A DNA stretch of 64,000 bases from an uncultured Candidatus Saccharibacteria bacterium. Lineage in GTDB: Bacteria > Patescibacteriota > Dojkabacteria > J137. Positions within the stretch are counted from its first letter, which is position 1. Each line of letters starts with the position of its first letter. Both the position numbers and the translations under genes were made by a program. The DNA is taken from positions 333,469 through 397,468 of the forward strand of contig CAZSKK010000001.1 of assembly GCA_964607415.1 (NCBI GenBank), read 5' to 3'. This document shows, in pieces, positions 1 to 64,000 of the stretch. The notes below the pieces were generated by a model, which did no database searches, was not told the DNA's origin, and saw nothing but the letters and a program-made list of their open reading frames with translations.

Positions 1-1046
1 CTGTTAAAAATAGCTGATCCGTGAACTGTTGGAAGAACATCAACTTCCGCACCTAATTCTCTAATTTCATCTAATTTTCTACCTGAAACTCTTTTATCTT
101 CTGATAATACACCTTCTCTTAGAATTTTTCTTGCAATGTATTCAACAGCATTATAAATATCGCCTTCTGAATATCCGGTTTCTTCTGTTGCATATTTTTC
201 TGTAATTTCTTTTTTTGCTAAAGCCAAGCCTTCGTTTTGTTCGTCTTTAATACCAGTGTACAAAGCCTTCTTTATTTCCTCGTATTTTTCTTTTTTTACA
301 ATATCTACAAGATCATGCGGAGCTGGAACATCATCATACTCTCTATCCGATTTGAAAACTTTTTGGCCACATTTTTTTACAAATTCAATTTGAAAGTCAT
401 TAAGTTTTTTAATGTAATCCATTGACTCATCCAGAAGCTTATCCATGTGCTCATCTGACACTTCTTTTGCCCAACCTTCCATGTTTAAAACTTTTCCAGT
501 AACACCAGAAACCACCATTTCAGCTAAAAGCTCTTCTCTACCCTCAACTTCTGGGTTAATTAGTATTGAACCATCGTGATTTATACAAGCAACAACACTT
601 GCGGAAGGACCCATAAATGGAATTCCTGACTGCATCAAAGCCATACTTGCACCCAAAACTGCTAATGCTTCTGGATCGTTAATTCCATCGTATGTTAGAA
701 CAGTTAGAATGATAGTTGTTGGCCTTTTAAAACTTTTTGGGAAAAGTGATCTGATTGAATGATCAACTTGTCTTGCTTTTATGATTGCTTCATCCGTTGG
801 GTTGCTTTCTCTTTTTTGATATCTGGAACCCGAAATTGCACCTCTTGCGTACATTTTCTCAATGTATTCAATTGTTAGTGGAAAAAAATCACCGTCTGTG
901 TCTCCTGCATCAATTCCAACTGTTGCAAATAAAGTTGTACCTCCCATTTGAAGCATAATACTTCCTGGTGCTTGATTGGCGATTTTGCCTGTAGACGCTT
1001 TAATCTCTTTTCCAGAGATTTTTAAGGTTAAACTAACCTCTGCCAT
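1..1046 (-). CDS. pnp: Polynucleotide phosphorylase (PNPase), N-terminal ~348 aa; the 3' part runs off the window
   Basis: Reverse translation from the ATG at 1046..1044 gives MAEVSLTLKISGKEIKASTGKIANQAPGSIMLQMGGTTLFATV... An RNase PH-like core is followed by a helical region and the start of a second core, ...GRKLDEIRELGAEVDVLPTVHGSAIFN at window positions 1-90. This matches the PNPase second-core motif (VLPRTHGSALFTRGETQ). The ORF is absent from the track because it is truncated at the window edge. Confidence 0.8.
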   Translation of the reverse strand, partial: MAEVSLTLKISGKEIKASTGKIANQAPGSIMLQMGGTTLFATVGIDAGDTDGDFFPLTIEYIEKMYARGAISGSRYQKRESNPTDEAIIKARQVDHSIRSLFPKSFKRPTTIILTVLTYDGINDPEALAVLGASMALMQSGIPFMGPSASVVACINHDGSILINPEVEGREELLAEMVVSGVTGKVLNMEGWAKEVSDEHMDKLLDESMDYIKKLNDFQIEFVKKCGQKVFKSDREYDDVPAPHDLVDIVKKEKYEEIKKALYTGIKDEQNEGLALAKKEITEKYATEETGYSEGDIYNAVEYIARKILREGVLSEDKRVSGRKLDEIRELGAEVDVLPTVHGSAIFN

Positions 1047-1344
1047 AAGAAAATTTTAAAAAATTAAAATTTCTCTTAAGGTAAAAGAAGTATTTTGAGT
1101 CGAAGAGGGAAGAAAACGTTAAAGCAATTTTTAAATAAACTTAATTTAGAAATTCAAAAAATTGTTTATCACTTTCTTCTCACTTCGATACTCTTTAATC
1201 TTTTCCTTAAGAGTTTGTTGATTATAGTATAGCCAGCCATGTCTGGCAATAACTAATTACTAAACTCAAATTACTAATAGGACTCCTATTTTAAATTAGT
1301 TATTCAATAGTAATATTAGTCAATATTATCATTTGATCTTTTCT

Positions 1345-2736
1345 TTAGAATTTCTTCTCAAACTTCTTCCTACTCTTTTTTACTCTTTTGTTTTTAGTTT
1401 CAGAAACATTGTTTATTTTACTTTCTATATTTTTACCTACTTTATTTTCAAATTTAAGTCCCAATTTTTCTTGAACTTCTGTGAATTTTAACAAAGCGGC
1501 ATCAAACTTAAACTGAGTTGCTAGTAAACCTAAAATTATCAAAAACACTCCAATTAAAAGTTTATTATCACCGCCTTCAGAAAACAAAGCTGTAGCTGGT
1601 AGTGTACAACCGTTATTTGTGCAGTTTGCGTTATTCAAACACTGCGTCAAAACACATATATTTCTGGATGTGTCACATACATTTCCAACAGGACATGCAC
1701 CATTACTACCGCAAGCACTTCCACAAACGGGATCTACTGCACAGTCTGAATCATTCGGAATGCTAGGATTTCTACAAACTCCGCTGATACATTGCAAACC
1801 ACTTGCACAATTTCCCTGCCCTGTTCCAGTACAAGCTTCATTACAAACTGGGATTCCAGGATCTGGAGTACAATCTGCATCATTTGGTACTGCAGGGTTT
1901 CTACAAACATTATTTATACATTGAAGACCACTTGCACAGTTTCCTTGGCCTGTTCCTGTACATGCTTGATTACATTGAGCAGTAACAACAGGATTGCAAA
2001 CTGGCAATCCACAAGTAATTTGCTCGCCAGAAACTGCATCAACTTTAACTCCACAAAAGCTTCCTGGATTAGACACGCTAATATTACTTCCTTGCATTAT
2101 ATCAATCTGACCACACCTTCCATCTAATGTTGCACTACAACTTCCGTTTTCTGCAAATATTTGAACACCCACATCATCTCCTTGACATCTGTTATCGGTT
2201 CCACAGCCATTTGGGCACAGAAAAATCAAACAACCTCCAGCAGCTCCAGTACCGTTTGGACATTGAAGAGAACCCCCTGTACCAGAACATGCTGAACAAT
2301 CTCCTCCACAGTCTAATCCAGTTTCTCCACAATCTTGAGAACCATTAGAGCAGTGTGCGGTACCAGTACATGAAGACGCTGCATTACCCCCGCAAGCTAC
2401 AATAGCATCGGCGACAACGTTGGGATTGGATGAGTCACCATTATAACATCTATATTGGCCTTCATTTACTGTTCCTGAAGGACAAGGATTACATCCTAAT
2501 GGACCACCAGGTCCATCACATGCGTTAGGCCCACATGCAGTATTGCAACTTGCACCTAGACTTAATGTCGTGCCTGGATAAGGACATTGAATTTGAGCGC
2601 TTGTATCATCTGGCGCTTGATCTTGCTGATTAAGCCTTATAGCAATATAGACAGAAATTCCTGCAAGAACCAATGTCAAAATAATCAGAACAACAATTGT
2701 AATTTTTCTAGATCTTGGCATAAGATAAGAATACAT
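1345..2736 (-). CDS. Membrane-anchored Cys/Gly-rich tandem-repeat surface protein with a C-terminal LPATA + hydrophobic + Lys-rich tail (sortase-substrate-like)
   Basis: 463 aa. The N-terminal TM/signal anchor is ITIVVLIILTLVLAGISVYIAI. About 15% of residues are Cys. There are two ~40-aa repeats, C-N-x-ACTGTGQGNCASGLQCI-x-x-VCRNP-x-x-PND-x-DC. The C-terminus reads CTLPATALFSEGGDNK-LLIGVFLIILGLLATQFKF followed by a K-rich tail. Confidence 0.6.
   Translation of the reverse strand: MYSYLMPRSRKITIVVLIILTLVLAGISVYIAIRLNQQDQAPDDTSAQIQCPYPGTTLSLGASCNTACGPNACDGPGGPLGCNPCPSGTVNEGQYRCYNGDSSNPNVVADAIVACGGNAASSCTGTAHCSNGSQDCGETGLDCGGDCSACSGTGGSLQCPNGTGAAGGCLIFLCPNGCGTDNRCQGDDVGVQIFAENGSCSATLDGRCGQIDIMQGSNISVSNPGSFCGVKVDAVSGEQITCGLPVCNPVVTAQCNQACTGTGQGNCASGLQCINNVCRNPAVPNDADCTPDPGIPVCNEACTGTGQGNCASGLQCISGVCRNPSIPNDSDCAVDPVCGSACGSNGACPVGNVCDTSRNICVLTQCLNNANCTNNGCTLPATALFSEGGDNKLLIGVFLIILGLLATQFKFDAALLKFTEVQEKLGLKFENKVGKNIESKINNVSETKNKRVKKSRKKFEKKF
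1758..2000. repeat. Tandem ~120-bp coding repeat, two copies about 85% identical, inside the Cys-rich protein gene
   Basis: The DNA shows a direct repeat: ccacttgcaca(a/g)tttcc(c/t)tg(c/g)cctgttcc(a/t)gtaca(a/t)gct... These encode the duplicated CN(Q/E)ACTGTGQGNCASGLQCI module. Confidence 0.6.
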
Positions 2737-2924
2737 AATTCAGAGAAAGAGGTAAAGAGCTATGAAACAAATTTACCTAATTATTCTAAATACAAATAAA
2801 CTCGAAATTCAAAACCCTAAACAAATTTGAAACCAGAGGATAGAGGCTAGATGCCAGAATTCGAAGCTCACAGCTCGAAACTCGCAAACACGTTAACTCC
2901 TTGTTTTTCGCTATATGCTATAAG

Positions 2925-4478
2925 CTATACGCTTTCTCCATCAAGGTATTCCTTGGCTAGTCTTAACAAATCAATCTTCTTATTATAAAGTGGTTCGTCT
3001 ATAACCTTTTCCAAAAGATAATTTAAAACTTTACCTAGAACTGGCCCTTGCTGCAATTCGAAGTTTTCCATTAAATCAGCACCTGTTATGTCTAAATCAG
3101 AAACTTTTAACGCCATGTCTTTTGCTCTTACCGACGCAATCCTTTCAGATAAAATATCGATATCTTTGGGGTCAAATTCGCTTTTGGGGTTTGAAGCTGC
3201 ATCTGCTATTCTTAGTTTCATCAAATCCTCAATTGCATCTTCGCCGCCGACATTTATTATCAATCTTCTTATAGCACCATCAGACCAACCGAACTGAGCC
3301 TTTGGCTCAGGATGACGAATGACGGATGACGAATTACGAGTAGTCTCACCCTGCTCGCTTTGCTCGCCACCCTCTCCATTAAGGAGAACTGAGGGTGAGG
3401 TGGTGGTACTCACGCCTTTGCGCCAGTCTGCAGATGGATAATAAAACATATGCCACCTTACAAGTCTTACTACTCTATCTATTTCAGCGTTAGAAAATTT
3501 AAGCCTTTTCATTATTTCTTTTGTCATTTCAGACCCCATAACATCATGGCCATAAAAGTGAATGCCCTTTTCATCGTCACTTTTGCATCTTGGCTTTGCA
3601 ATGTCGTGAAAAAGGGCTGCTAATTTTACTGAATCTTCAGCTTCATCTACAGCTTTAATTGAATGTGTAAAAACATCATCTGTATGGAATTGCGGCTGAA
3701 CTACTTCAACACCTTCCAAAAGTTCTGGAACAAACAGCTCAAGAATTCCTGAATCTTTTAATAAGTTTAATCCTTTGGAAGGCTTTGGAGATTTTAAAAG
3801 AAGTTTCATCAATTCATCTCTAAACCTTTCAACAGAAACCTGTTTTGTTATATGCAAGGTTTGTTTGATTGCTTCAAAAGTTTTGGTTTCGATTTCAAAA
3901 TCAAGTTGAGATGCAAGTCTACAAGCTCGAACTGATCTTAATCCATCTTCTGAAAATCTTTCGATTGGATCTCTTACTGCTTTAATTACTTTATTCTTTA
4001 AATCAAAAATTCCATTATAAGGATCAATCAGAATTTGTTGTACTGAGACATCTGAATCATCAAAATGTTGCAAGTCCAATGCTATAGAATTGATTGTAAA
4101 ATCTCTTCTTGCGAGATCTTCGTTAATAGTTTTTGTAAATTCTACTTTTGTGGGCCATCTTCCCCCCATGTAATCAGCTTCAGATCTAAACGTTGTAACT
4201 TGTACGTCAAATTTTTCGCCATTTTCATCTTCACCGATAACTGTTATAGTTCCAAACTTTGCTCCAGTTGGAATTGATTTAGGGAAAATCTTAGAAATTT
4301 CATCAGGGTTTGCATCTGTTGCGATATCATAATCTCCTGGTAGCTTTCCAAGCAATATATCTCTAATACTTCCGCCCACCAAATAAGCCTTAAAATTATA
4401 TCTTTGCAGTTCTTCGGCAATGTTTATTACATAGCTTGGAATCAGTTTTTGAAATTGTGGAATAGTTAAGTCGATCAT
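2925..4478 (-). CDS. cca: tRNA nucleotidyltransferase (CCA-adding enzyme / poly(A) polymerase family) with a C-terminal HD domain; contains an in-frame low-complexity insertion
   Basis: Pol-beta head motifs GGSIRDILLGKLPGDYDIAT and RRDFTINSIA are present, as is an HD domain (LAALFHDIAKP, YGHDVMGSE). The segment WRKGVSTTTSPSVLLNGEGGEQSEQGETTRNSSSVIRHPEPKAQ is encoded by a GC-rich repeat. Confidence 0.75.
   Translation of the reverse strand: MIDLTIPQFQKLIPSYVINIAEELQRYNFKAYLVGGSIRDILLGKLPGDYDIATDANPDEISKIFPKSIPTGAKFGTITVIGEDENGEKFDVQVTTFRSEADYMGGRWPTKVEFTKTINEDLARRDFTINSIALDLQHFDDSDVSVQQILIDPYNGIFDLKNKVIKAVRDPIERFSEDGLRSVRACRLASQLDFEIETKTFEAIKQTLHITKQVSVERFRDELMKLLLKSPKPSKGLNLLKDSGILELFVPELLEGVEVVQPQFHTDDVFTHSIKAVDEAEDSVKLAALFHDIAKPRCKSDDEKGIHFYGHDVMGSEMTKEIMKRLKFSNAEIDRVVRLVRWHMFYYPSADWRKGVSTTTSPSVLLNGEGGEQSEQGETTRNSSSVIRHPEPKAQFGWSDGAIRRLIINVGGEDAIEDLMKLRIADAASNPKSEFDPKDIDILSERIASVRAKDMALKVSDLDITGADLMENFELQQGPVLGKVLNYLLEKVIDEPLYNKKIDLLRLAKEYLDGESV
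3301..3420. repeat. GC-rich mosaic repeat element inserted in-frame in cca
   Basis: ggctcaggatgacgaatgacggatgacg...gtctcaccctgctcgctttgctcgccaccctctccattaaggagaactgagggtgaggtgg. It contains the inverted pair CTCACCCT/AGGGTGAG and modules (ccaccctctcc, gagcaaagcgag, gctcaggatgac) shared with elements at 5447, 7509, 16409, 22607 and 51588. Confidence 0.55.
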
Positions 4479-4480
4479 AT

Positions 4481-4563
4481 TAGCTACAAGCCTTCAGCTA
4501 TCTGCTGTCAGCCCAAAATAGTTATTGCCCATCTGCTGATGGCTGATAGCCGACAGCTGTGGT
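4481..4563. repeat. Palindromic intergenic repeat (family R2), copy a, between the def stop and the cca start
   Basis: tagctacaagccttcagctatctgctgtcagcc...atctgctgatggctgatagccgacagctgtgg. It shares an identical 12-mer (ttcagctatctg) and an identical 16-mer (gctgatggctgatagc) with 45418..45476. Confidence 0.5.
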
Positions 4564-5091
4564 TTAGTCCATTTTATCCAGTTCTTGGGAAGTATACAAC
4601 TCTGAAGGATCTTTAATGTATGAAGTAAACAAAATTCCATCAAGATGATCTATTTCGTGTTGAAGAAGATGCGAAAAATAACCATCAGCTTTTATTACTT
4701 TTTTATCTCCTTTTGAATTCTGATATTCGACTGTAACTCTTCTAGGCCTTTCAACTTGTCCAAAAAGATTTCCACTATTTATGCTTAAACATCCTTCCCA
4801 ATAAATTGACTTTGCGTCACTTTTTTTCACAATTACAGGATTAATCATTACCTCCCATACATCTGTTCCATCAAAGTCCGGCTTATTTTCAAGATCTAAT
4901 CTTTTAACGATAGTTAATCTTTTTAAAACACCAACTTGATTTGCAGCTAAACCTGCAGAAAAATCCTCGCCTTTTTTAAGAGTATCTAACATTTCTGAAA
5001 TTAATTGCTTGAGTTCAGGATCAGAAAAATCTGTAATTTTTTCTGCTTTTTGTGTAAGGGATGGAAACCCAATTTGTTTTATTTGTAGCAT
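4564..5091 (-). CDS. def: Peptide deformylase
   Basis: 175 aa with the motifs GLAANQVG, EGCLSI and HEIDHLDG (GxGxAAxQ / EGCLS / HExxH). Confidence 0.85.
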   Translation of the reverse strand: MLQIKQIGFPSLTQKAEKITDFSDPELKQLISEMLDTLKKGEDFSAGLAANQVGVLKRLTIVKRLDLENKPDFDGTDVWEVMINPVIVKKSDAKSIYWEGCLSINSGNLFGQVERPRRVTVEYQNSKGDKKVIKADGYFSHLLQHEIDHLDGILFTSYIKDPSELYTSQELDKMD

Positions 5092-5352
5092 AACGCGATT
5101 ATATCATAGAATAGTTATAGTGTTTACGTGTTAACGAGTTAGAGAGCTAACTGATTAGATTATTAAAACTCAAAACAAGAATCTCCTAACTTTGATATAA
5201 TTCAGAATGACATCAGGGGTCAGAGACCTGAAGTTAGTGGCAAGATATCATAAGTAAGAATTTAAAGTTAATTCGTTTTGGTATGCGATTTCTGGATTCT
5301 AAATGTTTAGAATTTCCAATTTAGTATTTCGAATTTATCATTAATTTTTTCT

Positions 5353-6681
5353 ATGTTCATTTGTAGCAACTGTCAAAAAGAATTTTCTAAATGGAGTGGT
5401 CAATGTCCAAACTGTGGACAGTGGAATACACTAAATGAAGTTGATCCTTCGACTACGCTCAGGATGACAAAAACAAAATCGTCCAAAGCTTCCCGAAGCT
5501 CACGGCTCGAAGCTCGTAGCTCTCAGCAGCCAGTTAGACTTATTGATTTAGATAAAAAAGACGAAAAAGTAAGCTACAAACAAATAGAGCTCAAGACTGG
5601 TATCAAGGAATTTGATAATACAATTGGTGGAAGAATAATTTCTGGTCAAGTAATCTTGTTTGCTGGAAGCCCTGGCGTTGGTAAAAGCACTTTATCGTTA
5701 CAGATTACAGAAAGTTTTTCAAATCAAGGTTTAAAGATTCTATACATTGCAGGCGAAGAATCTCCAAGCCAAATAAAACACAGATCTGATCGATTAAAAC
5801 AAAAGCAAACTAATGTACTGTTTTACCCTGAGACAAACATAATCTCCATTCAAAACTATATTGCATCTCATTCAAAAGATATTGATTTAATTGTTGTGGA
5901 TTCAATTCAAACACTTTATTCACCGGATTTACCAAGTACTAGTGGATCCATTTCTCAAATTAGCGAATGCGCCGACAAGATTATAAGCTTAGCAAAAGGT
6001 TTTAGTATTCCTGCATTTATTATTGGTCATATTACAAAATCTGGTGAAATTGCTGGACCAAAAATTTTAGAACACATGGTTGACACAGTTTTATATTTTG
6101 AAGGTGATAAGCGTAGTGAATTAAGAATTCTTAAAGTAGAAAAAAATAGATACGGACCAACTGACGAAGCTGGGATTTTTAAAATGGCTGAAGGAGGCTT
6201 ATCAGAAGTTAAAGATACAAAAGAGCTTTTTGATCCAAGTAAAGAAGATGCTCCTGGATCTGTCTACTGTATGAGTTTAGAAGGTAACAGGCCAATAGTT
6301 GTGGAAGTTCAAGCACTTGCCACAAAAACATATTTTACAAACCCAAGAAGAACTTCTTCAGGTTTTGATTTAAATAGACTTTACATTCTCCTTGCAATTT
6401 TAGATAAAAAACTAAAACTAAAAACTTACGAATATGATGTTTATGTAAATATTACAGGAGGGATCAAAATTGTTGATCCTGGATTGGATTTAGCAGTCAT
6501 TAAAGCAATAGTTTCTTCAATTAAAAACGTAGTTGTCCCAAAAACTGAAGTATATTTTGGTGAAGTAGGTTTAACAGGTGAAGTTAGAAAAGTGATGTTT
6601 GAAGAAAAGCGAACAAAAGAATCTGAGAGAATGGGTTTTAAAAAGATAACTAATTCGAAAAATTTGAAAAGAATTAGTTAG
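5353..6681 (+). CDS. radA: DNA repair protein RadA/Sms
   Basis: N-terminal zinc finger CSNCQ...CPNCGQW, a RecA-like ATPase (GSPGVGKSTLSLQ) and a Lon-like C-terminal domain. An in-frame low-complexity insert (DPSTTLRMTKTKSSKASRSSRLEARSSQQP) is encoded by a GC-rich repeat. Confidence 0.85.
   Translation: MFICSNCQKEFSKWSGQCPNCGQWNTLNEVDPSTTLRMTKTKSSKASRSSRLEARSSQQPVRLIDLDKKDEKVSYKQIELKTGIKEFDNTIGGRIISGQVILFAGSPGVGKSTLSLQITESFSNQGLKILYIAGEESPSQIKHRSDRLKQKQTNVLFYPETNIISIQNYIASHSKDIDLIVVDSIQTLYSPDLPSTSGSISQISECADKIISLAKGFSIPAFIIGHITKSGEIAGPKILEHMVDTVLYFEGDKRSELRILKVEKNRYGPTDEAGIFKMAEGGLSEVKDTKELFDPSKEDAPGSVYCMSLEGNRPIVVEVQALATKTYFTNPRRTSSGFDLNRLYILLAILDKKLKLKTYEYDVYVNITGGIKIVDPGLDLAVIKAIVSSIKNVVVPKTEVYFGEVGLTGEVRKVMFEEKRTKESERMGFKKITNSKNLKRIS
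5447..5535. repeat. GC-rich mosaic repeat element inserted in-frame in radA
   Basis: cgactacgctcaggatgacaaaaac...cccgaagctcacggctcgaagctcgtagctctcagcagcc. Its modules are shared with 2857..2894 (cgaagctcacagctcgaaactcg), 36399..36445 (agctcgaaactcgtagct) and 3301..3420 (gctcaggatgac). Confidence 0.5.
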
Positions 6682-6797
6682 AAGCAGGAATCCTGGAGAC
6701 AAATGATACTTTCTTACACTTTTACTTCTGGATAACTATCTTCAAATTTGGATCGTGCTTCGAGTTTAGAATTTTAAATCAAAACACAACTATTTAA

Positions 6798-7454
6798 TCA
6801 CATTCTCTCTTTGTAGTGCTTCATTTCACCATCTGTAATAATCAGATATTCAAAAAATCCTAGCGAAGAATGTCCTAAATCTATAAATTGTTTTTCAGGT
6901 GTGAATTGATTTAAATGTGAATGACCACAAACTAAAATTTCATTTGGCTTTAAATTTGCTTGTGCCCAAGTTACCATTTCATCATTCATTTTCTGATACA
7001 GCTTTAAATATCTTTCTTTAAAAATCAAAATCAAAAAATTAATAGGATAGCTTGCAAGCCTGCTTAAAAACTTGTATTTATCAACAATCTTATGAATGAA
7101 ATTGAATTTTCCTACCTGCTGATGACCATGAGTAATATATAAAACTTTTCCATCTTTCAGTTCTATTTTATGTACATAAGTTTGAATATTAGAGAAGAGC
7201 GCAACTCTTTCATCTGTAAATTCCTCCTCGTCATGGTTACCAAAAATATAAATGGTATTTTTAGATTTTAATAAAGGGAAAAGTCTACTCCATTTTGAGT
7301 TAATAAAGTCATCAAATGAAATAAAGTCGTCATCCCAAAGATCTCCGTTTATAATAACTTTATCTACTGAGTTAATTAAATCCGCTAGTTTTTGAAATCG
7401 AGATTCGTTAAAACGTTTTTTTAAGTGTGTGTCTGAAATTATTAGTGTTTTCAT
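6798..7454 (-). CDS. Calcineurin-like metallophosphoesterase
   Basis: ISDTHL, INGDLWDD, GNHD and CGHSHL metallophosphatase motifs. Confidence 0.65.
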   Translation of the reverse strand: MKTLIISDTHLKKRFNESRFQKLADLINSVDKVIINGDLWDDDFISFDDFINSKWSRLFPLLKSKNTIYIFGNHDEEEFTDERVALFSNIQTYVHKIELKDGKVLYITHGHQQVGKFNFIHKIVDKYKFLSRLASYPINFLILIFKERYLKLYQKMNDEMVTWAQANLKPNEILVCGHSHLNQFTPEKQFIDLGHSSLGFFEYLIITDGEMKHYKERM

Positions 7455-7508
7455 ACTAGTTTATGAGATAAGTATATTTAGGAATTTAGTGCTTCAGGAT
7501 TTTCACTA

Positions 7509-7563
7509 AATTCCGGACTTCACCTCTCCTTCGACAAGCTCAGGATCGTTGAATCCGGAATAA
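7509..7563. repeat. GC-rich palindromic intergenic element
   Basis: aattccggacttcacctctccttcgacaagctcaggatcgttgaatccggaata. An 8-bp inverted repeat (attccgga/tccggaat) flanks a core whose motif ccttcgacaRgctcagg recurs at 53171..53188. Confidence 0.45.
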
Positions 7564-7624
7564 CATAAACAGACCATATATTTTAGCCCTAAGTCTCTTT
7601 AGCTCTACTGCTCTTAAGCTGAAC

Positions 7625-9997
7625 CTATTCCCACTGCCAATTTTTTATTTCCGGCATGTCATCACCGTTTTCAATAATATAATTTCTATGATCCCTAAGT
7701 TTATTTTGCATCATGTAAATGATGTCGTTTTTAATTTCGGCAATCTTTGTATTTTGTTTACTAGCAGCTTCTACAGCCTCGATTACTACATGAAACCTTG
7801 ATGTACCGTTCAAAACTTGCATATCAAATGGCGTTGTTGTTGTACCTTCTTCAATATAGCCTATAACTTTCATTCTGTTTGCGATAGGGTGTCCCCAAGT
7901 TAAAAGTTTTATGGCTTCAGGATAGCCATGGAAATTAAATACAATAGGTTTGTCATTCGTAAAGAAAAAGCCCATATCAGTTTCAGAAATTGAAGTGTAC
8001 TTTTTGTCACCAAGCCCTATTCTGGATAATTCATTGACATTAACATATCTAACCTTTAGTTCCGGAACATATTTTTTTATCAATGTTATTGCGGCCAGTG
8101 TTTCTGTAGTTTGATAATCTCCACTCGAAGCCAAAACTACATCGGGATTGTCCACGTCTGTAGATGCCCAATCCCACACAGAAATTCCTCGTTTAACATG
8201 CTCTTTAGCTTCATCAATATTAAGCCACTGTGGCATTTCTCGTTTATCTGAAATTATTAAATTGACGGAGTTTTTAGATTTCAAACTCTCCTCCATTACA
8301 TACAAAAGCGTATTTGTATCCGAAGGAAAGTAAATGTTAACTGAATCCGAATACTTTGATAAAAGGGTATTTATTAACGCTGGGTTCTGATGTGTGAACC
8401 CATTATGTTCCTGTCTCCAAATGGTGCTTGTTGCAATATAATTCATTGACGGTAAGGGTTTTCGCCATGAAAACTTACTGGACTGCTTTATATATTTAAT
8501 ATATTGCTCTATTTGACTTGTTATTATGCTTAAAAATGCCTCATACGAAACCAAAACTCCATGTCTACCAGTCAAACTGTAACCTTGCATCCAGGATTGT
8601 AAGGTATGTTCACTAAGAATCTCCAAAATTAAACCTTTCTCGTTGATATGAGTATCAATTGATCTAACAGGCCAAATATATTTTCTAGATGTTACTTTAA
8701 ACAAAGCTTCTAGTTTATTTGATTCTGATTCGTCTGGCGAGAAAATTCTAAAATTTTTGCTTTCTTTATTTAAACTTATCAGATCTGAAAAATATTCACT
8801 TATTTCGGCCATCTCTGAAGATTTGTTTTTACCTCTTTGAGTCTCATCAAATTGTATTCCATGTTTTTTTAAATCTGGAAGAATCAAAGCTTTGCTAATT
8901 TCACCACCAAAAGCATGTTTATTCTTGCCCATTTTTCGCTCATCCTTTACAACTAGATGAAGTACTTCGTTTTTAGGAACTTTAGTGACAGGTTCCAAAA
9001 GTTCATCTATTCTATAACTTCTTAGCCATCTTTCTAAGGCCTTTAATTGTTGTGCATCGTTTTTAGGGTCTTTAATTGGAATTCCATGAGAATAATTAAA
9101 ATCTTCCAGCCTAAGCAAGCTTACTTCTTCAGGACACGTCCAACCTTTTTTGGTTTTTAGAATAATCACAGGCCACTTTGGTTTGTCAATTCCATAACTT
9201 GACCATTTAGATTTGATATCCTGAATTGAATGGAAAGATTTTATTAAAGCTTGTAAAAAATCAATGTAAATATCTATGGATGTATATTGATCTACCCATA
9301 AAGGTTCATAGCCTAAACCTTTAAAATAGTTTTCAAGTTCTTCATGAGACATTGTTCCCATTAAAGTAGGGCCCGAAATTCTGTAACTATTAAGATGAAG
9401 GATTGGCAAAACTGCTCCATCTGTTTGAGGATTTAAAAATTTGTTAAATTGCCAACTTGCTGCTAACGGGCCGGTTTCTGCTTCGCCATCACCTACCACA
9501 CAAGTAACAATCAAATCAGGATTATCTAAAGCAGCTCCAAATGCCAAACCTAAAGAGTAACCCAGTTCACCACCTTCGTGAATTGTGCCTGGAAGTCCTG
9601 GATAAGTATGACTTGGAAATCCATTTGGCCAGCTAAATTCTTTTATCAAATTTTCCATTCCTTCTTTAGAAAGTGTAAATCTAGGATAATATTCACCTAG
9701 AGTTTCTTCTAAAAGCAAGCTTGCAAGTACTGCAGGAGCCCCATGACCTGGTCCAATTATCGGCAAAATGTTAGCATTGTATCTGCTTATAAGATAATTT
9801 AGCCCGCCGTAAACAAAATTTAATCCTGGAACTGTACCCCAATGTCCAAGAATTCTATCTTTTATGTGTTCGGGCTTCAGTTCATCTTCTAGAAAATAAT
9901 TATCTTTTAGATACAACATCGCAGAGCTTAAATAGTTTGTAAGCCTGTGATATTGTTTAAACCATTTAATTGTGTATTGAATATCAGAATCCAGCAT
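7625..9997 (-). CDS. xfp: Xylulose-5-phosphate / fructose-6-phosphate phosphoketolase
   Basis: 790 aa with the phosphoketolase signature GHWGTVPGLNFVYG...GPGHGAPA and a TPP-enzyme fold of the right length. Confidence 0.8.
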   Translation of the reverse strand: MLDSDIQYTIKWFKQYHRLTNYLSSAMLYLKDNYFLEDELKPEHIKDRILGHWGTVPGLNFVYGGLNYLISRYNANILPIIGPGHGAPAVLASLLLEETLGEYYPRFTLSKEGMENLIKEFSWPNGFPSHTYPGLPGTIHEGGELGYSLGLAFGAALDNPDLIVTCVVGDGEAETGPLAASWQFNKFLNPQTDGAVLPILHLNSYRISGPTLMGTMSHEELENYFKGLGYEPLWVDQYTSIDIYIDFLQALIKSFHSIQDIKSKWSSYGIDKPKWPVIILKTKKGWTCPEEVSLLRLEDFNYSHGIPIKDPKNDAQQLKALERWLRSYRIDELLEPVTKVPKNEVLHLVVKDERKMGKNKHAFGGEISKALILPDLKKHGIQFDETQRGKNKSSEMAEISEYFSDLISLNKESKNFRIFSPDESESNKLEALFKVTSRKYIWPVRSIDTHINEKGLILEILSEHTLQSWMQGYSLTGRHGVLVSYEAFLSIITSQIEQYIKYIKQSSKFSWRKPLPSMNYIATSTIWRQEHNGFTHQNPALINTLLSKYSDSVNIYFPSDTNTLLYVMEESLKSKNSVNLIISDKREMPQWLNIDEAKEHVKRGISVWDWASTDVDNPDVVLASSGDYQTTETLAAITLIKKYVPELKVRYVNVNELSRIGLGDKKYTSISETDMGFFFTNDKPIVFNFHGYPEAIKLLTWGHPIANRMKVIGYIEEGTTTTPFDMQVLNGTSRFHVVIEAVEAASKQNTKIAEIKNDIIYMMQNKLRDHRNYIIENGDDMPEIKNWQWE

Positions 9998-10055
9998 ATG
10001 CGAGTACTACACTCTAAAATAACATTATACACGCTTTAAATTAAGCTAGTTACTT

Positions 10056-11102
10056 TCACTTTACCACTTCTACCCATTTCTTCCAAACCAATTTTGGTGT
10101 TCCTTCATGATTTTTTAAGCCAATGGAATCAAACAACTCAAAACCTGTTGAAGCCGTACCATCAGACCACTGCACAACGTCGTTAACAAATATCCAATTT
10201 ATATATTCGAATTGATCAGGGGCCGATTTAAAGGTTAAAAGCCAATCTAAATATTGTACTTGCTCCTCTTCAGATCCAACAAAGCCTTGATTATTTAGAC
10301 TCTCAAGTTTTCCTCCGAATCTTGTTTTTGCAGGCCATCCTGTCTCTGTTATTGCAATTTTTGCCTCAGAATAATTTTTTAGCAGGTCAAAATAATCCGA
10401 CGGAATTTGATCGGGATTCTGATAATCAAAGTATGGATATGTTGTAATACCTATCAGATCTAATTTTTTAAATTTTGAAATTAATACAAATAAATCCGAT
10501 CTTTCATCTTTTTTACCCAAAAGGTATCCATCGCCTTTTAAATGTTCGTACTGAAAAACTGTATAAATTTTCACATCTGGAAAGCTTTCCTTTATTTCAG
10601 AATAAGCGTCGTTGTACAGATTAACAAAGCTATCAAATTGATTTGAATATTTCACATAAAGCATATCAACCTCATTGCCAATTGCAAAGTATTTAATGTT
10701 TTTATTTTGTGAAAGAAGTTGTTTAGATTTTGCTATGTACTGTTCTTTTGAATTTACCCATTCTGCTGGGTCCTGAATACCTAATACAAGTTCAATATCT
10801 TTATTAGTTTGCCTGCTTGCTGTGTCCAAAACTTTAGTATCCTTCCAATCAACATGAACCCCATAAACTTGAGTATAGCTTTTAATATCAGCCCAAAAAT
10901 TCTGAATTTCTGTCACATTTGAGTTTGGAAAGTTGGAAGGGGTATAGCCTGAAATTCCATATAATGGTTTTTCTTTTAATTCTTCAGCTGAATTTTCAAT
11001 TTTATTATTTTCTCGATTCGCTATAGCTAAAAGGAGTACAGAAAAAACTATCAGACAAGCAATAAGCAAAAGAAAGGCTATTAGAAATTTTTTTAATTTC
11101 AT
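10056..11102 (-). CDS. Secreted/membrane-anchored glycoside hydrolase, GH17-like (beta-1,3-glucanase-type TIM barrel)
   Basis: N-terminal signal/TM. Catalytic motifs FAIGNEVD (acid/base) and IAITETGWPAK (nucleophile) match GH17. Confidence 0.5.
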   Translation of the reverse strand: MKLKKFLIAFLLLIACLIVFSVLLLAIANRENNKIENSAEELKEKPLYGISGYTPSNFPNSNVTEIQNFWADIKSYTQVYGVHVDWKDTKVLDTASRQTNKDIELVLGIQDPAEWVNSKEQYIAKSKQLLSQNKNIKYFAIGNEVDMLYVKYSNQFDSFVNLYNDAYSEIKESFPDVKIYTVFQYEHLKGDGYLLGKKDERSDLFVLISKFKKLDLIGITTYPYFDYQNPDQIPSDYFDLLKNYSEAKIAITETGWPAKTRFGGKLESLNNQGFVGSEEEQVQYLDWLLTFKSAPDQFEYINWIFVNDVVQWSDGTASTGFELFDSIGLKNHEGTPKLVWKKWVEVVK

Positions 11103-11123
11103 GCATTAATTTATAACTTTAAA

Positions 11124-12266
11124 TTAAACTGCATTTGCAACTGCTTTAGCTACCCTTTTGTCGAATGGATCTGGAATAATTAGATCTTCTGTAGGGTTTT
11201 CAACTAGTGAAGCAATTGCTTTGGCAGCATTTAACTTTGTATCAGTAGTTACTTTTTTTAGGTTTTTATCCAGTAATCCTCTGAAAATTCCAGGAAAGCC
11301 TAGCACGTTATTTACCTGATTTGGATAATCGGACCTCCCTGTAGCAACAATTCTTGCACCTGCCTGCATAGCATCTTCCGGTAAAATTTCAGGATCCGGA
11401 TTTGCCATTGCAAAGATCACGGAATCTTTATTCATCTTTCTTACCATATCTTTGGTTAAGGCTCCTGCAACACTTAAACCTATAAAGATTTGAGCCTCTT
11501 TTATAGCATCTTCTAAAGTACCCGTAAGATTTTGTTTATTAGTAAAATTTAAAAGTAATTTTTTATATTTATTTAAATCGTTTCTATTCTTAGAAATAAT
11601 TCCAGTAGAATCACAAACTATCATGTTTGAAAATCCATAATCTCTTAGCAAGCTTGCTACAGCAGTTGCAGCAGCACCTGCGCCATTTATTACAACTCTG
11701 GAATTTTTCAAATCCTTACCTAGCACCTTAGCCGAATTAATAATTCCAGCTAAAACTACAATTGCAGTCCCATGCTGATCATCGTGAAAAACAGGAATAT
11801 CAAGAATTTCTTGTAATCTTTCTTCAATTTCAAAACACCTTGGTGCCGATATGTCTTCTAGATTTATTCCAGAAATAGACGGTGCTATATTGGTAATTGT
11901 GTTTATAATTTCTTCAGTATCTTGCGTTGCCAGCACAATAGGAATTGCATCAACACCACCAAATTCTTTTAATAAAAGGCATTTACCTTCCATAACAGGA
12001 AGCGCTGCTTCTGGACCAATATTTCCTAATCCTAGAACTGCTGATCCATCAGAAATTACTGCTACAAGATTTTTTCTCCAGGTTAGTTCTTTAACCCTTG
12101 ACTTATCAGCCTTAATTTCTAAACATGGTCCTGCAACTCCGGGACTATACGCCAATGATAATTCAATTTTATTGGTTACTTTAATTTTAGGTACAATCTG
12201 TAATTTTCCCCCATTATCCTTGTGCATTTTAATTGATTCGCTTTTATAATCCATATTTAGATGCAA
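11124..12266 (-). CDS. NAD(P)-dependent malic enzyme (small type)
   Basis: LAYSPGVAGPCLEI, SDGSAVLGLGNIGPEAALPVMEGKCLLLKEFGGVDA and the dinucleotide-binding motif VINGAGAAATAV. Confidence 0.8.
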   Translation of the reverse strand: MHLNMDYKSESIKMHKDNGGKLQIVPKIKVTNKIELSLAYSPGVAGPCLEIKADKSRVKELTWRKNLVAVISDGSAVLGLGNIGPEAALPVMEGKCLLLKEFGGVDAIPIVLATQDTEEIINTITNIAPSISGINLEDISAPRCFEIEERLQEILDIPVFHDDQHGTAIVVLAGIINSAKVLGKDLKNSRVVINGAGAAATAVASLLRDYGFSNMIVCDSTGIISKNRNDLNKYKKLLLNFTNKQNLTGTLEDAIKEAQIFIGLSVAGALTKDMVRKMNKDSVIFAMANPDPEILPEDAMQAGARIVATGRSDYPNQVNNVLGFPGIFRGLLDKNLKKVTTDTKLNAAKAIASLVENPTEDLIIPDPFDKRVAKAVANAV

Positions 12267-12672
12267 ACTTAAAAAGTAGTCTTATTTATTGAATAAGATT
12301 ATATGAAATATAGCATGGAATCAATAGTTGCCATTTTTTGTATTGAGGACAGAACACTAGAATTCAGTAAGAATATCACTAGCTTAATAAAGAAGTACAA
12401 TAAAGATCTTTTAAATTTAAAAATTAATGGCCTGCTAATTACTGTGAAGCCCCGAAACGCTAACTAAAAAAGAGATTAAATACAAAATAAAGCTTTGCAT
12501 GAAGGAAAGTAAAGAAACGTTTATTTGCAAGTATTCTACTAATCCGGAAGATTATCGACTACCAAAACTAAGCTACCCAGCTGCTAAAGATTTTTTTGCA
12601 TCAATTAGCTTGAAAGTTGATACATGAAGTTGTAATTAATTTTGAACCTGTTCTCTGTGTTATTTGGTATTT

Positions 12673-13701
12673 TCATACCCTAAGCTTTATCTCATTCAGA
12701 AACCTTTGCAACACCTCACTCACTTTCTCATCTGTATTTCCTCCCCCCGCATTTCTGTGCCCTCCTACCTTTACACCTATTGCTTTATAAATTTCCATAA
12801 TTTCTATTTTGCTCCCATTTTTAGTTCTCCAGCCAACTTTTGTTCCTCCATTTTTTTCATGCCATAAATCTATTGCGTAAGGAAAACCTTCAATTGTTCG
12901 CATAAATACTTGTTGATAATATTTATGTAAACCTCTTTCTTGCCAACCATTTCCAAACTGCTCAGCAAGAAACTTATCATCTTCTTCATCGATAACCAGA
13001 ACAGTTAATCCAAATTCAGGATAATATTTTGTTTTATTTATAGCCCAAACAGTAAAATCCATTGTTTCCTTGGATACTGTATATTCAACCGCTTTATCAT
13101 GGTCAACTCCTGCTGAATAAAGATCCGCTGCAAAAGTATAAGTTCCGGGATTTTTAATTGCATACATAAACCTTCCCGTATCGCCCATCAATGCCCAGTA
13201 AAGCCAAGTTGCAACATCACTATCCAATGCTGCTCCTGATGACTTAATGAACCATTCATAAAGAACTTTTGCTGTGCAACTATCATCTACTCTTAATGAA
13301 AAGTCCAAAAGATCTTTGGAAACATCACCTTCAGTATGGTGATCAATGTTTACAAACTTTTCTTTTGAAATATTTTGTACAAAGTCTTGCCAATTATCAC
13401 CTAGAAATTGTTTCCAATCTGATCCATCAAGTAATACTATACAATCAAAATCGTTAAAATCAACTTTATCAGGATACAAAAACTCTACCTTTTCAACATC
13501 TGGGAATTTATCTGCAAGTTCATTTCTCCAGTTAAAAGTTACAACTCTTGTATTCAATTTGCCAAGTTTATTAAGCCACCATTGTGTTGCTAAGGCTGTA
13601 CCCAAACAATCAAAATCTACAGGTCTTGACGCAACTATCAAAAAAGAATTTGACTCTTTTATTTTTTTTTGAATACTATCAGCTGCTTTGGTTGGATTCA
13701 T
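12673..13701 (-). CDS. DHH/DHHA1-family phosphoesterase (NrnA-like)
   Basis: NIDHHTEGD (DHH motif) and GGHRNAGGG (DHHA1 motif). Confidence 0.55.
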   Translation of the reverse strand: MNPTKAADSIQKKIKESNSFLIVASRPVDFDCLGTALATQWWLNKLGKLNTRVVTFNWRNELADKFPDVEKVEFLYPDKVDFNDFDCIVLLDGSDWKQFLGDNWQDFVQNISKEKFVNIDHHTEGDVSKDLLDFSLRVDDSCTAKVLYEWFIKSSGAALDSDVATWLYWALMGDTGRFMYAIKNPGTYTFAADLYSAGVDHDKAVEYTVSKETMDFTVWAINKTKYYPEFGLTVLVIDEEDDKFLAEQFGNGWQERGLHKYYQQVFMRTIEGFPYAIDLWHEKNGGTKVGWRTKNGSKIEIMEIYKAIGVKVGGHRNAGGGNTDEKVSEVLQRFLNEIKLRV

Positions 13702-13814
13702 TAATCTAAGGCTAGTAGGAATTTCAATAAAATATTTGTGGGTAGTAATATAGTAGTTACATATTGCAATACAATTGTATAAACTAATTTACAATGTATT
13801 ACTTCCTAATAATT

Positions 13815-14360
13815 CTATTTGACTTCTAAATCAATCGTTCTTTCAACCGTATTTGTATCAACAAAATATTGGGCTTTGACCTTATACGTACCTTTTTCTA
13901 AATTAACAATTAAATTGCTAGGATTAGATTTTGATACATCATATTCAATAAAAGTATCAACCGATCCTTTTGTTAGTGTCCAATAAATATCGAATTCTAA
14001 ACTTTCATCTCCTCCATAAGCTACTCCGTCGACAAATGGAATTGCTTTTAAATTAAAAGTGGTGATACCGCTTTGAATATATTCAATATCAACTCTATAC
14101 TCTTTATCTGCGCTTACTGTTACTTCACCTGTTGGTTTTCTGCTTGCGTAAAGGCCAATTCCAACTCCACCAATCATTATTGTTAATAAAGCGAAAACAG
14201 CCAACGGCTTTCCCAAGAACCCATATTTGGGCTGAGATAATCTTTGGATTTTTCTATTTTGCATAACTATAATTGCCGAAAATACAGCTATTACAAGAAC
14301 AGCCAATGTAAATATTGCGACATAAATTCCTAAATTTTCTGATATTGTCTTAGAGTCCAT
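13815..14360 (-). CDS. Hypothetical membrane protein (two TM helices plus an extracytoplasmic domain)
   Basis: ORF with hydrophobic helices; no recognisable motif. Confidence 0.4.
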   Translation of the reverse strand: MDSKTISENLGIYVAIFTLAVLVIAVFSAIIVMQNRKIQRLSQPKYGFLGKPLAVFALLTIMIGGVGIGLYASRKPTGEVTVSADKEYRVDIEYIQSGITTFNLKAIPFVDGVAYGGDESLEFDIYWTLTKGSVDTFIEYDVSKSNPSNLIVNLEKGTYKVKAQYFVDTNTVERTIDLEVK

Positions 14361-14420
14361 AAATATTTTTAATGTTTCTTTCAGATTGTACTACAAATTG
14401 TCAAAAAATTTCGGATTTTT

Positions 14421-15071
14421 TTACTTTAAAATTTGTAGCGAACCTATTAGATCAATAAACAACTTTGATTGGTTTCTGTTTTCTTGTTGATTAAACGATA
14501 AAATTCCCGAAGAAAGGCAAACATTATCTTCACTACAAATATGTATTTGTCGGTAAAAATCGTCTGGGCTTTCAATTGAAGCATCATTAATATTAACAGT
14601 GTTGTATTGTTCTAAAACTAAATTATAATCACCTTCTAAAAATTGTGTTTTTTTAGTTATAACTTCGCCTATAAACCCGCCCTTATATAAATATGCTCCT
14701 CCAATACTTAAAATGAATTCCACCTCTGAATTAGAAATATAATAAACTATACAAGATGAAGCTTGTGTGGAAGATTCACATTCAAAGAATTTGTCACTAA
14801 GAGTTTTCTGTGCTTTTGTAATTAGCCATGGATCAGTAATACTTATCTTTTTAGCTCCAAGTACTACACTTTTAGGATCTTCAAAAAAAATAACTTCTTT
14901 ATCTTCTACTGGCAAATCAAAAAAGTCATCATCATTTGTTTCATCACTTGAATTTTCATTATTATCCAAAATACCTGTAGCCAAAAATATTGTCATTAGG
15001 CCAATGGCTAGAAAAACGATTACAGTTAAAGCTAACCTACCGTAATCTTTTTTTTCAACTTTCTTTATCAT
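14421..15071 (-). CDS. Hypothetical N-terminally anchored exported protein
   Basis: N-terminal TM LALTVIVFLAIGLMTIFLATGIL; no recognisable motif. Confidence 0.4.
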   Translation of the reverse strand: MIKKVEKKDYGRLALTVIVFLAIGLMTIFLATGILDNNENSSDETNDDDFFDLPVEDKEVIFFEDPKSVVLGAKKISITDPWLITKAQKTLSDKFFECESSTQASSCIVYYISNSEVEFILSIGGAYLYKGGFIGEVITKKTQFLEGDYNLVLEQYNTVNINDASIESPDDFYRQIHICSEDNVCLSSGILSFNQQENRNQSKLFIDLIGSLQILK

Positions 15072-15130
15072 TTTTTGAAAAATTTAATTATGTTAATATA
15101 GTATAAGTAAATTAATTTTTGATGTAAACT

Positions 15131-15379
15131 ATGAATTTAAAAGTTGTAAGACAATTAGAAAAAAAGAAAGCCAAGTTGATGTTTATAGATTCTGAAGATA
15201 AAAAAAGAATTCAGAAACTGTGTGTAGAGCTTAACACTACTCCAATAGACGTAGTTTCTACGGCAACAAAACTACTAGAAAAATCATTAAATAAGAAAAT
15301 AATTTTAAGGGATGCGAAGACAAATACTGATTTAGAAATCGATATTTTTGAACATCTTAAAAAAAATTCCAATGAGTGA
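15131..15379 (+). CDS. Hypothetical small protein
   Basis: 82-aa ORF whose end overlaps the next ORF by 32 nt. Confidence 0.3.
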   Translation: MNLKVVRQLEKKKAKLMFIDSEDKKRIQKLCVELNTTPIDVVSTATKLLEKSLNKKIILRDAKTNTDLEIDIFEHLKKNSNE

Positions 15380-15836
15380 TAAGCAAAAACAAGAAAAGAT
15401 AATTTTTATCGACCCAAATGATTTAATTGGATTTGTTCAAGAAGGTACGGAAGATGACATTGATATGGATAATGCATCAGATGATTCTTCTTCGGAAAAG
15501 GGGATTATAAATACAACTACACTCTCAGATGACGATGATAATTTTTTAACTGAGGACGAGCTTACTGAACTTTTTGAAAAAAAATATTCAAAAGAGATTG
15601 ATGAAATTAAAATTTTAAAAAAACGAGAAAACACAAGAGGTGTATTAGCTGTTTTGTATACAATGCTTACTTTCTTAATATTTGGAATAGGCATGCTTGT
15701 TGCTACACTAGACGGGTTAAATCGCGACGTAAGTATAATTGATAATATGCAAGAAATTCTTCCTCTTTTGTCTGGCATCTTCTTAGGTTCTCTGGGTTTT
15801 GTACTGGGATATTATTTTAGAAAAGGTGATGAGTAA
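15348..15836 (+). CDS. Hypothetical acidic protein with C-terminal TM helices
   Basis: D/E/S-rich N-terminus and a hydrophobic C-terminus (LAVLYTMLTFLIFGIGMLVA). Confidence 0.35.
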   Translation: MNILKKIPMSDKQKQEKIIFIDPNDLIGFVQEGTEDDIDMDNASDDSSSEKGIINTTTLSDDDDNFLTEDELTELFEKKYSKEIDEIKILKKRENTRGVLAVLYTMLTFLIFGIGMLVATLDGLNRDVSIIDNMQEILPLLSGIFLGSLGFVLGYYFRKGDE

Positions 15837-15889
15837 CAACTTAACAATAAAGTTCAAGGCTCAGAAATCTCACGCATGTAGATTTAGCT

Positions 15890-16432
15890 ATGTTCGAAAT
15901 TAAAGAAGCAAATAGTGGTGATTTTGAACGTTTAAAACTTCTTATACTTGAGGCACTAAAAGAAGATCCCATCGCCTTTACTGTAACATTCGATGAGTAT
16001 AACCAAGGTAGTAATTCCTGGTGGCATTCTTTTTTAGATCCATACCTTTTACAAGATCATTCTAAATTATATATTGCAAAAAATAAAGATACAATTACTG
16101 GTATGATTGGAGTTCTTTTTTCAAGAAGAAGTAAACAAGAACATATTGCAACAATTGTTTGGTTTTATGTATCAAAAGAGTTCAGAGGAAATAAAGTTGG
16201 AAATGCATTATTTGAAAAATTACTAAATGATATAAGCGATATTAAGCGCATCAAAAAGATAACACTTAATGTAACAGCTACCCAGAAAGAGGCGCAAAAA
16301 ATTTATACAAAATATGGTTTTACTGTAGTTGGTGTTCTTAAAAATGACCTTCGCGAAAATGATACGTATCATGATATCGTTGTTATGGAAAAATATATAC
16401 GAAACCCTCACCCTAATGAGCAAAGCGAGTGA
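15890..16432 (+). CDS. GNAT-family N-acetyltransferase; the last ~8 codons are encoded by a GC-rich repeat
   Basis: FRGNKVGNALFEKLL and YTKYGFTVVG acetyl-CoA-binding motifs. Confidence 0.65.
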   Translation: MFEIKEANSGDFERLKLLILEALKEDPIAFTVTFDEYNQGSNSWWHSFLDPYLLQDHSKLYIAKNKDTITGMIGVLFSRRSKQEHIATIVWFYVSKEFRGNKVGNALFEKLLNDISDIKRIKKITLNVTATQKEAQKIYTKYGFTVVGVLKNDLRENDTYHDIVVMEKYIRNPHPNEQSE

Positions 16433-16475
16433 AGGGAGAGGGTGGCGAACGAACGTGAGCCGGGTGAGGGTGTTA
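16409..16475. repeat. GC-rich mosaic repeat bridging the GNAT stop and the ogg start
   Basis: cctcaccctaatgagcaaagcgagtgaagggagagggtggcgaacgaacgtgagccgggtgagggtg, with CCTCACCC...GGGTGAGG ends. Its modules match the reverse complement of the 3301..3420 element. Confidence 0.55.
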
Positions 16476-17344
16476 GGCCAAACAACTTAGCTCCTATGAA
16501 CAAAATATACTTACCAAACTACAATCTAAACACTACTTTGCTTGGTGGTCAATCATTTTCCTGGGAAGAAATTGATAAGTATTTTTACGGTTTTACACAA
16601 GATATGGTCATAAAATTAAAGCGTGAGAAAGACTTTTTATATTGGCAAACGTATCCTCAAAAAGATAATTTTGATTATTTAGCGACATATCTGCAAACTA
16701 ATTACGACTTTGAAACAAAAATAAAGCTGATTAATAAAGATAAACATATAAACTTAGCAATTGAGCAAAATAGAGGCTTAAGACTTTTAAAACAAGATTT
16801 TGAATTGACCACACTGTTTTTTATTTTATCTGCATTTAAAAATATTAAGGGGATACGGCATAGCGTAAAACTTTTATCAAAGCAACTTGGAGAAAAAGTC
16901 TTAGTTGATAATAAGGAATTTTATTTATTTCCTAAAACAGATACTATTGCAAATACTTCAGAACAAGAGCTTAAGAAATCGTCTATTGGCTACAGAGCCA
17001 AGTATTTAAAATTAACAAGTGAAATTCTTTTGAAAGAAAATATTTCTAGAAGTATTATTAATATGGATGAAACAGAGGCTAGAAAATTGCTGAAATCATT
17101 TCCAGGAATTGGAGATAAAGTTGCAGATTGTGTACTGACATTTGCTTTGGGATTTAGCACAACAACACCTTTAGATATCTGGGCAAAAAGAGTCTTAACT
17201 AACTTGTATGGACTTGATCCCAAAATGACTTACTTAGAGATGCGAGAATGGTTAAATAACTATTTTGAGGGCAACAGTGCACTTGCGGGTCAGTATTTGT
17301 TTGAGTATATTAGAAAACAAGGGAGATCAGTGTTGAAAAATTAA
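16442..17344 (+). CDS. ogg: 8-oxoguanine DNA glycosylase / AP lyase (OGG, HhH-GPD). The true start is probably the internal Met at 16496 (MNKIYLPNY), because the first 18 codons lie inside the GC-rich repeat
   Basis: OGG N-terminal domain (LGGQSFSWEE) and HhH-GPD (FPGIGDKVADCVLTFALG...TTPLDIWAKRV). Confidence 0.65.
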   Translation: MANEREPGEGVRPNNLAPMNKIYLPNYNLNTTLLGGQSFSWEEIDKYFYGFTQDMVIKLKREKDFLYWQTYPQKDNFDYLATYLQTNYDFETKIKLINKDKHINLAIEQNRGLRLLKQDFELTTLFFILSAFKNIKGIRHSVKLLSKQLGEKVLVDNKEFYLFPKTDTIANTSEQELKKSSIGYRAKYLKLTSEILLKENISRSIINMDETEARKLLKSFPGIGDKVADCVLTFALGFSTTTPLDIWAKRVLTNLYGLDPKMTYLEMREWLNNYFEGNSALAGQYLFEYIRKQGRSVLKN

Positions 17345-17436
17345 AAAGTTTAAATTTTTCAATTTTATAGCTTTAAAACTTTAAAAAAATCGTTAATCTA
17401 ATTTTTTGATTCTCTAATCTTTATTCGTTAATTTTC

Positions 17437-18387
17437 ATGATCGAACGTAGTATAGGACAAAAATTAAAATCAGAAAGATTAAAACAAGAATTGACGCTTG
17501 ACCAAATTTCTGTAGAAACCAAAATAAGGAAAGAGGTTTTAAAATCTATTGAGACTGATAATTTTTCTAGTTTTGATTCACATGTTTATGCAAAAGGTTT
17601 TATAAAAAACTATGCGAAATATTTGAATCTGGATGAAGAACAACTTCTTGGAATTTATAGAAGAGATTTTGAATTTAAGACATCGGATAGAAAAACATTG
17701 ACAAAAGATGATGCGAAGACTAAACAAAATCCAGATGTTAATAATAGGCTTGAGATAACCTCAAAACAACTTTTTTTTATAATAGTTTTAATAATTATTT
17801 TAGCAGTAAGTTTTCTAGCAATTAGATTGCTGTTGCATGCCTTCAGAAAACCTTATTTAAAAATTACAGCTCCTGTAGAAATTAGTGCACAATTTGACGG
17901 AAAAATTGAATACCCAGAAAAATCTATAAAACTTTTTGGAGAAACCGAAAAGAGTATAAAGATTTATATCAATGAAGAGCCTGTAACATTAAAACCTGGG
18001 AATATTTTTGAATCACAACCAATTCCACTTTTATCTGAACGAAATATAATCGAAATTGAAGCAAGAAGTACTCTTGGAATCAGTTCAAGAATAAAAATTG
18101 AAATCCCAAAATCTGAAAATGCTTCTCAAGCTGAATTTAATGGTATCGATAGCATTATTACAATAAAAAATGACACTACTTTTTTACTCGTTAGAGCTGA
18201 TGGCGTCATAAAATTTAACGACCAAGCCTTTCCAAACGATGCATTTAACATTAAAGCAGAAAGGAATATTGAAATTGAAACTTCAACTCCAGAAAATGTT
18301 GTAGTTATAATTGATAACCAGGAATATAACCTTTCGAAGCAGAATGAGTTGTTTGAATATAATCACGGAATTGTAACTCAGAAATAA
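17437..18387 (+). CDS. rodZ: RodZ-like cytoskeleton protein (N-terminal HTH, single TM, C-terminal domain)
   Basis: IGQKLKSERLKQELTLDQISVETKIRKEVLKSIETDNFSSF...YAKGFIKNYAKYLNLD matches the RodZ HTH region, followed by a TM (FFIIVLIIILAVSFLAI). Confidence 0.55.
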   Translation: MIERSIGQKLKSERLKQELTLDQISVETKIRKEVLKSIETDNFSSFDSHVYAKGFIKNYAKYLNLDEEQLLGIYRRDFEFKTSDRKTLTKDDAKTKQNPDVNNRLEITSKQLFFIIVLIIILAVSFLAIRLLLHAFRKPYLKITAPVEISAQFDGKIEYPEKSIKLFGETEKSIKIYINEEPVTLKPGNIFESQPIPLLSERNIIEIEARSTLGISSRIKIEIPKSENASQAEFNGIDSIITIKNDTTFLLVRADGVIKFNDQAFPNDAFNIKAERNIEIETSTPENVVVIIDNQEYNLSKQNELFEYNHGIVTQK

Positions 18388-18813
18388 CTAGTTCATAAAA
18401 TAGTTATTAGGATTTGAAGGATTTGAAAACTTTGATTCAGTTTTAATAAGCCTTTCAAAAAAATTATCTAAACCATTCTTAACCAGATCAACTTGTGACT
18501 TAAAGTTTTCGTCAAAAATATTTAATTTATATAAGTCATATAAATCCAAGAAAAAATAATAGGAAATGTTGAAAATATGTCTTGCATTAGCAAAAGGAAA
18601 TGCATAATCTTCAACTAATTCATTCAACTTGCAAGTAAAAATGTCAACATTAATCAAAAACTCAAACACCCTATCGGAATCAACATCTTGTAAGAGTGGT
18701 TTCAAATCATTAATAACGTTTGTTAGATCTTTAACTTTATTTCTAAGATCGTCTTTTTCTGGAGAACTACATTGTAAATCAAAATCGTCTTTATACATAA
18801 AAAGCGGTGGCAA
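18388..18813 (-). CDS. Hypothetical protein
   Basis: 141-aa ORF directly abutting the rodZ stop; no motif. Confidence 0.35.
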   Translation of the reverse strand: MPPLFMYKDDFDLQCSSPEKDDLRNKVKDLTNVINDLKPLLQDVDSDRVFEFLINVDIFTCKLNELVEDYAFPFANARHIFNISYYFFLDLYDLYKLNIFDENFKSQVDLVKNGLDNFFERLIKTESKFSNPSNPNNYFMN

Positions 18814-19018
18814 AATTTCCTAGCAATAGTAACATAACTTTTCCAAAATATTAAGACTATACGATTTATCAAGAAAAATAGTTGAACTGAAAAATGACAT
18901 TTTCATAATTTGTAATAAATAACATAAACTCTTTATGCTAAAATTTTTTACTACGAAAATTTTAAGTTTTTGATTTAAAATTTATCTAAATCTCAATCTT
19001 ACTCTTAATCTTGATCTA

Positions 19019-22000
19019 ATGAGCTTTACTCACTTACATGTTCACACAGAATATTCATTACTCGATGGGGTTTCTAAAACACCAAAGCTTTTTGAAAAAG
19101 TTAAAGAACTTGGCATGGACTCAGTAGCAATGACTGATCATGGTGTGCTTTATGGCGCAGCAGAGTTTTGGAAACTATCAAAAGACTTTGGTATTAATCC
19201 AATAATTGGTTGCGAAATATACGTAGCACCTTTAGAAAGAACACTTAGGCAACCTGTTAACGGGATAAAATACTACCATTTATTACTACTAGCTAAATCT
19301 TTAGAGGGTTATCAAAACCTTGTAAAGATAGTATCCATAGGTCAACTAGAAGGAATGTACTATAAACCCAGAGTAGACAAAGAAACTTTAGCAAAGTATT
19401 CCAAGGGTATAATTTGCACTTCTGCATGTATGGCTGGGCCTCTTTCACGCCATATTTTGCGAGGCGAATTTGATCAGGCTGAGGACTGGCTAAGATTTCT
19501 TAAAGGTACCTATGGAGAGGACTTTTATTTAGAACTACAAAGACATGGATATGACGGTAAAGATGATCTAAACATTAATGAATATCTTGTTAAAAATACT
19601 TCCCAAGAAGATGACTCTTCCGAAGAGTCAATTGACGATTCATCACAGCAAAAATTTGCAAATTTAAAGCTAAGGGAATTTGCAGAGAAATATAAGCTGC
19701 CTGTTGTTGCTACTACTGATGCTCACTATTTAAATAAAGAGGATAAAGAAGTGCAGACTGTTCTTTTTGCCATTAAAGATGGGAAGTTAATTAGCGATGA
19801 CACTTGCAGGAAAGGATATGAAGGAACATATATAATGTCGCCTGAAGAAATGAAACTTAAGTTCTCCGATATACCAGAAGCGGTTGATAATACAATGGTT
19901 ATAGCAGATAAAATTGAACATTTTGGACTTAAGTTTGAAAGAGTTCAACCACGTTTTTGGAATATTCCAAAAGGTTCAACAGCTAAATCTGAATTGAAAA
20001 AGCAAGCCTATATCGGAGCTGTGAAAAAATATACCGAGTATTTGAACTTAAAAGACAAAGGGGATGATGTTTCTGTTTTTGAAAATGCAATAGATAAATT
20101 TTCTCAAAATATGTTCGATGATGCTTCAAAAATATTGACACAAGAGCTAATTGATAGATTGGAATATGAACTAATGGTAATCGATAAAAAAGGTTATAAC
20201 GACTACTTTTTGGTCGTAGGCGACCTGATGCAGTTTGGTAGAAGGAATGGAATTCTAGTTGGAGCAAGAGGATCTGCTGCAGGTTCAGTGATAGCGTATG
20301 TTTTAGATATTACTAATGCTGAACCAATAAAATGGGAATTATACTTCGAAAGATTTTTAAATTTGGAAAGACCATCCCCTCCTGATATAGACATGGATAT
20401 TCAAGATGATAGACGAGATGAAATAATCCAGTATGCCAGAGATAAATACGGTGAAGAATGTGTTGCAGCTATTTGCACTTTCGGAAAATTAAAAACAAAG
20501 GCAGCCATTCGAGATGTTTCAAGAGTATTGGGAATAGATTTAAAAACCGCAGATAAGCTTTCCAAAATGGTAACAGTTTTATTTGGAAAGCCTTTCCCTA
20601 TTTCTAAAATGATGGAAGTTGATAAAGAGTTTGCAGAGATAATAAATAGTGATGAAAATCTTCAAAAAATGTCTAGCATTGTTAAAAAAATTGAAGATTT
20701 GGCAAGACATGTTTCTACCCATGCTGCGGGCTATCTGATTACTCCTGAACCCATAACTAATTATATGGCTTTACAACGTGACGCAAAGGATCCAGAAAAA
20801 ATAATGACCCAAATGGATGGAAATTTTGTGGACAAACTAGACTTCATGAAATTTGATTTTCTTGGGCTGCGAACTTTAACAATCATAAGAAATGCACTAG
20901 AGTACATTGAACAAAGGCATAATAAGAAAATCGATATAACTAGAGTGCCAGAAAATGACCCTGATACTTTTGCACTTTTTTCTAAAGGAGATACGGTAGG
21001 TGTATTTCAATTTGAGTCTCCTCCAATGCAACAATTTTTAAAGGATCTCCAGCCAGAAACCCTTGAAGACATTTGTTTCCTTGCGGCAGCATATCGCCCG
21101 GGCCCTATGAAATATATTCCAGATTACATTTTGTGTAAACATGGCAAAAAAGAACCAGAATATCTAATTCCTGAATTAGAACCTTTACTGAATAAAACCT
21201 ACGGTTTTCCTATTTACCAAGAACAGCTTTTAAAAATTTGCATGGAACTTGCAAACTTTACTCTTGCCGATGGAGATGTTATTCGAAATGCTTTAAAGAA
21301 AAAGCAGTTAGATATACTGAAAGCGAAAGAGCCTGATTTCAAAAAGAATTTTATGGATAAATTTGGTTATTCTCAAGATATTGCAGATAAACTGTGGAAG
21401 CAACTGGAACCATTTTCTGATTACGGATTTAATAAGGCTCACTCTGCAAGCTATGCTGTTGTTGCTTATTGGTGCGCATATTTAAAGGCTCATTACCCTA
21501 TTGAATTTATTACAGCTTTAATTCACTCCGACCTTGAAAATTTAGAAAGAGTTACTGTTGATATTAAAGAAGCAAAAAGAATGGGATTCAAAGTTTCTCC
21601 TCCAGATATAAATTATTCTGAAGTTTACTTTAGGCCTGAAAATGAAGATACTATTCGATTTGGCTTAGGTGCAATTAAAAATGTTGGGTTTAAAGTTTGT
21701 GATGAAATTGTTTCTGAAAGAAATAAGAATGGCTTATTTAAAAGTCTTGCCGATTTTACACAAAGAATGGGAACAAAAAATGCAAATAAACGAGTTCTAG
21801 AAGCTTTAATAAAATCGGGAGCCATGGATGAGTTTGGCGATAGAAATGCGCTTTTACAAGTTATTCCAGAAGCAATAGAAATTGCTGCTGGAAAAGAAAA
21901 AAGTAAATCCTTAGGTCAAACTGATCTTTTTGGGTCAAGTGATAGCTCTGGCGATTCAATTTCAATAAGTATTTTAAATCTTCCTAAAGTTGAACCCGTT

Positions 22001-22606
22001 AGTGAATCTCAATTAATTGAATGGGAAAAGGAATTTATGGGTATTTTTATTTCAACTCATCCACTTGAAAACTATAAATGGATAACGCTTTTGAATGGAT
22101 TTAAAACTATATCTGAGATAGAGGCATTACATTCGGGTGATAATGTAAAATTTATGGGCATCATAAGTGGAATTAAAATTACGGCAACTAAAGCAGCAGG
22201 AGAAAAAATGGCAATTCTAACAATTGAGGACATGTCGGGAAAACATGAAGCAGTTTTGTTTCCTAAAAAATATTCAGAAATACTTTCAAAAAATTTATTA
22301 GTGGAAACGAAGCCAATTATTTTTGCAGGTGTAATTAATGAACGAAATGATAGAAGATCAATCGTAATAAATGAAATGGCGTTTGCAGAAATTGTGGATA
22401 AGCCAAAAACTTTAATACTAGATATTAGGGGTGTTGAAGACCAAAAAAAGCTTTCTAATATTAAACAATGTTTTTCTGACGAAGGTGACGTACAAGTGAA
22501 CATAATCTACGGAACGCAATCTGAGCCCAAAAGCATTACTAGAAAAAGCCATTTGACCGATGAACATTTTGAAATTTTGAGGGAGTTTATAAAGCGTACT
22601 TGGTAG
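19019..22606 (+). CDS. dnaE: DNA polymerase III alpha subunit
   Basis: 1195 aa. PHP domain HLHVHTEYSLLDG, polymerase core, and OB fold near the C-terminus. There is an acidic low-complexity insert, TSQEDDSSEESIDDSS. Confidence 0.9.
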   Translation: MSFTHLHVHTEYSLLDGVSKTPKLFEKVKELGMDSVAMTDHGVLYGAAEFWKLSKDFGINPIIGCEIYVAPLERTLRQPVNGIKYYHLLLLAKSLEGYQNLVKIVSIGQLEGMYYKPRVDKETLAKYSKGIICTSACMAGPLSRHILRGEFDQAEDWLRFLKGTYGEDFYLELQRHGYDGKDDLNINEYLVKNTSQEDDSSEESIDDSSQQKFANLKLREFAEKYKLPVVATTDAHYLNKEDKEVQTVLFAIKDGKLISDDTCRKGYEGTYIMSPEEMKLKFSDIPEAVDNTMVIADKIEHFGLKFERVQPRFWNIPKGSTAKSELKKQAYIGAVKKYTEYLNLKDKGDDVSVFENAIDKFSQNMFDDASKILTQELIDRLEYELMVIDKKGYNDYFLVVGDLMQFGRRNGILVGARGSAAGSVIAYVLDITNAEPIKWELYFERFLNLERPSPPDIDMDIQDDRRDEIIQYARDKYGEECVAAICTFGKLKTKAAIRDVSRVLGIDLKTADKLSKMVTVLFGKPFPISKMMEVDKEFAEIINSDENLQKMSSIVKKIEDLARHVSTHAAGYLITPEPITNYMALQRDAKDPEKIMTQMDGNFVDKLDFMKFDFLGLRTLTIIRNALEYIEQRHNKKIDITRVPENDPDTFALFSKGDTVGVFQFESPPMQQFLKDLQPETLEDICFLAAAYRPGPMKYIPDYILCKHGKKEPEYLIPELEPLLNKTYGFPIYQEQLLKICMELANFTLADGDVIRNALKKKQLDILKAKEPDFKKNFMDKFGYSQDIADKLWKQLEPFSDYGFNKAHSASYAVVAYWCAYLKAHYPIEFITALIHSDLENLERVTVDIKEAKRMGFKVSPPDINYSEVYFRPENEDTIRFGLGAIKNVGFKVCDEIVSERNKNGLFKSLADFTQRMGTKNANKRVLEALIKSGAMDEFGDRNALLQVIPEAIEIAAGKEKSKSLGQTDLFGSSDSSGDSISISILNLPKVEPVSESQLIEWEKEFMGIFISTHPLENYKWITLLNGFKTISEIEALHSGDNVKFMGIISGIKITATKAAGEKMAILTIEDMSGKHEAVLFPKKYSEILSKNLLVETKPIIFAGVINERNDRRSIVINEMAFAEIVDKPKTLILDIRGVEDQKKLSNIKQCFSDEGDVQVNIIYGTQSEPKSITRKSHLTDEHFEILREFIKRTW

Positions 22607-22691
22607 AGCCTCACCCGGCTTCACTTTGTTCAGCCACCCTCTCCAGTTTGGAGAGGGTAGTTTGAGCTTGCTCAAACTGGTGAGGCTACGG
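22607..22691. terminator. GC-rich palindromic element between convergent dnaE and relA-like genes; candidate bidirectional terminator
   Basis: gcctcacccggcttcactttgttcagccaccctctccagtttggagagggtagtttgagcttgctcaaactggtgaggc. It has nested inverted repeats (ccctctcca/tggagaggg, gtttgagc/gctcaaac, cctcacc/ggtgagg). Confidence 0.5.
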
Positions 22692-24167
22692 CTACTCTTC
22701 TCCCATCGCCCTTAAAGTCCTCCTAATCCTTGACTTTGTTTCTGCCATTTTACACTTTGCAAGCCAACCTCGATTTGTGTTTTTATGCTTTGTTGTAATT
22801 ACTTCGCACACATCTCCTGTTTGTAAAACATGATCCAATGTTACAATTTTTTTATTAATATACGCGCCATTACATCTGTCTCCAATTTGCGTATGAACTG
22901 CATAAGCAAAATCTAATGGAGTAGATCCCTTTTCCAAAATTACAACTTTTCCCTTGGGTGTAAAAACAAATACGCTTTCAGAAAATGCTTTAATTTTATA
23001 GGATTTAGTTGCTTCATCGGAGTTATTCTTCCAATCAACAAGTTCTTTGGTCCAAGTAAATGATTCTTTTTTAGAATTCATTTGGAGTTTGTATGCAATA
23101 TGGCTTGCGGGTCCAAATTCATTATATTCATGCATTTCAGCAGTTCTAATTTGAATTTCTGCAACAAAGCCATCAATATCTACTACTGTGTGAATAGATT
23201 TATATCCACTTGCTTTTGGCTTAATTATGTAATCGTCAAATTCTTCAGGGAAGTAGTCCCATTTTCCATGAATCAAACCTAAAACCAAGTAACACTCAGC
23301 CTCTGTATTTAAAATTACTCGAATTCCTAAAAGGTCTTTCAGTTTCTTAATGTGTGTTTCATTTAGAGTCTCGCCTTCATTCATATATTTCTTTTTTATT
23401 TTATTGTAGGTGCTACTATAATTTTTTGTTCTATAAGAAATGCTTACAGGCTTAACATTGTACTTTGATAATAGGTTCAAAATCTCATCCTCAACTTTTT
23501 TAAATATTGATTGGCTTTCCAAGTAAATTTTATCGGTATAAGATTTTATAAAATTATACTCTGTAGGATTTAAGATCTTTAATGCAGTGTTTTCAAATAT
23601 CGATTGAAAATGCCCCAATCCGAGATATTCACAAAGAGGCGCATACACAAGTTTTAATTTATATGCCTGATTCTTTTGAGTTTCGATTGGTAAAATATCA
23701 AGCGAAAAAGAATTATATAGTTTATTTGCAAGTCTGATTATTAAAATTCGAATATCTTCACTTGATGCAATCATAAGTTTTCTAAAGTTATCTGGATCTT
23801 CATTATGAAGTTCAAAACTTTCTGAATGCTCCTTAATCTGACTTAAACCATCAACAATAAATGCAACTTCTGTTCCAAACTTCTTATCTATTTCTTCAAT
23901 TGTTGCATGTTTTAAATCAACAATTTTGTGAAGCAGGCTTGCAATTACAGAAGTTGTGTCTAAATTAAGCTTTACAATATAGCTTGCAACAGTTAGCAAA
24001 TGTGTATCCATTGATTTGCCTGAAAGTCTTTTATCGTTCTTATGAAGTTCTGACGCATAATCAAACGCTTCTTTAATTTTTGAAACGTCGTATTTTATTA
24101 TTGAAGAATTTATTAGTTCTTCAAGTTCAGCAAAAGTTGTAATTTCGTTAAAGGTTAAGGTTTTCAT
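22692..24167 (-). CDS. relA: RelA/SpoT-family (p)ppGpp synthetase with a degenerate HD hydrolase domain and a TGS domain
   Basis: HD-like N-terminal region, but the site reads LLHKIV rather than LLHDV. Synthetase motifs DLLGIRVI and YKSIHTVVD...EIQIRTAEMHEYNEFGPASHIAYK are present. TGS domain: VFVFTPKGKVVILEKGSTPLDFAY. Confidence 0.8.
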   Translation of the reverse strand: MKTLTFNEITTFAELEELINSSIIKYDVSKIKEAFDYASELHKNDKRLSGKSMDTHLLTVASYIVKLNLDTTSVIASLLHKIVDLKHATIEEIDKKFGTEVAFIVDGLSQIKEHSESFELHNEDPDNFRKLMIASSEDIRILIIRLANKLYNSFSLDILPIETQKNQAYKLKLVYAPLCEYLGLGHFQSIFENTALKILNPTEYNFIKSYTDKIYLESQSIFKKVEDEILNLLSKYNVKPVSISYRTKNYSSTYNKIKKKYMNEGETLNETHIKKLKDLLGIRVILNTEAECYLVLGLIHGKWDYFPEEFDDYIIKPKASGYKSIHTVVDIDGFVAEIQIRTAEMHEYNEFGPASHIAYKLQMNSKKESFTWTKELVDWKNNSDEATKSYKIKAFSESVFVFTPKGKVVILEKGSTPLDFAYAVHTQIGDRCNGAYINKKIVTLDHVLQTGDVCEVITTKHKNTNRGWLAKCKMAETKSRIRRTLRAMGEE

Positions 24168-24218
24168 TAAAAGTTAGACAAATTTTTAATTTCAGATATA
24201 ATAACTTGAAAATATACT

Positions 24219-25928
24219 ATGATGCAAGCAGAAGAAACACCACCAAAGCTACCTCCTCTTCCAGATAATTACGAACTTACTATAACTGACCCTGAAAAAA
24301 CAGGTATTAGACTTTTTCGACTTGCAGATAAGCAAACCGGTATTGTAACAACCTTTATAGAGTTTAATAAAGATTTTGATATTCATGCAGCAATTGCATG
24401 GGCTGGAGCCCGAACTTCAAGAACTAATGATAGTTATGAAAGTATTTACGCTGAAATTTATGAAGCTTCTAAAGCAGGAAGATACCAAGCTGGTGAAAAA
24501 CTAATGAAAGTTTTCTTGAATTATGGACACGCCTCTGTTGCAGATATGTCACCTATTATGATTGGAATTGAAAATATTCCAATGCTTGAAGCTTTCTTTA
24601 TTTTTGATCATACAAGTGTAAACGCAGGACAAGAGCTTTCCACAAGATATGTAGAAATCTCAGATTTAGGTGTACCTGAAATTCAAGATTTGCTTGATTT
24701 GGAAAGCTTAGAAGGTGAACAAAAAGAGAAAATCCAAAAATTATGGGGAAAAATCCAAGATAATTGCTCAAGGCAATACACCAAGTGGACTTCACTTATT
24801 AAACCACGTATTGAGAAATTTATTGAAGAAGGGGGCAAAAAACCTTCAAAGGATACTGTAAATGCTAGAACTCTTGACATTGCAAGAATGTGGATTCCTG
24901 TAGGAGCAAGTACTTCTATGATCTCACTTTCTTCAACAAGAGATTGGGTAAACATGATAAAACAACTACGCGAAAATGAAAGCCCCATTTCAGATAGTAT
25001 TGCTGACCAAATCCTGGTTACTTTAAACTTAAAAAATTATAGCGAAGGCGAATCATTACAAGCCGATATAGGCAGATTAACAAAATACCACGAAGGGACC
25101 TTTACCGTTAATCAAAATTTAAAGAATCTGCAGGAACTAATTTTAACAATTTCTGAATTTTCAGATTTAGTTGATCAACCTATTTCACACGAACCTAAAT
25201 CGTCACCCAATAAAGCAAAAATATTGAACCTTGGCACAAATTATAGCCCAGGAACTTTACTTGCAGCAGAATATATTTCAGTGCTATTTCCTAATATTGA
25301 TGAGGAAGCAATATTAGAAAAACTGGTAGCTCTTGATAATAACTTAAAAGGTGAGATAGGTAGAATTATACTAGATGGACATAACCACCATGACTTACTA
25401 AAAAATGCTGCAGATGTAAGGGGCACTCTAGTTGTTGTAGAGACTGCTCTTGCATACTTAAGAGATTTAAATAGGCATAGAGCTCTAGGTAGATTAATGC
25501 ACTTACTTGAAACAAAAAATACTGACGCAATTGTCTACCAAGGATTCAACCAAAACTTTGCACTTAATAACTCAGATTATTTAAAAGATCTCTCTCCTAT
25601 GTGGGAAGAGGACATGGCCCAACATTACGAAATGATTTTTGAATTTTATGAGGTTCTCAAAGAAAGTCTTGGGGATAATTTAGATAGTAAAATTCTCAAC
25701 TATATTCTCCCATTAGGTCACCAGGTAAAAGCTCACTTTAGCGGGCCACTTTTGCAATTTGACTACATGTTAAGTTTAAGAATTTCGCTAGGGGGTGATT
25801 TTGGTTATAGGGATACTGCTCATCAAATTTTAGAGTTGTTTAGGCAAGATCCTTTTTTAATAAGTATGTTAGAAAAAATTGAGAAACCTGATCCTAATGA
25901 CTTGACTCAAGTTGTAGGAAGAAGCTAA
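24219..25928 (+). CDS. ThyX-like (flavin-dependent thymidylate synthase fold) protein with a large central insertion; function uncertain
   Basis: The N-terminal part (YGHASVADMSPIMIGIENIPMLEAFFIFDHTSVNAGQELSTRY) and C-terminal part (ILPLGHQVKAHFSGPLLQFDYMLSLRIS) align by eye with ThyX blocks (GHETPFEH...[40 protein letters not shown]). The RHR residues are replaced by DHT. Confidence 0.4.
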   Translation: MMQAEETPPKLPPLPDNYELTITDPEKTGIRLFRLADKQTGIVTTFIEFNKDFDIHAAIAWAGARTSRTNDSYESIYAEIYEASKAGRYQAGEKLMKVFLNYGHASVADMSPIMIGIENIPMLEAFFIFDHTSVNAGQELSTRYVEISDLGVPEIQDLLDLESLEGEQKEKIQKLWGKIQDNCSRQYTKWTSLIKPRIEKFIEEGGKKPSKDTVNARTLDIARMWIPVGASTSMISLSSTRDWVNMIKQLRENESPISDSIADQILVTLNLKNYSEGESLQADIGRLTKYHEGTFTVNQNLKNLQELILTISEFSDLVDQPISHEPKSSPNKAKILNLGTNYSPGTLLAAEYISVLFPNIDEEAILEKLVALDNNLKGEIGRIILDGHNHHDLLKNAADVRGTLVVVETALAYLRDLNRHRALGRLMHLLETKNTDAIVYQGFNQNFALNNSDYLKDLSPMWEEDMAQHYEMIFEFYEVLKESLGDNLDSKILNYILPLGHQVKAHFSGPLLQFDYMLSLRISLGGDFGYRDTAHQILELFRQDPFLISMLEKIEKPDPNDLTQVVGRS

Positions 25929-25996
25929 CAAAGGTTCTTTAATTACCTCCAGTATTTTAGTAAATTATAATTAACCCTAAATTTTACTCTCACGTT

Positions 25997-26548
25997 ATGA
26001 TTTTATCTGACAAAACTCTAAAAAAATTAATTGATAATAAAGAAATTGTAATAACACCACTTTCAGAAAATGCAATACAACCAGCGTCTGTAGATTGCAG
26101 GCTTGGAGAAAAATTTCTAGTTTTAGAAGATTCAATGGAATCTATCCGCATGGATGAGCCTATAAAATATCGAGAAATTATTACTAACGAAATCACAATA
26201 CCTCCAAAATCTTTTATACTCGGAACCACTATGGAATATTTGGAGCTTCCATCAAATCTTACTGTATTTATTGAAGGAAGAAGCTCCATTGGTAGAATGG
26301 GATTGTTTATTGAGAATGCCGGTTGGATAGATCCTGGCTTTAAAGGCAATTTAACTTTGGAATTATACAACGCGAATTCTTTACCAATTAAACTTATAGC
26401 TGGAAGACGTATTTGCCAGTTTGTATTTTGCATGATGGACCAAGAAGCTGAAATTCCTTATGGTGATTCTCGTCTTAAAAGCAAATATCAAGGCCAAGCC
26501 TCGACTGTTGGAAGTCTTATTTCTCAAGACATTGAAACTAAAAAATAG
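25997..26548 (+). CDS. dcd: dCTP deaminase
   Basis: 183 aa with PASVDCRLG, GRSSIGRMG and AGWIDPGFKG motifs (Dcd/dUTPase fold). Confidence 0.8.
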   Translation: MILSDKTLKKLIDNKEIVITPLSENAIQPASVDCRLGEKFLVLEDSMESIRMDEPIKYREIITNEITIPPKSFILGTTMEYLELPSNLTVFIEGRSSIGRMGLFIENAGWIDPGFKGNLTLELYNANSLPIKLIAGRRICQFVFCMMDQEAEIPYGDSRLKSKYQGQASTVGSLISQDIETKK

Positions 26549-26567
26549 TATATTAAAGTAGCAAAAG

Positions 26568-26610
26568 AGCTATAGAGGCGGAGAGGCGAAGAGCTGCCGA
26601 ATGCAGCCTA
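26568..26610. repeat. GC-rich repeat fragment with a hairpin downstream of dcd
   Basis: gagctatagaggcggagaggcgaagagctgccgaatgcagcc. The hairpin is gctgc-cgaat-gcagc; the ggcgaag/gagagg modules are shared with 51588..51665. Confidence 0.4.
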
Positions 26611-26666
26611 ATACATTTTGCTTTTCAAGGTGTGTTTTTTAATCTTAAAATCGTTAGCCTTAATTA

Positions 26667-27998
26667 ATGCACAGAGATCTAACCCAATCCACAATTCAAG
26701 ATGTTAATGCAAGATTTTATAATGTAGATTTGTCAAAAAGCTATGTTGAGTCGGGCAAAAAATTTGCAGAAGTTTTGCAAAAGCACTATGGTACAAACAA
26801 ATCCTATTCTATTGTATGCGGTCTTGGTGGAAACGCAGGTGATGGTTTATCAACCGCTCTTGAACTCTCAAAAAATAATACACAGGTTAAAGTCTTTTTA
26901 GTTGGAAGAGCAAATTTAATTGAGAATGTTTCTACAAAGGACCTTTGGGATAAAGTCTATAATAATAAATCGATAGAAACAAAGCAGGACTGTTACGCTA
27001 AAGATATAGAAAAATCAGACATAATTTTAGAGTGTTTAGTAGGAACTGGACTTGCTGGATCTACGCTTAATAAAAGGTTTTTTGATGTTATTAAAAGCAT
27101 TTCCCACTTTAAGTCCGAAATTGTTGCTATTGATAAATCCTGCCCACATTACACCCCCAGTTTAGTTGTATCAATCAACTATCCCAAAACTGAAAATGCT
27201 GAAGTTATAAAAGTAAGTTATCCACAAAGCTTGGATTTGCATATTGGTCCTGGCGAAGTAAAAAGTTTAATAAAACCTAAAATACAATCTCACAAAAATA
27301 AAAATGGCAAAGTATTAATAATTAATGATTTAGATAACGATTGTAATGAACTTGTTGCAACTGCGATTAAACAATATGAATGTAGTGCAAGTGTTTATAG
27401 CTTTAGAGGTGTTGGTAAAAATAAGCTTTTTGATAAAGTTTTATCTAATGGTGATTTGGAAGAAGCTATAGTCGAGTGTAATTCTGTGTTCTTAAGTGAG
27501 CTACCTGTGGATGATTTTATTTCAAAGGCATTTGTAAATGAACTTGTTAAATACATTGAAGATAAACCTTTAATAATATTCGGAAGTGCGCTCAATTACT
27601 TTGATGCTGATCTTTTAAAAAGAATTAAAAATAAAATACTATTTTTTGATTTAACAAGTTTTTTTAGATTTTCAAATTCAAAAATAAGTAAGGTTGAAGG
27701 ATTAGCTGCAAGGTTAGCAAAAGAAACTTCATCAACTTGCGTAATATATTCAACACAAACTTATATTTTTGACGAAGAAGGAAATTACAAAATTCATCCT
27801 AAAAATATAAATGACTATAACTCTAAACTAATAATCACAAGCCTTACCGCAGCTTTTGCTTCTAAAAATTCAACAGCGCTTTCTGCAGGAAGTGCAAATT
27901 TTGTTTATAGTGTTGCTGAAAAATTAAGTGCAGATCCTTCACCAACCAATGTTGCTAAATCTTTATCTGCTGCTTACAACGAGTGTCTTGAATTTTGA
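26667..27998 (+). CDS. nnr: Bifunctional NAD(P)H-hydrate repair enzyme-like protein (YjeF_N epimerase plus YjeF_C-like domains)
   Basis: YjeF_N motifs YSIVCGLGGNAGDGLSTALEL, ECLVGTGLAGS and VAIDKSCPH. The C-terminal part begins HKNKNGKVLIIND, resembling the YjeF_C HKGxxG motif. Confidence 0.55.
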   Translation: MHRDLTQSTIQDVNARFYNVDLSKSYVESGKKFAEVLQKHYGTNKSYSIVCGLGGNAGDGLSTALELSKNNTQVKVFLVGRANLIENVSTKDLWDKVYNNKSIETKQDCYAKDIEKSDIILECLVGTGLAGSTLNKRFFDVIKSISHFKSEIVAIDKSCPHYTPSLVVSINYPKTENAEVIKVSYPQSLDLHIGPGEVKSLIKPKIQSHKNKNGKVLIINDLDNDCNELVATAIKQYECSASVYSFRGVGKNKLFDKVLSNGDLEEAIVECNSVFLSELPVDDFISKAFVNELVKYIEDKPLIIFGSALNYFDADLLKRIKNKILFFDLTSFFRFSNSKISKVEGLAARLAKETSSTCVIYSTQTYIFDEEGNYKIHPKNINDYNSKLIITSLTAAFASKNSTALSAGSANFVYSVAEKLSADPSPTNVAKSLSAAYNECLEF

Positions 27999-28426
27999 TT
28001 GCCAATTTTGTATACTTCGGCATGAATATACTGGCTTCATTAAGAAACTTAATTATAAATAACAATCAACAAGAGTATAACCAGCAGGTATCTCAGATGC
28101 TTTTGGATTCACGTGGAGAACTGTCATTAGAATTCATTAGTCCTGATCTTCTTAGATACATTATAGATAACTCCTTTTTACTCTCACCGGATGACACTAT
28201 CAATATTGGTAACACTTTATGTAAAAATGTAAAAGAACTTTACAGTAGTAGATTTGCGGGAATACAAAGCCTTATGCCTGGTGCGTTGCTTGCTATTTAT
28301 GAAAGACTTCAAGAACATTTTCCAGACATAAATAGCGATATGGAGGCTTCAACTTTGGAATTAAGCTTGCGCCCGATAGTAAGTCAAATTGTTCAAGAAG
28401 GCCAAGTTATTAACCCTGAGCCATGA
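27995..28426 (+). CDS. Hypothetical protein (ATGA-coupled to nnr)
   Basis: 143-aa ORF with a 4-nt start/stop overlap with the upstream gene. Confidence 0.35.
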   Translation: MIANFVYFGMNILASLRNLIINNNQQEYNQQVSQMLLDSRGELSLEFISPDLLRYIIDNSFLLSPDDTINIGNTLCKNVKELYSSRFAGIQSLMPGALLAIYERLQEHFPDINSDMEASTLELSLRPIVSQIVQEGQVINPEP

Positions 28427-28938
28427 GCGAAGATATATCTGTAGAAATAGATACTGCTCCTGCAACTCATATCGTAACCAATGACGAAATACTGAACGAT
28501 GAATTGCATTTGGATAACTCGCTTATCGATCAGCTTTTAAGTTTACTAGGGGGCTGTAGTTTCAAAGTTGATGAAGAATCTGAAACCCTAATTATCGAAA
28601 CATACATCCCTGGAAAGCTTGTAAAGCTTCCCCTTCAGGGGATTTTTTCTGATCCAGAAATCCTGAAAATATTTGATGTCATTCAAGGCAGAGATAATTC
28701 AGTATCACTAACTAAGCTTAGCAATCATGCATTGCGACAAGTTGCAAGAAGATTTGGAATAGACCCTTATACTGTATTTGAGCCAATACAAAAAAAGTCC
28801 AGACAAAGACCAGCGCACCTTCACGAAAAAATCACATCAAAATCTGAAGGCAGAAAACAAAGAAATAAACGGATGGCTCGTAAACGTAGGTATAAAAGAG
28901 GTTATGAAGATATGTACAACAAAAATTTTGAACAATAA
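28423..28938 (+). CDS. Hypothetical protein with an Arg/Lys-rich C-terminal tail
   Basis: 171 aa with a 4-nt overlap with the upstream ORF. The tail is KKSRQRPAHLHEKITSKSEGRKQRNKRMARKRRYKRGYEDMY. Confidence 0.35.
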   Translation: MSEDISVEIDTAPATHIVTNDEILNDELHLDNSLIDQLLSLLGGCSFKVDEESETLIIETYIPGKLVKLPLQGIFSDPEILKIFDVIQGRDNSVSLTKLSNHALRQVARRFGIDPYTVFEPIQKKSRQRPAHLHEKITSKSEGRKQRNKRMARKRRYKRGYEDMYNKNFEQ

Positions 28939-28952
28939 AACACCTCCCTTAA

Positions 28953-28970
28953 TCCCTCCTATAGGAGGGA
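28953..28970. terminator. Perfect GC-rich hairpin between convergent genes (a hypothetical gene and dnaK); bidirectional terminator candidate
   Basis: tccctcc-tata-ggaggga, a 7-bp stem in an otherwise AT-rich spacer. Confidence 0.5.
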
Positions 28971-29020
28971 GAAAAAGACGTGACTAAATACCCTAATTCT
29001 TGAATCGTGGATCTTGATTC

Positions 29021-30934
29021 TTATTCTACTACTTCCCCTTCTTCAGGTTCATCTTTATTATCTTCATTCTTACTCTTATCCTCACTCTCACCCTTTGATT
29101 CTTCACCTGCAGCAGCTTCGTACATTTTAGCTCCCACTGCTTGAAGTTTTTCCATTAAGGCATCAACTGCTTTCTTTAAAGCTTCTTGATCAAGTTCAGA
29201 TTTTCCAAGTTCCTCTTTAACAAGTTTAATTTGATCATCTAAAGCTTTTTTATCCTCTTCACTAATCTTATCTTTATTATCTTTAATTAATTTTTCTGCC
29301 TGAAAAACTAATGAATCAGCTTCATTAATAAGTTTCAATCTTTCAACCTCTGCTTTATCTTTAGCTTCGTTTTCTGCTGCTTCTTTAACTAGTTTATCTA
29401 TTTCAGATTCTTCTAAGTGAGTTGACGCAGTAATTGTAATATCTTTTTCTTTGCCAGTTCCTAAATCTTTTGCCTTAACGTTCAAGATTCCATTTGCATC
29501 AATTTTAAATGTAACAGAAAATTTAGGTACACCTCTTGGTGCAGATGGAATTCCGTCTAGTCTAAATACGCCTAGTTCTTTGTTATCTTTAGCTAAAGGT
29601 CTTTCTCCTTGTAAAACTCTAACATCAATTGCATTTTGGTTATCTACAGCAGTTGTAAATCTATCTTCAGACTTTTCTGCAGGGATCGTTGTGTTTCTTG
29701 GGATTAAGATATGCATTTCGCCCATATTAACTTCAAGACCAAGTGATAATGGAGTTACATCTAACAAAGTGATGTCTTCAACACCAGAATCTCCAGCTAA
29801 AACTGCGCCCTGAACTGCAGCTCCAACTGCAACAACTTCATCTGGGTTTACGCTTTGATTTGGTTTTTTACCAAAAAATTCTTCAACTTTTTTTACAACC
29901 AAAGGCATTCTTGTCATTCCTCCAACCATAATTACTTCTTCAATTTCTGTTTTTTCTTTTTTAGCATCTTTTAATGCTTTTTTGATTGGCTCAATAGTTT
30001 TATCTACCAAATCAAGTACAAGTTTTTCATACTCAGATCTTGTTAAATTCATTCTAAAGTGTTTTGGCCCTTTACTATCTGCTGTAATATATGGAAGATT
30101 AACTTCTGTTGATTCGCTTGAAGATAAAGTAATTTTTGCCTTTTCAGCAGCTTCTTTAAGTCTTTGCAGTGCGGCTGGGTCTTCTTTTAAATCAATTCCT
30201 TGTTCTTTTTTAAATTGAGCAATCATATAATCAATCAATACTTGATCAAAGTCATCTCCACCAAGGTGTGTATCTCCATTTGTAGATAAAACTTCGTAAA
30301 CTCCGTCACCTATTTCTAAAATTGAAATATCAAAAGTACCTCCACCCAAGTCGTAAACAGCAATTAACTGATTTTTATCTTTTTTATCCAAACCATATGC
30401 AATTGCTGCAGCAGTAGGTTCGTTAATAATTCTTTTTACATCAAGTCCAGCTACTTTTCCTGCATTTTTTGTTGCCTGTCTTTGAGAATCATCAAAATAT
30501 GCAGGAACTGTAATTACTGCTTCTGTTACAGGTTCACCCAAAAACGCCTCTGCATCTGATTTTAGTTTAGCAAGAACTTTTGCAGAAATAACTTCTGGCG
30601 CAATCCATTTATCACCAAATTGAATTTCAACTCCTCCTTTGTCACTTTTTTTAATGTTGAACGGAAAAAGTTTTATATCTTTTTGAACTTGTTCATCATC
30701 AAATTTTCTACCTATTAACCTTTTTATTGAGTAAAAAGTGTGCTCTGGATTGATAGCCATTTGATTTTTTGCTGTAATCCCTACAACTTCTGATTTATTA
30801 TCTGTATCAATTGCAATGACTGAAGGCGTTGTTCTAGCACCTTCCTTATTGGTAATTACTTCTGGTTTTCCAGCTTGTACAAAAGCAACAACAGAGTTTG
30901 TTGTTCCTAAATCTATTCCTACGATTTTTCCCAT
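29021..30934 (-). CDS. dnaK: Chaperone DnaK (Hsp70)
   Basis: 637 aa with IGIDLGTTNS, DLGGGTFD and VGGMTRMP Hsp70 signatures, and an acidic C-terminal tail. Confidence 0.95.
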   Translation of the reverse strand: MGKIVGIDLGTTNSVVAFVQAGKPEVITNKEGARTTPSVIAIDTDNKSEVVGITAKNQMAINPEHTFYSIKRLIGRKFDDEQVQKDIKLFPFNIKKSDKGGVEIQFGDKWIAPEVISAKVLAKLKSDAEAFLGEPVTEAVITVPAYFDDSQRQATKNAGKVAGLDVKRIINEPTAAAIAYGLDKKDKNQLIAVYDLGGGTFDISILEIGDGVYEVLSTNGDTHLGGDDFDQVLIDYMIAQFKKEQGIDLKEDPAALQRLKEAAEKAKITLSSSESTEVNLPYITADSKGPKHFRMNLTRSEYEKLVLDLVDKTIEPIKKALKDAKKEKTEIEEVIMVGGMTRMPLVVKKVEEFFGKKPNQSVNPDEVVAVGAAVQGAVLAGDSGVEDITLLDVTPLSLGLEVNMGEMHILIPRNTTIPAEKSEDRFTTAVDNQNAIDVRVLQGERPLAKDNKELGVFRLDGIPSAPRGVPKFSVTFKIDANGILNVKAKDLGTGKEKDITITASTHLEESEIDKLVKEAAENEAKDKAEVERLKLINEADSLVFQAEKLIKDNKDKISEEDKKALDDQIKLVKEELGKSELDQEALKKAVDALMEKLQAVGAKMYEAAAGEESKGESEDKSKNEDNKDEPEEGEVVE

Positions 30935-31038
30935 AATAAAAAAAATTAAATTTTAAAAGTATAAAGATTAGAATTATGATTCAAGATTCATGATTCAGGA
31001 AAAGTGAATAATATTCTTGAATCCTGAATCTTAATTCT

Positions 31039-31053
31039 CTGCCTGAAAGGCAG
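31039..31053. terminator. Hairpin downstream of orf183, upstream of the dnaK CIRCE
   Basis: ctgcc-tgaaa-ggcag. Confidence 0.35.
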
Positions 31054-31055
31054 AA

Positions 31056-31082
31056 TTAGCACTTAAAGTATAAGATTGCTAA
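31056..31082. promoter_or_regulatory. CIRCE-like HrcA operator upstream of dnaK
   Basis: TTAGCACTT-aaagtataa-GATTGCTAA. Its TTAGCA-N15-TGCTAA spacing is identical to the CIRCE consensus TTAGCACTC-N9-GAGTGCTAA. Confidence 0.6.
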
Positions 31083-31091
31083 TTTGTTTTG

Positions 31092-31643
31092 TCAAGATTC
31101 ATTCGTTATCATCTTTAAAACCTCAGCAAACCTTTCTTCCTTAAACATAAATAGTGGTCCTTCATAAATTTTTATCTGTCTGAACTTCACATCTTCTTCC
31201 CTTGTGTACCATTGCATAAAAAGTGTTGATGATTCACTAACACCCAATCTATTAAATAAACCGTATAATTTATAGATAGCATAAAAATCATTGCCTACTA
31301 TATTAAGATCACTGGCGTTTGGTCTCCTTTCATCGGTTCTATACTCAGCACTTGCCACTCTTGTGTAAAGACCAGTTATTCTAACCAGATCGGGATGATT
31401 TATTGCTGGGTTCGTATCTATTGTTAAGGCAACTATGTAATCCTCAATTTCCAAAGAAACAACGCCTTTGATATTTGTAAAGCTATGTAATCTAAAGATT
31501 TCACTAATATCTGGTAGCTTTACATTAATATCTTCCAAATCAAAAGCTAATACAGTCACATCTATTGTTTCGCCTGGTTTATAAATATTGGGTATAGATC
31601 TTTTTAAGGTTACTACCTTTCCTATATTTTCACCTTCTATCAT
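31092..31643 (-). CDS. Hypothetical protein embedded in the heat-shock operon between grpE and dnaK
   Basis: 183 aa. Its start overlaps the grpE stop by 4 nt (ATGA). No recognisable motif. Confidence 0.45.
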   Translation of the reverse strand: MIEGENIGKVVTLKRSIPNIYKPGETIDVTVLAFDLEDINVKLPDISEIFRLHSFTNIKGVVSLEIEDYIVALTIDTNPAINHPDLVRITGLYTRVASAEYRTDERRPNASDLNIVGNDFYAIYKLYGLFNRLGVSESSTLFMQWYTREEDVKFRQIKIYEGPLFMFKEERFAEVLKMITNES

Positions 31644-32146
31644 TTTCCAACAATAACTTTTGCTGGTTTCAGAACATTTACTTGTCCTATATATTTATAA
31701 GCTGAACTAATAACAACAATAACCTTATTCTTATTGCGTTCATCCGCAACAGTTTGTATTGCTTCCATCTTTGATCTATCAAATTCATCCCCTACATTTA
31801 CTTCAACTTTTTCAACACCTGCACTTTTTACAGCTGCAATTAATTTATCTTGAGCAGTTTTTAAAGAACTTTTAGCATGTTCTAAATTTAAACCACCATC
31901 TTTCAGTGCAAGCTCCATATCATCGTGAATTTCCAACATCTCAGAAATTAAACCCATATTTGCAATTGCTCCAAAAGTCGCTCTTTCAGCATCCATTCTT
32001 TTTCTGTAGTTATCAAAATCAGCCATAAGCTGGAGCTTTTGACTTTTTAATGCTTCAACTTGCATTTCAAGTTCTTTAAGTTTGCTAATTTCATCATTTT
32101 GAACCTTTACTTCATTTTCTTTTTTATTATGTTTTGCTTTTGTCAT
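31640..32146 (-). CDS. grpE: Nucleotide exchange factor GrpE
   Basis: Coiled-coil N-terminus with ADFDNYRKRMDAE, and a C-terminal beta domain (VLKPAKVIVG). Confidence 0.8.
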   Translation of the reverse strand: MTKAKHNKKENEVKVQNDEISKLKELEMQVEALKSQKLQLMADFDNYRKRMDAERATFGAIANMGLISEMLEIHDDMELALKDGGLNLEHAKSSLKTAQDKLIAAVKSAGVEKVEVNVGDEFDRSKMEAIQTVADERNKNKVIVVISSAYKYIGQVNVLKPAKVIVGK

Positions 32147-32351
32147 ATTATATTAAATTAAAGAATGTAAAAATCTGGTAATTCAATTGAAATTAAGTAG
32201 TAATTCGTTGTAGAACAGAATAACGAAACAAAAATTACGGATTTCAAATTATGTGTTGTTTAACTTGTAATTCTCGATTTGCTTCCTCGTAATTAATGCG
32301 CATACACGACTTACGCTCTCTTATGGCTTTTTACCTCTAAACCTGTTTTCA

Positions 32352-33089
32352 CTACTTCCATCCTCGAATTAAATATCCAATTGTATTTGAAAAGTATTTA
32401 ACTGAAGCTATTACCATTTGATAATTCATTCTATTTGGTCCAACAACTGCTAGGTATCCATTTTTATTATCAGGTAATTTTATTTCTGAAAAAACAACAG
32501 CGTAATCATCAAAAAGGTCAATATCAGCTTCTTCACCAACCAAAACTCTAATTTCAGCATCGCCTCCCTTCTCAAACATTTTTGCAAGTGTCGAGTAATC
32601 TTCTAAAATTCTAAGAATATTTCTAAGCTTTTCCAACTCTCTAAATTCTGGAAGCATAACCATATTTGATAGACCTGCATAATATACATCCTTATCAATA
32701 AGTGCAACTGCGACATTTCCAGTTAAACTATTTAAATAATTTAAACTATTTCGAATTAAATTTTCAGTTTCAAATTTAACTTTGTTTAATTCAATTTTAA
32801 CTTTTTCCCTAGTTACGACATCTATAATATCTTCTGTTTCATCATCAATTTCGTCCAAGTAAAATCTCCAGCCCTTTGTAGTTGGAATCCTTCCTCCGCT
32901 CGAATGTTTCATAAATAAGTATCCCTTTAAAACCAAATCGGACATTTCATTTCTGATTGTTGCAGGACTTACTTTAAATTGATACTTAGTTTGAAGCGCA
33001 AGGGATCCAACAGGTTCCCCTGATGTTATAAAGTCATCAATTATTGCTTTTAAAAGTTGCTGTTGTCTATCGGATAAATCCATATACAC
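32352..33089 (-). CDS. hrcA: Heat-inducible transcription repressor HrcA (short form, 245 aa)
   Basis: LSDRQQQLLKAIIDDFITSGEPVGSLALQTKY...VSPATIRNEMSDLVLKGYLFMKHSSGGRIPTTKGWRFYLD matches the HrcA N-terminal wHTH. Confidence 0.75.
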   Translation of the reverse strand: MYMDLSDRQQQLLKAIIDDFITSGEPVGSLALQTKYQFKVSPATIRNEMSDLVLKGYLFMKHSSGGRIPTTKGWRFYLDEIDDETEDIIDVVTREKVKIELNKVKFETENLIRNSLNYLNSLTGNVAVALIDKDVYYAGLSNMVMLPEFRELEKLRNILRILEDYSTLAKMFEKGGDAEIRVLVGEEADIDLFDDYAVVFSEIKLPDNKNGYLAVVGPNRMNYQMVIASVKYFSNTIGYLIRGWK

Positions 33090-33161
33090 TACGTTTGAAG
33101 GTTATAAAGTCGGAATGCTACAACGTTAAAACACTAAAAACTTTTATACATTTTAACTAAT

Positions 33162-33188
33162 TTAGCAGAGAAAGTTAAGAGGTGCTAA
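33162..33188. promoter_or_regulatory. CIRCE-like HrcA operator upstream of hrcA
   Basis: TTAGCAGAG-aaagttaag-AGGTGCTAA. This is TTAGCA-N15-TGCTAA with correct spacing, 73 bp upstream of the hrcA start. Confidence 0.55.
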
Positions 33189-33288
33189 TAAAAAAGTTTA
33201 AGTGTAAGTTTAAGATTAAGCGAAAAGCGCTTGAAAAAATAAATTTACCGGTGCTATAATTTTGTCATCATAATTTAGCAGCAATATA

Positions 33289-33822
33289 ATGAGCAGCGAG
33301 TTCAGAAATAACATGTCTTCAAAAGATTGTTACGGTAGTACAAAAAGCCACAATTCGCGCAATATGGTTGAAAGCCCATGGAAATTTTCTAATGATAGTC
33401 GCTTCAATACTATCTATTTGGCAATTAGTCATGCTTTCAGCTATGCCAATTTGGATGAAGGGGAAGAAACGATTGAGCTCGATAAGGATTTAACAGAAGC
33501 CGACTTAAATCCTGGGGTAATGGAAGTCGATGGTACTGAGTTAAAGGAATTATTAGGTCAAATTCTAGAAACATCAGACTTATCACCTTTTGATCATAAT
33601 ATATTATTCAGAGTTACTAGCTCAAGCGATCCTAATGCTGCATTAATACAAATTTTTACTGAGAACAATGATTTTGTAACTTTATCAGACTTGGAATCTT
33701 ATTTTTGTTCTTTGTTAGTTCAGTTACAAGAACATATTGCTTCAACTGGAATGGAACAGACTCTTAAAAAACTAATTGGGATATCGCTACAAGATGATGA
33801 TGATAATGCTAGTGAAATCTAA
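33289..33822 (+). CDS. Hypothetical acidic protein ending in a poly-Asp tail
   Basis: 177 aa; the C-terminus reads ...LQDDDDNASEI. Confidence 0.35.
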   Translation: MSSEFRNNMSSKDCYGSTKSHNSRNMVESPWKFSNDSRFNTIYLAISHAFSYANLDEGEETIELDKDLTEADLNPGVMEVDGTELKELLGQILETSDLSPFDHNILFRVTSSSDPNAALIQIFTENNDFVTLSDLESYFCSLLVQLQEHIASTGMEQTLKKLIGISLQDDDDNASEI

Positions 33823-33840
33823 TCTAACTGGGCAGCTTTT

Positions 33841-36357
33841 TTACATCAACCCCAACTGCTCTGGATGAATCTTTTTTGGAGTCTTTGGCTTTTGTGTTTT
33901 AGAGGACACGCTATTTTCGTTTTTAATCTTACTCTCAGACTCGCTCTTATTCTCAAATCCACTTAGTATTTCATTCGCTCTGTTAATAACTTCATCTGGA
34001 ATTCCAGCAAGCTTTGCTACATGAACTCCGTAACTTCTGTTTGTTGCACCTTTTACAATTTGATGTTGAAAAGTAATTTCGCCATCCTTGTCAGAAACTG
34101 CAACATTGTAATTTTTTATAAATTCAAAACTACCTTCTAATTCTGTAAGTTCATGATAATGAGTTGCAAATAGCGTTTTAGCTTTTAAGTTTCTTGCAAT
34201 AAATTCTACAACTGACCATGCTATTGCAACTCCATCGTATGTACTTGTTCCTCTCCCAACCTCATCCAAAATTATTAAACTTTTATCAGTTGCATTATTT
34301 AATATATTTGCAGTTTCGTTCATTTCAACCATGAAAGTAGACTCGCCTCTAGATAAATTGTCTGAAGCTCCAACTCTTGTAAAAACTCTATCCACAATGC
34401 TCCATTCCATTGTACTAGCTGGAACAAAACAACCTATTTGAGCAATAAGAACAATCAATGCAACTTGCCTAATGTATGTTGATTTACCTGACATATTGGG
34501 ACCAGTTAGCAAATGAATAGTTGATTTTTCTGAAAATTCCACATTGTTAGGAATAAAGTTCCTAACAATTCTTTCAACTACCAAGTGTCTACCATCTTTT
34601 ATAACAAGCTTATTACCATTTGAGACTTGAGGTTTTACGTATTCATACTCTCTTGAAATAAAGCCAAAATTAGAAAGCACATCAATTTCTGCCAAAATAT
34701 CACCAACCTCTATTAAGTCTTTTGCGTACTCTGATATCTTTTCTCTAATGTTCAAAAATATCTCTGCTTCAAGTTTTAATAGCTCTGTCTCGGCACTTAA
34801 AATTTTAGACTCCAGCTCTTTAAGCTCTTCGGTTATATATCTTTCTGCATTAGCTAAGGTCTGTTTTCTAACATAATGGCCCGGAACTTTATCCATATGT
34901 ACTTTCGTGACTTCGATATAATATCCAAATACCTGATTAAAAGAAATTTTTAGCGAAGAAATGCCAGTAGATTGAATCTCTTTTTGCTGAATTTCAGCTA
35001 AAATTTGCTTTGCATTTTTTTGTAGATTTCTTAATTCTTGTACTTTGGGACTGTATTGATCTTTAATAACACCACCTTCATTAAAGTTTGCAGGTGCAGT
35101 TTCAAGAATCGAGTCATCGATCAATTTAATAACCAAACTAATAATTTCAAAGTATTTGCCCGATTGGTTAAATAATGATAGAAAATACTTTATTCTTTCT
35201 GACGATTTGTCCCTAGAACCTAGGCTTGCAATTAAATTTAATGTTGAGTTTAAAGTATATTTCAAAGCTACAAGATCTTTCGGATTTGCACTGCTTACAC
35301 CAATTCTGCCTGCAATTCTTTCAAGATCAGACATTTGTGATAATTTATCTTTAATATCCGAGTTAAACATTTTATCTTGATAAAAAAATTCGACAGTACT
35401 TAATCTTTGTTCAATTATTTCTTTATTGATTAAAGGTTGTAAAATCCAGTGTCTTAATTTTCTTTTTCCCATAGCACTTTCGCATGTGTTTAGAGCATTA
35501 TAAACCGTAGCCGAAAAATCCATTCCTGACTGAGGAAAAATCAATTCCAAGTTTCGGATAGTTTCCTGATCCAACTGCATATGATCAGAATAATCATAAA
35601 GCTTTATGGATTTAAGGTGCTTAATATTGGTTTTTTGTGTTTCTTTTAAGTATTTAACCAAACTTCCAGCTAAATTTATCAAATCCTTTTTTTCATCAAT
35701 TCCAAAACCTTTAAAATTAGATACCTGAAACTGGTCTTTTAGAATCTGTGATGATTCACTTTCATTGAAGTAAGAGCTGTCTGCAGGCTCTAGTCGATTC
35801 TTATAAATAATTTCTATTTTGCTTCTTTGATCTTCTTTTATTATTACTTCACTAGGATTTATTTTATGAAGTTCTGCTTTTAGAATATTTGCATTTTTTG
35901 TTTGAAAAGCTCTAAAAAGACCTGTAGTTAAATCTGCATAAACAAGATTAAACAAATAAGTATCCTTATTTTCGGAAATAAATATACCTGCAATATAATT
36001 ATTTTTAGAAGAATCCAATGAATTTTCATCAATTACTGTTCCAGGGGTAATTATTTTTGTAATCTGCCTATCAACCAACTTTCCCGCACTTGCTTCTTCA
36101 ACCTGATCAGCAATAGCAACCTTGAGCCCAGCTTCAACTAGTTTTGGAAGATAATTTTTAAGTGCATGATGTGGGATTCCTGCCATTGGGTATCTAGCCT
36201 CCCCTGTGCCACGGCCTGTCAATGTAATGCCCAAAACCTTTGAAATACTAACTGCATCATCATTGAAAGCTTCAAAAAAATCACCAAGCCTGAAGAGAAC
36301 AATGTAGTCCTTATACTCTGATTTAATCTTTTGATATTGTTCTTGCATTGGTGTCAT
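33841..36357 (-). CDS. mutS: DNA mismatch repair protein MutS
   Basis: MTPMQEQYQKIKSEY... gives the canonical MutS N-terminus, so the start at 36357 is preferred over the upstream ATG at 36399. Walker A GPNMSGKST and the TH motif FATHYHEL are present. Confidence 0.9.
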   Translation of the reverse strand: MTPMQEQYQKIKSEYKDYIVLFRLGDFFEAFNDDAVSISKVLGITLTGRGTGEARYPMAGIPHHALKNYLPKLVEAGLKVAIADQVEEASAGKLVDRQITKIITPGTVIDENSLDSSKNNYIAGIFISENKDTYLFNLVYADLTTGLFRAFQTKNANILKAELHKINPSEVIIKEDQRSKIEIIYKNRLEPADSSYFNESESSQILKDQFQVSNFKGFGIDEKKDLINLAGSLVKYLKETQKTNIKHLKSIKLYDYSDHMQLDQETIRNLELIFPQSGMDFSATVYNALNTCESAMGKRKLRHWILQPLINKEIIEQRLSTVEFFYQDKMFNSDIKDKLSQMSDLERIAGRIGVSSANPKDLVALKYTLNSTLNLIASLGSRDKSSERIKYFLSLFNQSGKYFEIISLVIKLIDDSILETAPANFNEGGVIKDQYSPKVQELRNLQKNAKQILAEIQQKEIQSTGISSLKISFNQVFGYYIEVTKVHMDKVPGHYVRKQTLANAERYITEELKELESKILSAETELLKLEAEIFLNIREKISEYAKDLIEVGDILAEIDVLSNFGFISREYEYVKPQVSNGNKLVIKDGRHLVVERIVRNFIPNNVEFSEKSTIHLLTGPNMSGKSTYIRQVALIVLIAQIGCFVPASTMEWSIVDRVFTRVGASDNLSRGESTFMVEMNETANILNNATDKSLIILDEVGRGTSTYDGVAIAWSVVEFIARNLKAKTLFATHYHELTELEGSFEFIKNYNVAVSDKDGEITFQHQIVKGATNRSYGVHVAKLAGIPDEVINRANEILSGFENKSESESKIKNENSVSSKTQKPKTPKKIHPEQLGLM

Positions 36358-36398
36358 GTGACAGTTGTAAGTTTTAAGTTTGCAGTAATAACATAACA

Positions 36399-36445
36399 CT
36401 GCTACTAGCTCGAAACTCGTAGCTTATAGCCCCCAGGAGATTTTA
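36399..36445. repeat. GC-rich repeat fragment between the mutS start and the CaCA stop
   Basis: ctgctactagctcgaaactcgtagcttatagcccccagg. It shares agctcgaaactcg with 2857..2894 and 5500..5525. Confidence 0.4.
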
Positions 36446-36451
36446 GCATAA

Positions 36452-37417
36452 TTAATCGTGGAATTTTCCGACCAGAATGATCAATTCCGTAATGAGAAAA
36501 ACAAAGTATAAAAGAATAAGCAGTGTTGCTTCCTTTTTTGTGATTTCTTTTCCAGTCCAGCTGAACCACATAAAAAGAACCAAAACAAAAGAAAGTAACA
36601 CGCAAACAGGAATTATTGCTAAAAAGTTTGTAAAAGTAAAACCACTAGACATTATTGCCAAAAAACCAGCTATACCAACATTAGCAGATGCACTTCCAAT
36701 AAAATTTCCAATCACTAGATTTTTGACTTTGTCTTCTTCTTTGGGAGAAGTTAACAACAATGTGATTTCAGGAATATTAGTACCAATAGCAACAACAAAT
36801 AGGCCTATTAAAGATTCAGATACTTCTAATAAACTTGCAAGCTCAACAGAAACATCAACTAAGAGTGATGAAGCAACCAGTAATATGATTATAGAAAAAG
36901 CTGCTTTAAGAAACTTGGCAAAAACTTTGCTTGCGAAAACTTTTGCTTGTCTTGCATGTTGTTTATTTTTAAACTTGTTACTGATATAAAATAAATATAC
37001 GCCATAACTTGCCATTAAAAATACTCCATCAGTTACGGAAAGAGTCTTATCTAAAAGCAACCCAACAATTAAAGAAATACTTAGCAAAGACAAAATAATT
37101 TCGTACTGACCAAACTTTCCACGAAAGCTCAAATTCCCATATTTAAGAATTGAGCCACCTATTATCAATGTAAGTAGAATCAAAGTTGCTCCAAGAAGAT
37201 TTCCAATTGAAAGTTCTGGTGCATCACTGCTGGAAGAGGCAGCAATAGCAATCTCAGGCAGTGAAGTTACAATTCCGAGAATTCCAAAGCCTACAAAAAA
37301 TTCGTTTACTTTAAGCTTTCTTGCTAGATAAACAAATGCATCCTCAACGTATTCCGCTGCCTGGACAAGTATAAAAAGCAATATTGCTATAAAACCAAAT
37401 AGAAGTAAAATGTCCAT
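36452..37417 (-). CDS. Ca2+/cation antiporter (CaCA family, YrbG-like)
   Basis: About 10 TM helices and two alpha-repeat motifs (SIGNLLGATLILL and IGNFIGSASANVGIAG). Confidence 0.6.
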   Translation of the reverse strand: MDILLLFGFIAILLFILVQAAEYVEDAFVYLARKLKVNEFFVGFGILGIVTSLPEIAIAASSSSDAPELSIGNLLGATLILLTLIIGGSILKYGNLSFRGKFGQYEIILSLLSISLIVGLLLDKTLSVTDGVFLMASYGVYLFYISNKFKNKQHARQAKVFASKVFAKFLKAAFSIIILLVASSLLVDVSVELASLLEVSESLIGLFVVAIGTNIPEITLLLTSPKEEDKVKNLVIGNFIGSASANVGIAGFLAIMSSGFTFTNFLAIIPVCVLLSFVLVLFMWFSWTGKEITKKEATLLILLYFVFLITELIILVGKFHD

Positions 37418-37624
37418 ATATAGAGATTAGTGATTAGAGCCAAAGACTAGAGACAAGAGATTAGGTTTTGGATTCAAAAATTACAAAAGTTACAATTAAA
37501 AGAATTTATTTTTCCAGATGCATTACTTTAACGATAATCTTTGAAATTTTTCTCTAATTGTAAATTGATAATTTAATTTATATTATTTGCCTATTTTGGT
37601 GTCTGTTTTTGGCTCTCTATATAC
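37418..37624. repeat. Intergenic segment bounded by ~18-bp inverted repeats (TATATAGAGAGCCAAAAA-like)
   Basis: Left end: tatatagaga[ttagtgatta]gagccaaag. Right end: tttttggctctctatata. The left copy carries a 10-nt internal duplication. Confidence 0.35.
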
Positions 37625-37627
37625 CTA

Positions 37628-40018
37628 CTATACTTCATACACCCTGCCCATCTCTTTTTTTCTTTGATAATATTTAGACACACCTAAAATTAATACAGTC
37701 GCAACAGGCACTACTAATCCAACAATAAGCAATGTATTCTTTTCATCTTTATTCAAATCAATTCTAGGTGCCACTCTAGTTTTAGCTTTAATTTCTGAAA
37801 TAGCTTTTTCATTTGCTAACCATTCCAAACTAGAAAGCCCAAAAGTAAAGTTATCATTTTGATTAATATACTGATCAGTCAGAAACAAAGAATCAGCTAC
37901 TATAATTGCCCTACCTCCTTGCTTATTTTCCAAAGACAATGCAATTGTTTTTATTGAATCTGTATCTTTATATGACCATCTTTGTCCTGGCTCCAACTTC
38001 ACTTCTTCAATAGTTTGAATATTTCCATCCGGGCTTGTCTCTAAAAGCCGTGTTAAAGTTCTTTCCTTCTCTGATGAGTTTTCAATTGTAATAGAACTTG
38101 CCCACAGAAAAGACACATTGTTAACTTGAGCAATAACAGGATTATTTTCTCCGGTCGTAATAGATTTTATCCACAAAGGATAATCTACAGGAATAACAAT
38201 AAGATCACTTCCACCATTAATTTGATTATTACTTGAAAGATCATAGACAAAATTCTGGTCAACAACCACACCATAATCACTAAACAGGTCAGCCATGGAA
38301 AACTCGTTGATAGTAGGCGATAGTGTTTCAAAAGGCACATCAATTGTTTCTGTCATTAAAAAGACTGATTTACCACTTTCAAAAAAATTCTTAATGTTAC
38401 TTATAACTTCATCTGGGTATTTTGCATTTGGAGCTGTAAGAACTATTACATCAATATCATCAGGGATTTCTGATTGACTTTCATCTAAGGTTAGATCCCT
38501 TATATCATAAAGCTCATCTAGTTCAGTTGATAAGTTTCTATAATCTGATAATCTTCCTTTTATTACATTATTGGGAACGAAGGCTATTACTTGTTTTTCC
38601 GTCTTTGTCAATTTTTGGATTTTCTTGGTAAGTTGAAATTCAATATCACTTGTAATACTACCCGTACTTCCAACCAATTGTAATGCTTCACTTGTTTGCT
38701 CATAAGAAATCTTTAAGCCAAAATATCCTACAGCTCTTTGGCTACTATCTTGAGTGTTGACTGCAAATACAAGTTCCTGCAAACCTATTTGACTTGCCTC
38801 AGTCGCAGCGGAATCATCTTTATCTGTATATTTTTTTTCTATGTTAATTTTCCCTTTAGATTGAATAGCATAATCTCTCAATATATCTTCAACGCTTCTA
38901 AGTTCCTCTTGAAACTGCATTGGAAGGTTTGTAGAAGTATATAAAGTAATTGTCATGTCATTAGCTATTTCAGTGATTATTGATTTTGTTGAATCAGAAA
39001 GTGTGTATTTTTTATTTGAAGTAAAATCAATCCTACCTGGTATAAATTGCCCTAATGCTCCTATTGTTATTACAACTACAATTGATACAATTAAGACAAC
39101 TTGTGAAATTCTTAAGACTTTGCTATTTGCAGGATATTTTATTTTTGCTAAAGAATAGTTTGATATAACTAGAAAAACTACAATAAAAGATGCGAAATAA
39201 ATTACATCCCTAATATCCAAAACGCCCCTAGAAAGTGAGACAAAATGAGCGTATAGTCCTACTTTGCTCAAAATTGCATCAAAATTAGCAGGCAATATTC
39301 TTATTATTTCTGAACCCACAAGAGTTAAAATTCCAGAGACTACTAAACTTGTTAAAAAAGCTGAAATTTCATTTTTAAATAGCGAAGAGGATGCAATTCC
39401 AACGCTTGCAAAACAAACTCCCAATATAAACGCTCCAACATATTGCATAGCAATCTGACCGTTATCAACAGCTGAAATGTTGCCTATGAACAAAGTAATT
39501 GGTGTTGTAAGAATTAACATGATAACTATAATAAAGCTTACAGAGAACAACTTAGAAAGCAAAAATTGCAATTCAGTAATAGGCTTTGTTAGGATATATT
39601 CTATTGTTGTGTTTTCCTTTTCCTTTGAGATTGCTCCCATCGTAAGGGCTGGAATTATGAAAACAAATGCAAAAGATATACTTGTAAAAAGTTGCGTTAA
39701 ATCCGATGTTCCAAATTCAAGGTATCTAAAAACTCCAAGCAGAATTCCGCACACAGCAATAACAAACATTGTAAGGACTATGTAGACAAGTGTAGAAGAG
39801 AAATAGTTATTAATCTCTTTTTTGGTTAGATAATAGAGCACTTTAAAGCCTGAAACACTTTCTTTAAGGCTTTTTTTAGGGTCAAGCCTAAATTTAGAAA
39901 TCGGTTCAGGTTTATAAGTAGTCACACTCTTTGACTTATTCTTATCTTGAGCCTTATTCTTAATTTTGCTCTTATTCACACTCTTAGCTTTACTTGTTGT
40001 TTTTTTACTAGTTGCCAT
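37628..40018 (-). CDS. Fused ABC-2 type permease (GldF-like) and large extracytoplasmic GldG-like auxiliary domain with a C-terminal TM anchor
   Basis: 796 aa. A basic N-terminal tail is followed by ~6 TM helices, a ~450-aa hydrophilic domain and a final TM (LLIVGLVVPVATVLILGV). The cognate ATPase is immediately downstream on the same strand. Confidence 0.55.
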   Translation of the reverse strand: MATSKKTTSKAKSVNKSKIKNKAQDKNKSKSVTTYKPEPISKFRLDPKKSLKESVSGFKVLYYLTKKEINNYFSSTLVYIVLTMFVIAVCGILLGVFRYLEFGTSDLTQLFTSISFAFVFIIPALTMGAISKEKENTTIEYILTKPITELQFLLSKLFSVSFIIVIMLILTTPITLFIGNISAVDNGQIAMQYVGAFILGVCFASVGIASSSLFKNEISAFLTSLVVSGILTLVGSEIIRILPANFDAILSKVGLYAHFVSLSRGVLDIRDVIYFASFIVVFLVISNYSLAKIKYPANSKVLRISQVVLIVSIVVVITIGALGQFIPGRIDFTSNKKYTLSDSTKSIITEIANDMTITLYTSTNLPMQFQEELRSVEDILRDYAIQSKGKINIEKKYTDKDDSAATEASQIGLQELVFAVNTQDSSQRAVGYFGLKISYEQTSEALQLVGSTGSITSDIEFQLTKKIQKLTKTEKQVIAFVPNNVIKGRLSDYRNLSTELDELYDIRDLTLDESQSEIPDDIDVIVLTAPNAKYPDEVISNIKNFFESGKSVFLMTETIDVPFETLSPTINEFSMADLFSDYGVVVDQNFVYDLSSNNQINGGSDLIVIPVDYPLWIKSITTGENNPVIAQVNNVSFLWASSITIENSSEKERTLTRLLETSPDGNIQTIEEVKLEPGQRWSYKDTDSIKTIALSLENKQGGRAIIVADSLFLTDQYINQNDNFTFGLSSLEWLANEKAISEIKAKTRVAPRIDLNKDEKNTLLIVGLVVPVATVLILGVSKYYQRKKEMGRVYEV

Positions 40019-40151
40019 TCTAATTTGTTTAGTTAAAATGTTTCGAGCTTACGTGTCTAGAAAAAATTGTTTCAAAAATTAAATTTATTTAAAAATTGAT
40101 ATATTGTATCATCGTTATATTCCGCAATAAAGGCGGTATGACGCATCTTTG

Positions 40152-40889
40152 CTATCTTGTGACTTCCTCCACTCCCTTTGTTACTTCTCTAAAAAGCTCC
40201 TCAAGTGTAATTTTTCTTTTGATAAGGTCCCTGGAAGTTTTTTCAATGCTTTCATCGTAAACGACTTTCCCTTTGTTAATTATTACTACTCTTGTACACA
40301 TTGCTTCCACTTCTTGCATAACATGCGTGCTAATCAAAACGGTTCTTTCCTTACCTAAACTCTTAATCAAGTTTCTTATTTCTAGCCTTTGATTCGGATC
40401 TAATCCTTCTGTTGGTTCGTCTAGAATTAAAATCTTAGGATCATGCACCAACACCTGATCAAGCCCAACTCTTTGTTTATAACCTTTTGACAACTGCGAG
40501 ATAGGCCTATAATAAACATTTTCAATTCCTGTTGATTGGACCACATAATCAATTCTTTCTTTCCATAATGATCTCTTAACACCATGAAGTTCAAGTGAAA
40601 ATTGAATTGCATCTCGAACCAGCATTTCTTTATAAAGTGGGTTATTTTCTGGCATGTAACCAATTATTCTTTGTGATTCTATTAAGTTGTCTTTTAAATC
40701 TTTATTATCAATCTCAACCTTGCCTTCATCAGCAACCAGGAAGCCGGAAATTATTTTCATAGTTGTGCTTTTACCTGCACCATTCGGTCCAAGAAGAGCA
40801 ACAATTTCAGAAGTCTCAATTTCTAGAGAAAGATTATCAACTGCATTAACCTTACCGTAAGTCTTAGTGATTTTAGAAAGTTTTATCAT
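40152..40889 (-). CDS. ABC transporter ATP-binding protein (ABC-2 / GldA-like)
   Basis: Walker A GPNGAGKST, signature LSKGYKQRV and Walker B ILILDEPT. Confidence 0.85.
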   Translation of the reverse strand: MIKLSKITKTYGKVNAVDNLSLEIETSEIVALLGPNGAGKSTTMKIISGFLVADEGKVEIDNKDLKDNLIESQRIIGYMPENNPLYKEMLVRDAIQFSLELHGVKRSLWKERIDYVVQSTGIENVYYRPISQLSKGYKQRVGLDQVLVHDPKILILDEPTEGLDPNQRLEIRNLIKSLGKERTVLISTHVMQEVEAMCTRVVIINKGKVVYDESIEKTSRDLIKRKITLEELFREVTKGVEEVTR

Positions 40890-40992
40890 AGGTATAGTAA
40901 TTTGTATTCATTCATTTTATAATACGTTTGCCCCTTGAAGTCAAGAAAAACCCCTATGAAGATTTAGTGAATATTATTTTTATTCCTTAAAA

Positions 40993-41496
40993 ATGAGTAT
41001 TTTTCATTTCCAACCGGACAAACCGGTTGACAGTAATGCCGCTGATGGAATCTGCTGTGTTGCTTTACACTTACATTACCAAGACTTCCCTTTAGATGAA
41101 GTTACAGGACAGATTAGGTTGTTACTAAGTAATACTACTGGACTACTTGAAGATCCTAGCTCCGGGACCAAAGCAAAAATAATGAAATTTCTTCTTGAAG
41201 AAGAAATTCCTGAAACGTTTGCAGAAGAGCTAAAAGATCCCGCCTTTTATAATAAAGTTGTACTTCGTTTGAGAGCATCCCGAACGTCTATAGATACATT
41301 CGTTAACGAATGTCTGAAAGGTATAAATACAGATCTAGAGCGATGGAAGAATTTAGACAATACTCTTGGTAAAAAAGAACATTTCCAAAATTTATCGAGA
41401 ATGCTTACAAGAGTGCAAAAAAGAATGATAGAATTTTTAGACAATAATTGTCACATTAAAACACAAAATATTAATAATTTAACTTTTGAGCAGTAA
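40993..41496 (+). CDS. Hypothetical protein
   Basis: 167-aa ORF with no motif. Confidence 0.35.
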   Translation: MSIFHFQPDKPVDSNAADGICCVALHLHYQDFPLDEVTGQIRLLLSNTTGLLEDPSSGTKAKIMKFLLEEEIPETFAEELKDPAFYNKVVLRLRASRTSIDTFVNECLKGINTDLERWKNLDNTLGKKEHFQNLSRMLTRVQKRMIEFLDNNCHIKTQNINNLTFEQ

Positions 41497-41501
41497 AATT
41501 T

Positions 41502-41996
41502 ATGGATAGAGCTTTACAACAAATAGAAACTCCTGTTATAGAACTAACACCGATTGCTTCAAAGATTCAAAGCTTATGTGAAATTCCTAATAATCAATTA
41601 GCTGTAGATGATATAAATACCTTTTTATTTGGTGGTAGACACGACGAAAGTAATTATGCCACGACAAAATTTTTGCAAAATAATAACGAGGGTATTCTTG
41701 AATATCTGGAAAAGTTATCCCACCAAATAATAGACCGTACAGCCAGAGCGATACTCCAACTTGATATAGATTTTTTTCATATGCAATATTCTGGAAAACT
41801 AGAAATACATGGTGAGACTGGCCAAATAGTCGATAGGTTAACTGAGGAGGACTTAAAAAATTTAGAACACGATCCAGGTTGTCTAAAACTATATAAAGGA
41901 ATTAAATCCAACCAAGAACTTCTATTTAAATTAAACTTAGGCAAAACGCGCATAAAAAAATTGAAGCAGACAAGCTGGATAGACGGTATACTGTGA
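41502..41996 (+). CDS. Hypothetical protein
   Basis: 164-aa ORF, 5 nt after the previous ORF. Confidence 0.35.
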   Translation: MDRALQQIETPVIELTPIASKIQSLCEIPNNQLAVDDINTFLFGGRHDESNYATTKFLQNNNEGILEYLEKLSHQIIDRTARAILQLDIDFFHMQYSGKLEIHGETGQIVDRLTEEDLKNLEHDPGCLKLYKGIKSNQELLFKLNLGKTRIKKLKQTSWIDGIL

Positions 41997-42029
41997 AATT
42001 AAATGTTTACATTTACTGTTTTTCACTCT

Positions 42030-42330
42030 ATAATTAATTCAACTCACAAGGATGAAAGTTCCCAGCTTTCGGAGTGATGGCAGAACTGCGATTAATTCGA
42101 ATAATGCCAGCTGAACTTGCAGTGTTAAAACAAGAACAACGAGTCTCGCGAATTCGAGAGAAACAAGGTGGTACCGTGAACAATTTACAATTTTAAATTT
42201 TTTAATTTCCAAATCATTAACTTGAAAATTGGTAATTAGAATTTTAAAATTAATTGCATCGCCCTTGCATTTAGATATTAGCTAAAGATTTTGTCTTTAT
42301 TTAGTATTTGAGCGCAAGGGTTTTTTGTTT
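42030..42330 (+). promoter_or_regulatory. T-box riboswitch-like leader of proS
   Basis: The GC-rich structured leader contains AACAAGGUGGUACCGUG at 42163..42179, matching the T-box consensus AAnnnGGGUGGUACCGCG. A helix tctcg-cgaatt-cgaga lies just upstream. A downstream hairpin (cccttgc...gcaaggg) plus a U-tract sits at 42262..42326. Candidate Pro specifier triplets (CCC at about 42077, CCA at about 42111) were not resolved. Confidence 0.5.
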
Positions 42331-42403
42331 ATCTCTGCTGATTACCGAAAACTGAAAATAATTTTAATTACTGAAAACACATAACTCATTACTCACAACC
42401 AAT

Positions 42404-44116
42404 ATGAAATACTCAACTTTATTCGGAAAAACCGTTCGAGAAGCAACCAAAGATATGGCTATGACTTCTCACAAATTACTTTACCAGGCAGGATTTATTA
42501 GAGAATCTACTGCAGGTAGATACTTCTTTCTACCACTAGGTTGGAAAGTTCATGACAAGATTAAGCAAATCATCAAAGAGGAAATGGACAAAGCTGGAGG
42601 ACAGGAAATGATTTCGCCAGTTTTACATCCATTGGAACTTTGGAAAGAAACCAATAGAACTAATACAGTAGGATTTGAATTAATGGTAATTAAGGATCAT
42701 AGAGGTGCAGAATTTGCACTTGGAGGAACAGCAGAAGAAATGTTTGTAGATGTAGTTCGGAAATTTCAACTGAGCTATAAAGACTTGCCATTTAATATTT
42801 ATCAATTCTCAACAAAATTTAGAGATGAAAAACGAGCTCGTGGTGGTCTTTTAAGGGTTAGAGAATTTGTAATGAAAGATGCCTATTCATTTGATAAAGA
42901 TGAAGAAAGCTTTAAAAAAACTTACACATTAATGGCTGAAACTTACAAAAAAATATTTGAACGCGTAGGCTTAAATGCATTTATGGTGCCTGCTGATAAT
43001 GGTTACATTGGTGGTGAATACTGTGATGAATTTCAAGTTGAGCACGAGAAAGGTGAGGGTAAATTTTTTGTATCTGAAGATGGAACTTATATTGCGCATG
43101 AAGACATTGCTACATTTAAACATGAAGAAAAAAATCTTTCAGAAGGGCTTAAAGAATATCAGGAGATTGACGCAGTTAGAGGAAACTCAATGGAAGATGG
43201 GGTGAAACTTCATGGATTACCACTTTGGCAACAAATGAAAGATGTAATGTTTGCAGATGAAAAAGGAAATCTTATTTTATGCATAATTCGTGGAGATTTA
43301 GATGTTAACGAAACAAAAGCACTACACGCATCTGGAGCAGCTCAGTTAAGGCCTGCAACAGAAGAAGAAATTAGAGCCATTGGATCTGAACCAGGATTTA
43401 TTTCTCCCGTTGGGTTAAAGGGTAAAGTTAAAATCATTGGTGATACTTCGCTTAGAACTGTAAAAAATATGTATGGTGGTGCAAATAAAAAACATAAAGA
43501 TGTACTTAACATGAATATTGATCGTGATTATCAACTGGATATTGAAGCGGATATTGCAATGGCACAAGATGGATTTTTGTCTCCAGATGGTAAAAGTGTT
43601 TTGAAAGAAAAACGCGGAATTGAAGTTGGAAATATATTTCAGCTTGGTTACCACTATACAAATCTTATGCAAAACGCTTTGTATACAGATGAAGATGGTA
43701 CTCAGAAGAAATTTTATATGGGATGTTACGGTATTGGACTTGGAAGAACTTTGGCAACAATTGTAGAAAAACATCATGATGAAAAAGGTATTATTTGGCC
43801 TAAGTCAGTTACTCCATTTCATGTACATTTGGTAACAATTGCAAAGTCTATAGATGATGAAAGTTATAACAAATCAAATGAACTTTATAATAAACTGATG
43901 GCTAGTGGAATTGATGTACTTTGGGATGATAGGTTGGATGTATCTGCAGGTGGTAAGTTTAATGATTCAGATTTAATAGGAATTCCTTTAAGACTTATAA
44001 TTAGTCCTAAAACTTTAGAGCAAAATGGTGTTGAAGTTAAAGAAAGATCTAAATCTGACTTTGAAATAATGGCAGAAGACAAACTGGTTGAATTTATAAA
44101 GAGTTATTATAAGTAG
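42404..44116 (+). CDS. proS: Prolyl-tRNA synthetase (bacterial type with an INS editing domain)
   Basis: 570 aa. Class II motifs FRDEKRARGGLLRVREFVMKDAYSF, an INS-like insert (GFISPVGLKG) and a C-terminal anticodon-binding domain. Confidence 0.9.
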   Translation: MKYSTLFGKTVREATKDMAMTSHKLLYQAGFIRESTAGRYFFLPLGWKVHDKIKQIIKEEMDKAGGQEMISPVLHPLELWKETNRTNTVGFELMVIKDHRGAEFALGGTAEEMFVDVVRKFQLSYKDLPFNIYQFSTKFRDEKRARGGLLRVREFVMKDAYSFDKDEESFKKTYTLMAETYKKIFERVGLNAFMVPADNGYIGGEYCDEFQVEHEKGEGKFFVSEDGTYIAHEDIATFKHEEKNLSEGLKEYQEIDAVRGNSMEDGVKLHGLPLWQQMKDVMFADEKGNLILCIIRGDLDVNETKALHASGAAQLRPATEEEIRAIGSEPGFISPVGLKGKVKIIGDTSLRTVKNMYGGANKKHKDVLNMNIDRDYQLDIEADIAMAQDGFLSPDGKSVLKEKRGIEVGNIFQLGYHYTNLMQNALYTDEDGTQKKFYMGCYGIGLGRTLATIVEKHHDEKGIIWPKSVTPFHVHLVTIAKSIDDESYNKSNELYNKLMASGIDVLWDDRLDVSAGGKFNDSDLIGIPLRLIISPKTLEQNGVEVKERSKSDFEIMAEDKLVEFIKSYYK

Positions 44117-44117
44117 A

Positions 44118-44615
44118 TTGGACACAACTTTTGGACCTGGATTTACCAACTTTGAAAAAAACCCTGTTCATAAGCTTACTAAGTACTTTCAACACTGGCC
44201 AACAAGTATAGAGTCTAGTGAAGTTGCAATTGAATCTACTGAAGAAGATTCAAATTTCCGAGAATTACTTACTCAACAGATGCGTATTGGATTTTTAGCA
44301 TACCTTGAAGTAATGACCAGGGAAAGAGAAGTTTCAAACTACTATTTAGAAATTTATATTCCGAGAGAAGCACTCAAAATTGTACGAGCTTATAAAGACG
44401 AATGCGTTGTTTGTGCATTATTCAATGCATCGGAACCTGATTTCTTTGATTTTGCCCTTTCAAAATTTTCTTATGATAAGCACGATATGACCCACGGGGC
44501 TCTTGTTGACTTCGCCTATGATATTTATGAAATAAAATATCATAGCCAGTTAGGCGAAAGCGTTATCGATTGGCTAACCAGCACCTTACAAGGAGAAGAC
44601 GATGATGATAGCTAA
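44118..44615 (+). CDS. Hypothetical acidic protein ending in a poly-Asp tail
   Basis: 165 aa, starting 2 nt after the proS stop. The C-terminus reads ...LQGEDDDDS. Confidence 0.35.
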   Translation: MDTTFGPGFTNFEKNPVHKLTKYFQHWPTSIESSEVAIESTEEDSNFRELLTQQMRIGFLAYLEVMTREREVSNYYLEIYIPREALKIVRAYKDECVVCALFNASEPDFFDFALSKFSYDKHDMTHGALVDFAYDIYEIKYHSQLGESVIDWLTSTLQGEDDDDS

Positions 44616-44662
44616 CCTCTAACCTAATTCGCTCTAATACTCCCTACACCTTACTTCTAGTG

Positions 44663-45370
44663 TTACTCAACTATCTTCCCACTTTCCATCTTAATAATTC
44701 TTTCTGTCTTTTCAGCAATTTCTTCGTCGTGAGTTACTACAACAACTGTAATATCGTATTTTTTATTTAGATCAAGAATCAAATCAAACACTTCAAATGC
44801 TGTTTTTCGATCAAGATTTCCAGTTGGTTCATCTGCCCAAATCACTGATGGTTTATGAACCAAAGCTCTTGCGATTGTAACTCTTTGCCTTTGGCCTCCT
44901 GAAAGCTCGTTTGGTTTGTGGTCGATTCTATCTTTCAGGCCTACAACTTCCAACATTTCAATTGCAAGTTTTTTAGCTTTTTTCTGAGGCATCCCAGAAA
45001 TTAATAAAGGCATTTCAACGTTTTCCAAAGCTGTTAAAACTGGAATTAAGTTAAAAGTTTGAAAGATGAATCCCATGTTTCTTGCTCTGTATGCAGTCTT
45101 TTTTCTATCCTTCATTTTTTGAATGTCTTGACCTGCAATTAGAATTTGACCTTCAGAAGCCTCATCAATTCCTGAAAGACAATTCATTAAAGTAGTTTTT
45201 CCAGATCCTGATGGACCCATGATTGCCACTACTTCACCTTTTTGAATCTCAAGATTTACTCCATCAACTGCCCTAACTTCGTTTGGCAGTCCTTTGTTGT
45301 ACACTTTGTGAAGATCTACTGCCTTCACGATGATTTCTTTTTTAGATTTTTCTGTTTTTTTATCGGCCAT
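44663..45370 (-). CDS. ABC transporter ATP-binding protein (MacB/LolD-type)
   Basis: GPSGSGKTT, LSGGQRQRV and IWADEPTGNLD motifs. Confidence 0.85.
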   Translation of the reverse strand: MADKKTEKSKKEIIVKAVDLHKVYNKGLPNEVRAVDGVNLEIQKGEVVAIMGPSGSGKTTLMNCLSGIDEASEGQILIAGQDIQKMKDRKKTAYRARNMGFIFQTFNLIPVLTALENVEMPLLISGMPQKKAKKLAIEMLEVVGLKDRIDHKPNELSGGQRQRVTIARALVHKPSVIWADEPTGNLDRKTAFEVFDLILDLNKKYDITVVVVTHDEEIAEKTERIIKMESGKIVE

Positions 45371-45417
45371 ATCATTTGTTTTAAGAATTATTATTAAACT
45401 ATAGTTTTAAGGTTTTC

Positions 45418-45476
45418 GTTTGAGCTATCGGATGTCTGCTTTCAGCTATCTGAGAGCTGATGGCTGATAGCTGCTT
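45418..45476. repeat. Palindromic intergenic repeat (family R2), copy b, between the permease stop and the ATPase start
   Basis: gagctatcggatgtctgctttcagctatctgagagctgatggctgatagctgc. It shares an identical 12-mer and 16-mer with 4481..4563. Confidence 0.5.
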
Positions 45477-48400
45477 TTATTCTGGATAATTTGTAGCCTC
45501 AACTGGACTCAATCTTGATGCCTTTATTGAAGGCAGTAGAGAGAATAAGATTGATGCTATATAAACCAGGAACGAAATTATAAATATTTCTACCCAAGGT
45601 ATTACAAGAGTTATTTGCTCAGCATTATCCTGGCTAACTTTTACAGCTGTGTACGCTCCTAAAATTCCCATCGAAAGCCCAATGGCGATTGCTAAAACTG
45701 TTATAAATGTTGCTTCTATAAAAAAGCTTAGAAGCACCATATTTCTTTGAAATCCCAGGCTTCTTAACATACCTATTTGTTGCTTTCTTTCATTTACAGA
45801 TCTAACCATTATGATAGCCAGACCAGATGTTCCAACAATTAAACTGAAAGCTAGAAACCCTTGTAACATAGCTATAATGTTATTTATGAATAGCTGAGTA
45901 ACGCCGAGAATTTCATCTACAGAAAAAATATAAATAATACTATAATTTGCTGTAGCTTTTCTTAGATCCTTTGATACCACTTTACTATCTTTCCCATCTT
46001 CTATTTTTGTTAAAACAGAAAAATTAGAATAAGTATCAACATAACTAGTATCAAACATCAACTCTAGGTTCTCTTTTGTTGTAATAATATTTGAGTAAAA
46101 ATCAAAAGAAGCGATTCCTTGAACAGCTGGTTTTACCATTCCTATCACTTCCTTTTCCTTGACCTCATTATTAAATAGATCTGCTACTTTGATCTTATCA
46201 CCAACTTTTATAGATGGTCTTCTTCCATATCCTTGGGCTACAAACCCACTTCCTAAAACTACCTTAGATGGATCTTCTATTACAGCCTGCCAAACTTCCT
46301 GCTTACTTTCATAATCCTGCGAAAACTCTTCTAGATCAATGTTCTGGTTTTTAATAAAATCAGATGGAAGAGCATCTACTGTTGTTTGAAAATAATCCTC
46401 ATCCTCGAAAACAGGTAAAAGTGTTGGGTCACCAAAGTAAGGTTGTTCTGGTAAATCTTTGTATTTAAAATCAGGCATTATAACCGCAGTATTTGTAATT
46501 GAGGTCACATCTTTTATTCCATCTACTTCGTCCGCAGCTTCACTTATTGATTTAACATCTTCGCTGGAGTTAAATTGATCTGGAAAGATTATTATTTCAT
46601 ATCCACCCAAGGCTTTCCTGAATAAATCACCGGTTTGTTGATTAGCAATTGCTTTGTTAATACTAATATACCCAATTAAGAATATTATTACAGCAAACAT
46701 AACAAGAGTTAATCCTGTTCTACCTACATTTTCAGCAGGATACCTAAACGCTGTAAGGAATACAGGTTTTTGTTTTCTAAACGGTTTTGTAAAAATATTT
46801 ATGAATGAAACAATAAGATTAAGATTATAAGTTACTATTAAAGCTAAACTCAAAACAAGAACCAAACCTGAAATAAAAAATAGTGCAACGCCTGATTCCT
46901 CATTCAAAGCTTTAGAGATAGCTTCAATTTCAACCATAAAATACGAAAAAATTATTAATACGCTACCAGCAATAGTAACAACAGGCTTTGAAATGTCTTT
47001 TTTTGCAAGCTTGGCAAATCTGATTAGTAAAAAGCTTGCCAGTAAAACTGAAAGCGTAACACCTAAATATAATGAATATGCTGTAACCATATTTACAGTT
47101 TGGTCAAACTGTTTATCTGTCATTGTTGTAAACGGATTATTCTTTATATTTTGTTCGATTGCCTGCTCTCTACTTTGTTCAAGAAAATCTTTTGCAATAA
47201 AAGCAAATCCAAGTGTTGATACTGCGTTACACAAAACCAGGAACATTAATATAGTTGTAACAATCCACTTGAAGTTTATTTTCGATTCTTTATATTCTTC
47301 AGTATCCCTAATTGCCGAAACAATATTTAATTTACTTATTCTGAAACTAGTAAATAATGTTGTAATAATTGTAATTAAAGCACCGGCTGCAAATGCAATT
47401 ATCATGCTCGAAGGCTGCACATCAAAAGAAAGTCCAAATCCATTGCCTCCACCTTGTTGATCAAACAATTGTCTGATCAGGTTTGATAAAATAAACACAA
47501 GTCCGTACCCAAGACCCAAACCAACAAAACTACCCACCAGTGCCGCAATAACAGAGTAGAAATAACCTTCATATACAAATGTTTGAGCCAGTTTGAACCT
47601 TGTTAATGCGATAGCTCTCAAAATTCCCATCTCAGATTTTCTTTCAGAAGCAAGCATGGAGTAAAGATTCACAATTAAAAGAATTCCTGAAAATATTCCA
47701 AACATACTTAGCACTAAAAATATATCAGCCAAGAATCCTGCGCCAAATCCATCCAATGCATTTTGCTTTTGTTCTGTGCTAATAGGCTTAACACTTTCAG
47801 ATTTAAAGTTTTCTAAAAGAGAATCTACATGCTTTTTGAAATCCTCACCATCATAATTTTCAGGAATTACTCCGCCTTTGGATGATACATATACATAATT
47901 AAATGTATTATCAGGAATTCCAAGCTCATTCCATAAATAATGAGCGTCTACAACGATAGTATTACCGCCAAACAATCCCTTATCTTCTGATATTTTCTCA
48001 ACTTCAAAAACAACAGGTTGATTGAATACTTTTACACTTACCATATCCCCAATATTTAGCTCCAGCAAATCTGCCGCATTTTTGGACACTATAATTCCGT
48101 TATCTGACTTCAAATCTTCTAAGACCTGTGGATTTTGACCAAAGGATTTTAGATCTTCAAAATTATATCCTGTTAGTTGGATTTGATATGCGTTTATGAT
48201 AGTGTTCCCATTTTGGTCAATTTTTTGAGGAGAGGAATAAAAGAATAAAACAGGCAGTACACCATCAATCTGTTCGTCATTTAAAGTTTTCTTAAGTTCT
48301 CCAACTTCTTTTTGGTTGACAGTAGCAACTCCTAAAGGACTAGGAGCAATTTCCTTAAAATTCAAGTATACATCTATTTCGCCAATTTGGTCTTCAACAA

Positions 48401-48650
48401 GATTGACAAAAGTTTTATCTAATGAATCACCCAAAACCAAAGAGCCAGAAATCAATGCTGTTCCTACCATTGAGCCAATAATTACAAGAACTGTATTTCC
48501 TATTCTTCTTTTTACATTTCTTAATCCTATTTTCCTTGGAACTTTGCTGAAAAATGCCGAAACAAGAATAATTACTGAAAGAGTAACAAAAGTTGCGAGT
48601 AAAAATATTGATATTGATGACATAGTATGTGGATGTAAAATTAAGCGCAA
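45477..48650 (-). CDS. Large FtsX/MacB-type ABC transporter permease with two tandem FtsX (4-TM) modules and two extracytoplasmic domains
   Basis: 1057 aa. Two hydrophobic 4-TM clusters are each preceded by a ~250-aa hydrophilic domain. It is adjacent to the MacB-type ATPase. Confidence 0.65.
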   Translation of the reverse strand: MRLILHPHTMSSISIFLLATFVTLSVIILVSAFFSKVPRKIGLRNVKRRIGNTVLVIIGSMVGTALISGSLVLGDSLDKTFVNLVEDQIGEIDVYLNFKEIAPSPLGVATVNQKEVGELKKTLNDEQIDGVLPVLFFYSSPQKIDQNGNTIINAYQIQLTGYNFEDLKSFGQNPQVLEDLKSDNGIIVSKNAADLLELNIGDMVSVKVFNQPVVFEVEKISEDKGLFGGNTIVVDAHYLWNELGIPDNTFNYVYVSSKGGVIPENYDGEDFKKHVDSLLENFKSESVKPISTEQKQNALDGFGAGFLADIFLVLSMFGIFSGILLIVNLYSMLASERKSEMGILRAIALTRFKLAQTFVYEGYFYSVIAALVGSFVGLGLGYGLVFILSNLIRQLFDQQGGGNGFGLSFDVQPSSMIIAFAAGALITIITTLFTSFRISKLNIVSAIRDTEEYKESKINFKWIVTTILMFLVLCNAVSTLGFAFIAKDFLEQSREQAIEQNIKNNPFTTMTDKQFDQTVNMVTAYSLYLGVTLSVLLASFLLIRFAKLAKKDISKPVVTIAGSVLIIFSYFMVEIEAISKALNEESGVALFFISGLVLVLSLALIVTYNLNLIVSFINIFTKPFRKQKPVFLTAFRYPAENVGRTGLTLVMFAVIIFLIGYISINKAIANQQTGDLFRKALGGYEIIIFPDQFNSSEDVKSISEAADEVDGIKDVTSITNTAVIMPDFKYKDLPEQPYFGDPTLLPVFEDEDYFQTTVDALPSDFIKNQNIDLEEFSQDYESKQEVWQAVIEDPSKVVLGSGFVAQGYGRRPSIKVGDKIKVADLFNNEVKEKEVIGMVKPAVQGIASFDFYSNIITTKENLELMFDTSYVDTYSNFSVLTKIEDGKDSKVVSKDLRKATANYSIIYIFSVDEILGVTQLFINNIIAMLQGFLAFSLIVGTSGLAIIMVRSVNERKQQIGMLRSLGFQRNMVLLSFFIEATFITVLAIAIGLSMGILGAYTAVKVSQDNAEQITLVIPWVEIFIISFLVYIASILFSLLPSIKASRLSPVEATNYPE

Positions 48651-48731
48651 ATTTAATTTTACTCTCCAAAATACTAAAAGGCAAATTTATCGATAAATTA
48701 AACTCCAATAGCGTTCTGATTGATATAAAGT

Positions 48732-49565
48732 TTACGATTCACGGTTATAAGTGTTATTTAGACTGTCTATAAGTTTTTTATATGCCGTTTTTTCAGCTTT
48801 ATTATTAAAGTTTACGCTTTGAGTAGGCTCAAAATACATTATGCCGCTAGGTAATCTTGTTCCGATAATATCAAACTTAAATCCATCCTCATTGTAGGAT
48901 TGCTGGTACCCATTAGCTTGCTTATTTAGAATTTTTTGATTCTCTGCAACGCGAAACGCATTATTGGCATCCTTAAGTTTACTTGCTATTTCCGAATCCT
49001 CAACAATCATCAAGCTTTCTAGCGCTAAAGGTAAATTTGAAATAACACCATTTGTGTCAGTTATTCTAGGAAGAATTCCTTGAGTAGTTTTACTTGCGCC
49101 ATAAACTAAAGCTGTTTCTGTTATATCACTACCCTTTCTTTTAAAAACAACAACAATATCTTTTTCTAAAGAAGTAAATTGTTCATGTACAGTTCCTACT
49201 TCAAGGCTCGTCAAAATACCTCCTTTGTTGTACTGTCCTTCTAGAGCTTCTCTAGAATTTTTAGGCACTAGTGATCTTATAGCTAAAGCTATTTGCCTTG
49301 GTGTATGTGTGCTAAGCTCGTAAACAGCTTTTGGGTAAACAACTCTCCCTCTTGACAGCTCCACACCAGCAACTTCCGCATGTGTTTCATAGTTCCTATC
49401 TATTGATTTACTGCCATTACCTCTTTTATTCACAAAATCAACCTCTTTGCCATTATTAGCTTGGCTCCAGTATAAGTTTTGCGGGTTTAATGGAGATTCG
49501 TGCTCTTGAATATAACCATATACATCATCACCTTTTTTCATAGTATCTAATTGTAACGAATCCAT
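48732..49565 (-). CDS. Hypothetical soluble protein
   Basis: 277-aa ORF with no motif. Confidence 0.35.
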   Translation of the reverse strand: MDSLQLDTMKKGDDVYGYIQEHESPLNPQNLYWSQANNGKEVDFVNKRGNGSKSIDRNYETHAEVAGVELSRGRVVYPKAVYELSTHTPRQIALAIRSLVPKNSREALEGQYNKGGILTSLEVGTVHEQFTSLEKDIVVVFKRKGSDITETALVYGASKTTQGILPRITDTNGVISNLPLALESLMIVEDSEIASKLKDANNAFRVAENQKILNKQANGYQQSYNEDGFKFDIIGTRLPSGIMYFEPTQSVNFNNKAEKTAYKKLIDSLNNTYNRES

Positions 49566-49757
49566 ATAAACTTAATGTTAACATCTAAAATTTCCGAATT
49601 TTAGCACCCTGTATTATATGTAGCAAGAAAATCTTAAATACTGATTTAATATTAAAATTGTATACATTGACTTGAAAACTCATTGAGCTGTAAGATGTTT
49701 AGTAGCGTTAGACGTTAGAAGTTTGACGTAGGACGAAGAACAAGCATTAGCTTGCTG

Positions 49758-49820
49758 ATTTGTTAATTAGTAAAAGGTTAATTAGTGCCTAACCAATTAA
49801 CCGGCCACAAGTTAACTAAA
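49758..49820. promoter_or_regulatory. Conserved AT-rich operator-like motif, copy 1 (GTTAATTAG direct repeats plus TTAACCAATTAACC)
   Basis: tttgttaattagtaaaaggttaattagtgcctaaccaattaaccggccacaagttaactaaa, upstream of the gene at 49908 and closely matching 55714..55825. Confidence 0.45.
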
Positions 49821-49907
49821 TAGGCTTAGTATTTCAAATTTTATTAAGTTATATTCCGGACTAAATCCGAAATGACGCTACAATGCTTAAATCATTAACA
49901 TTCTACT

Positions 49908-51587
49908 GTGGCAAAAAAACGTAGACGAAAAAAGAAAACTAACTATTTTAGATATATAATTCTAATAGCATTAACTATTGGTGTTTATTTTGGCTATTCT
50001 AAATACATGGAATCAAAAGCTTTTGCAGATTTTCCATCTTCTTTAACAACGAAATCAAATTCTACTCACTGGTGGAATGATAACTACGCTTATAGAAGAG
50101 AAATTAATTCGACAAATCAAAATAGTTTAAAATATTTTGTATTAAATCATGGAGAGCTAGTAATTAATTCAAAATCAAACGAAGATGGATCAGATTTAAT
50201 TCTTGTTTCTCAAGATAATTCAAATAAGTCAACAGAACTTCCATTTGAAATCAGGAATATTGATGAAATTAATGTTGAAATAGGATTTGATTCTTCAAGC
50301 TTAATATCTCAAAAAGTCTTTTTGTATTACGGAAATAAAATGCCTGAGAAAAATAATGTATTAGGCACTTTTTCTATACTGGACAATGCAGAAGAAGTTT
50401 CAATCGGCATTGAGGAATCACCTGTTGTTACAATAATACCTTCACATTCGTGGGTTTTAAAAGAAAATTCCGGTACCAAACTAGACTTAATGCTTAATTA
50501 CGATCAATCAATAGGAAACTACTTCGAAGCTTCTTATGTTATAGATCAAAACGAACCTGTAAAAGTGAAATCGTCAGGTAAAAACCTGGAAGTAAATCTT
50601 TCGAATATAGCTATTGGCAAGCACAGTCTTTTCTTGCTCATTAAAGATAAGGATACAAAATATAGAACAAACACCATTGATATTATCATTTCTGCTCCAG
50701 TTTATGTTGCCTGGACACTTGATTGGGAAGGAATTGATCCAACCCCTGAAAACCTTGCGGACCTGGAGAAAGTTGCTAATGAACACAAAATACCATTAAT
50801 ACATTACTTTAATCCTCGTGTTCTTATTCACACCGCAATTACAAAACAAAGAAAGCAAGATATTGTAAACTGGTTGAAAAAAAGAATTCAAAATGGGGAC
50901 GAATTTGGCATGCATATGCATATGCATCATGACATGGTTGAATTTGCAGGAATAAAACCCAGAGAAACTGCTCCTACTTGGGATGGTGGCACAAAAGGAT
51001 ACGATACACCAACCAGTGAGTATCCATATGCTGAATTTTTAAAACTTGTAAACTGGGCAAAAAGCATGTTCAGTCAATACAACCTGCCTGCACCCGTAGG
51101 CTATAGAGCTGGCGGTTGGTTTGCGGACACAGATACTCTTAAAGCTTTGGAAGATGCTGGCTTTAAATACGACAGTTCTGGTAGAAAACCTTTTGCACTA
51201 GGATCAACTGGTATTCAACAAGCGTGGACTTTAGATATAACAACACAACCTTATTATCCGTCTTACACCAATCAGAATAATCAGGGTGCAACCGATCCTA
51301 TGAAACTTCTTGAAATTCCAAACAACGGAATGGATTCTTATTGGTCCGAAACTCAACAGTTAATAGATAACTTTTATGCAAACTATGTCCCTGGAACCTT
51401 TTTAAATGAAGATATTGTGATTGTGTATTTGACCCATCCGGAATGGTTTAATTCTGTAGATAAGCCTAAGGTTAAACAACTATTTAACGAATTAGATAAA
51501 TACTCCTACGAAAAGAATAAAGGACCGGTGAAGTATGTGACGCTTGAGAACTACATGAAAGAATCCGTAAGATTGAACGAAAAATAG
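49908..51587 (+). CDS. Hypothetical N-terminally anchored exported protein; possible divergent polysaccharide deacetylase (CE4)-like C-terminal domain
   Basis: N-terminal TM YIILIALTIGVYFGY. The C-terminal domain has WTLDWEG (compare the NodB TFDDG motif), a His cluster HMHMHMHHD and YRAGGW. Confidence 0.3.
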   Translation: MAKKRRRKKKTNYFRYIILIALTIGVYFGYSKYMESKAFADFPSSLTTKSNSTHWWNDNYAYRREINSTNQNSLKYFVLNHGELVINSKSNEDGSDLILVSQDNSNKSTELPFEIRNIDEINVEIGFDSSSLISQKVFLYYGNKMPEKNNVLGTFSILDNAEEVSIGIEESPVVTIIPSHSWVLKENSGTKLDLMLNYDQSIGNYFEASYVIDQNEPVKVKSSGKNLEVNLSNIAIGKHSLFLLIKDKDTKYRTNTIDIIISAPVYVAWTLDWEGIDPTPENLADLEKVANEHKIPLIHYFNPRVLIHTAITKQRKQDIVNWLKKRIQNGDEFGMHMHMHHDMVEFAGIKPRETAPTWDGGTKGYDTPTSEYPYAEFLKLVNWAKSMFSQYNLPAPVGYRAGGWFADTDTLKALEDAGFKYDSSGRKPFALGSTGIQQAWTLDITTQPYYPSYTNQNNQGATDPMKLLEIPNNGMDSYWSETQQLIDNFYANYVPGTFLNEDIVIVYLTHPEWFNSVDKPKVKQLFNELDKYSYEKNKGPVKYVTLENYMKESVRLNEK

Positions 51588-51665
51588 CCTCACCCAATTC
51601 CGACTAATCGGAATTTCCCTCTCCATCTGGAGAGGGCGGCGAAGCCGGGTGAGACTATTTAGTAT
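51588..51665. terminator. GC-rich palindromic element between convergent genes (49908 gene and asnS); bidirectional terminator candidate
   Basis: gcctcacccaattccgactaatcggaatttccctctccatctggagagggcggcgaagccgggtgag. It has nested inverted repeats (ctcaccc/gggtgag, aattccga/tcggaatt, ccctctcca/tggagaggg). Confidence 0.5.
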
Positions 51666-52958
51666 TTATGGTCTTGTTAAAACTGTCGTTCTTGGGAACG
51701 CAATAGTCTCTCTAATATGGTGAACTCCACTTACCCACCTAACCATTCTTTCTAGTCCTAAACCAAAGCCACTGTGAACCACAGACCCATACTTTCTAAT
51801 GTTTAAGTACCACTCATAATCTGATACTGGATAGTTTCTCGCTTTCAGTTCCGCAAGCAGTTTGTCATAATCTTCTTCTCTTTGGCTCCCACCAATAATT
51901 TCTCGAGCTTCTTCTGGAGCAATTAAGTCCGCATTTCTTGCTCTAACCATTCCTTTATCATCTGTATATTTTTTCATGTAAAATGCTTTAACAGCAAATG
52001 GATAATCTTCAATAAATACTGGAACTCCAAAGTGATTTCCTATTTCGATTTCCTCCTCTGTGGTCATGTCGTCGTTATAATCAACCTTAAATCCTTTTTC
52101 TTCCATTAGCTTTTTAGCATCATAATGCTTCATTCTAACAAAAGGAGTGTTTACTGTTTTTTCCAGTACAGTTGTATCTCTTTCCAAAATTTCTAATTCA
52201 ACTTTACAGTTTTCAATACAATCTTTAAGAATCCTTTTTACCATTGCTTCTTGAACATCTTCATTCATTGATTGATCATGAAATGCCATTTCAGCATCCA
52301 TCATCCAAAATTCCGATAAATGATTTCTGGTCTTACTTTTTTCTGCTCTAAAAACGGGGCCAAAATCGTAAACTTTTCCAAAACTCATAATCGCAGCCTC
52401 ACTATAAAGCTGACCTGATTGAGTTAAATACATTTGATCTTCATAGTACTTTAGTGAAAATAGTTGAGTTGTATCCTCACAACTTGTTGGTTGCAAAATT
52501 GGAGTATCAAATCTAATAAAACCTTGCTCGTGATAAAAGTTTGTAATAGATCTAAAAACCTGATCTCTGATTCTTAAAACAGCCCAAGGAGTTTTTGATC
52601 TTAAATACAAATCCCTGTTTTCAAATAAAAATTCTGGCCCATGTTCTTTTTTACCAATTGGGAAATCTTCTGATTTTCCAATAAGTTTAACTTCTGAAAC
52701 TTGAATTTCATATTCTTCTTTTTTAGGATGTTTAGAGATTGTGCCATTAATTTCAACTGATGATTCTAAACCTAGTTCTTCAGCATACTTCCAAGTCTCT
52801 TCTGAAACTTTATCTTTTTCTACAACCGCTTGAATAAATCCTGACCCATCACGTAACTGCAAGAATGCTATTTTCCCAGAGGATCTTTTATTGTACATCC
52901 AGCCTTTAAAGATGATTGATCTATCTACGAACTCTTTTGCTTTTGAAATTGTGAACAT
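51666..52958 (-). CDS. asnS: Asparaginyl-tRNA synthetase
   Basis: 430 aa, class IIb. Motif 2 is FRAEKSKTRNHLSEFWMMDAEMAF (EFWM is AsnRS-like). Motif 3 is GGSQREEDYDKL...YGSVVHSGFGLGLERMV...AFPRT (GSVxHSGFG and the FPRT end are AsnRS-like). Confidence 0.75.
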   Translation of the reverse strand: MFTISKAKEFVDRSIIFKGWMYNKRSSGKIAFLQLRDGSGFIQAVVEKDKVSEETWKYAEELGLESSVEINGTISKHPKKEEYEIQVSEVKLIGKSEDFPIGKKEHGPEFLFENRDLYLRSKTPWAVLRIRDQVFRSITNFYHEQGFIRFDTPILQPTSCEDTTQLFSLKYYEDQMYLTQSGQLYSEAAIMSFGKVYDFGPVFRAEKSKTRNHLSEFWMMDAEMAFHDQSMNEDVQEAMVKRILKDCIENCKVELEILERDTTVLEKTVNTPFVRMKHYDAKKLMEEKGFKVDYNDDMTTEEEIEIGNHFGVPVFIEDYPFAVKAFYMKKYTDDKGMVRARNADLIAPEEAREIIGGSQREEDYDKLLAELKARNYPVSDYEWYLNIRKYGSVVHSGFGLGLERMVRWVSGVHHIRETIAFPRTTVLTRP

Positions 52959-53207
52959 ATATTTTAAGATATAAGTAATAAGTTATGAGTAACTAGTTTT
53001 ATTTTTAGCTAATAGCTTATAGCTAATAGTTAAACCATTTACTTCCCCTGAGAATGCATATTATGCATTCGAATGTAGCTAACTTAGCTCCACTCAACAG
53101 CACAATGTGCTGTTTCGGGATGAGGTATAAGATAAATAAGCTGTTAAAACTTTCTGCTCAGCTAGGATTCCCTTCGACAGGCTCAGGGTAAACTCCAAAG
53201 TAATAAT

Positions 53208-53290
53208 CTGGCATGGTAGGACTCGAACCCCAAACAGTATATTATACTGTTTGGCAAAACATAAGTTCTATATTAATTTGAACTTATGTA
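53208..53290 (-). other. tRNA 3'-end-like fragment (GGGGTTCGAGTCCTACCATGCCAG) preceded by two perfect 10-11 bp hairpins; a second tRNA-Asn 3'-end-like fragment lies at 53140..53180
   Basis: The minus strand reads ACATAAGTTC-aaattaatata-GAACTTATGT TTTG CCAAACAGTAT-aata-ATACTGTTTGG GGTTCGAGTCCTACCATGCCAG, which resembles the tRNA-Asn T-arm/acceptor (CTAGGTTCGAATCCTAGCTGACCAG). At 53148..53162 the plus strand reads gctcagctaggattc, compared with ggtcagctaggattc in the tRNA itself. No complete cloverleaf can be drawn. Confidence 0.3.
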
Positions 53291-53298
53291 AACAGAAA

Positions 53299-53370
53299 CT
53301 GGTCAGCTAGGATTCGAACCTAGAGTCTTCCCGTTAACAGCGGGATGCAATACCATTATGCTACTGACCA
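53299..53370 (-). tRNA. tRNA-Asn (anticodon GUU)
   Basis: Reverse complement: TGGTCAG-TA-GCAT-AATGGTAT-TGC-AT-CCCG-CUGUUAA-CGGGA-AGACT-CTAGG-TTCGAAT-CCTAG-CTGACCA-G. The acceptor is a perfect 7 bp. The anticodon loop is C-U-GUU-A-A. The T-loop is GGTTCGAATCC, the discriminator is G, and CCA is not encoded. Confidence 0.85.
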
Positions 53371-53379
53371 TTATAGCTT

Positions 53380-53412
53380 TTGTGTCACTCTGAGGGAAAT
53401 CGAAGAGTGACA
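53380..53412. other. Perfect 10-bp hairpin immediately upstream (5') of tRNA-Asn
   Basis: gtgtcactct-gagggaaatcgaa-gagtgacac. Confidence 0.4.
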
Positions 53413-53470
53413 CACTTAAAACCATACGTCATAGTTCAATTTCCTCCACTACGACATTGTATAAAAACAA

Positions 53471-53500
53471 AAAAACTCCTTTTTCCCAGGAGTTTTATTA
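53471..53500. terminator. Intrinsic terminator hairpin with T-tracts on both strands, downstream of aspS
   Basis: aaaactcct-ttttccc-aggagtttt. On the minus strand it is followed by tttgttttt. Confidence 0.5.
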
Positions 53501-53667
53501 TTCTTAACAACAATAAAAGCTCCGGTTTAGGAGTTGTTATTATTATTGTTATTATTAGCTTTCTTGAACATAAATAAATTATACCAATGAGTTAATCAAA
53601 TAACAAGACTACTGTCCTTCCGAAGCAACCTATGCATGTAAATGAATACAGAATGACACCGCGGAAT

Positions 53668-55464
53668 TCACACTGAAAAATCACCTAGAATTGGATTAAC
53701 CGCATCAACTAAATCTTTAGCCTTCATTTCAATTGAGCAGGTTCTTTTGCCACAGTTAAAGTCAACTGTTTCGTTATTTAAAATCTTTTCATCAAAATAC
53801 GTTTTTAAGCCTAAAAGATTCCCTAGTGGAGGAACTCCACCAACTTGAATTCCAAATTTTTCTAAAATCACTTCTGGTTTTTCAAATTCAATTGCTTCTC
53901 CCAAAATTTCTTTTGCTTTAGTCATATCTAGTTTTAAGTGAGCTGGCATTACAAACATAAAGTTCTCGCTAGATTTCTTGCCTTTAACAATTAGAGCCTT
54001 AGCTCCTTCTTCAATTTTGGTTCCTCTAACTCTACTTGCATCTTCACTTGTTACAACTTCTTCATGTTCATCGTATTCATATTTAAAACCAAATTTATCT
54101 AAATGTTTTTTTATTTGCTCTGTAACATCAATATTTTTGTTGAATTTTCTTTTGATTGGAACACCAGCAATTCGCTTTGTGTCTGATGGGAACAAAACTG
54201 TCTCTCTGATATTTTCTAAACCTAGAAGCTGTAGAGTAAATCTTTCAAGGCCAATCCCAAACCCTCCATGTTTTGGCATACCGTATTTGAATATTGATAG
54301 ATAATCCGTAAAATCTTCCGGATTTAAACCCTTCATTTTTAAACTTTCTACCAAATCATCGTATTTATCAATTCTTTGGCCTCCACTTGAAACTTCAGTT
54401 CCATTACAAATTAAATCCCCGTAGTTACAAACCAGTGGATTTTCTTCATTTGGTTTTGCATAAAATGCACATTTTGTTCTTGGGAAGTGAGTAACAAAAA
54501 TAAAATCAATTCCAAATTTTTCTTTAGCATATTTACATATAAATCTTTCCGCATCAGGCGAAAGATCATTTTCATTTCTTTCATCTTTGCCTGTTGCTTC
54601 AAAATATAGTTCTAGTGCTTCTTTTAATGTAACTTTTGGAATTGTAATCTCATCTTTAAGAGTTGCAAAATTAGGAAAGAGTTTAATTTCTTCAGCACAT
54701 TTTTCCAGAACTTTTTTATACATTGCTTTAATTACTTTTTCCTCCCACTCCAAAACTTCATCAAATTTTTCAATAAATCCAACTTCAAATTCAAACTGAG
54801 TTGCTTCTGTAATATGTCTTCTGGTATTTGATTTTTCAGCTCTAAAGCACTTCAAAGTTCCAAAAACTCTTTCAAAAACACCAACCATCATTTGTTTATA
54901 TAGTTGGTTTGATTGAGCTAATTTTGCTTCAACACCAAAGTAATCGACAGTAAAAAGTTCTGCCCCACCCTCACTTGAAGCTCCAATAATGGCAGGTCCC
55001 ATAAACTCTGTAAATCCTTGAGATATAAGATATTCTCTATATCCTTCTAAAATTGCAGCTTGAATCTTAAAAACTGCACTGATTTTTTCATTCCTTAAAG
55101 TTAGCGGTCTATAATCTAAAATTGTATCAATGTGAGCATTAATTTCTGGTTTATTAACTTCAACAGGCCAAGGTTCCGTTATAGCATTTTCAATTGTAAT
55201 TTCAGGATTAGTGATTTCAAAACCAAGCTCTGCTTGTGAATTTTCTTTTACAATTCCAAAAATTTTTATAATTGATCCAGGCTGAAGTGTACTTAAATTT
55301 TTTATATCATCCGCATTTTCAACAAAAACCTGAACCAAACCGCCTCTATCTCTTAAAATTAAAAAAGCAATTTTTCCAAGTTTCCTAAAGTTATGTAACC
55401 AACCTTTTATATAGACTTTTTCGCCCACTTTTTCTTGGCACTCAGTAGATATTATTCGTTCCAC
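53668..55464 (-). CDS. aspS: Archaeal/eukaryal-type aspartyl-tRNA synthetase fused to a C-terminal YbaK/ProX-like aminoacyl-tRNA deacylase domain
   Basis: 598 aa. N-terminal OB fold. Motif 2 is FRAEKSNTRRHITEATQFEFEVGF. Motif 3 is SSGGQRIDKYDDLVESLKMKGLNPEDFTDYLSIFKYGMPKHGGFGIGLER...LFPSD (compare archaeal AspRS GMPPHGGFGLG...FPRD). An extra ~150-aa C-terminal domain has ALIVKGKKS..FMFVMPAHLKLDMTKAKEILG, FGIQVGGVPPLGN and FNCGKRTCSIEMKAKDL, matching the YbaK blocks (YKTLLV.., GYLVGGISPLG, VSGGKRGLDIEL). Confidence 0.75.
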   Translation of the reverse strand: MERIISTECQEKVGEKVYIKGWLHNFRKLGKIAFLILRDRGGLVQVFVENADDIKNLSTLQPGSIIKIFGIVKENSQAELGFEITNPEITIENAITEPWPVEVNKPEINAHIDTILDYRPLTLRNEKISAVFKIQAAILEGYREYLISQGFTEFMGPAIIGASSEGGAELFTVDYFGVEAKLAQSNQLYKQMMVGVFERVFGTLKCFRAEKSNTRRHITEATQFEFEVGFIEKFDEVLEWEEKVIKAMYKKVLEKCAEEIKLFPNFATLKDEITIPKVTLKEALELYFEATGKDERNENDLSPDAERFICKYAKEKFGIDFIFVTHFPRTKCAFYAKPNEENPLVCNYGDLICNGTEVSSGGQRIDKYDDLVESLKMKGLNPEDFTDYLSIFKYGMPKHGGFGIGLERFTLQLLGLENIRETVLFPSDTKRIAGVPIKRKFNKNIDVTEQIKKHLDKFGFKYEYDEHEEVVTSEDASRVRGTKIEEGAKALIVKGKKSSENFMFVMPAHLKLDMTKAKEILGEAIEFEKPEVILEKFGIQVGGVPPLGNLLGLKTYFDEKILNNETVDFNCGKRTCSIEMKAKDLVDAVNPILGDFSV

Positions 55465-55713
55465 AGTAATATGATTAAATAATAAAGATTATAGATTAAC
55501 GACTAAAGAAAATCTTTAATTTACAAACATCAGTTTTAAAAACTGAGAATTCTTTAAAACTTGTCCTGAACTAGTTTCAGGATTGTACTTTGAAAATTAT
55601 TTTGAATGCTTTGATCTTGATTATTTGGGCTCATTCGTGCTCTTTACCTCTCTACCTTTTCTAAGTATACTATTCAAAGATTATAGCAAAAATGAAAGAA
55701 TAGAAGAGTTAAT

Positions 55714-55825
55714 TTGTTAATTAGTCTCAGGTTAATTAGTAAAATACGAATTAACTTTTTTACTAGTTAACCAATTAACCTATGCAATATAAACTCAAAA
55801 CCCTTAACCCGTTAACTCTTAAACT
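55714..55825. promoter_or_regulatory. Conserved AT-rich operator-like motif, copy 2
   Basis: tttgttaattagtctcaggttaattagtaaaatacgaattaacttttttactagttaaccaattaacc...cccgttaactc, upstream of the gene at 55832. Confidence 0.45.
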
Positions 55826-55831
55826 TTTCAT

Positions 55832-56581
55832 ATGAATGATGCACAAATTACAGACCAGGAATTTAAGAAATATATAAAAAGACTTGTAAATATTAATCGA
55901 AAAAGAAATGTTGCCTTCAGGGGACTTATTAATGGGGTTTTTACAGCCATCGGAGCGACCTTGGGATTTGCTATTGTGCTTGTAATAACCGCCCAACTTC
56001 TTTCAAGTTTAAGGCAAGTGAGCATAATCGATCAATTTTTAAGCGAAACTAAACTTGATGTTTTAATCGAATCTCAACTTAAGCAAATCCAGCAAGAAGA
56101 ATTAAAACAAGAAGAAAATTCCGAGGAAGGCACAAATGATAATAAAGATACAAATTCAGAAGACCAACCTTATTATTTGAGTTATGAAAATAAGGCTCTG
56201 GATTTAACTTTCAACTATCCTGCCAGTCTTACAAATTTTAGTGAGTATGATATTAATTCTACAAACAGCAATGATTCTTTTATCCTTTCTTTTGAAGGAT
56301 TCGGAATCATAAAAAGTCTTGTTGTTTATATTAACCCTGACAGTGTTGATTTAATAGGAAGCTCGCAAAGTTATGATGTAGAATCAACTTTGGAAGAAAA
56401 ATCGAAAGTCCTTATTTATGAAAAAGGTGCAACAGTAAATGGTGACGAAGTATCTGACCCTGTTTTATACTTCAAGTTCACCAAAGGGGCTAACAATTTT
56501 TATATGATTGCTAAAGCTGACAGTTCAACACCTAAGATAGCAAGAGAGATTTTCTTAACAGTTGCTGAGAGTATAAGATAG
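55832..56581 (+). CDS. Hypothetical N-terminally anchored exported protein
   Basis: TM FTAIGATLGFAIVLVITAQLL, then an acidic hydrophilic domain. Confidence 0.4.
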   Translation: MNDAQITDQEFKKYIKRLVNINRKRNVAFRGLINGVFTAIGATLGFAIVLVITAQLLSSLRQVSIIDQFLSETKLDVLIESQLKQIQQEELKQEENSEEGTNDNKDTNSEDQPYYLSYENKALDLTFNYPASLTNFSEYDINSTNSNDSFILSFEGFGIIKSLVVYINPDSVDLIGSSQSYDVESTLEEKSKVLIYEKGATVNGDEVSDPVLYFKFTKGANNFYMIAKADSSTPKIAREIFLTVAESIR

Positions 56582-56744
56582 GCTACAAGCGCGACTCAGG
56601 TTAAAGGTTTGTGCAGTATGAGTCACGATATGTCGGGAATTGCAATACAAATCCGTCAACATCATGTGTCTACTTCGAATTTTTTCGAAGTGACAGTAAT
56701 TAAGAAATTTTTTCTTATTATGCCTTGTTCCTTATACCTTACTT

Positions 56745-57518
56745 TTATTTCACCTTCTTAACCTCTCCACTTCCTGAAATATTCTGGCTGAAATTATCAG
56801 GATCACCTTTGTAGGAGATTTTCCCACTACCTGAAATATTTATATCTAACTTCTTTTCGGCTGAAATTTCTGCTTCAGCTGAACCACTTACATCTATTTC
56901 CGTTTCTTTTGTCTCTAAGTCTAATGCTAAATATTTTCCGGATCCACTTATATTTATGTCTTGTTTATCTGCAACTCCAAAAAGTGTAAGTTCACCGCTA
57001 CCACTAATATCGACATTAAGCTCTTTTATTTTTACCTCCAACTCGACGACTCCGGACCCGTTAATATCAACTTTTAGCTTATCTGTATTTAAAACGTAGT
57101 TATTTGCACCCTTAAAACTAGCCGAGCCATTAACTTTTAGCTCTTCTAAATCTGTGGTTGTTATTTTTATTCTGATTTTGTCCGATGGTTTATAGTTCTT
57201 TGAAAAAATCATTGCTATGTCATTTTTGAAATCGATAACAAGTCTTCTTCCTGAAACATTAGCTTCTATTCCTTTGATAATATTATCATCTGATTCAATT
57301 TCAATTTTTTCTTTCGAACCTTCTTCAATAACAACTTCCGCTGGTATATTAACAGTAACCTTTCTAAAAATCTTAAGATTTCTTGATTCAGACTCTATAA
57401 TTCCTGAACCTTTAACAGTATTAGCTTTAGAATAAATATAAAGTCCAAAAACTACTGCAGAAAGAAGAAAACAAAAAATACTTAAAAGTACTATTAAAAC
57501 AATGCTGACTTTTTTCAT
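56745..57518 (-). CDS. Exported repeat protein (DUF2807 / putative adhesin head-like beta-helix repeats)
   Basis: N-terminal TM. Repeated units are I-x-(I/V)SGSG-x-(L/V), including DINISGSGKYLAL, DISGSGELTLFG, IDVSGSAEAEISA, INGSGVVELEV and DINISGSGKISYKG. Confidence 0.45.
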   Translation of the reverse strand: MKKVSIVLIVLLSIFCFLLSAVVFGLYIYSKANTVKGSGIIESESRNLKIFRKVTVNIPAEVVIEEGSKEKIEIESDDNIIKGIEANVSGRRLVIDFKNDIAMIFSKNYKPSDKIRIKITTTDLEELKVNGSASFKGANNYVLNTDKLKVDINGSGVVELEVKIKELNVDISGSGELTLFGVADKQDINISGSGKYLALDLETKETEIDVSGSAEAEISAEKKLDINISGSGKISYKGDPDNFSQNISGSGEVKKVK

Positions 57519-57906
57519 ACTGAAAGTATTGATAATAACTAGAATGTAGTATTAGTATAGAATATAGACAAATTTAAAGCAATTTGAGGTCAATCTGAAG
57601 TATAAAGCTAGAAATCTTTAGCTTTAGGCATTGGGTTTTAGTTTTGTTGCTTGGGGCCCCTTGCAACAGTTCAACAAGATTGTATTTTTTATGGTTCGCG
57701 TACATCTTCAACCTTGTTTTGAACTTACAAATGTTAACAATTACAAAAAATCTGGTCAATGAAATTGTGAAGAGAATATGATATGTTTAAACTAGATTGG
57801 CTATATTAGCATTATATTGTAATAAGCCGTCATCATGAATTCATTTCAGGATCTTGCGTTAATCCAAAAAATGCCATACCAAGTTTAGCATGGTGTCTTT
57901 CTTTTG

Positions 57907-59931
57907 TTAGTACTTTCTCAAACTTTCAATACTTGTTTGTTCTGGAGCTACTTTTCTTTCAACTTGAACTGGTTTTTGATTTGTATACAAAGGCATTCCA
58001 AAACTAAATACACTGCCTTCCCCGACTTTACTTTGAACATCTAAAATTCCTTCCATTATCCTTATAAGATTGAATGAAACGTAAAGTCCTAGACCGGTAC
58101 CACCTGGTCTCACAATTGATGCTGGATCGCCTGGATCTCCTGTATACTGCTTTGCACGAAAGAACTTTCTTCCAAGCTTTTTTAAATCCTGCTCATCAAT
58201 ACCGATCCCAGAATCTCTAACATGCACCCAACCAAAGTTATCCTTAACTTCAACAGATATTTCTACAAAACCTTTAGGAGTGTATTTAATTGCGTTTCCA
58301 ATAAAGTTATCTGCAACTTCTTGAATTCTTGTTCTATCGCAGTAAACAAATACGTCCTTTTCTGGCTTTTGATACTTAATTTCAAGGCCTCGCTTAATTG
58401 CTTGACCTTTTAAAGCTTCCAACGAATCATTAATAACATCCAAAAGATCAACCTTTTCAATAGCCAATTGAAAGCCTTTGCTGTCTGCTTTTGTTGCAGA
58501 AAGAAGTGTTTCAATAAGGTTAATTTCTCGTTTTGCAGATTCAATTGCTGCATCTACATATTTTTGTTGTTTATCTAAAGGAATAGAACCTTCCTTTTTT
58601 AAGTGAAGCTCCATCATGCCTAAAGCATTTCTAACAATAGACATTGGAGTTCGAAGTTCATGTCCCATAATGTCAATCATATCCCGTTCACGCTCGCGGG
58701 CAATTTGAAGTTCGCTTAGTGCTATCTCCAGATTATTTTTAACTCTTTCAACTTCTGTAAATAATCTTGCATTTTCTAGTGCAATACCAATTTGAGTTGT
58801 ATATGTTTGCAATAGTTGCTTTTGATTTTCTTCCAATTCTTCAGACCCTTTATCCTTTATCAGATAACCTATTGTTCCTACAATTCTGCCCCTAGAAAAT
58901 ACTGGATACACTGCTATGGATTTTACGTTTATAATTCTAAGAAGTGGTGTTATCAATGTTTTTGGAATTGGTGGTGAAAAAGCATTTATAAGGTCATTAG
59001 AAAACTGCGGTTCCCCTGAAAGGATAGCTTTCACAGTAGGCGTTCCAACTGCAGCTGGGTCTTTTACAAAAGTTTCATATTTTTTAAAGTCTCCCAGTAA
59101 ATTTCTTGCAGCATCTGAAATTCTGTTTCTTGTTAATGCTTTGACTGTAATTGAACCTTCTAAAGAGTCGTAATCAGTAAGAATACCACCTATCATCATT
59201 TGATCTTGTGGCAAAGAATCAACAGCAGTTTGACTTACTACATCAGGATCCAATGATTTACTGATTTGAGAAGTTAGGTTGTAGAGGGAGGCAAGTTCAT
59301 TTGCCTTCAAACGTATAGTATGGAGCTGATTATTTTTTTCTTCGAAAGATTGAGCATTGAAAATGGCGATTGCAACTTGAGATGAATAGATTTTTAATAA
59401 ATCAAAGTCGGAACTAAAAGATTCATCTTTTAGCTTAGTAAACATTATTACACCTAAACAGTCAGTTCTGTATATTAATGGTAATGACACAATTCTTTTT
59501 GTTCTGCTTAGATTCTGCAAAATGTTTGCAACATTAGACGTTATTGTAGGAACAATAAAATCTGCAAGATTCTCAGATTCCTTAATTTCTTTGTCTAAAA
59601 ATGTTCTAACAATAAAGTTGGATTTTTCTGCAATAGAAACATTAAGACTATCAAATGATCCACCAATAAGCCTTTTCGTAAGCAAGTTATTAATAGCCTT
59701 ATTAGTAAATGTCTTACTATAAATTTTTTGCGCTTTATCATTATATAAAAAAACTACCGCACTATCATACTTCAGTTTATTTACAATTATATCCACAGAC
59801 TTTTGTAATATTTCGTCAAGGCTTAAGCTAGTACCTATCAAATTGCCAACGTCAATAACAGCAGCGTACTTAGACTGAACAATCTGGGTGTCCATTTGAC
59901 TATTTGTTATTGTTTTTCTAGAACCAAACAT
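57907..59931 (-). CDS. Cytoplasmic sensor histidine kinase with tandem GAF-like domains
   Basis: 674 aa. H-box MGHELRTPMSIV and HATPase_c (VRDSGIGIDEQ, GGTGLGLYV). No TM segments. Confidence 0.8.
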   Translation of the reverse strand: MFGSRKTITNSQMDTQIVQSKYAAVIDVGNLIGTSLSLDEILQKSVDIIVNKLKYDSAVVFLYNDKAQKIYSKTFTNKAINNLLTKRLIGGSFDSLNVSIAEKSNFIVRTFLDKEIKESENLADFIVPTITSNVANILQNLSRTKRIVSLPLIYRTDCLGVIMFTKLKDESFSSDFDLLKIYSSQVAIAIFNAQSFEEKNNQLHTIRLKANELASLYNLTSQISKSLDPDVVSQTAVDSLPQDQMMIGGILTDYDSLEGSITVKALTRNRISDAARNLLGDFKKYETFVKDPAAVGTPTVKAILSGEPQFSNDLINAFSPPIPKTLITPLLRIINVKSIAVYPVFSRGRIVGTIGYLIKDKGSEELEENQKQLLQTYTTQIGIALENARLFTEVERVKNNLEIALSELQIARERERDMIDIMGHELRTPMSIVRNALGMMELHLKKEGSIPLDKQQKYVDAAIESAKREINLIETLLSATKADSKGFQLAIEKVDLLDVINDSLEALKGQAIKRGLEIKYQKPEKDVFVYCDRTRIQEVADNFIGNAIKYTPKGFVEISVEVKDNFGWVHVRDSGIGIDEQDLKKLGRKFFRAKQYTGDPGDPASIVRPGGTGLGLYVSFNLIRIMEGILDVQSKVGEGSVFSFGMPLYTNQKPVQVERKVAPEQTSIESLRKY

Positions 59932-61081
59932 TAATATTACTTCCTTTAACTATAAGAATGAGTTCGCTAAGCAATTTTTGAATATCTCCAGAGAGATTCT
60001 GTTCTAATAACAATAATATATAGAAATTTAGTACATATTCTAATATACTATCAAACTTTTCTATTTCATCAAAACTTTTAAAATCATCAATTATAGTATT
60101 AATGATCTTTTTAAATAAAGTGCATACTGCTTCCTCACCCCGTGTAAAGGTATTTAGATCATTATTGAACTTACCATCAAATACCTCTGAAAAAAGGTTA
60201 GTATCGTTTCTATCTTTATCTTGTTCATAATCAAGCATGTCATCTAGTAACACATTTAATATTCCTACACCTCTAAATGCCATAATCAGATGACTTAAGA
60301 CCTCGTAATTACTTAGCTCATTCAATTCCATATAAACAAATAGTGGAACTAGAAAACTTATGCTATCTCCTAGGAATTGAAACCAAAGCTCATGACTTTT
60401 AACCCAACCAGGAACACTTTTCCAAGATGTATTATCATATTGAAATGTAGTTTCTCTAAGCTTAATTTTTAAGGACTGCTTTTCAGATTCATCCCTAACA
60501 TGGTCAAGAGCTATAAATGTGTAATATTCAGTAAGTCTTTTATCAACAACTTCTAGTGTTTTTGTATCCATCGGTTTCTTGATATTAATAAGGTCTCTAA
60601 ACCTTATCCCTAATTTCTTGTATAAGTCATTCCAACCATTAAGAATCTGGCTTTCAAGTTGAGAATAATTTTTATTAGGGAAAATACTTTGTTGATCACC
60701 ATATAATATATTGCTTTTCATCGCTTCAAAAATGTAGAGTTGGTCATCCATATTACGTAACATTTCAATTTCACTTAGAGTATCCGCAAAGTCTACTTGG
60801 GTAAATTCTAAAATTGCAATTGCCTCTATGGTTTCCCTTTTTAACTTTTTCCCTTTTTTATATTTTTCTAATACGCTTTGAAAGTAGATAAGCGCTGCTA
60901 CAGTATGAAGTTTTTTTAACTGTACTAAATTCAATATATTCTGTTCATCGCCTAGAGCATTACTGGCAAGAGCTTTAGATTTAAGCTCTGCTGTAAATGT
61001 TTCACTTATGAAAATGTCTACCTTATCACTATAGTAGAAGTAGTGTTTGGAGCTAAGAATTTTTTCTAAAGTTTGGTTCAT
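59918..61081 (-). CDS. Hypothetical all-alpha protein (operon partner of the GAF kinase)
   Basis: 387 aa. It overlaps the kinase start by 14 nt and the regulator stop by 4 nt. It contains LLDDMLDYEQDKD; no family recognised. Confidence 0.4.
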   Translation of the reverse strand: MNQTLEKILSSKHYFYYSDKVDIFISETFTAELKSKALASNALGDEQNILNLVQLKKLHTVAALIYFQSVLEKYKKGKKLKRETIEAIAILEFTQVDFADTLSEIEMLRNMDDQLYIFEAMKSNILYGDQQSIFPNKNYSQLESQILNGWNDLYKKLGIRFRDLINIKKPMDTKTLEVVDKRLTEYYTFIALDHVRDESEKQSLKIKLRETTFQYDNTSWKSVPGWVKSHELWFQFLGDSISFLVPLFVYMELNELSNYEVLSHLIMAFRGVGILNVLLDDMLDYEQDKDRNDTNLFSEVFDGKFNNDLNTFTRGEEAVCTLFKKIINTIIDDFKSFDEIEKFDSILEYVLNFYILLLLEQNLSGDIQKLLSELILIVKGSNINVWF

Positions 61082-61839
61082 GTTTTAAGTTTACTAATTG
61101 CTATGGCAACATTTTCTGAAAAAAGTTTTAATGTTTCAAAGTCTGCTTTGAAGTCATCCGTATAAGATTTACCGTAATAAATAGCTCCTATGGATTTATC
61201 ATTTACTACTAACGGGAATGCAATCCCTGTTTTAACTCTTGCAATTCTCTCAAGCACTCGAGCTATATTTTTATTTACCGCAGGAGCTAGAAAATCTTCA
61301 TGTTTATTACTCATTTGATATGTTCTACTTATAATCGCCTTAACCATCAAATTTTTTTCCTCGTTGATCGATACTTTAATCTTTTGAATAGGTTTACCTA
61401 TAATTTTCATAGATAAATCGCTATACCAAGAATTGGTAAATGCTTTTAATACTACGCTATCATCTTCAACTAGAACTATAAAGCTTCCAAGCAAATTTAA
61501 AGTATATGCTATTTCATTTACAGCAACTTGTGCCACCTTCCCAATACTATCATATCTATGAAAAGAATTAATTGTACTAATTATGTTCATAACATATTGT
61601 CTAGTATCAATACCAAAAACTTCTGATGCTTCATTTGCATTTAGTTGCAACATATCAATTATTTTTACGAGAGTTTCCTTCGTTGGGTTCACCTCACCAT
61701 TTTCAATTCTACTAATACTCCCTGGGCTTGCGTCAATTAGGCCTTCCAACTTCATTTGGCTAAGCCCTGCTCTTAAACGGAAGTTGCGGATTTTATTGCC
61801 TAGATCGTAAGTTTTTTGCTGGATTGTGTTGGGTGTCAT
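61078..61839 (-). CDS. XRE-family HTH transcriptional regulator with a C-terminal GAF-like sensor domain
   Basis: The N-terminal HTH is LGNKIRNFRLRAGLSQMKLEGLIDASPGSISRIENGE. The C-terminal ~170 aa are GAF-like. Confidence 0.55.
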   Translation of the reverse strand: MTPNTIQQKTYDLGNKIRNFRLRAGLSQMKLEGLIDASPGSISRIENGEVNPTKETLVKIIDMLQLNANEASEVFGIDTRQYVMNIISTINSFHRYDSIGKVAQVAVNEIAYTLNLLGSFIVLVEDDSVVLKAFTNSWYSDLSMKIIGKPIQKIKVSINEEKNLMVKAIISRTYQMSNKHEDFLAPAVNKNIARVLERIARVKTGIAFPLVVNDKSIGAIYYGKSYTDDFKADFETLKLFSENVAIAISKLKT

Positions 61840-62049
61840 TGTTTGTAAAGATTATATCATTCAATAAATGATAATTACTCGTACTAGATTTTCACCATGG
61901 GTTGGTCTACTTTTAATGAAAAAGTTTTTCATTGGGATTTCATTCGTTATTAGTGATTCGAATTTTGTCATTCCACAAAATGTTTTTGGTAAGTCTACCA
62001 AAAATATTTTGTGGCCGCATTGTATTGCGGTACAAATTTTGAGTGAAAT

Positions 62050-62547
62050 TTATTTTTGAAACTGCTCGTTGAAAGAAATAAGTTCCTCTGAGTTTGATAG
62101 CCAAGGGACTAAGTTAATGAGCTCTTCAGTACTACAAGGTTTTATAAACTTTACTGCGCTCTTATCATCAAGTTTTTCGTTTGTTGAAAGTTTGAGTTCG
62201 CTTGAAGTTTTTTGCAATTTAAGCATAAGCCTCACTTGCAAATATTCTTGTAAACTAAGATTCTGAGGATCATTCTCAATCAAGTAATAACCAAAAAACT
62301 GAAGTTCATCCTTATGGCTTTCAATTTTCAAATTTGTTTCCTCAAAAACTTCACGAATAGCAACCTGATCAATAGATTCGCCTTCTTCTGGATGTCCACC
62401 TGGAAACTGCCATTTATTTCCATCTTTAGAAACTAAAATGATTTTATTATCTTCTGTAACTAGCCAAACATATACTTGAAGCACTTCAATATTTTGATGT
62501 TGCCTGCCGATTTTGTTTGCAGCGAACCATTTCCTTGTTAGTTCCAT
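62050..62547 (-). CDS. NUDIX hydrolase
   Basis: Nudix box GGHPEEGESIDQVAIREVFEETNL. Confidence 0.8.
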   Translation of the reverse strand: MELTRKWFAANKIGRQHQNIEVLQVYVWLVTEDNKIILVSKDGNKWQFPGGHPEEGESIDQVAIREVFEETNLKIESHKDELQFFGYYLIENDPQNLSLQEYLQVRLMLKLQKTSSELKLSTNEKLDDKSAVKFIKPCSTEELINLVPWLSNSEELISFNEQFQK

Positions 62548-62582
62548 AGTTAAAAATTTTATAAAATCTGCATTAATTATTA

Positions 62583-64000
62583 TTACCTCCCTAATAATTC
62601 GTAATAGAAATCTTCACCGTCAATTGGCTTAGATTTCATTAATTTTAATTTTTTATTTTCTATCTTATAAGCTTGTTCTATATTTAAATCTTGCATTAAG
62701 TCAATGTCATGAGATATCAATAATATTGCTCCAGGAAAATTATTTAAAGAGTCTGTAATAATCTCTAGTGTCTCTATATCCAGATTGTTAGTCGGTTCAT
62801 CAAGAATTAATATGCTCACAGGTGAGCTAGTAATCATAGCAAATGATAACCTTGCTGTTTCGCCACCACTTAAAGTTCCAGCAAGCTTTTCAACATCCTC
62901 TGTTTGATAGAACAGTACATTTCCAAGATACCTCCTTGCCTCTTCGTAGGTTAGCAAGGGATTCGCTTTTTGCATATTTTCAATCAAAGATAAACTGGGA
63001 TCAACTATGTCGTATTTTTGACTCATATAAAGAATAGAAGCATTCTCATTTCTCCTAACTTCACCATCAACCTCAGCGCCACTACTTAAGCCTTGAATAG
63101 TTTTAACTAAAGTTGTTTTACCACTACCGTTAGGCCCAGTTATTGCAATGCGGTCACCGTACTTTACAGAAAGATTTATATTAGATATTAATGTAGTATT
63201 TCCAACTGACACCTCAACATTTTCAAGATTGATAATATTTCTCTTGCCAGCCTCAGGTTGAATTTCCAAATAAGCTTTTTTCGTTTTCCTAGTTTTTAGT
63301 TCCTCTACCTTAGTAGTTGCATCATCTATTTTCTTTGTTGCGGCACTCCCTTTTTTTCCTGCAGACTGTGATGCTTTTTCTGCAAACCATCCTTTTTCAT
63401 AAGCTGACATACTTCTGTCCGTTCTTGCTTTCTTCCCTTCCTTATTAGATCTCGCTGCTCTTTTTTCTTCAGCTTGCTTAGCTCTTCTTGCCTTTCTTAG
63501 CTCTTTTTGTGCAGCCTCTAAATCTCTTTCTCTACCGAGTGAAATAGCTTCTTTCTGTAAATCATAGTCAGTATAATTCCCTCCAAATCTTTTAATTGTT
63601 TTTTCATCTAGTTCCCAAACTTTATTTACTACTAAATCTAAAAAGAATCTGTTATGAGAAATAATTACAAAGCCACCTTCAAAATCCTCAAGAAATTCTC
63701 TTAAAATCTCAATTGATTCTATGTCTAAATGATTTGTAGGCTCATCTAGCAAAAGAATATCAGGTTTTTTTGCCAATGCTATTGCAAGATTCATTTTTAC
63801 AAGTTCTCCTCCGCTTAAAGAACTAATTGGCCTATCTAAATCCACAATAGTAAGTTTAAATTTCTGCTCCAAAATTTCTGTCACTTCCCACCATTCTTCG
63901 TGTTGAGCTTGAATTAGTTCATAGATTGGTTGATTGATTGCTACCTGATCAAAATTTAATTGGGATACAGTTGCAGATATGCCTTTAAATTTAACATCAC
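62583..64000 (-). CDS. ABC-F family ATPase (tandem ABC domains), N-terminally truncated by the window edge
   Basis: The frame stays open to position 64000 (...FKGISATVSQLNFDQVAINQPIYELIQAQHEEWWEVTEILEQ...). The first signature is LSGGELVKMNLA, followed by a charged linker. The second Walker A is GPNGSGKTT, the second signature is LSGGETARLSFA, and Walker B is ILILDEPTNNLD. Confidence 0.8.
   Translation of the reverse strand, partial: DVKFKGISATVSQLNFDQVAINQPIYELIQAQHEEWWEVTEILEQKFKLTIVDLDRPISSLSGGELVKMNLAIALAKKPDILLLDEPTNHLDIESIEILREFLEDFEGGFVIISHNRFFLDLVVNKVWELDEKTIKRFGGNYTDYDLQKEAISLGRERDLEAAQKELRKARRAKQAEEKRAARSNKEGKKARTDRSMSAYEKGWFAEKASQSAGKKGSAATKKIDDATTKVEELKTRKTKKAYLEIQPEAGKRNIINLENVEVSVGNTTLISNINLSVKYGDRIAITGPNGSGKTTLVKTIQGLSSGAEVDGEVRRNENASILYMSQKYDIVDPSLSLIENMQKANPLLTYEEARRYLGNVLFYQTEDVEKLAGTLSGGETARLSFAMITSSPVSILILDEPTNNLDIETLEIITDSLNNFPGAILLISHDIDLMQDLNIEQAYKIENKKLKLMKSKPIDGEDFYYELLGR

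Follow-up and report, generated by a model that had tools for sequence, protein, structure and literature searches.

Fragments of tRNA genes are produced by the integration of mobile elements, and others have been captured as CRISPR spacers (PMC9897764). Partial tRNA genes also flank integrated elements as attL/attR repeats, for instance those of the PYG1 island at tRNA-Gln in Pyrococcus yayanosii (PMC9897764). Partial genes of this kind run the risk of being mis-annotated as tRNAs or of being over-read as evidence for an island. tRNA-like regulatory mimics exist as well in the leaders of synthetase genes, i.e. in the thrS operator of E. coli and in T-box leaders. Nothing relevant on tRNA fragments at Dojkabacteria loci was found in the literature searched.

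The locus described here is located in a 64 kb stretch of DNA (the window; G+C content 33%), where a complete tRNA-Asn gene is followed by two partial copies of tRNA-Asn 3' ends that are interspersed with perfect hairpins. It adds to the known cases of tRNA gene debris, and the comparative record available for it is unusually rich.

Results

Organization of the tRNA-Asn locus

The asnS gene of the window clusters with Candidatus Dojkabacteria (Patescibacteria/CPR), in which its homologues carry the name asparagine--tRNA ligase, and the identity of the AsnRS to the best species representatives is 72-80%. On the minus strand the AspRS-YbaK fusion gene is followed by a 709-nt intergenic region that contains tRNA-Asn(GUU), and then by asnS. 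This order had been proposed in an initial annotation of the window, and ARAGORN, Rfam and Pfam agree on it:

53668..55464, minus strand: AspRS-like class II synthetase fused to a YbaK/tRNA_edit domain (Pfam)
53299..53370, minus strand: resident tRNA-Asn(GUU), allele A1 (ARAGORN; Rfam RF00005, 70.5 bits)
51666..52958, minus strand: asnS, asparaginyl-tRNA synthetase (Pfam tRNA-synt_2 and OB anticodon-binding domain)

The presence of tRNA-Asn upstream of asnS is a conserved synteny in Dojkabacteria. The spacer between the two is 340 nt in the window and only 20-70 nt in several species. Allele A1 has the acceptor stem UGGUCAG/CUGACCA and the discriminator G73, and its CCA is not encoded, which is consistent with the occurrence of a CCA-adding enzyme gene at 2925-4478 of the window. 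Both the acceptor stem and the 3' 22-mer of A1 are identical in L103 (AsnRS 79%), one of the related loci, which are given here by L numbers.

ARAGORN detected exactly one tRNA in the whole 64 kb window and no tmRNA, so that no second complete tRNA is predicted from the tRNA-like segments reported downstream of it. The tRNA-Asn gene appears to be single-copy, and it appears to be essential. Neither ARAGORN nor Rfam reported anything in 53140-53298, even at E <= 10, and in an Rfam E-value scan of 52900-53720 only the tRNA passed, all other models, T-box included, being far under their gathering scores.

Two partial 3' ends downstream of the resident gene

Two segments in the spacer resemble the 3' part of tRNA-Asn:

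53208..53231, minus strand: fragment 2 (B3'), GGGGTTCGAGTCCTACCATGCCAG, 22-24 nt of T-arm/acceptor, unique in the window
53154..53170, minus strand: fragment 3, GAATCCTAGCTGAGCAG, a 17-nt direct repeat of the 3' end of the resident tRNA

The first was recovered where the initial annotation had placed it. The second, which had been given as 53148..53162, is real, and it is longer: at 53154-53170 it is identical in 16/17 positions to the last 17 nt of the resident tRNA, it spans the region from mid T-loop to discriminator and it is separated from the tRNA by 128 nt. For this 17-mer with at most one mismatch, the number of matches expected by chance across the 340-nt spacer is 3e-7, and in 5000 shuffles the best match to it still had at least 3 mismatches. 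The pattern of fragment 2, GGTTCGARTCC-N8-CAG, is expected 4e-7 times in the spacer. The similarity is far above that of shuffled controls, and the near-identity of the segments to real parts of tRNA-Asn has a probability by chance below 1e-6. Judged by their sequence, both segments are relics derived from tRNA-Asn.

Fragment 2 consists of the 3' part of a T-arm, the acceptor 3' strand CATGCCA and the discriminator G. In L086 and L094-L098 complete tRNA-Asn(GUU) genes terminate in precisely the 22-mer of this fragment, which shows that fragment 2 is a genuine piece of tRNA-Asn. The complete genes that share this 22-mer have the 5' ends UGGCAUG or UGGCGUG, and they occur in one viral contig, with RtcB encoded next to the tRNA gene, as well as in five multi-tRNA arrays of metagenomic origin and phage-like appearance. 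Fragment 2 evidently is the authentic 3' end of another tRNA-Asn allele, B (UGGCAUG/CAUGCCA), which is distinct from A1. Its 5' partner, TGGCATGTAGCGCAATGG, is absent from the window with up to 3 mismatches allowed, and a split or permuted tRNA in the window was ruled out for this reason. Likewise, no direct repeat of the tRNA 3' end was found at a distance within the window as a possible boundary of an island.

Palindromes and a GC-rich module at the fragment junctions

As described in the initial annotation, the fragments are interspersed with perfect hairpins, here of 10, 12 and 11 bp, and with a GC-rich module that has a further copy near 7530:

53381..53414, minus strand: perfect 11-bp hairpin just 5' of the tRNA (repeat search; conserved in sister strains)
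53259..53289, minus strand: perfect 10-bp hairpin ACATAAGTTC/GAACTTATGT, then TTTT (repeat search; in the minimum-energy fold)
53230..53254, minus strand: perfect 12-bp palindrome hpR, CCAAACAGTATA-A-TATACTGTTTGG (repeat search; abuts fragment 2)
53171..53188, minus strand: GC-rich hairpin module CCCTGAGCCTGTCGAAGG, CCCT-gagcctgtcga-AGGG, directly 5' of fragment 3
53085..53117, minus strand: third palindrome, AAACAGCACATTGTGCTGTT + GAGTGGAGCTA, with a perfect hairpin at 53096-53115
7528..7545, minus strand: second copy of the GC-rich module (2 mismatches; 0.01 expected)

The palindromes are located at the junctions of the fragments, and the hairpin at 53259-53289 lies directly 3' of tRNA-Asn. 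The 340-nt spacer as a whole folds better than its shuffles (z = -4.8). Two copies of the AAACAG..CTGTTT palindrome were found, both at the tRNA-Asn locus of the window. The module copy at 7528-7545 is situated within the hairpin TTCCGGA...TCCGGAA, in the intergenic region after a phosphoketolase gene, and a third copy precedes tRNA-Asn by 3 nt in L022. As 803 kb of Dojkabacteria DNA contain no true copies besides these 3, there is little support for a dispersed repeat. Related GC-rich hairpins adjoin the relics of L014, L028, L029 and L030, and one possibility is that the modules are REP/PATE-like elements.

The region 53084-58464 is reproduced base for base by independent Logan assemblies of other samples. 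These contigs agree fully with the window in the tRNA, in both fragments and in the hairpins, which indicates that none of these is an assembly artefact. No single independent contig crosses the interval 53084-53113, which is the one point in favour of such an artefact; with this agreement between samples and expected counts of 3e-7 to 4e-7 in the spacer, it is scarcely credible that the segments are due to misassembly or to chance resemblance. The Logan unitigs from the asnS side and those from the tRNA side both end, in many samples, in the 30-mer 53084-53113, which falls inside the third palindrome. From this break we infer a structural branch at this position in natural populations.

The other end of allele B is present in sister strains

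The locus was compared with that of sister strains whose AsnRS is 94-95% identical (L087-L092 and L101; L087 and L088 belong to one strain type). In the flank between aspS and the tRNA they are collinear with the window and 88% identical to it, and they carry 70 extra nt precisely at the base where the tRNA of the window begins. This insert starts with TGGCATGTAGCGCAATGG, continues with the palindrome AAACAGCATATTATGCTGTTT and then GTGGAGCTA..., and is followed by their own tRNA-Asn. TGGCATGTAGCGCAATGG comprises the 5' acceptor strand of allele B, U8-A9, the 5' D-stem and the D-loop, and its acceptor strand is complementary to the CATGCCA of fragment 2. The palindrome that abuts this B 5' fragment in L087 is identical to hpR in 19/21 positions. 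Furthermore, 53085-53115 of the window corresponds to L087 857-887 (palindrome and GTGGAGCTA), located between the B 5' fragment and the tRNA, with 27/31 identities. In the three palindromes all differences are compensatory and perfect complementarity is kept. The two ends of a dead allele-B gene therefore persist in separate sister lineages, and in each the end adjoins a member of one palindrome family. A composite of B 5' fragment, palindrome and B 3' fragment as an intact tRNA-like gene was considered and dropped: no locus that contains it was found, and its lengths and anticodon loop misalign with a real tRNA. It is kept as a possible ancestral dead gene only. A role of the palindromes as LexA-like operators was likewise rejected, their half-site order being reversed and their inner positions covarying.

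Downstream of the tRNA the sisters have an unrelated 118-nt spacer without fragments. The fragment region of the window is consequently dispensable, as the sisters lack the whole segment. Since their entire spacer differs, however, the comparison yielded no clean empty site. The resident allele of the sisters, A2, is 91% identical to A1 in the tRNA body and differs from it at all four acceptor pairs 4-7/66-69, the four differences being fully compensated; its acceptor resembles those of L102 and L007. To all appearance the resident tRNA-Asn genes themselves were exchanged.

Relics at other Dojkabacteria tRNA-Asn loci

Twenty Dojkabacteria loci were searched with a 3' pattern, [GA]A[AGT]TCC-N8-CAG, and a 5' pattern, TGR-N4-TAGC, the expected counts being based on how often matches occur in 285 kb of control sequence. 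Within 500 nt of the resident tRNA the 3' pattern had 8 matches on the same strand, all of them downstream, compared with about 0.7 expected. With the 5' pattern 6 matches were obtained (about 0.55 expected). One match of each pattern belongs to the complete second tRNA copy of L034. The remaining five 5' matches are all upstream and represent four independent loci, L087 and L088 being counted as one. All fragments are co-oriented with the resident tRNA-Asn. Both kinds are present in L014 and L029, nested around the working gene; the 5' fragment of L014 is 17/17 identical to the resident. The 5' repeat of L028 adjoins an assembly gap and should be read with caution. The relic of L008 extends back to the anticodon loop (GCTGTTAACGG) and carries an inserted hairpin. 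In L034 a perfect 224-nt tandem duplication has given two intact, identical tRNA-Asn genes. The relics thus have the strand and order of decayed tandem duplicates, with an intact duplicate in this relative.

The acceptor strands of relics recur as those of resident genes elsewhere. CTACTCA, the strand of the resident gene in L008, is found as a relic in L012, and CGTCTCA is resident in L034 and a relic in L008, L030 and, with one mismatch, L029. In the AsnRS tree the loci with relics belong to at least 5 clades. The same T-loop position, R57, is the start of five relics (window, L012, L014, L029 and L030), with a GC-rich hairpin before each, and three of these (window, L014 and L030) have the motif GCYTGTC...GAAKG in common.

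These alleles could be taken as cassettes, with the fragments and palindromes serving an active recombination system as substrates for the swapping of acceptor-stem variants, for example in escape from tRNA-targeting phages, integrases or toxins. The four compensated acceptor-pair differences, in spite of 95% AsnRS and 91% tRNA-body identity, would agree with this, as would the alleles common to distant lineages and the position of the inferred structural branch point of natural populations exactly in a palindrome. However, the searches turned up no recombinase, and a swap would require the simultaneous exchange of the two acceptor strands. The fragments, moreover, show decay and are specific to their lineages, and ordinary recombination with sorting of paralogues accounts for the same data. 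Cassette-like diversification is therefore regarded as very unlikely.

Search for integration machinery

Partial duplications of a tRNA 3' end had led the initial annotation to suggest a relic attachment site, left by site-specific integration and excision. In such a scenario an element with a tyrosine or serine recombinase would have duplicated a 17-22-nt core at the T-loop-to-3' end of tRNA-Asn, and its integrase and cargo would later have been deleted, so that a remnant of 128 nt stayed behind, bounded by the tRNA and fragment 3. Fragment 2 would have been carried over from a previous host and the GC module would be a former attP arm. That tRNA gene fragments can arise from the integration of mobile elements is documented (PMC9897764), and fragment 3, a 16/17 direct repeat from mid T-loop to discriminator, has the textbook layout of an att core. 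The common T-loop start beside a GC-rich hairpin in five lineages, as well as the motif shared by three of them, would fit a site-specific event. The hypervariability of the tRNA-asnS spacer points in the same direction: orphan ORFs occur in it in L029, L030, L034 and L020, and in L016 it measures 3 kb and contains a phage-type 5-hmdU DNA kinase right after tRNA-Asn. Allele B, finally, is found in the viral contig and the multi-tRNA arrays.

On the other hand, no integrase, excisionase or transposase was present among the 37 window ORFs scanned, and neither integrase, excisionase, transposase nor island was found in the tRNA-Asn-asnS spacers of the related loci examined. A Y1_Tnp gene (Y1, IS200-like transposase) lies beside asnS in L103 only. 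The 128 nt that separate the tRNA from fragment 3 leave no room for an ORF. In IMG/VR no attP-like match was obtained: the resident 22-mer and the 22-mer of the L008 relic gave no matches, and the 17-mer of the resident and fragment 3 gave two, in coding DNA without a tRNA and at chance level. The direct repeat expected of an att site is provided by fragment 3 alone, and recombinase and cargo are missing. In addition, the 5' fragments upstream of the gene in L014, L028, L029 and L087 are not explained by integration at a 3' end. Fragment 2 and most relics cannot pair with the resident 5' acceptor strand, which implies that they are not displaced ends of the present gene. Of the attachment site that had been proposed, the core layout in fragment 3 stands, and no integrase, island or attP-like match was found in the loci and the database searched. 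A scar of integration and excision is not demonstrated as the mechanism in view of the upstream 5' fragments, the differing alleles and the L034 tandem duplicate. We consider classical att scars possible, but rather doubtful.

A putative attenuator upstream of tRNA-Asn

Upstream of the tRNA the following elements were recognized:

53462..53606, minus strand: putative Asn attenuator leader, ahead of tRNA-Asn and asnS (sequence and predicted folds)
53578-53606, minus strand: promoter-like site TTGTTA-17-TG-TATAAT (sequence)
53527-53571, minus strand: leader ORF MFKKANNNNNNNNS with eight consecutive Asn codons, 7 nt downstream of the promoter-like site
53486-53526, minus strand: alternative antiterminator hairpin (-14 kcal/mol, z = -4.8)
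53472-53496, minus strand: predicted intrinsic terminator, mutually exclusive with the antiterminator

In the predicted fold of the full-length leader the run of Asn codons is paired with the segment that follows it and the terminator is formed, whereas the alternative hairpin at 53486-53526 is predicted to sequester the 5' arm of the terminator. An Asn-rich leader peptide and then a terminator precede tRNA-Asn in 17/20 Dojkabacteria loci, and the distance from terminator to tRNA is 2-31 nt where no 5' insertions are present. From these predictions the region looks like a classical ribosome-mediated attenuator that would act over a tRNA gene and its cognate synthetase. A description of Asn-leader attenuation was not found in the literature searched. 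This neighbouring leader is probably more interesting than the fragments and may be the real value of the locus.

The location of the fragments inside a probably attenuator-controlled operon bears on the suggestion, also made in the initial annotation, of a tRNA-derived structured RNA. Such an RNA in the tRNA-Asn-asnS transcript could act as a tRNA-Asn mimic to which AsnRS or RNase P/Z binds, so as to tune processing or the expression of asnS, or it could provide terminator or processing hairpins. The spacer is far more structured than its shuffles, the pairing in the palindromes is kept perfect through compensatory changes, and the layout of a GC hairpin followed by a T-loop/acceptor 3' strand recurs in several clades. 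However, the closest relatives have the plain 118-nt spacer instead of the segment, and several species leave no more than 20-70 nt between tRNA and asnS. The fragments have no 5' acceptor partner and so cannot form an acceptor/T minihelix, they match no Rfam family, T-box included, and they vary in sequence and position among lineages. A functional RNA is unlikely on these grounds, and the suggestion could not be upheld.

Discussion

The explanation that we favour, to which we give about an even chance, is that the fragments are non-functional fossils of earlier copies, left by repeated local turnover of the tRNA-Asn gene. Their probable lack of function is suggested by their absence in relatives and by their lack of structure. 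Turnover would proceed through duplication of the tRNA unit, tandem or partial, through recombinational replacement by another allele, or through both. A perfect tandem duplication of the type seen in L034 would be the first step, followed by deletions and small insertions with endpoints at the perfect palindromes and the GC-rich hairpin modules. Palindromes promote slippage and rearrangement, which would account for endpoints at these positions. As tRNA-Asn is apparently both single-copy and essential, a rearrangement would survive only if it left one gene intact, and by this filter 5' pieces would be stranded upstream of the working gene and 3' pieces downstream of it. The nested layout of 5' and 3' fragments, the foreign alleles, the L034 duplicate and the palindromes at the junctions go beyond what a classical duplication of a 3' end at an att site would give.

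Several observations weigh against local turnover. The order of events cannot be reconstructed step by step, and the position of B upstream of the resident gene in L087 and downstream of it in the window needs a B-A-B-A-like array or extra rearrangements. The start at R57 in five relics and the end of fragment 3 at the discriminator fit better with a site-specific enzyme than with random deletion, and the phage-type kinase of L016 together with the presence of allele B in a viral contig and in multi-tRNA arrays hint at mobile DNA. A bolder version, in which the Dojkabacteria tRNA-Asn locus undergoes active, selected turnover of alleles, with acceptor variants, among them allele B that is otherwise seen only in a viral contig and in multi-tRNA arrays, swapped in repeatedly by recombination at the palindromes, is very improbable. 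Its driver would be conflict with agents such as integrases, phages or tRNases by which the tRNA-Asn gene or molecule is recognized; the stranded 5' and 3' pieces would then be by-products or substrates.

With the fragments read as debris of local turnover, the annotation of the locus can be adapted to this reading. The comparison further indicates that the apparently single tRNA-Asn gene of these small CPR genomes is a recurrent breakpoint despite its conserved operon, with tRNA-Asn alleles being replaced faster than the neighbouring synthetase diverges, which is a modest point on the evolution of tRNA genes.

With the thrS operator and the T-box leaders the locus shares the position of tRNA-derived sequence upstream of the cognate synthetase gene; unlike these mimics, it has no foldable structure of this kind, is not conserved in the closest relatives and has no T-box features in Rfam. 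The REP/PATE elements, which are palindromic repeats mobilized by Y1 (IS200/RAYT) transposases, resemble it in their short near-perfect hairpins and GC-rich palindromic modules, in their intergenic position in an AT-rich genome and, in L103, in the presence of Y1_Tnp. They differ from it in that only 2 to 3 copies are found here, and neither a Y1 transposase in the window nor a conserved head motif of the REP type is in evidence. As with the partial tRNA genes of attL/attR repeats, a complete tRNA is accompanied by a partial 3' copy on the same strand, and fragment 3 has the core layout; the repeats, however, are separated by 128 nt without integrase or cargo, other-allele fragments are present and relatives have 5' fragments upstream. 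Compared with tRNA pseudogenes that arise by tandem duplication, the fragments are short (17-24 nt), bounded by palindromes or the GC module and strongly different in their acceptor alleles, but they have the same isotype, strand and tandem order, and an intact duplicate is preserved in L034.

A putative asparagine attenuator ahead of tRNA-Asn and asnS

Upstream of both tRNA-Asn and asnS lies a region that appears to be a leader-peptide attenuator controlling a tRNA gene together with its synthetase:

53462-53606, minus strand: putative Asn attenuator, comprising a promoter-like site, a leader ORF and alternative hairpins

The promoter-like site at its head reads TTGTTA-17-TG-TATAAT, and the leader ORF MFKKANNNNNNNNS*, which contains 8 consecutive Asn codons, starts 7 nt past it and is followed by alternative antiterminator and terminator hairpins. 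A similar Asn-run leader with a terminator was found ahead of tRNA-Asn in the majority of the Dojkabacteria loci (17 of 20). No description of an Asn leader-peptide attenuator of such a type was found in the literature searched, and this putative element may be of more interest than the tRNA-Asn fragments themselves.

At 53668-55464 (minus strand) a YbaK/tRNA_edit domain is fused to an AspRS-like synthetase. The tRNA_edit domain also occurs on some Dojkabacteria AsnRS homologues of 615-628 aa (proteins P0008 and P0112).

Repeats and a possible break point around the locus

Two divergent-promoter regions, one on each side of the tRNA-Asn/asnS locus, carry a 44-nt motif (ATTTGTTAATTAGT..GGTTAATTAGT..AATTAAC; 49758-49801 and 55712-55755), the copies of which are 80% identical. 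This motif could be an operator common to both regions. Several intergenic stretches hold GC-rich repeats with the pattern CCCTCTCC..GGAGAGGG..GGTGAG, which stand out against a genome that is otherwise 33% GC:

3343-3437: GC-rich intergenic repeat
16423-16483: GC-rich intergenic repeat
22594-22712: GC-rich intergenic repeat
51615-51659: GC-rich intergenic repeat, between asnS and the DUF2334 gene

In the related locus L103 the interval that holds this last copy contains an IS200-like Y1 transposase gene.

A 30-mer inside a palindrome (53084-53113) is the shared end point of Logan unitigs from both sides, namely L001, L002 and L004 from the asnS side and L005 with 7 similar contigs from the tRNA side. 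This implies that a structural variant or a repeat is present here in natural populations.

In the spacer after tRNA-Asn of the sister strain (L087, 985-1015) four 7-nt periodic repeats were seen (TTAGACG TTAGATG TTTGACG TAAGACG). In L034 (1-350), a related Dojkabacteria locus, a 224-nt unit made up of a complete tRNA-Asn with its flanking sequence is perfectly duplicated in tandem.

Phage-related neighbours of tRNA-Asn

Directly downstream of tRNA-Asn in the related locus L016 (916-1827, minus strand) lies a homologue of a phage-type 5-hmdU DNA kinase (PF18723, phrog_2396), which belongs to a 3-kb insert separating tRNA-Asn from asnS. In the viral contig L086 (8986-9160 and 9451-10647) a T-arm-like element (GGCTGGTTCGATTCCAGC) lies about 150 nt after the tRNA-Asn, and this is followed by an RtcB RNA ligase gene. 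The arrangement of tRNA-Asn, T-arm-like element and RtcB resembles the YrlA/Y-RNA-RtcB modules that certain bacteria are known to carry.

Follow-up and report, generated by a model that had tools for sequence, protein, structure and literature searches.

RESULTS

An aspartyl-tRNA synthetase gene with an appended editing domain

Within the window, i.e., the whole 64-kb stretch of DNA that was analyzed, the genes aspS-edit, tRNA-Asn, and asnS follow one another on the minus strand. The first of these (53668..55464, minus strand; GTG start codon, stop codon at 53668-53670) is an uninterrupted open reading frame of 598 amino acids in which an aspartyl-tRNA synthetase (AspRS) is fused to a C-terminal editing-type domain, and it is supported by its domain matches and by 120 homologs of the same architecture. 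Downstream lie a terminator-like hairpin followed by a T-run (53472..53496, minus strand), a tRNA-Asn(GTT) gene with a U1:A72 pair and G73 (53299..53370, minus strand), and, again on the same strand, the gene for a 430-aa asparaginyl-tRNA synthetase (AsnRS; 51666..52958, minus strand) that scores 490 bits against NF003037 (cutoff, 414). Because AsnRS is encoded, the genome has a direct route to Asn-tRNA(Asn). The hairpin and T-run, found by consensus scan only, suggest that the fusion transcript is separate from tRNA-Asn and asnS; promoter-like sites in such a scan did not exceed the shuffled background.

The fusion is neither a frameshift nor an assembly chimera, both of which are ruled out by the continuity of the reading frame, by the identical 598-aa sequence on 8 contigs, and by the three-domain architecture common to all 120 of the best homologs (50 to 68% identity). 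Its N terminus also agrees with the homolog consensus, in which M1 and R3 are near invariant. An earlier note on this DNA had read the locus as a single protein combining AspRS with an extra C-terminal editing-type domain, adjoined by an AsnRS gene, and both readings hold; the tRNA-Asn gene between the two synthetase genes is absent from that note. Databases automatically annotate the fusion proteins merely as "aspartate--tRNA(Asn) ligase."

Residues 1 to 432 constitute an archaeal-type class IIb AspRS, again as previously proposed. Residues 2 to 432 score above the cutoffs of both NCBIfam NF003483, "aspartate--tRNA(Asn) ligase" (487.1 bits; cutoff, 353), and TIGR00458 (389.7 bits; cutoff, 368.4), and the nearest PDB match is Thermus thermophilus AspRS2 (1N9W; E value of 1e-104). 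An N-terminal OB-fold anticodon-binding domain (residues 17 to 91; 55192..55416, minus strand; PF01336, E value of 2.2e-14) precedes a class IIb catalytic core with motifs 2 and 3 (residues 113 to 428; 54181..55128, minus strand; PF00152, E value of 6.7e-76). The FRAE...RH and GGFGIGLER motifs line up with 1N9W and 1B8A, and the GAD insertion (PF02938) is absent from the protein in a Pfam search. In alignments with the same two structures, His24 corresponds to Trp26 and Glu79 to Lys85 of T. kodakarensis AspRS; the 120 homologs have N or H at position 24 and E, G, or D at position 79. Feng et al. in 2003 reportedly tied the Trp26/Lys85 pair to the discriminating character of the T. kodakarensis enzyme. 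Given the best match to 1N9W, the NF003483 equivalog assignment, and the absence of the Trp/Lys pair, the core would be of the nondiscriminating type and is predicted to charge tRNA(Asn).

The main fused clade departs from the canonical AspRS motifs QSPQ and D-x-E. The fusion has QSNQLYKQ and Q-F-E-F-E in their place, the clade overall has QS[S/N/A]Q and E-F-E, and other fused lineages retain QSPQ and D-A-E; we therefore rejected the idea that these changes track possession of the editing domain, as they mark the main clade only. Both motifs are among the best conserved of those that contact the substrate, and their alteration could relax amino acid selection, as would be expected if AspRS loads tRNA(Asp) with a noncognate residue (Ser, Thr, or some other amino acid that is small or near cognate) and the domain then removes it by hydrolysis. 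The canonical motifs of the other fused lineages tell against this explanation, and we know of no amino acid that AspRS misactivates enough to need editing.

An INS/YbaK-type fold with invariant putative pocket residues

A predicted flexible linker (residues 429 to 446; 54127..54180, minus strand) joins the core to the editing domain. Residues 432 to 441 have a pLDDT of <50 in the full-length AF2 model and are predicted to be disordered, and the pTM of that model is 0.68 although both domains are confident, such that the editing domain appears to be flexibly tethered by roughly 15 residues. The domain itself (residues 447 to 598; 53671..54126, minus strand) adopts the INS/YbaK fold. PF04073 (tRNA_edit) matches residues 467 to 587 over profile positions 1 to 122 of 123 (E value of 2.5e-22; 79.7 bits; cutoff, 25.5), the AF2 model of the domain has a pLDDT of 92.7, and Foldseek aligns this model to ProX/APE2540 (2cx5 and 1wdv; TM scores of 0.83 and 0.84) and to YbaK (1dbu; 0.78 to 0.79), each with a probability of 1.00.

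Lys489 (codon at 53998..54000, minus strand), which sits in a GAKAL motif and aligns with the YbaK lysine, is the counterpart of the essential lysine of YbaK and INS, and G542-G-V-P-P546 (GGVPP; 53827..53841, minus strand) is the GXXXP loop of the INS superfamily. K489, G542, P545, and P546 are invariant both in the 120 fusions and in 84 family members of every architecture. Family-specific residues comprise His467, Thr472, Ser473, Arg480, Asn570, and Ser577; four of these, the putative pocket residues H467, R480, N570, and S577, are likewise invariant across fused and free-standing forms, and Thr472-Ser473 is near invariant. From FNCGKRTCSIE, only F569, N570, G572, and S577 are conserved, and the cysteines vary among the 120 homologs.

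The earlier note had called the domain YbaK/ProX-type on the strength of the lysine-bearing strand, the glycine loop, and CGKRTCSIE. The fold, the lysine, and the loop are indeed present, but the cysteines of the third motif are not conserved, and YeaK/ProXp-ST1 is a nearer relative than YbaK. Identity with YbaK proper was rejected, the domain scoring 57.7 bits against TIGR00011 (YbaK_EbsC; cutoff, 153.25) and 37 bits against NF007951 (cutoff, 243).

Invariance of the whole set of putative pocket residues (K489, GxxxP, H467, R480, N570, and S577) is what one would expect if the domain is an enzyme and argues against a nonhydrolytic role, in which the domain would bind the acceptor end for tRNA affinity or keep Asp-tRNA(Asn) for a transamidosome-like hand-over to GatCAB. 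Such a role has parallels in the C-terminal domain of plant ProXp-ala, an appended domain that raises tRNA binding (PMC11295145), and in nondiscriminating AspRS, which holds Asp-tRNA(Asn) until GatCAB arrives (PMC3367201). It would also suit one locus (L046) at which a fusion lies beside a canonical bacterial AspRS, a layout that recalls an AspRS2 dedicated to making Asp-tRNA(Asn) and, hence, counts against clearance of that product. Because many genomes encode free-standing family members without an AspRS neighbor, and in view of the pocket, we consider a nonhydrolytic role quite improbable.

Relationship to characterized INS-superfamily enzymes

A profile of the fused domain scores highest against YeaK/ProXp-ST1 (85.6 bits), followed by 3op6 (78 bits; E value of 5.6e-21), the ProXp-x structure 2cx5 (47 bits), YbaK (43 bits), and ProXp-ala (5vxb and 1vjf; 23.6 to 23.9 bits), and membership in the ProXp-ala and ProXp-x families was rejected on these low scores. 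In sequence comparisons, the domain thus appears to form a distinct clade, apart from YbaK, ProXp-ala, and ProXp-x, whose nearest characterized relative is Escherichia coli YeaK/ProXp-ST1. The INS clusters ProXp-7, -8, and -9 of Kuzmishin Nagy et al. (2020) have been described only as uncharacterized.

This kinship bears on the choice of substrate. Proofreading of the amino acid would mirror the editing domains of ThrRS, AlaRS, and ProRS as well as ProXp-ST1 itself, the closest characterized relative, and ProXp-ST1 and -2 remove Ser and Thr from several tRNAs, including the tRNA(Lys) of the class IIb enzyme LysRS (PMC11295145). That YeaK/ProXp-ST1 hydrolyzes Ser- and Thr-tRNAs (PMC11295145) also counts against Asp-tRNA(Asn) as the substrate. 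However, the ProXp-ST enzymes are free-standing and have broad tRNA specificity, which leaves a tether to AspRS only without explanation.

Repeated association with AspRS

The fusion is no rarity. A scan of GTDB with a 7-sequence alignment as the query yielded 355 confirmed fusion matches, from Dojkabacteria, other Patescibacteria, Chlamydiota, Bdellovibrionota, and DPANN archaea. The domain clade occurs on archaeal-type AspRS at about 45 loci, on GAD-less bacterial-type AspRS (L020, L053, L054, L057, L058, L061, and L070), and on full bacterial-type AspRS with the GAD insertion (PF02938; L064, P0147, and P0163), and it is also found as a free-standing protein adjoining aspS (L049, L042, L027, L005, L073, and L074). 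Fused and free forms interleave in a neighbor-joining tree, which points to several fusion or fission events. The presence of one clade on three AspRS architectures, and free beside aspS, argues for a proofreading module dedicated to AspRS.

The same distribution bears on the view that the domain is a general trans-editing factor, correcting errors of ProRS or other synthetases and coexpressed with AspRS through the fusion while being functionally unrelated to it. YbaK and ProXp-ST do process, in trans, what other synthetases produce (PMC11295145), but an exhaustive search gave 6112 matches, and among the best 150 of these, AspRS is the sole synthetase partner, fused or adjacent in three architectures and in many phyla. 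Furthermore, the ProRS in the window (42404..44116, plus strand; Pfam) already bears an INS domain of its own, from which the AspRS-attached copy is separate, as the earlier note had maintained. We regard a general trans-editing role as very improbable.

Two side observations concern other fusions. In some Dojkabacteria, AsnRS has an N-terminal INS-type domain of a different kind (P0279 and P0383), hinting at a general problem of amino acid fidelity among class IIb enzymes in that group, which would favor amino acid proofreading. Separately, in one family member (P0230), the domain is joined to a D-Ala-D-Ala carboxypeptidase domain; only one cluster has this architecture, which might be an artifact of gene calling.

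The latter, so qualified, would fit a chiral function, in which the domain strips D-Asp from tRNA(Asp), replacing or supplementing D-aminoacyl-tRNA deacylase (DTD). D-Asp-tRNA(Asp) is among the classical DTD substrates, so AspRS accepts D-Asp, and a Pfam search of about 40 of the window's open reading frames revealed no Dtd gene. Since chiral discrimination is not known for any INS-fold enzyme, we hold this to be the least probable of the alternatives.

Linkage to tRNA-Asn and asnS

The gene order of the window has counterparts elsewhere. Two DPANN loci (L073 and L074) have the order aspS-edit-asnS with a free-standing domain; locus L042 has asnS, aspS, tRNA-Asn, and edit; and at L020, both tRNA-Asn and asnS are nearby. 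tRNA-Asn recurs near the domain at L020, L021, and L042, and tRNA-Asp was never seen near it at the loci examined, with the linkage to tRNA-Asn and asnS resting on only about 4 independent lineages. AsnRS matches and fused-AspRS matches also share contigs, as paired by identical sizes (584792, 862240, 48056, 43531, 13623, 26123, and 24842). Clustering of the locus flanks produced no amidotransferase among the recurrent neighbors, and those that do recur (PNPase, TadA, FtsH, RF1, GluRS, TilS, and RecJ) reflect lineage synteny only. The linkage of aspS, edit, tRNA-Asn, and asnS in several lineages, along with AsnRS on the same contigs, makes clearance of Asp-tRNA(Asn) plausible and lends it circumstantial support, and it is unaccounted for by amino acid proofreading.

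No gatCAB was found in the 64-kb window (Pfam on about 40 open reading frames and a motif scan), in the 79 locus flanks (motif scan), or in the 10 kb beyond the window start, which together cover a small fraction of each genome. Were GatCAB present, Asp-tRNA(Asn) would merely be amidated.

DISCUSSION

AspRS and the other class IIb synthetases are textbook cases of enzymes that manage without editing, and the INS/YbaK superfamily has so far been described as centered on ProRS. AspRS with an INS-type module occurs in hundreds of bacteria and archaea with small genomes, a pairing that has apparently never been described or tested: full-text literature searches found no description of such a fusion, and an earlier mention elsewhere is possible. 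We think it probable that the editing domain actively proofreads and is a module dedicated to AspRS. The repeated recruitment of an INS-type module to three kinds of AspRS, in CPR bacteria, DPANN archaea, Chlamydiota, and predatory bacteria, implies that the decoding of Asp and Asn faces a fidelity problem that has gone unrecognized.

In the mechanism that we propose, a working archaeal-type AspRS would esterify a tRNA, the tethered domain would capture the 3′ CCA end of the wrong product, during or just after its release, and the ester bond would be hydrolyzed in a pocket made up of Lys489, the G542xxxP546 loop, His467, Thr472, Ser473, Arg480, Asn570, and Ser577. Which product is wrong is a matter of ranking: our leading guess is Asp-tRNA(Asn), whose clearance the earlier note had already suggested as a speculative role, followed closely by tRNA(Asp) bearing a noncognate amino acid. 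We put forward Asp-tRNA(Asn) as the preferred substrate only tentatively, at less than even confidence, and consider amino acid proofreading somewhat unlikely.

For Asp-tRNA(Asn), the nondiscriminating-type core would charge tRNA(Asn) with Asp, the main difference between this tRNA and tRNA(Asp) being anticodon base 36, and the domain might then recognize tRNA(Asn) by its U1:A72 acceptor pair, as opposed to the G1:C72 of tRNA(Asp). This would be the same handle as that of GatCAB, which separates Asp-tRNA(Asn) from Asp-tRNA(Asp) by U1-A72 versus G1-C72 (PMC9976931), and an acceptor-stem signal of the kind read by INS-family enzymes. The tRNA-Asn(GTT) encoded at 53299..53370 is a possible substrate. 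Because AsnRS makes Asn-tRNA(Asn) directly, Asp-tRNA(Asn) would be unwanted, and the unamidated form is toxic (PMC3367201).

Several considerations weigh against this substrate. AspRS can gain discrimination against tRNA(Asn) through one or two point mutations, which makes an additional domain look overengineered. Among the family-specific residues of 84 members, which include Thr472 and Ser473, no basic residue able to hold the β-carboxylate is evident. Cultured Chlamydiaceae have no AsnRS and rely on GatCAB; if this also holds for the chlamydial MAGs that bear the fusion, hydrolysis of Asp-tRNA(Asn) would be futile.

Should Asp-tRNA(Asn) be the substrate, the domain would embody a new proofreading logic based on tRNA identity, which would explain how direct and nondiscriminating-type routes coexist without GatCAB. 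A dedicated Asp-tRNA(Asn) hydrolase could, though we put this somewhat below our confidence in the substrate itself, be the first editing module to correct a synthetase's mistaken choice of tRNA and not of amino acid. It would be a third evolutionary answer to the tRNA(Asn) problem, beside discriminating AspRS and transamidation by GatCAB, and would allow reduced-genome CPR, DPANN, and chlamydial lineages to keep a nondiscriminating-type AspRS together with AsnRS after loss of GatCAB. If the substrate is instead a misactivated amino acid, a previously unrecognized error of AspRS would be revealed.

Comparison with known systems

Among single-domain INS proteins, YeaK/ProXp-ST1 has the same fold and aligns with the editing domain over its full length (26% identity; hhalign probability of 99.2), sharing the HE, RGT, G-KAL, PPF, FN-G, and S motifs, the catalytic-type lysine included. 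It is nevertheless parted from the AspRS-associated clade by a long branch in the neighbor-joining tree, has Lys-Cys in place of Thr472-Ser473 and Ser in place of Gly548, and acts as a single domain on a broad range of tRNAs, whereas members of the AspRS clade are joined to AspRS or encoded by a gene next to aspS. The uncharacterized Legionella INS protein lpg1207 (PDB accession number 3OP6), which ranks second in sequence score against the fused-domain profile, is free-standing, has Ala at the position of Arg480, and reaches a TM score of only 0.75 to the domain model. YbaK, a Cys-tRNA(Pro) deacylase, shares the fold, the aligned lysine, and a GGxxPxG loop.

The INS domain of ProRS and the ProXp-ala fused to protist ProRS are likewise INS modules joined in cis to a class II synthetase whose products they proofread, with the lysine and GXXXP; there, the module lies between motifs 2 and 3 or at the N terminus, whereas here the partner is the class IIb enzyme AspRS and the module is C-terminal on a disordered linker. 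According to a 2024 review, members of the superfamily besides INS are single-domain proteins, ProRS-fused ProXp-ala being a further case (PMC11295145).

T. thermophilus AspRS2 (1N9W and 3KFU), a nondiscriminating enzyme of archaeal type that belongs to the Asn-transamidosome, resembles the fusion in its OB fold, class IIb core, lack of a GAD domain, and His at the T. kodakarensis Trp26 position; it has no editing domain and passes Asp-tRNA(Asn) to GatCAB, whereas the fusion carries a deacylase-type domain and has an AsnRS gene as its neighbor. The bifunctional AspRS-GatC fusion (NCBIfam NF009460) and the GlnRS-YqeY of Deinococcus radiodurans (PMC1865053) are also Asx/Glx synthetases with an appended module for a mischarged intermediate. 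Both steer the tRNA to amidation; the hydrolase-type domain described here would, if its substrate is Asp-tRNA(Asn), have the opposite outcome.

Fusion of an archaeal-type AspRS to an editing domain

The window has a low GC content (~33%), and the best named matches of its proteins are to Candidatus Dojkabacteria (WS6, Patescibacteria/CPR). The fusion gene, 53668..55464(-), is one uninterrupted reading frame of 598 aa that encodes an OB fold (Pfam PF01336, residues 17-91), a class II D/K/N core (PF00152, residues 113-428, E 6.7e-76), and a complete tRNA_edit domain (PF04073, residues 467-587, E 2.5e-22; here, the edit domain). Residues 2-432 match the archaeal-type "aspartate--tRNA(Asn) ligase" equivalog of NCBIfam at 487 bits (cutoff, 353), and the nearest solved core is Thermus thermophilus AspRS2 (1N9W, E 1e-104), with Thermococcus kodakarensis AspRS behind it. 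Because the identical protein is present on 8 contigs and each of the 120 best homologs (50-68% identity, 595-621 aa) shares this three-domain layout, the fusion is real and no artifact of gene reading, which upholds the joining of AspRS to an editing domain that an earlier note had read from the sequence and disposes of the possibility of two genes merged by a frameshift. A "terminator-like" hairpin at 53823-53843(-) was rejected as a chance match on the GGVPP codons; its position inside coding sequence exposes the limits of the consensus scan that supplied the terminator calls.

Two motifs in substrate-contacting strands are altered in the main clade of fused AspRSs, with QS[S/N/A]QLYKQ replacing the near-universal QSPQ and Q-x-E-F-E replacing S-x-D-x-E (window 54780-54914 and 54900-54925; residues about 184-191 and 223-227); other fused lineages retain the canonical residues at both.

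Residues 436-598 were modeled confidently by AlphaFold2 (pLDDT of 92.7, pTM of 0.86), and the model superposes on ProX/TTHA1699, APE2540, and YbaK with TM scores of 0.78-0.84, matching the fold that had been proposed. In the alignment, Lys489 coincides with the Lys essential to YbaK, and G542-G-V-P-P546 coincides with the GXXXP loop; both are invariant in 120/120 fusions, and across 84 family members of all architectures the invariant or near-invariant positions are H467, T472, S473, R480, K489, G542, P545, P546, F569, N570, G572, and S577. Of the motif CGKRTCSIE, previously taken for a further aligned block, the cysteines vary among the 120 fusions. The full-length model is confident for each of the two parts but leaves residues 432-441 disordered and reaches a pTM of only 0.68; the predicted deacylase domain is a module on a flexible tether rather than rigidly integrated. 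The most likely general reading, which we consider highly probable, is a proofreading module, predicted to be active, that works after transfer and is dedicated to AspRS; the domain would in effect be a trans-editing factor tethered to its own client. Minor alternatives are that it holds tRNA non-hydrolytically or is a trans-editing factor unrelated to AspRS.

Distribution and architectures

A profile was searched exhaustively against 1.84 billion representatives and gave 6112 matches (111 below 1e-30); at the top, AspRS fusions are intermixed with numerous free-standing proteins 150-166 aa long. A scan of GTDB yielded 355 confirmed matches, from which 79 loci (L numbers) were retained; by the organism labels of their MAG records, these belong to Dojkabacteria and other Patescibacteria, Parachlamydiales/Chlamydiota, Bdellovibrionota, several proteobacterial and verrucomicrobial MAGs, and DPANN archaea.

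Among these loci and the search representatives (P numbers), the edit domain is joined to an archaeal-type AspRS at about 45 loci plus the window, to a bacterial-type AspRS lacking the GAD insertion domain in L020, L053, L054, L057, L058, L061, and L070 (several also Dojkabacteria), and to a full bacterial-type AspRS with GAD in L064, P0147, and P0163. It is a free-standing gene adjoining aspS in L049, L042, L027, L005, and the DPANN loci L073 and L074, and a free-standing gene with no synthetase neighbor at about 20 loci. No synthetase partner other than AspRS occurs among the best 150 of the 6112 representatives. Guilt by association offers strong evidence that the clade acts on AspRS products. 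Fused and free forms are interleaved in an NJ tree without support values, a topology that implies putative repeated fusion or fission.

Several arrangements are unusual. Nanoarchaeia-type MAGs (L073:6560-9810 and L074) have a compact cluster of a GAD-less bacterial-type aspS (471 aa), a free-standing edit gene (154 aa), and asnS (450 aa). In L006, the fusion gene occurs twice on one contig (2367-4169 and 7446-9248, ~5 kb apart, identical scores), as the result of a recent duplication or of a repeat in the assembly. P0140 (491 aa) and P0133 (448 aa) each consist of three tRNA_edit domains of the family in tandem, and P0230 (486 aa), a single cluster that could be a gene-call artifact, has a family member fused N-terminally to a Peptidase_S11 (D-Ala-D-Ala carboxypeptidase) domain. 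A GluRS gene lies <8 kb from the edit domain in the Dojkabacteria-like and related loci L002, L053, L054, L057, L061, L068, L070, and L078, and tRNA-Gln genes are often nearby (6 loci); this recurrence is probably lineage synteny.

Linkage to asparagine decoding and the putative substrate

The minus-strand order in the window is aspS-edit, a terminator-like hairpin (consensus scan), tRNA-Asn(GTT), and asnS. L020, L021, and L042 likewise have a tRNA-Asn no more than 8 kb from the edit domain, and tRNA-Asp was not found within that distance at any locus surveyed. asnS is close by in L020, L042, L073, and L074, and in at least 7 further cases, AsnRS homologs are on contigs whose lengths match those of fused-AspRS contigs exactly, so that these genomes are predicted to possess a direct route to Asn-tRNA(Asn). 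The OB domain has His24 and Glu79 (N or H and E, G, or D, respectively, in the 120 homologs) and no Trp26/Lys85 pair as in the discriminating T. kodakarensis AspRS, a pair whose significance in that enzyme was reportedly established by Feng et al. in 2003. The tRNA-Asn of the window has U1:A72 and G73; GatCAB separates Asp-tRNA(Asn) from Asp-tRNA(Asp) by U1-A72 versus G1-C72 (PMC9976931), and Asp-tRNA(Asn) is toxic if unamidated (PMC3367201).

Given the linkage to asnS and tRNA-Asn, the direct Asn route, the U1:A72 pair, this toxicity, and the missing Trp26/Lys85 pair, we tentatively favor Asp-tRNA(Asn), as the earlier note had proposed, as the putative substrate. However, discrimination against tRNA(Asn) is evolvable by point mutation, the nearest characterized relative works on Ser/Thr-tRNAs (PMC11295145), and one fusion, in L046, adjoins a canonical AspRS. 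That locus, from a Pseudomonadota MAG, has an archaeal-type fusion (1672-3507) followed directly by a canonical bacterial-type AspRS (3890-5686; NF001750, 765 bits) and, thus, two AspRS genes side by side.

The main rival, somewhat less probable, is amino-acid editing of X-tRNA(Asp), to which the kinship of the edit domain to ProXp-ST1, the changed QS[S/N/A]Q and E-F-E motifs of the main fused clade, and, unexpectedly, a different N-terminal INS domain on some Dojkabacteria AsnRSs all point; D-Asp-tRNA(Asp) deacylation is a minor rival. The AsnRSs in question, P0279 (L085:3890-5737) and P0383 (L086:6637-8523), lie on Dojkabacteria-like contigs, are 71-79% identical to the AsnRS of the window, and carry an N-terminal PF04073 domain of another branch (YbaK/APE2540/ProXp-x-like, "VKTLI...GSIPPFS") that scores only 38-47 bits against the AspRS edit-domain profile. 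They give this phylum a second, independent case of an editing domain joined to a class IIb synthetase.

Other features of the window

At 44118-44615(+), an ORF of 165 aa that starts with TTG begins 2 nt past the ProRS stop codon and lacks a Pfam match, and many other ORFs of the window, those at 1345-2736, 10056-11102, 40993-41996, and 48732-49565 among them, match no family. A 569-aa protein (24219-25928, +) has a ThyX (Thy1) domain only in residues 60-250 and is longer than flavin-dependent thymidylate synthases usually are. At 7625-12266(-), a phosphoketolase (XFP, 790 aa) occurs together with malic enzyme, giving an otherwise reduced genome of CPR type a capacity for central carbon metabolism, and a dnaK-grpE-hrcA cluster occupies 29021-33089.

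Relation to known editing systems

A profile built from 39 diverse fused edit domains scores highest against Escherichia coli YeaK (ProXp-ST1; 85.6 bits) and Legionella lpg1207 (3OP6; 78 bits), followed by APE2540 (48 bits), ProXp-x (47 bits), YbaK (43 bits), and ProXp-ala (24 bits). The edit domain reaches 57.7 bits against the YbaK equivalog, whose cutoff is 153, and so its earlier description as YbaK/ProX-type stands for the fold and the PF04073 match but not for membership in YbaK. By hhalign, it aligns with YeaK over its full length (probability of 99.2, 26% identity), and the two share HE, RGT, G-K-AL, PPF, FN-G, and S motifs; however, YeaK has Lys-Cys at the near-invariant Thr472-Ser473 of the edit clade and is set apart by a long branch in the NJ tree (without support values). 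Based on the YbaK score and on these differences from its best-scoring relative, we treat the edit domain as a putative distinct clade nearest ProXp-ST1.

No description of an AspRS-INS fusion was found in the full-text literature searched, in which key papers were partially covered. Databases hold hundreds of such proteins with precomputed Pfam domains, so the fusion is common, but it is named only "aspartate--tRNA(Asn) ligase." The fold and chemistry are already known; new are AspRS as a hitherto uncharacterized client synthetase and, possibly, the proofreading logic.

Follow-up and report, generated by a model that had tools for sequence, protein, structure and literature searches.

A divergent terpene-synthase-like protein coupled to GAF-domain sensors in a three-gene operon of an uncultured candidate-phyla bacterium

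In a stretch of 64 kb of DNA (64,000 nucleotides; hereafter the window), we examined three overlapping genes on the minus strand, which encode, in this order, an XRE-HTH+GAF protein (253 aa), a 387-aa protein and a GAF-GAF-HisKA-HATPase kinase (674 aa). Our analysis inspired the proposal, which we hold with about equal belief and doubt, that the operon unites an isoprenoid-processing enzyme with cognate GAF sensors that have DNA-binding and phosphorylation outputs, the ligand probably being the product of the enzyme. The features of the locus are as follows.

57874..57893, minus strand: terminator-like hairpin with T-run, 14 nt past the kinase stop codon
57907..59931, minus strand: soluble sensor histidine kinase, 674 aa (Pfam)
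about 57988-58338, minus strand: HATPase_c of the kinase (Pfam, 75.2 bits)
about 58480-58686, minus strand: HisKA of the kinase, with His424 (Pfam, 36 bits)
about 58747-59319, minus strand: kinase GAF2
about 59332-59886, minus strand: kinase GAF1
59918..61081, minus strand: 387-aa divergent large-terpene-synthase-like (DUF2600/YtpB-like) protein, predicted class I terpene synthase fold (from fold and motifs)
60218-60244, minus strand: motif 2, D280-D-M-L-D284-Y-E-Q-D288
60770-60793, minus strand: motif 1, D97-F-A-D100-T-L-S-E104
61078..61839, minus strand: XRE-family HTH + GAF1-type GAF protein, 253 aa (Pfam, paralogy)
about 61087-61602, minus strand: GAF1-type GAF of the XRE protein, residues about 80-251 (paralogy to kinase GAF1)
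about 61627-61806, minus strand: XRE HTH, residues 12-71 (Pfam)
61851..61873, minus strand: candidate promoter/operator (consensus matches only)
61851-61859, minus strand: candidate extended -10 TGATATAAT, about 11 nt ahead of the XRE-GAF ATG (sequence reading)
61855-61873, minus strand: palindrome TATCATT-N5-AATGATA, overlapping the candidate extended -10 (palindrome listing)
61915..62037, minus strand: leader/intergenic elements upstream of the operon, comprising the next three lines
61915-61933, minus strand: perfect palindrome AATGAAAAA-C-TTTTTCATT, upstream of the XRE-GAF gene
61973-62014, minus strand: hairpin with 19-nt arms, upstream of the XRE-GAF gene
62017-62037, minus strand: conserved element ATTTGTACCGCAATACAATGC, upstream of the XRE-GAF gene

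An earlier note on this DNA had described the three ORFs with overlaps of 4 and 14 nt, and direct reading confirmed both junctions: the XRE-GAF gene and the middle gene share ATGA, and the middle gene and the kinase gene share ATGTTTGGTTCTAG; 8 nt upstream, within the 3' end of the middle gene, lies AGGAAG, a Shine-Dalgarno-like element. All three proteins lack transmembrane segments, and the XRE-GAF/enzyme/kinase trio is kept in other organisms, which supports the picture of a co-translated, cytoplasmic and self-contained ligand-sensing operon. The hairpin at 57874..57893 is the only terminator-like site between 57400 and 62700 and the probable end of the operon. On the other side, the elements at 61915..62037 could either regulate this operon or terminate the upstream NUDIX gene. 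The element at 62017-62037 was the sole one conserved among the XRE-GAF upstream regions compared; it is not operon-specific, because the genome has another copy ahead of greA. An operator common to XRE-GAF promoters was looked for and not found, and an Rfam scan of the 64-kb window returned nothing besides one tRNA.

The middle protein had been described as an unknown helical protein, a description that held for curated families (no match in Pfam or NCBIfam) and failed at the level of fold. The protein was assigned to the class I terpene synthase alpha-helical fold, with BalTS as the closest relative, and on its sequence features it is a putative terpene-synthase-fold enzyme and the conserved core of the module. 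The first Asp-rich motif of large terpene synthases reads DYLDNLxD (PMC7839719). DFADTLSE (97-104) of the window protein lies in register with it, the acidic positions remaining D, D and E; conservation across the family reaches at least 90% at D97 and D100, and motif 1 is degenerate in the relative P0012. The second Asp-rich motif has the form DY(F,L,W)IDxxED; DDMLDYEQD (280-288) lies in register with it, with D for Y and Q for the first residue of 'ED'. It thereby regains a canonical DDxxD, unlike the DUF2600 motif; the ED is present in most relatives and reads Q in the window protein (DYEQD), and D280, D284 and D288 are invariant in the family. Mg2+-dependent catalysis is a prediction for the window protein; large terpene synthases convert C25-C35 prenyl diphosphates in this way to beta-curcumene-type terpenes. 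The idea that the ORF might be a pseudogene could be dismissed, since it is intact and conserved with invariant acidic motifs. The gathering threshold of PF10776 (25 bits) was passed only by the distant relatives P0013 (48.6 bits) and P0015 (28 bits), P0006 (18.9) and P0005 (14.1) scored below it, and the window protein gave no match at E <= 0.1; we therefore place it on a divergent sister branch rather than within the Pfam-defined family. No further copies turned up when 185,579 reference genomes and JGI metagenome contigs were searched with the enzyme alignment (A1). Genes for isoprenoid precursor synthesis or polyprenyl synthases were absent from the 64-kb window and the 4.7 kb beyond it.

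Pfam agreed with the HTH, GAF, HisKA and HATPase_c domains named in the earlier note, except that one GAF was sub-threshold. The XRE protein carries a Cro/C1-type HTH (HTH_31, 39.8 bits, cut-off 27; HTH_3, 36.9 bits, cut-off 23), and its GAF part matched GAF_2 below the cut-off (22.2 bits), DUF3369 likewise below threshold, and SpoVT_C weakly. In the kinase, both GAF domains, HisKA and HATPase_c scored above their cut-offs, and the catalytic motifs are intact, namely the H-box HELRTP (His424) and the G1 and G2 motifs (DSGIGI, GGTGLGL). By fold and profile the operon thus holds three GAF domains, and the claim of two different GAF sensor modules had to be revised: the GAF of the XRE protein is a paralogue of kinase GAF1, with 29% identity across 154 aa (E 6e-23), and therefore not a different sensor type. 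Kinase GAF2 is of another type than GAF1 and may supply a second input. The XRE-GAF protein is predicted to be a ligand-responsive transcription factor; the XRE+GAF1 combination falls outside every curated family. Orthologues of the protein comprise one in locus L008 (31% identity, full length) and three in the Dojkabacteria locus L018 (35-45%), and a second XRE protein in L008 weakly matched an MmyB-like LBD. The fold search with GAF1 retrieved generic GAF domains, which span many ligand classes, and gave no pointer to the ligand. The idea that a GAF cysteine is covalently prenylated was considered and rejected, the sole recurrent Cys (in CLG) being V or S in several orthologues.

HisKA/HATPase kinases pass phosphate to receiver aspartates, and the reported lack of a nearby receiver was borne out. 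No receiver or Hpt gene was found in the 64-kb window, where 42 of 42 larger ORFs were annotated with Pfam; the best match of a receiver HMM in a six-frame scan of the window had E 0.48, and in the positive control, locus L019, receivers were detected at E 1e-20. The search extended to the 4.7 kb past the window end (L003), where a cognate response regulator might have lain just outside, and to 10-20 kb around four homologous loci (L008, L010, L015 and L018), again with no receiver, so that no adjacent receiver-domain partner was seen at the locus.

We next turned to the relatives of the middle gene. DNA 3' of the enzyme gene could be read in ten members, namely the window, L001, L002, the P0003 contig, L007, L008, L010, L013, L014 and the L015/16/17/20/21 group, and in all ten the gene 3' of the enzyme begins with a GAF/GAF1-type domain. 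This count represents about ten independent lineages, many from short contigs; P0008 and P0009, whose contexts end too early, and P0012, P0014 and P0016 stand outside it. The enzymes with this conserved adjacency are only 17-39% identical, and the downstream GAF matches have BLAST identities of 38-56%, the most distant members still reaching GAF1-profile E values between 1e-51 and 1e-56. The order enzyme to GAF is invariant, and the junction is an overlap of 11-32 nt in five loci and a gap of 1-71 nt in seven lineages. GAF1 is constant, and the output domain attached to it is a kinase, an XRE domain or none: stand-alone GAFs without a kinase occur in L010, L015 and L017, with Saccharibacteria among the carriers, and would suit a binding, carrier or regulatory-subunit role. 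The XRE-GAF paralogue is placed upstream or divergent of the enzyme and is missing from several loci, e.g., L007 and L010. Scans with a GAF1 probe gave 3 + 2 loci, word-index searches with GAF1 gave 1 and 5 matches only, and the nearest named relatives of the operon proteins are in a Dojkabacteria MAG (44-45%) and a Saccharibacteria MAG.

A link to isoprenoids that is independent of the fold assignment was found at the sister loci L018 and L008. In L018, a UbiA prenyltransferase (82 bits) fills the enzyme slot with the identical 4-nt overlap, flanked by XRE-GAF and a GAF-GAF kinase 44% identical to the window kinase. A polyprenyl synthase is encoded upstream in L018, and another lies 1.3 kb from the module in L008; in both, the residue five places before the first DDxxD (position -5) is F or Y and short-chain models give the highest score, so the substrate length may differ from C25-C35. 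Compared with the window kinase, the L018 kinase is about 26% identical in GAF1 and 45% in GAF2, whereas that of the terpene-synthase-bearing L008 is 45.5% identical in GAF1 and 38% in GAF2; kinase GAF1 therefore tracks the enzyme type. The XRE-GAF proteins of the UbiA locus are still GAF1-type (E 5e-44 to 3e-22), which fits a common substrate no less well than a product.

The strict pairing of enzyme and GAF1 leads to a concrete prediction for this orphan class of GAF sensors, whose ligand would be an isoprenoid that the adjacent enzyme produces or consumes. In the proposed mechanism, the soluble, Mg2+-dependent class I fold enzyme would ionise a prenyl diphosphate to give a terpenoid or prenylated metabolite, and this small molecule would be bound by the GAF1 subtype, present in two copies in the operon. 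The product is the most likely ligand and the substrate a less likely one. The copy on the XRE domain would control transcription, probably that of its own operon, and the copy at the kinase N terminus would direct phosphorylation of a response regulator encoded elsewhere, with GAF2 possibly contributing the second input. Ligand identity, GAF1 binding and XRE autoregulation are here predictions drawn from the sequences. A broader idea, which we advance tentatively and judge rather doubtful, is that in Patescibacteria, including Saccharibacteria, a terpenoid from a divergent synthase is sensed by dedicated GAFs and serves as an isoprenoid autoinducer or second messenger.

Several other explanations were weighed against this proposal. 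The most serious of them, though in our judgement unlikely, is homeostasis of the precursor pool, in which the GAF1-type domains would sense a prenyl diphosphate (e.g., FPP or GGPP) or the membrane/lipid-carrier state, and the XRE protein and kinase would tune an enzyme diverting precursor to membrane terpenoids, with no quorum-type signal molecule. Unrelated DUF2600-like and UbiA enzymes in one slot have substrate class as their common factor, the XRE-GAFs are GAF1-type at both kinds of locus, and polyprenyl synthases adjoin the L008 and L018 modules. There is also a precedent in Bacillus, where YtpB stands at the branch point leading to membrane C35 terpenoids and is regulated by envelope stress (bioRxiv 10.1101/2024.01.17.576085). 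However, kinase GAF1 diverges with the enzyme type (about 26% vs 45%) despite an unchanged substrate class, a pool sensor would not need enzyme and GAF to be so tightly coupled, 1:1, at the level of translation, and the stand-alone GAFs of L010 and L015 could not control expression by themselves. That coupling would instead suit a physical complex, in which GAF1 would be an allosteric subunit of the enzyme or a carrier of its hydrophobic product and the kinase would read the catalytic state by contact. The gene overlaps in five loci, the SD-like element inside the window enzyme gene, the unvarying gene order and the output-less GAFs of L010 and Saccharibacteria all point this way; the gapped junctions in seven lineages and the variable placement or loss of the XRE-GAF paralogue argue against it, and we regard such a complex as improbable.

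As to the kinase, the earlier note had suggested that it may act on a non-canonical partner, for which the XRE-GAF protein or the enzyme would be the candidates within the operon. The absence of receiver and Hpt genes from all regions searched and the co-translation of the three genes would accord with it, yet the kinase is a canonical HisKA/HATPase protein with HELRTP, orphan histidine kinases are common, and variants without the kinase (L010, L015, L017) or without XRE-GAF (L007, L010) imply that these two are not obligate partners. The canonical HisKA and the kinase-less variants make it simpler and more likely that the kinase is an orphan whose response regulator is encoded at a distance, and we infer that such a regulator exists; the non-canonical partner finds no support and is very improbable. 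Equally slight is the chance that the neighbourhood is coincidental, the helical protein being a non-catalytic relic and the regulators serving unrelated genes. The window protein does fall under every curated family threshold and motif 1 is degenerate in P0012, but the uniform adjacency among such divergent members, the invariant metal-binding aspartates and the analogous prenyl enzyme (UbiA) in the L018 slot leave this reading strongly disfavoured.

The proposed pairing of an isoprenoid-processing enzyme with cognate GAF sensors turns an "unknown" gene into a testable enzyme candidate and extends the large-terpene-synthase family from Bacillales into ultra-small candidate-phyla bacteria, in which, to our knowledge, terpenoid production is not known. 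The constant pairing of enzyme and GAF suggests a regulatory circuit, so far undescribed, around an isoprenoid small molecule. No isoprenoid-binding GAF was found in the literature searched. An isoprenoid autoinducer or second messenger, if true, would be a signalling chemistry not described for bacteria, and episymbionts could use such a signal for cell-cell or host communication. Kinases are scarce in candidate-phyla bacteria, which keep a mere handful of them (0.289 per 100 genes; PMC10805038); a kinase tied to the enzyme therefore points to an important signal, and a kinase and a transcription factor both devoted to it suggest one central to lifestyle. The stand-alone-GAF version in Saccharibacteria, which have cultivable members, may give experimental access.

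Among known enzymes, the relatives of the window protein are tetraprenyl-beta-curcumene synthase YtpB of B. subtilis, BalTS of B. alcalophilus (PDB 5YO8) and Pfam DUF2600 (PF10776), with only 12-13% identity to YtpB/BalTS. The window family belongs to candidate-phyla bacteria and pairs with GAF sensors, whereas the YtpB/BalTS family belongs to Bacillales and YtpB-type genes pair with ytpA, sqhC or hepST; the prenyl synthases near the sister loci look short-chain, not C35 as for large terpene synthases. An anti-phage defence role was also considered and rejected, PADLOC giving generic HTH matches for the XRE protein only and none for the enzyme or kinase.

Circuits that join a synthase to a cognate sensor include LuxI/LuxR, RpfF/RpfC/RpfG (DSF) and ComQXPA, where an isoprenyl-transferase is encoded beside a histidine kinase. 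The window operon differs from these in its enzyme family and in having cytoplasmic GAF sensors rather than a membrane kinase; unlike the ComA and RpfG systems, it has no adjacent response regulator. A ComQXPA-type system was rejected, since the enzyme is not polyprenyl_synt, the kinase lacks TM segments, no receiver was found at the locus, and the overlapping genes leave no room for a ComX-like peptide gene. DosS/DosT (DevS) of Mycobacterium are likewise soluble GAF-GAF histidine kinases, which bind haem and act on the response regulator DosR; the window kinase has no such regulator close by, and the defining feature of its GAF1 is the tie to a putative isoprenoid enzyme. Like CodY, SpoVT and MmyB-like XRE regulators, the XRE protein joins an HTH to a small-molecule-binding alpha/beta domain, but unlike theirs its GAF is specifically paralogous to GAF1 of the neighbouring kinase. 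In the 2-methylisoborneol synthase operons of actinomycetes and cyanobacteria, genes for cyclic-nucleotide-binding regulators flank the synthase gene; those operons have a canonical class I synthase, a cNMP-binding sensor instead of a GAF and no kinase, and share with the window operon the co-transcription of a terpene synthase, putative in our case, with ligand-binding regulators.

The three genes that the earlier note had described as an overlapping operon were all present, and the domain calls for HTH, GAF, HisKA and HATPase_c agreed with Pfam.

61078-61839, minus strand: XRE-GAF regulator, 253 aa, matching HTH_31/HTH_3 and weakly GAF
59918-61081, minus strand: middle protein, 387 aa
57907-59931, minus strand: kinase, 674 aa, with two GAF domains (GAF1 and GAF2), HisKA and HATPase_c

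The reported overlaps were found as the 4-nt ATGA between the XRE-GAF and middle genes and the 14-nt ATGTTTGGTTCTAG between the middle and kinase genes, the latter preceded by an AGGAAG Shine-Dalgarno-like element within the 3′ end of the middle gene. The overlapping start of the kinase gene is supported by the "MF" N-terminus conserved among orthologous kinases. The kinase carries HELRTP (His424), G1 and G2 motifs, and a terminator-like hairpin lies 14 nt past its stop codon. No membrane segments were found in any of the three proteins.

The middle protein, previously called unknown, indeed had no match in Pfam or NCBIfam, but its motifs, fold and profile now mark it as resembling the large terpene synthases (LTS). 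It is extremely rare, with 4 clusters among 5.8 billion proteins and 16 representatives recovered from 1.84 billion by an exhaustive profile search. The family alignment revealed two invariant acidic motifs, which in the window protein read DFADTLSE (residues 97-104) and DDMLDYEQD (residues 280-288); of their positions, D280, D284 and D288 are invariant and D97, D100 and D281 are at least 90% conserved, although the sequences are just 17-35% identical. The LTS family is defined by two motifs, DYLDNLxD and DY(F,L,W)IDxxED (PMC7839719). The 15-sequence family profile matched the Bacillus LTS BalTS (PDB 5YO8) at E 3e-6, aligning VDfaDslgE on CDYLDNLCD and LLDDlvDieeDe on LLDYFIDQEED. The AlphaFold2 model (pLDDT 78.8, pTM 0.80) agreed in a Foldseek search (E 1.6e-5, prob 1.0). 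Furthermore, two distant members, P0013 (48.6 bits) and P0015 (28 bits), passed the Pfam threshold of DUF2600, and two others matched it below threshold. The middle protein therefore belongs, as a divergent and apparently functional member, to the LTS-like class I terpene synthase superfamily, and is not the pseudogene for which the earlier note had allowed. Related to LTS/DUF2600 by fold and motifs yet below the Pfam threshold, it is best filed as a divergent sister branch and not as a curated member.

The surroundings of ten family members could be read, the window itself included; this is a small lineage sample with many members on short contigs. In 10 of 10 the immediate 3′ gene begins with a GAF of the GAF1 subtype.

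Genes immediately downstream of middle-protein family members
L001 (P0002): 52% identical to GAF1
L002 (P0004): 56% identical to GAF1
P0003 contig: 670-aa GAF/HisKA/HATPase kinase
L007 (P0005): 48% identical to GAF1
L008 (P0006): 653-aa kinase, full-length identity 44%
L010 (P0007): stand-alone 184-aa GAF, 38% identical
L013 (P0013): GAF1 profile, E 1.6e-56
L014 (P0015): GAF1 profile, E 7e-55
L015, L016, L017, L020 and L021 (Saccharibacteria-type, P0011): stand-alone 222-226-aa GAF, E 6e-53

In five loci the enzyme and GAF1 genes overlap, by 11-32 nt; in the others 1-71 nt separate them. Loci differ in their output domain, either a kinase or nothing, and in having or lacking the XRE-GAF gene. 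Enzyme and GAF1 are thus the constant core of the module.

The Saccharibacteria-type variant always has, after the enzyme and stand-alone GAF genes, a gene for a 322-325-aa protein (L015:7854-8822, L016, L020:1419-2387, L021:4834-5811). This protein has a membrane anchor at its N terminus, an extracellular region containing Cys, an extended Ser-rich stretch and, at its C terminus, a TM segment, and is a candidate third component of the variant. The opposite strand carries a DedA/VTT gene. Near the L008 module, a second XRE regulator (435-1202, minus strand) has an HTH 52% identical to that of the window XRE-GAF and a weak MmyB-like ligand-binding domain match in place of the GAF, and so reads as the same DNA-binding head joined to a different putative sensor domain.

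Scanning named genomes with a GAF1 probe uncovered a sister locus, L018, in a Candidatus Dojkabacteria MAG, with the following layout.

Gene 1: polyprenyl synthase
Genes 2-4: XRE-GAF, in a tandem array of three with 35-45% identity to that of the window
Gene 5: prenyltransferase of the UbiA family (82 bits), sharing a 4-nt overlap with the last XRE-GAF gene
Gene 6: GAF-GAF-HisKA-HATPase kinase, 44% identical to that of the window

The 4-nt overlap mirrors that of the terpene-synthase-like gene in the window. An unrelated enzyme, also prenyl-diphosphate-using, therefore fills the same slot; UbiA-type proteins can be terpene cyclases themselves. Identities to the window kinase were about 26% for GAF1 and 45% for GAF2 in L018, versus 45.5% and 38% in L008, where the slot holds a terpene-synthase-like gene; judged by these values, the kinase GAF1 tracks the enzyme type. 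L008 likewise encodes a polyprenyl synthase, 1.3 kb away from the module. In both this enzyme and its L018 counterpart, the residue at position −5 of the first DDxxD is F or Y, and the best-scoring models are short-chain ones (IdsA/GGPP/FPP); under the classical chain-length rule this suggests C15-C20/25 substrates. The three XRE-GAF paralogues of L018, together with another histidine kinase of 775 aa that contains GAF, is divergently oriented and adjoins the polyprenyl synthase, represent an expanded sensor set around one prenyl-enzyme locus (8964-11303 and 5063-7390).

Candidate regulatory DNA was located upstream of the operon, partly between the NUDIX and XRE-GAF genes.

About 11 nt before the XRE-GAF ATG: candidate extended −10, TGATATAAT, overlapped by the palindrome TATCATT-N5-AATGATA
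61915-61933: perfect 9+9 palindrome, AATGAAAAA-C-TTTTTCATT, between NUDIX and XRE-GAF
61973-62014: hairpin with 19-nt arms (95% complementary, 4-nt loop), between NUDIX and XRE-GAF
62017-62037, minus strand: conserved palindromic element, ATTTGTAYY-N2-AATACAATGC (core TTGTAY-N4-ATACAA), also at L003:155-171 and L008:1300-1316

The last element precedes the XRE-GAF start by about 180 nt; the expected number of occurrences of its 21-mer per window, allowing up to 3 mismatches, is 0.03. Its copy upstream of greA in L003, from the same genome, is a perfect 16-bp palindrome, TTGTATTGCAATACAA, with TATAAT 20 nt downstream, and that in the distantly related L008 adjoins an XRE gene. It could serve as operator for this HTH subtype or for a global regulator, and the hairpin and 9+9 palindrome could terminate NUDIX transcription, form a leader structure or act as operators.

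The claim that no receiver lies nearby held: annotation of essentially every window ORF of at least 100 aa revealed no Response_reg, Hpt or isoprenoid genes, and scanning all six frames with a receiver HMM, which was built from six textbook receivers, yielded nothing better than E 0.48. In L019, an unrelated locus used as control, the same HMM picked up receivers at E 1e-20 and 1e-14, and it matched nothing in L003, L008, L010, L015 or L018. The earlier note had left room for a regulator just outside the window; L003 reaches 4.7 kb beyond its end and encodes ABC-F, an unknown gene, a 2′,5′-RNA-ligase-like gene, APH, GNAT, NUDIX, NTPase and GreA, so that no such regulator adjoins the window on that side.

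The window genes are ordinary chromosomal ones (DnaE, MutS, DnaK/GrpE/HrcA, RelA/SpoT, ProRS, AspRS, phosphoketolase, ABC transporters). AspRS (53668-55464, minus strand) has a C-terminal YbaK/ProX-type tRNA_edit domain, according to the Pfam families of an identical gene, a fusion unusual for AspRS. A 569-aa protein (24219-25928, plus strand) matches ThyX (Thy1) at residues 60-250 only. At over twice the length normal for ThyX, it may be a fusion or duplication. Phosphoketolase (XFP) and malic enzyme lie at 7625-9997 and 11124-12266, both on the minus strand. The source genome looks small and reduced (33% GC, on a 585-kb contig), and every protein tested was a singleton at 90% identity; the lineage is therefore very poorly sampled.

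From the anatomy and associations observed, we infer activity, ligand and outputs for the operon as an isoprenoid-centred sensing circuit, the best-supported reading, to which we give roughly even chances. The enzyme would turn its prenyl diphosphate substrate into a terpenoid or prenylated metabolite, which GAF1-type domains would bind; GAF occupancy would then be relayed by XRE-GAF to transcription, probably of its own operon, and by the kinase to phosphorylation of a regulator encoded elsewhere. Alternatively, the GAFs might sense the substrate or precursor pool in membrane or lipid-carrier homeostasis. The XRE GAFs remain GAF1-type in the UbiA locus, and the Bacillus LTS YtpB supplies membrane C35 terpenoids under envelope stress, both of which favour this rather unlikely possibility.

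A direct complex of enzyme and GAF1, in keeping with the translational coupling of their genes and the existence of stand-alone GAFs, is doubtful. The proposal in the earlier note that the kinase phosphorylates a non-canonical target is very improbable, and we consider a merely coincidental neighbourhood equally hard to credit. 

The middle gene thus stands at the heart of a conserved and very rare module of candidate-phyla bacteria, in which an isoprenoid enzyme, as assigned from sequence and model, is coupled to a dedicated family of GAF sensors. The finding is of greater interest than the earlier note had described.

PADLOC gave no defence-system match, and a full-text literature search returned no paper joining GAF domains, terpene synthases and kinases and no description of such enzymes in Patescibacteria. 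The kinase shares the architecture of DosS/DosT, but has no DosR counterpart in the regions scanned. The operon resembles LuxI/LuxR, RpfF/RpfC and ComQXPA in its synthase-plus-sensor logic while being a member of none.
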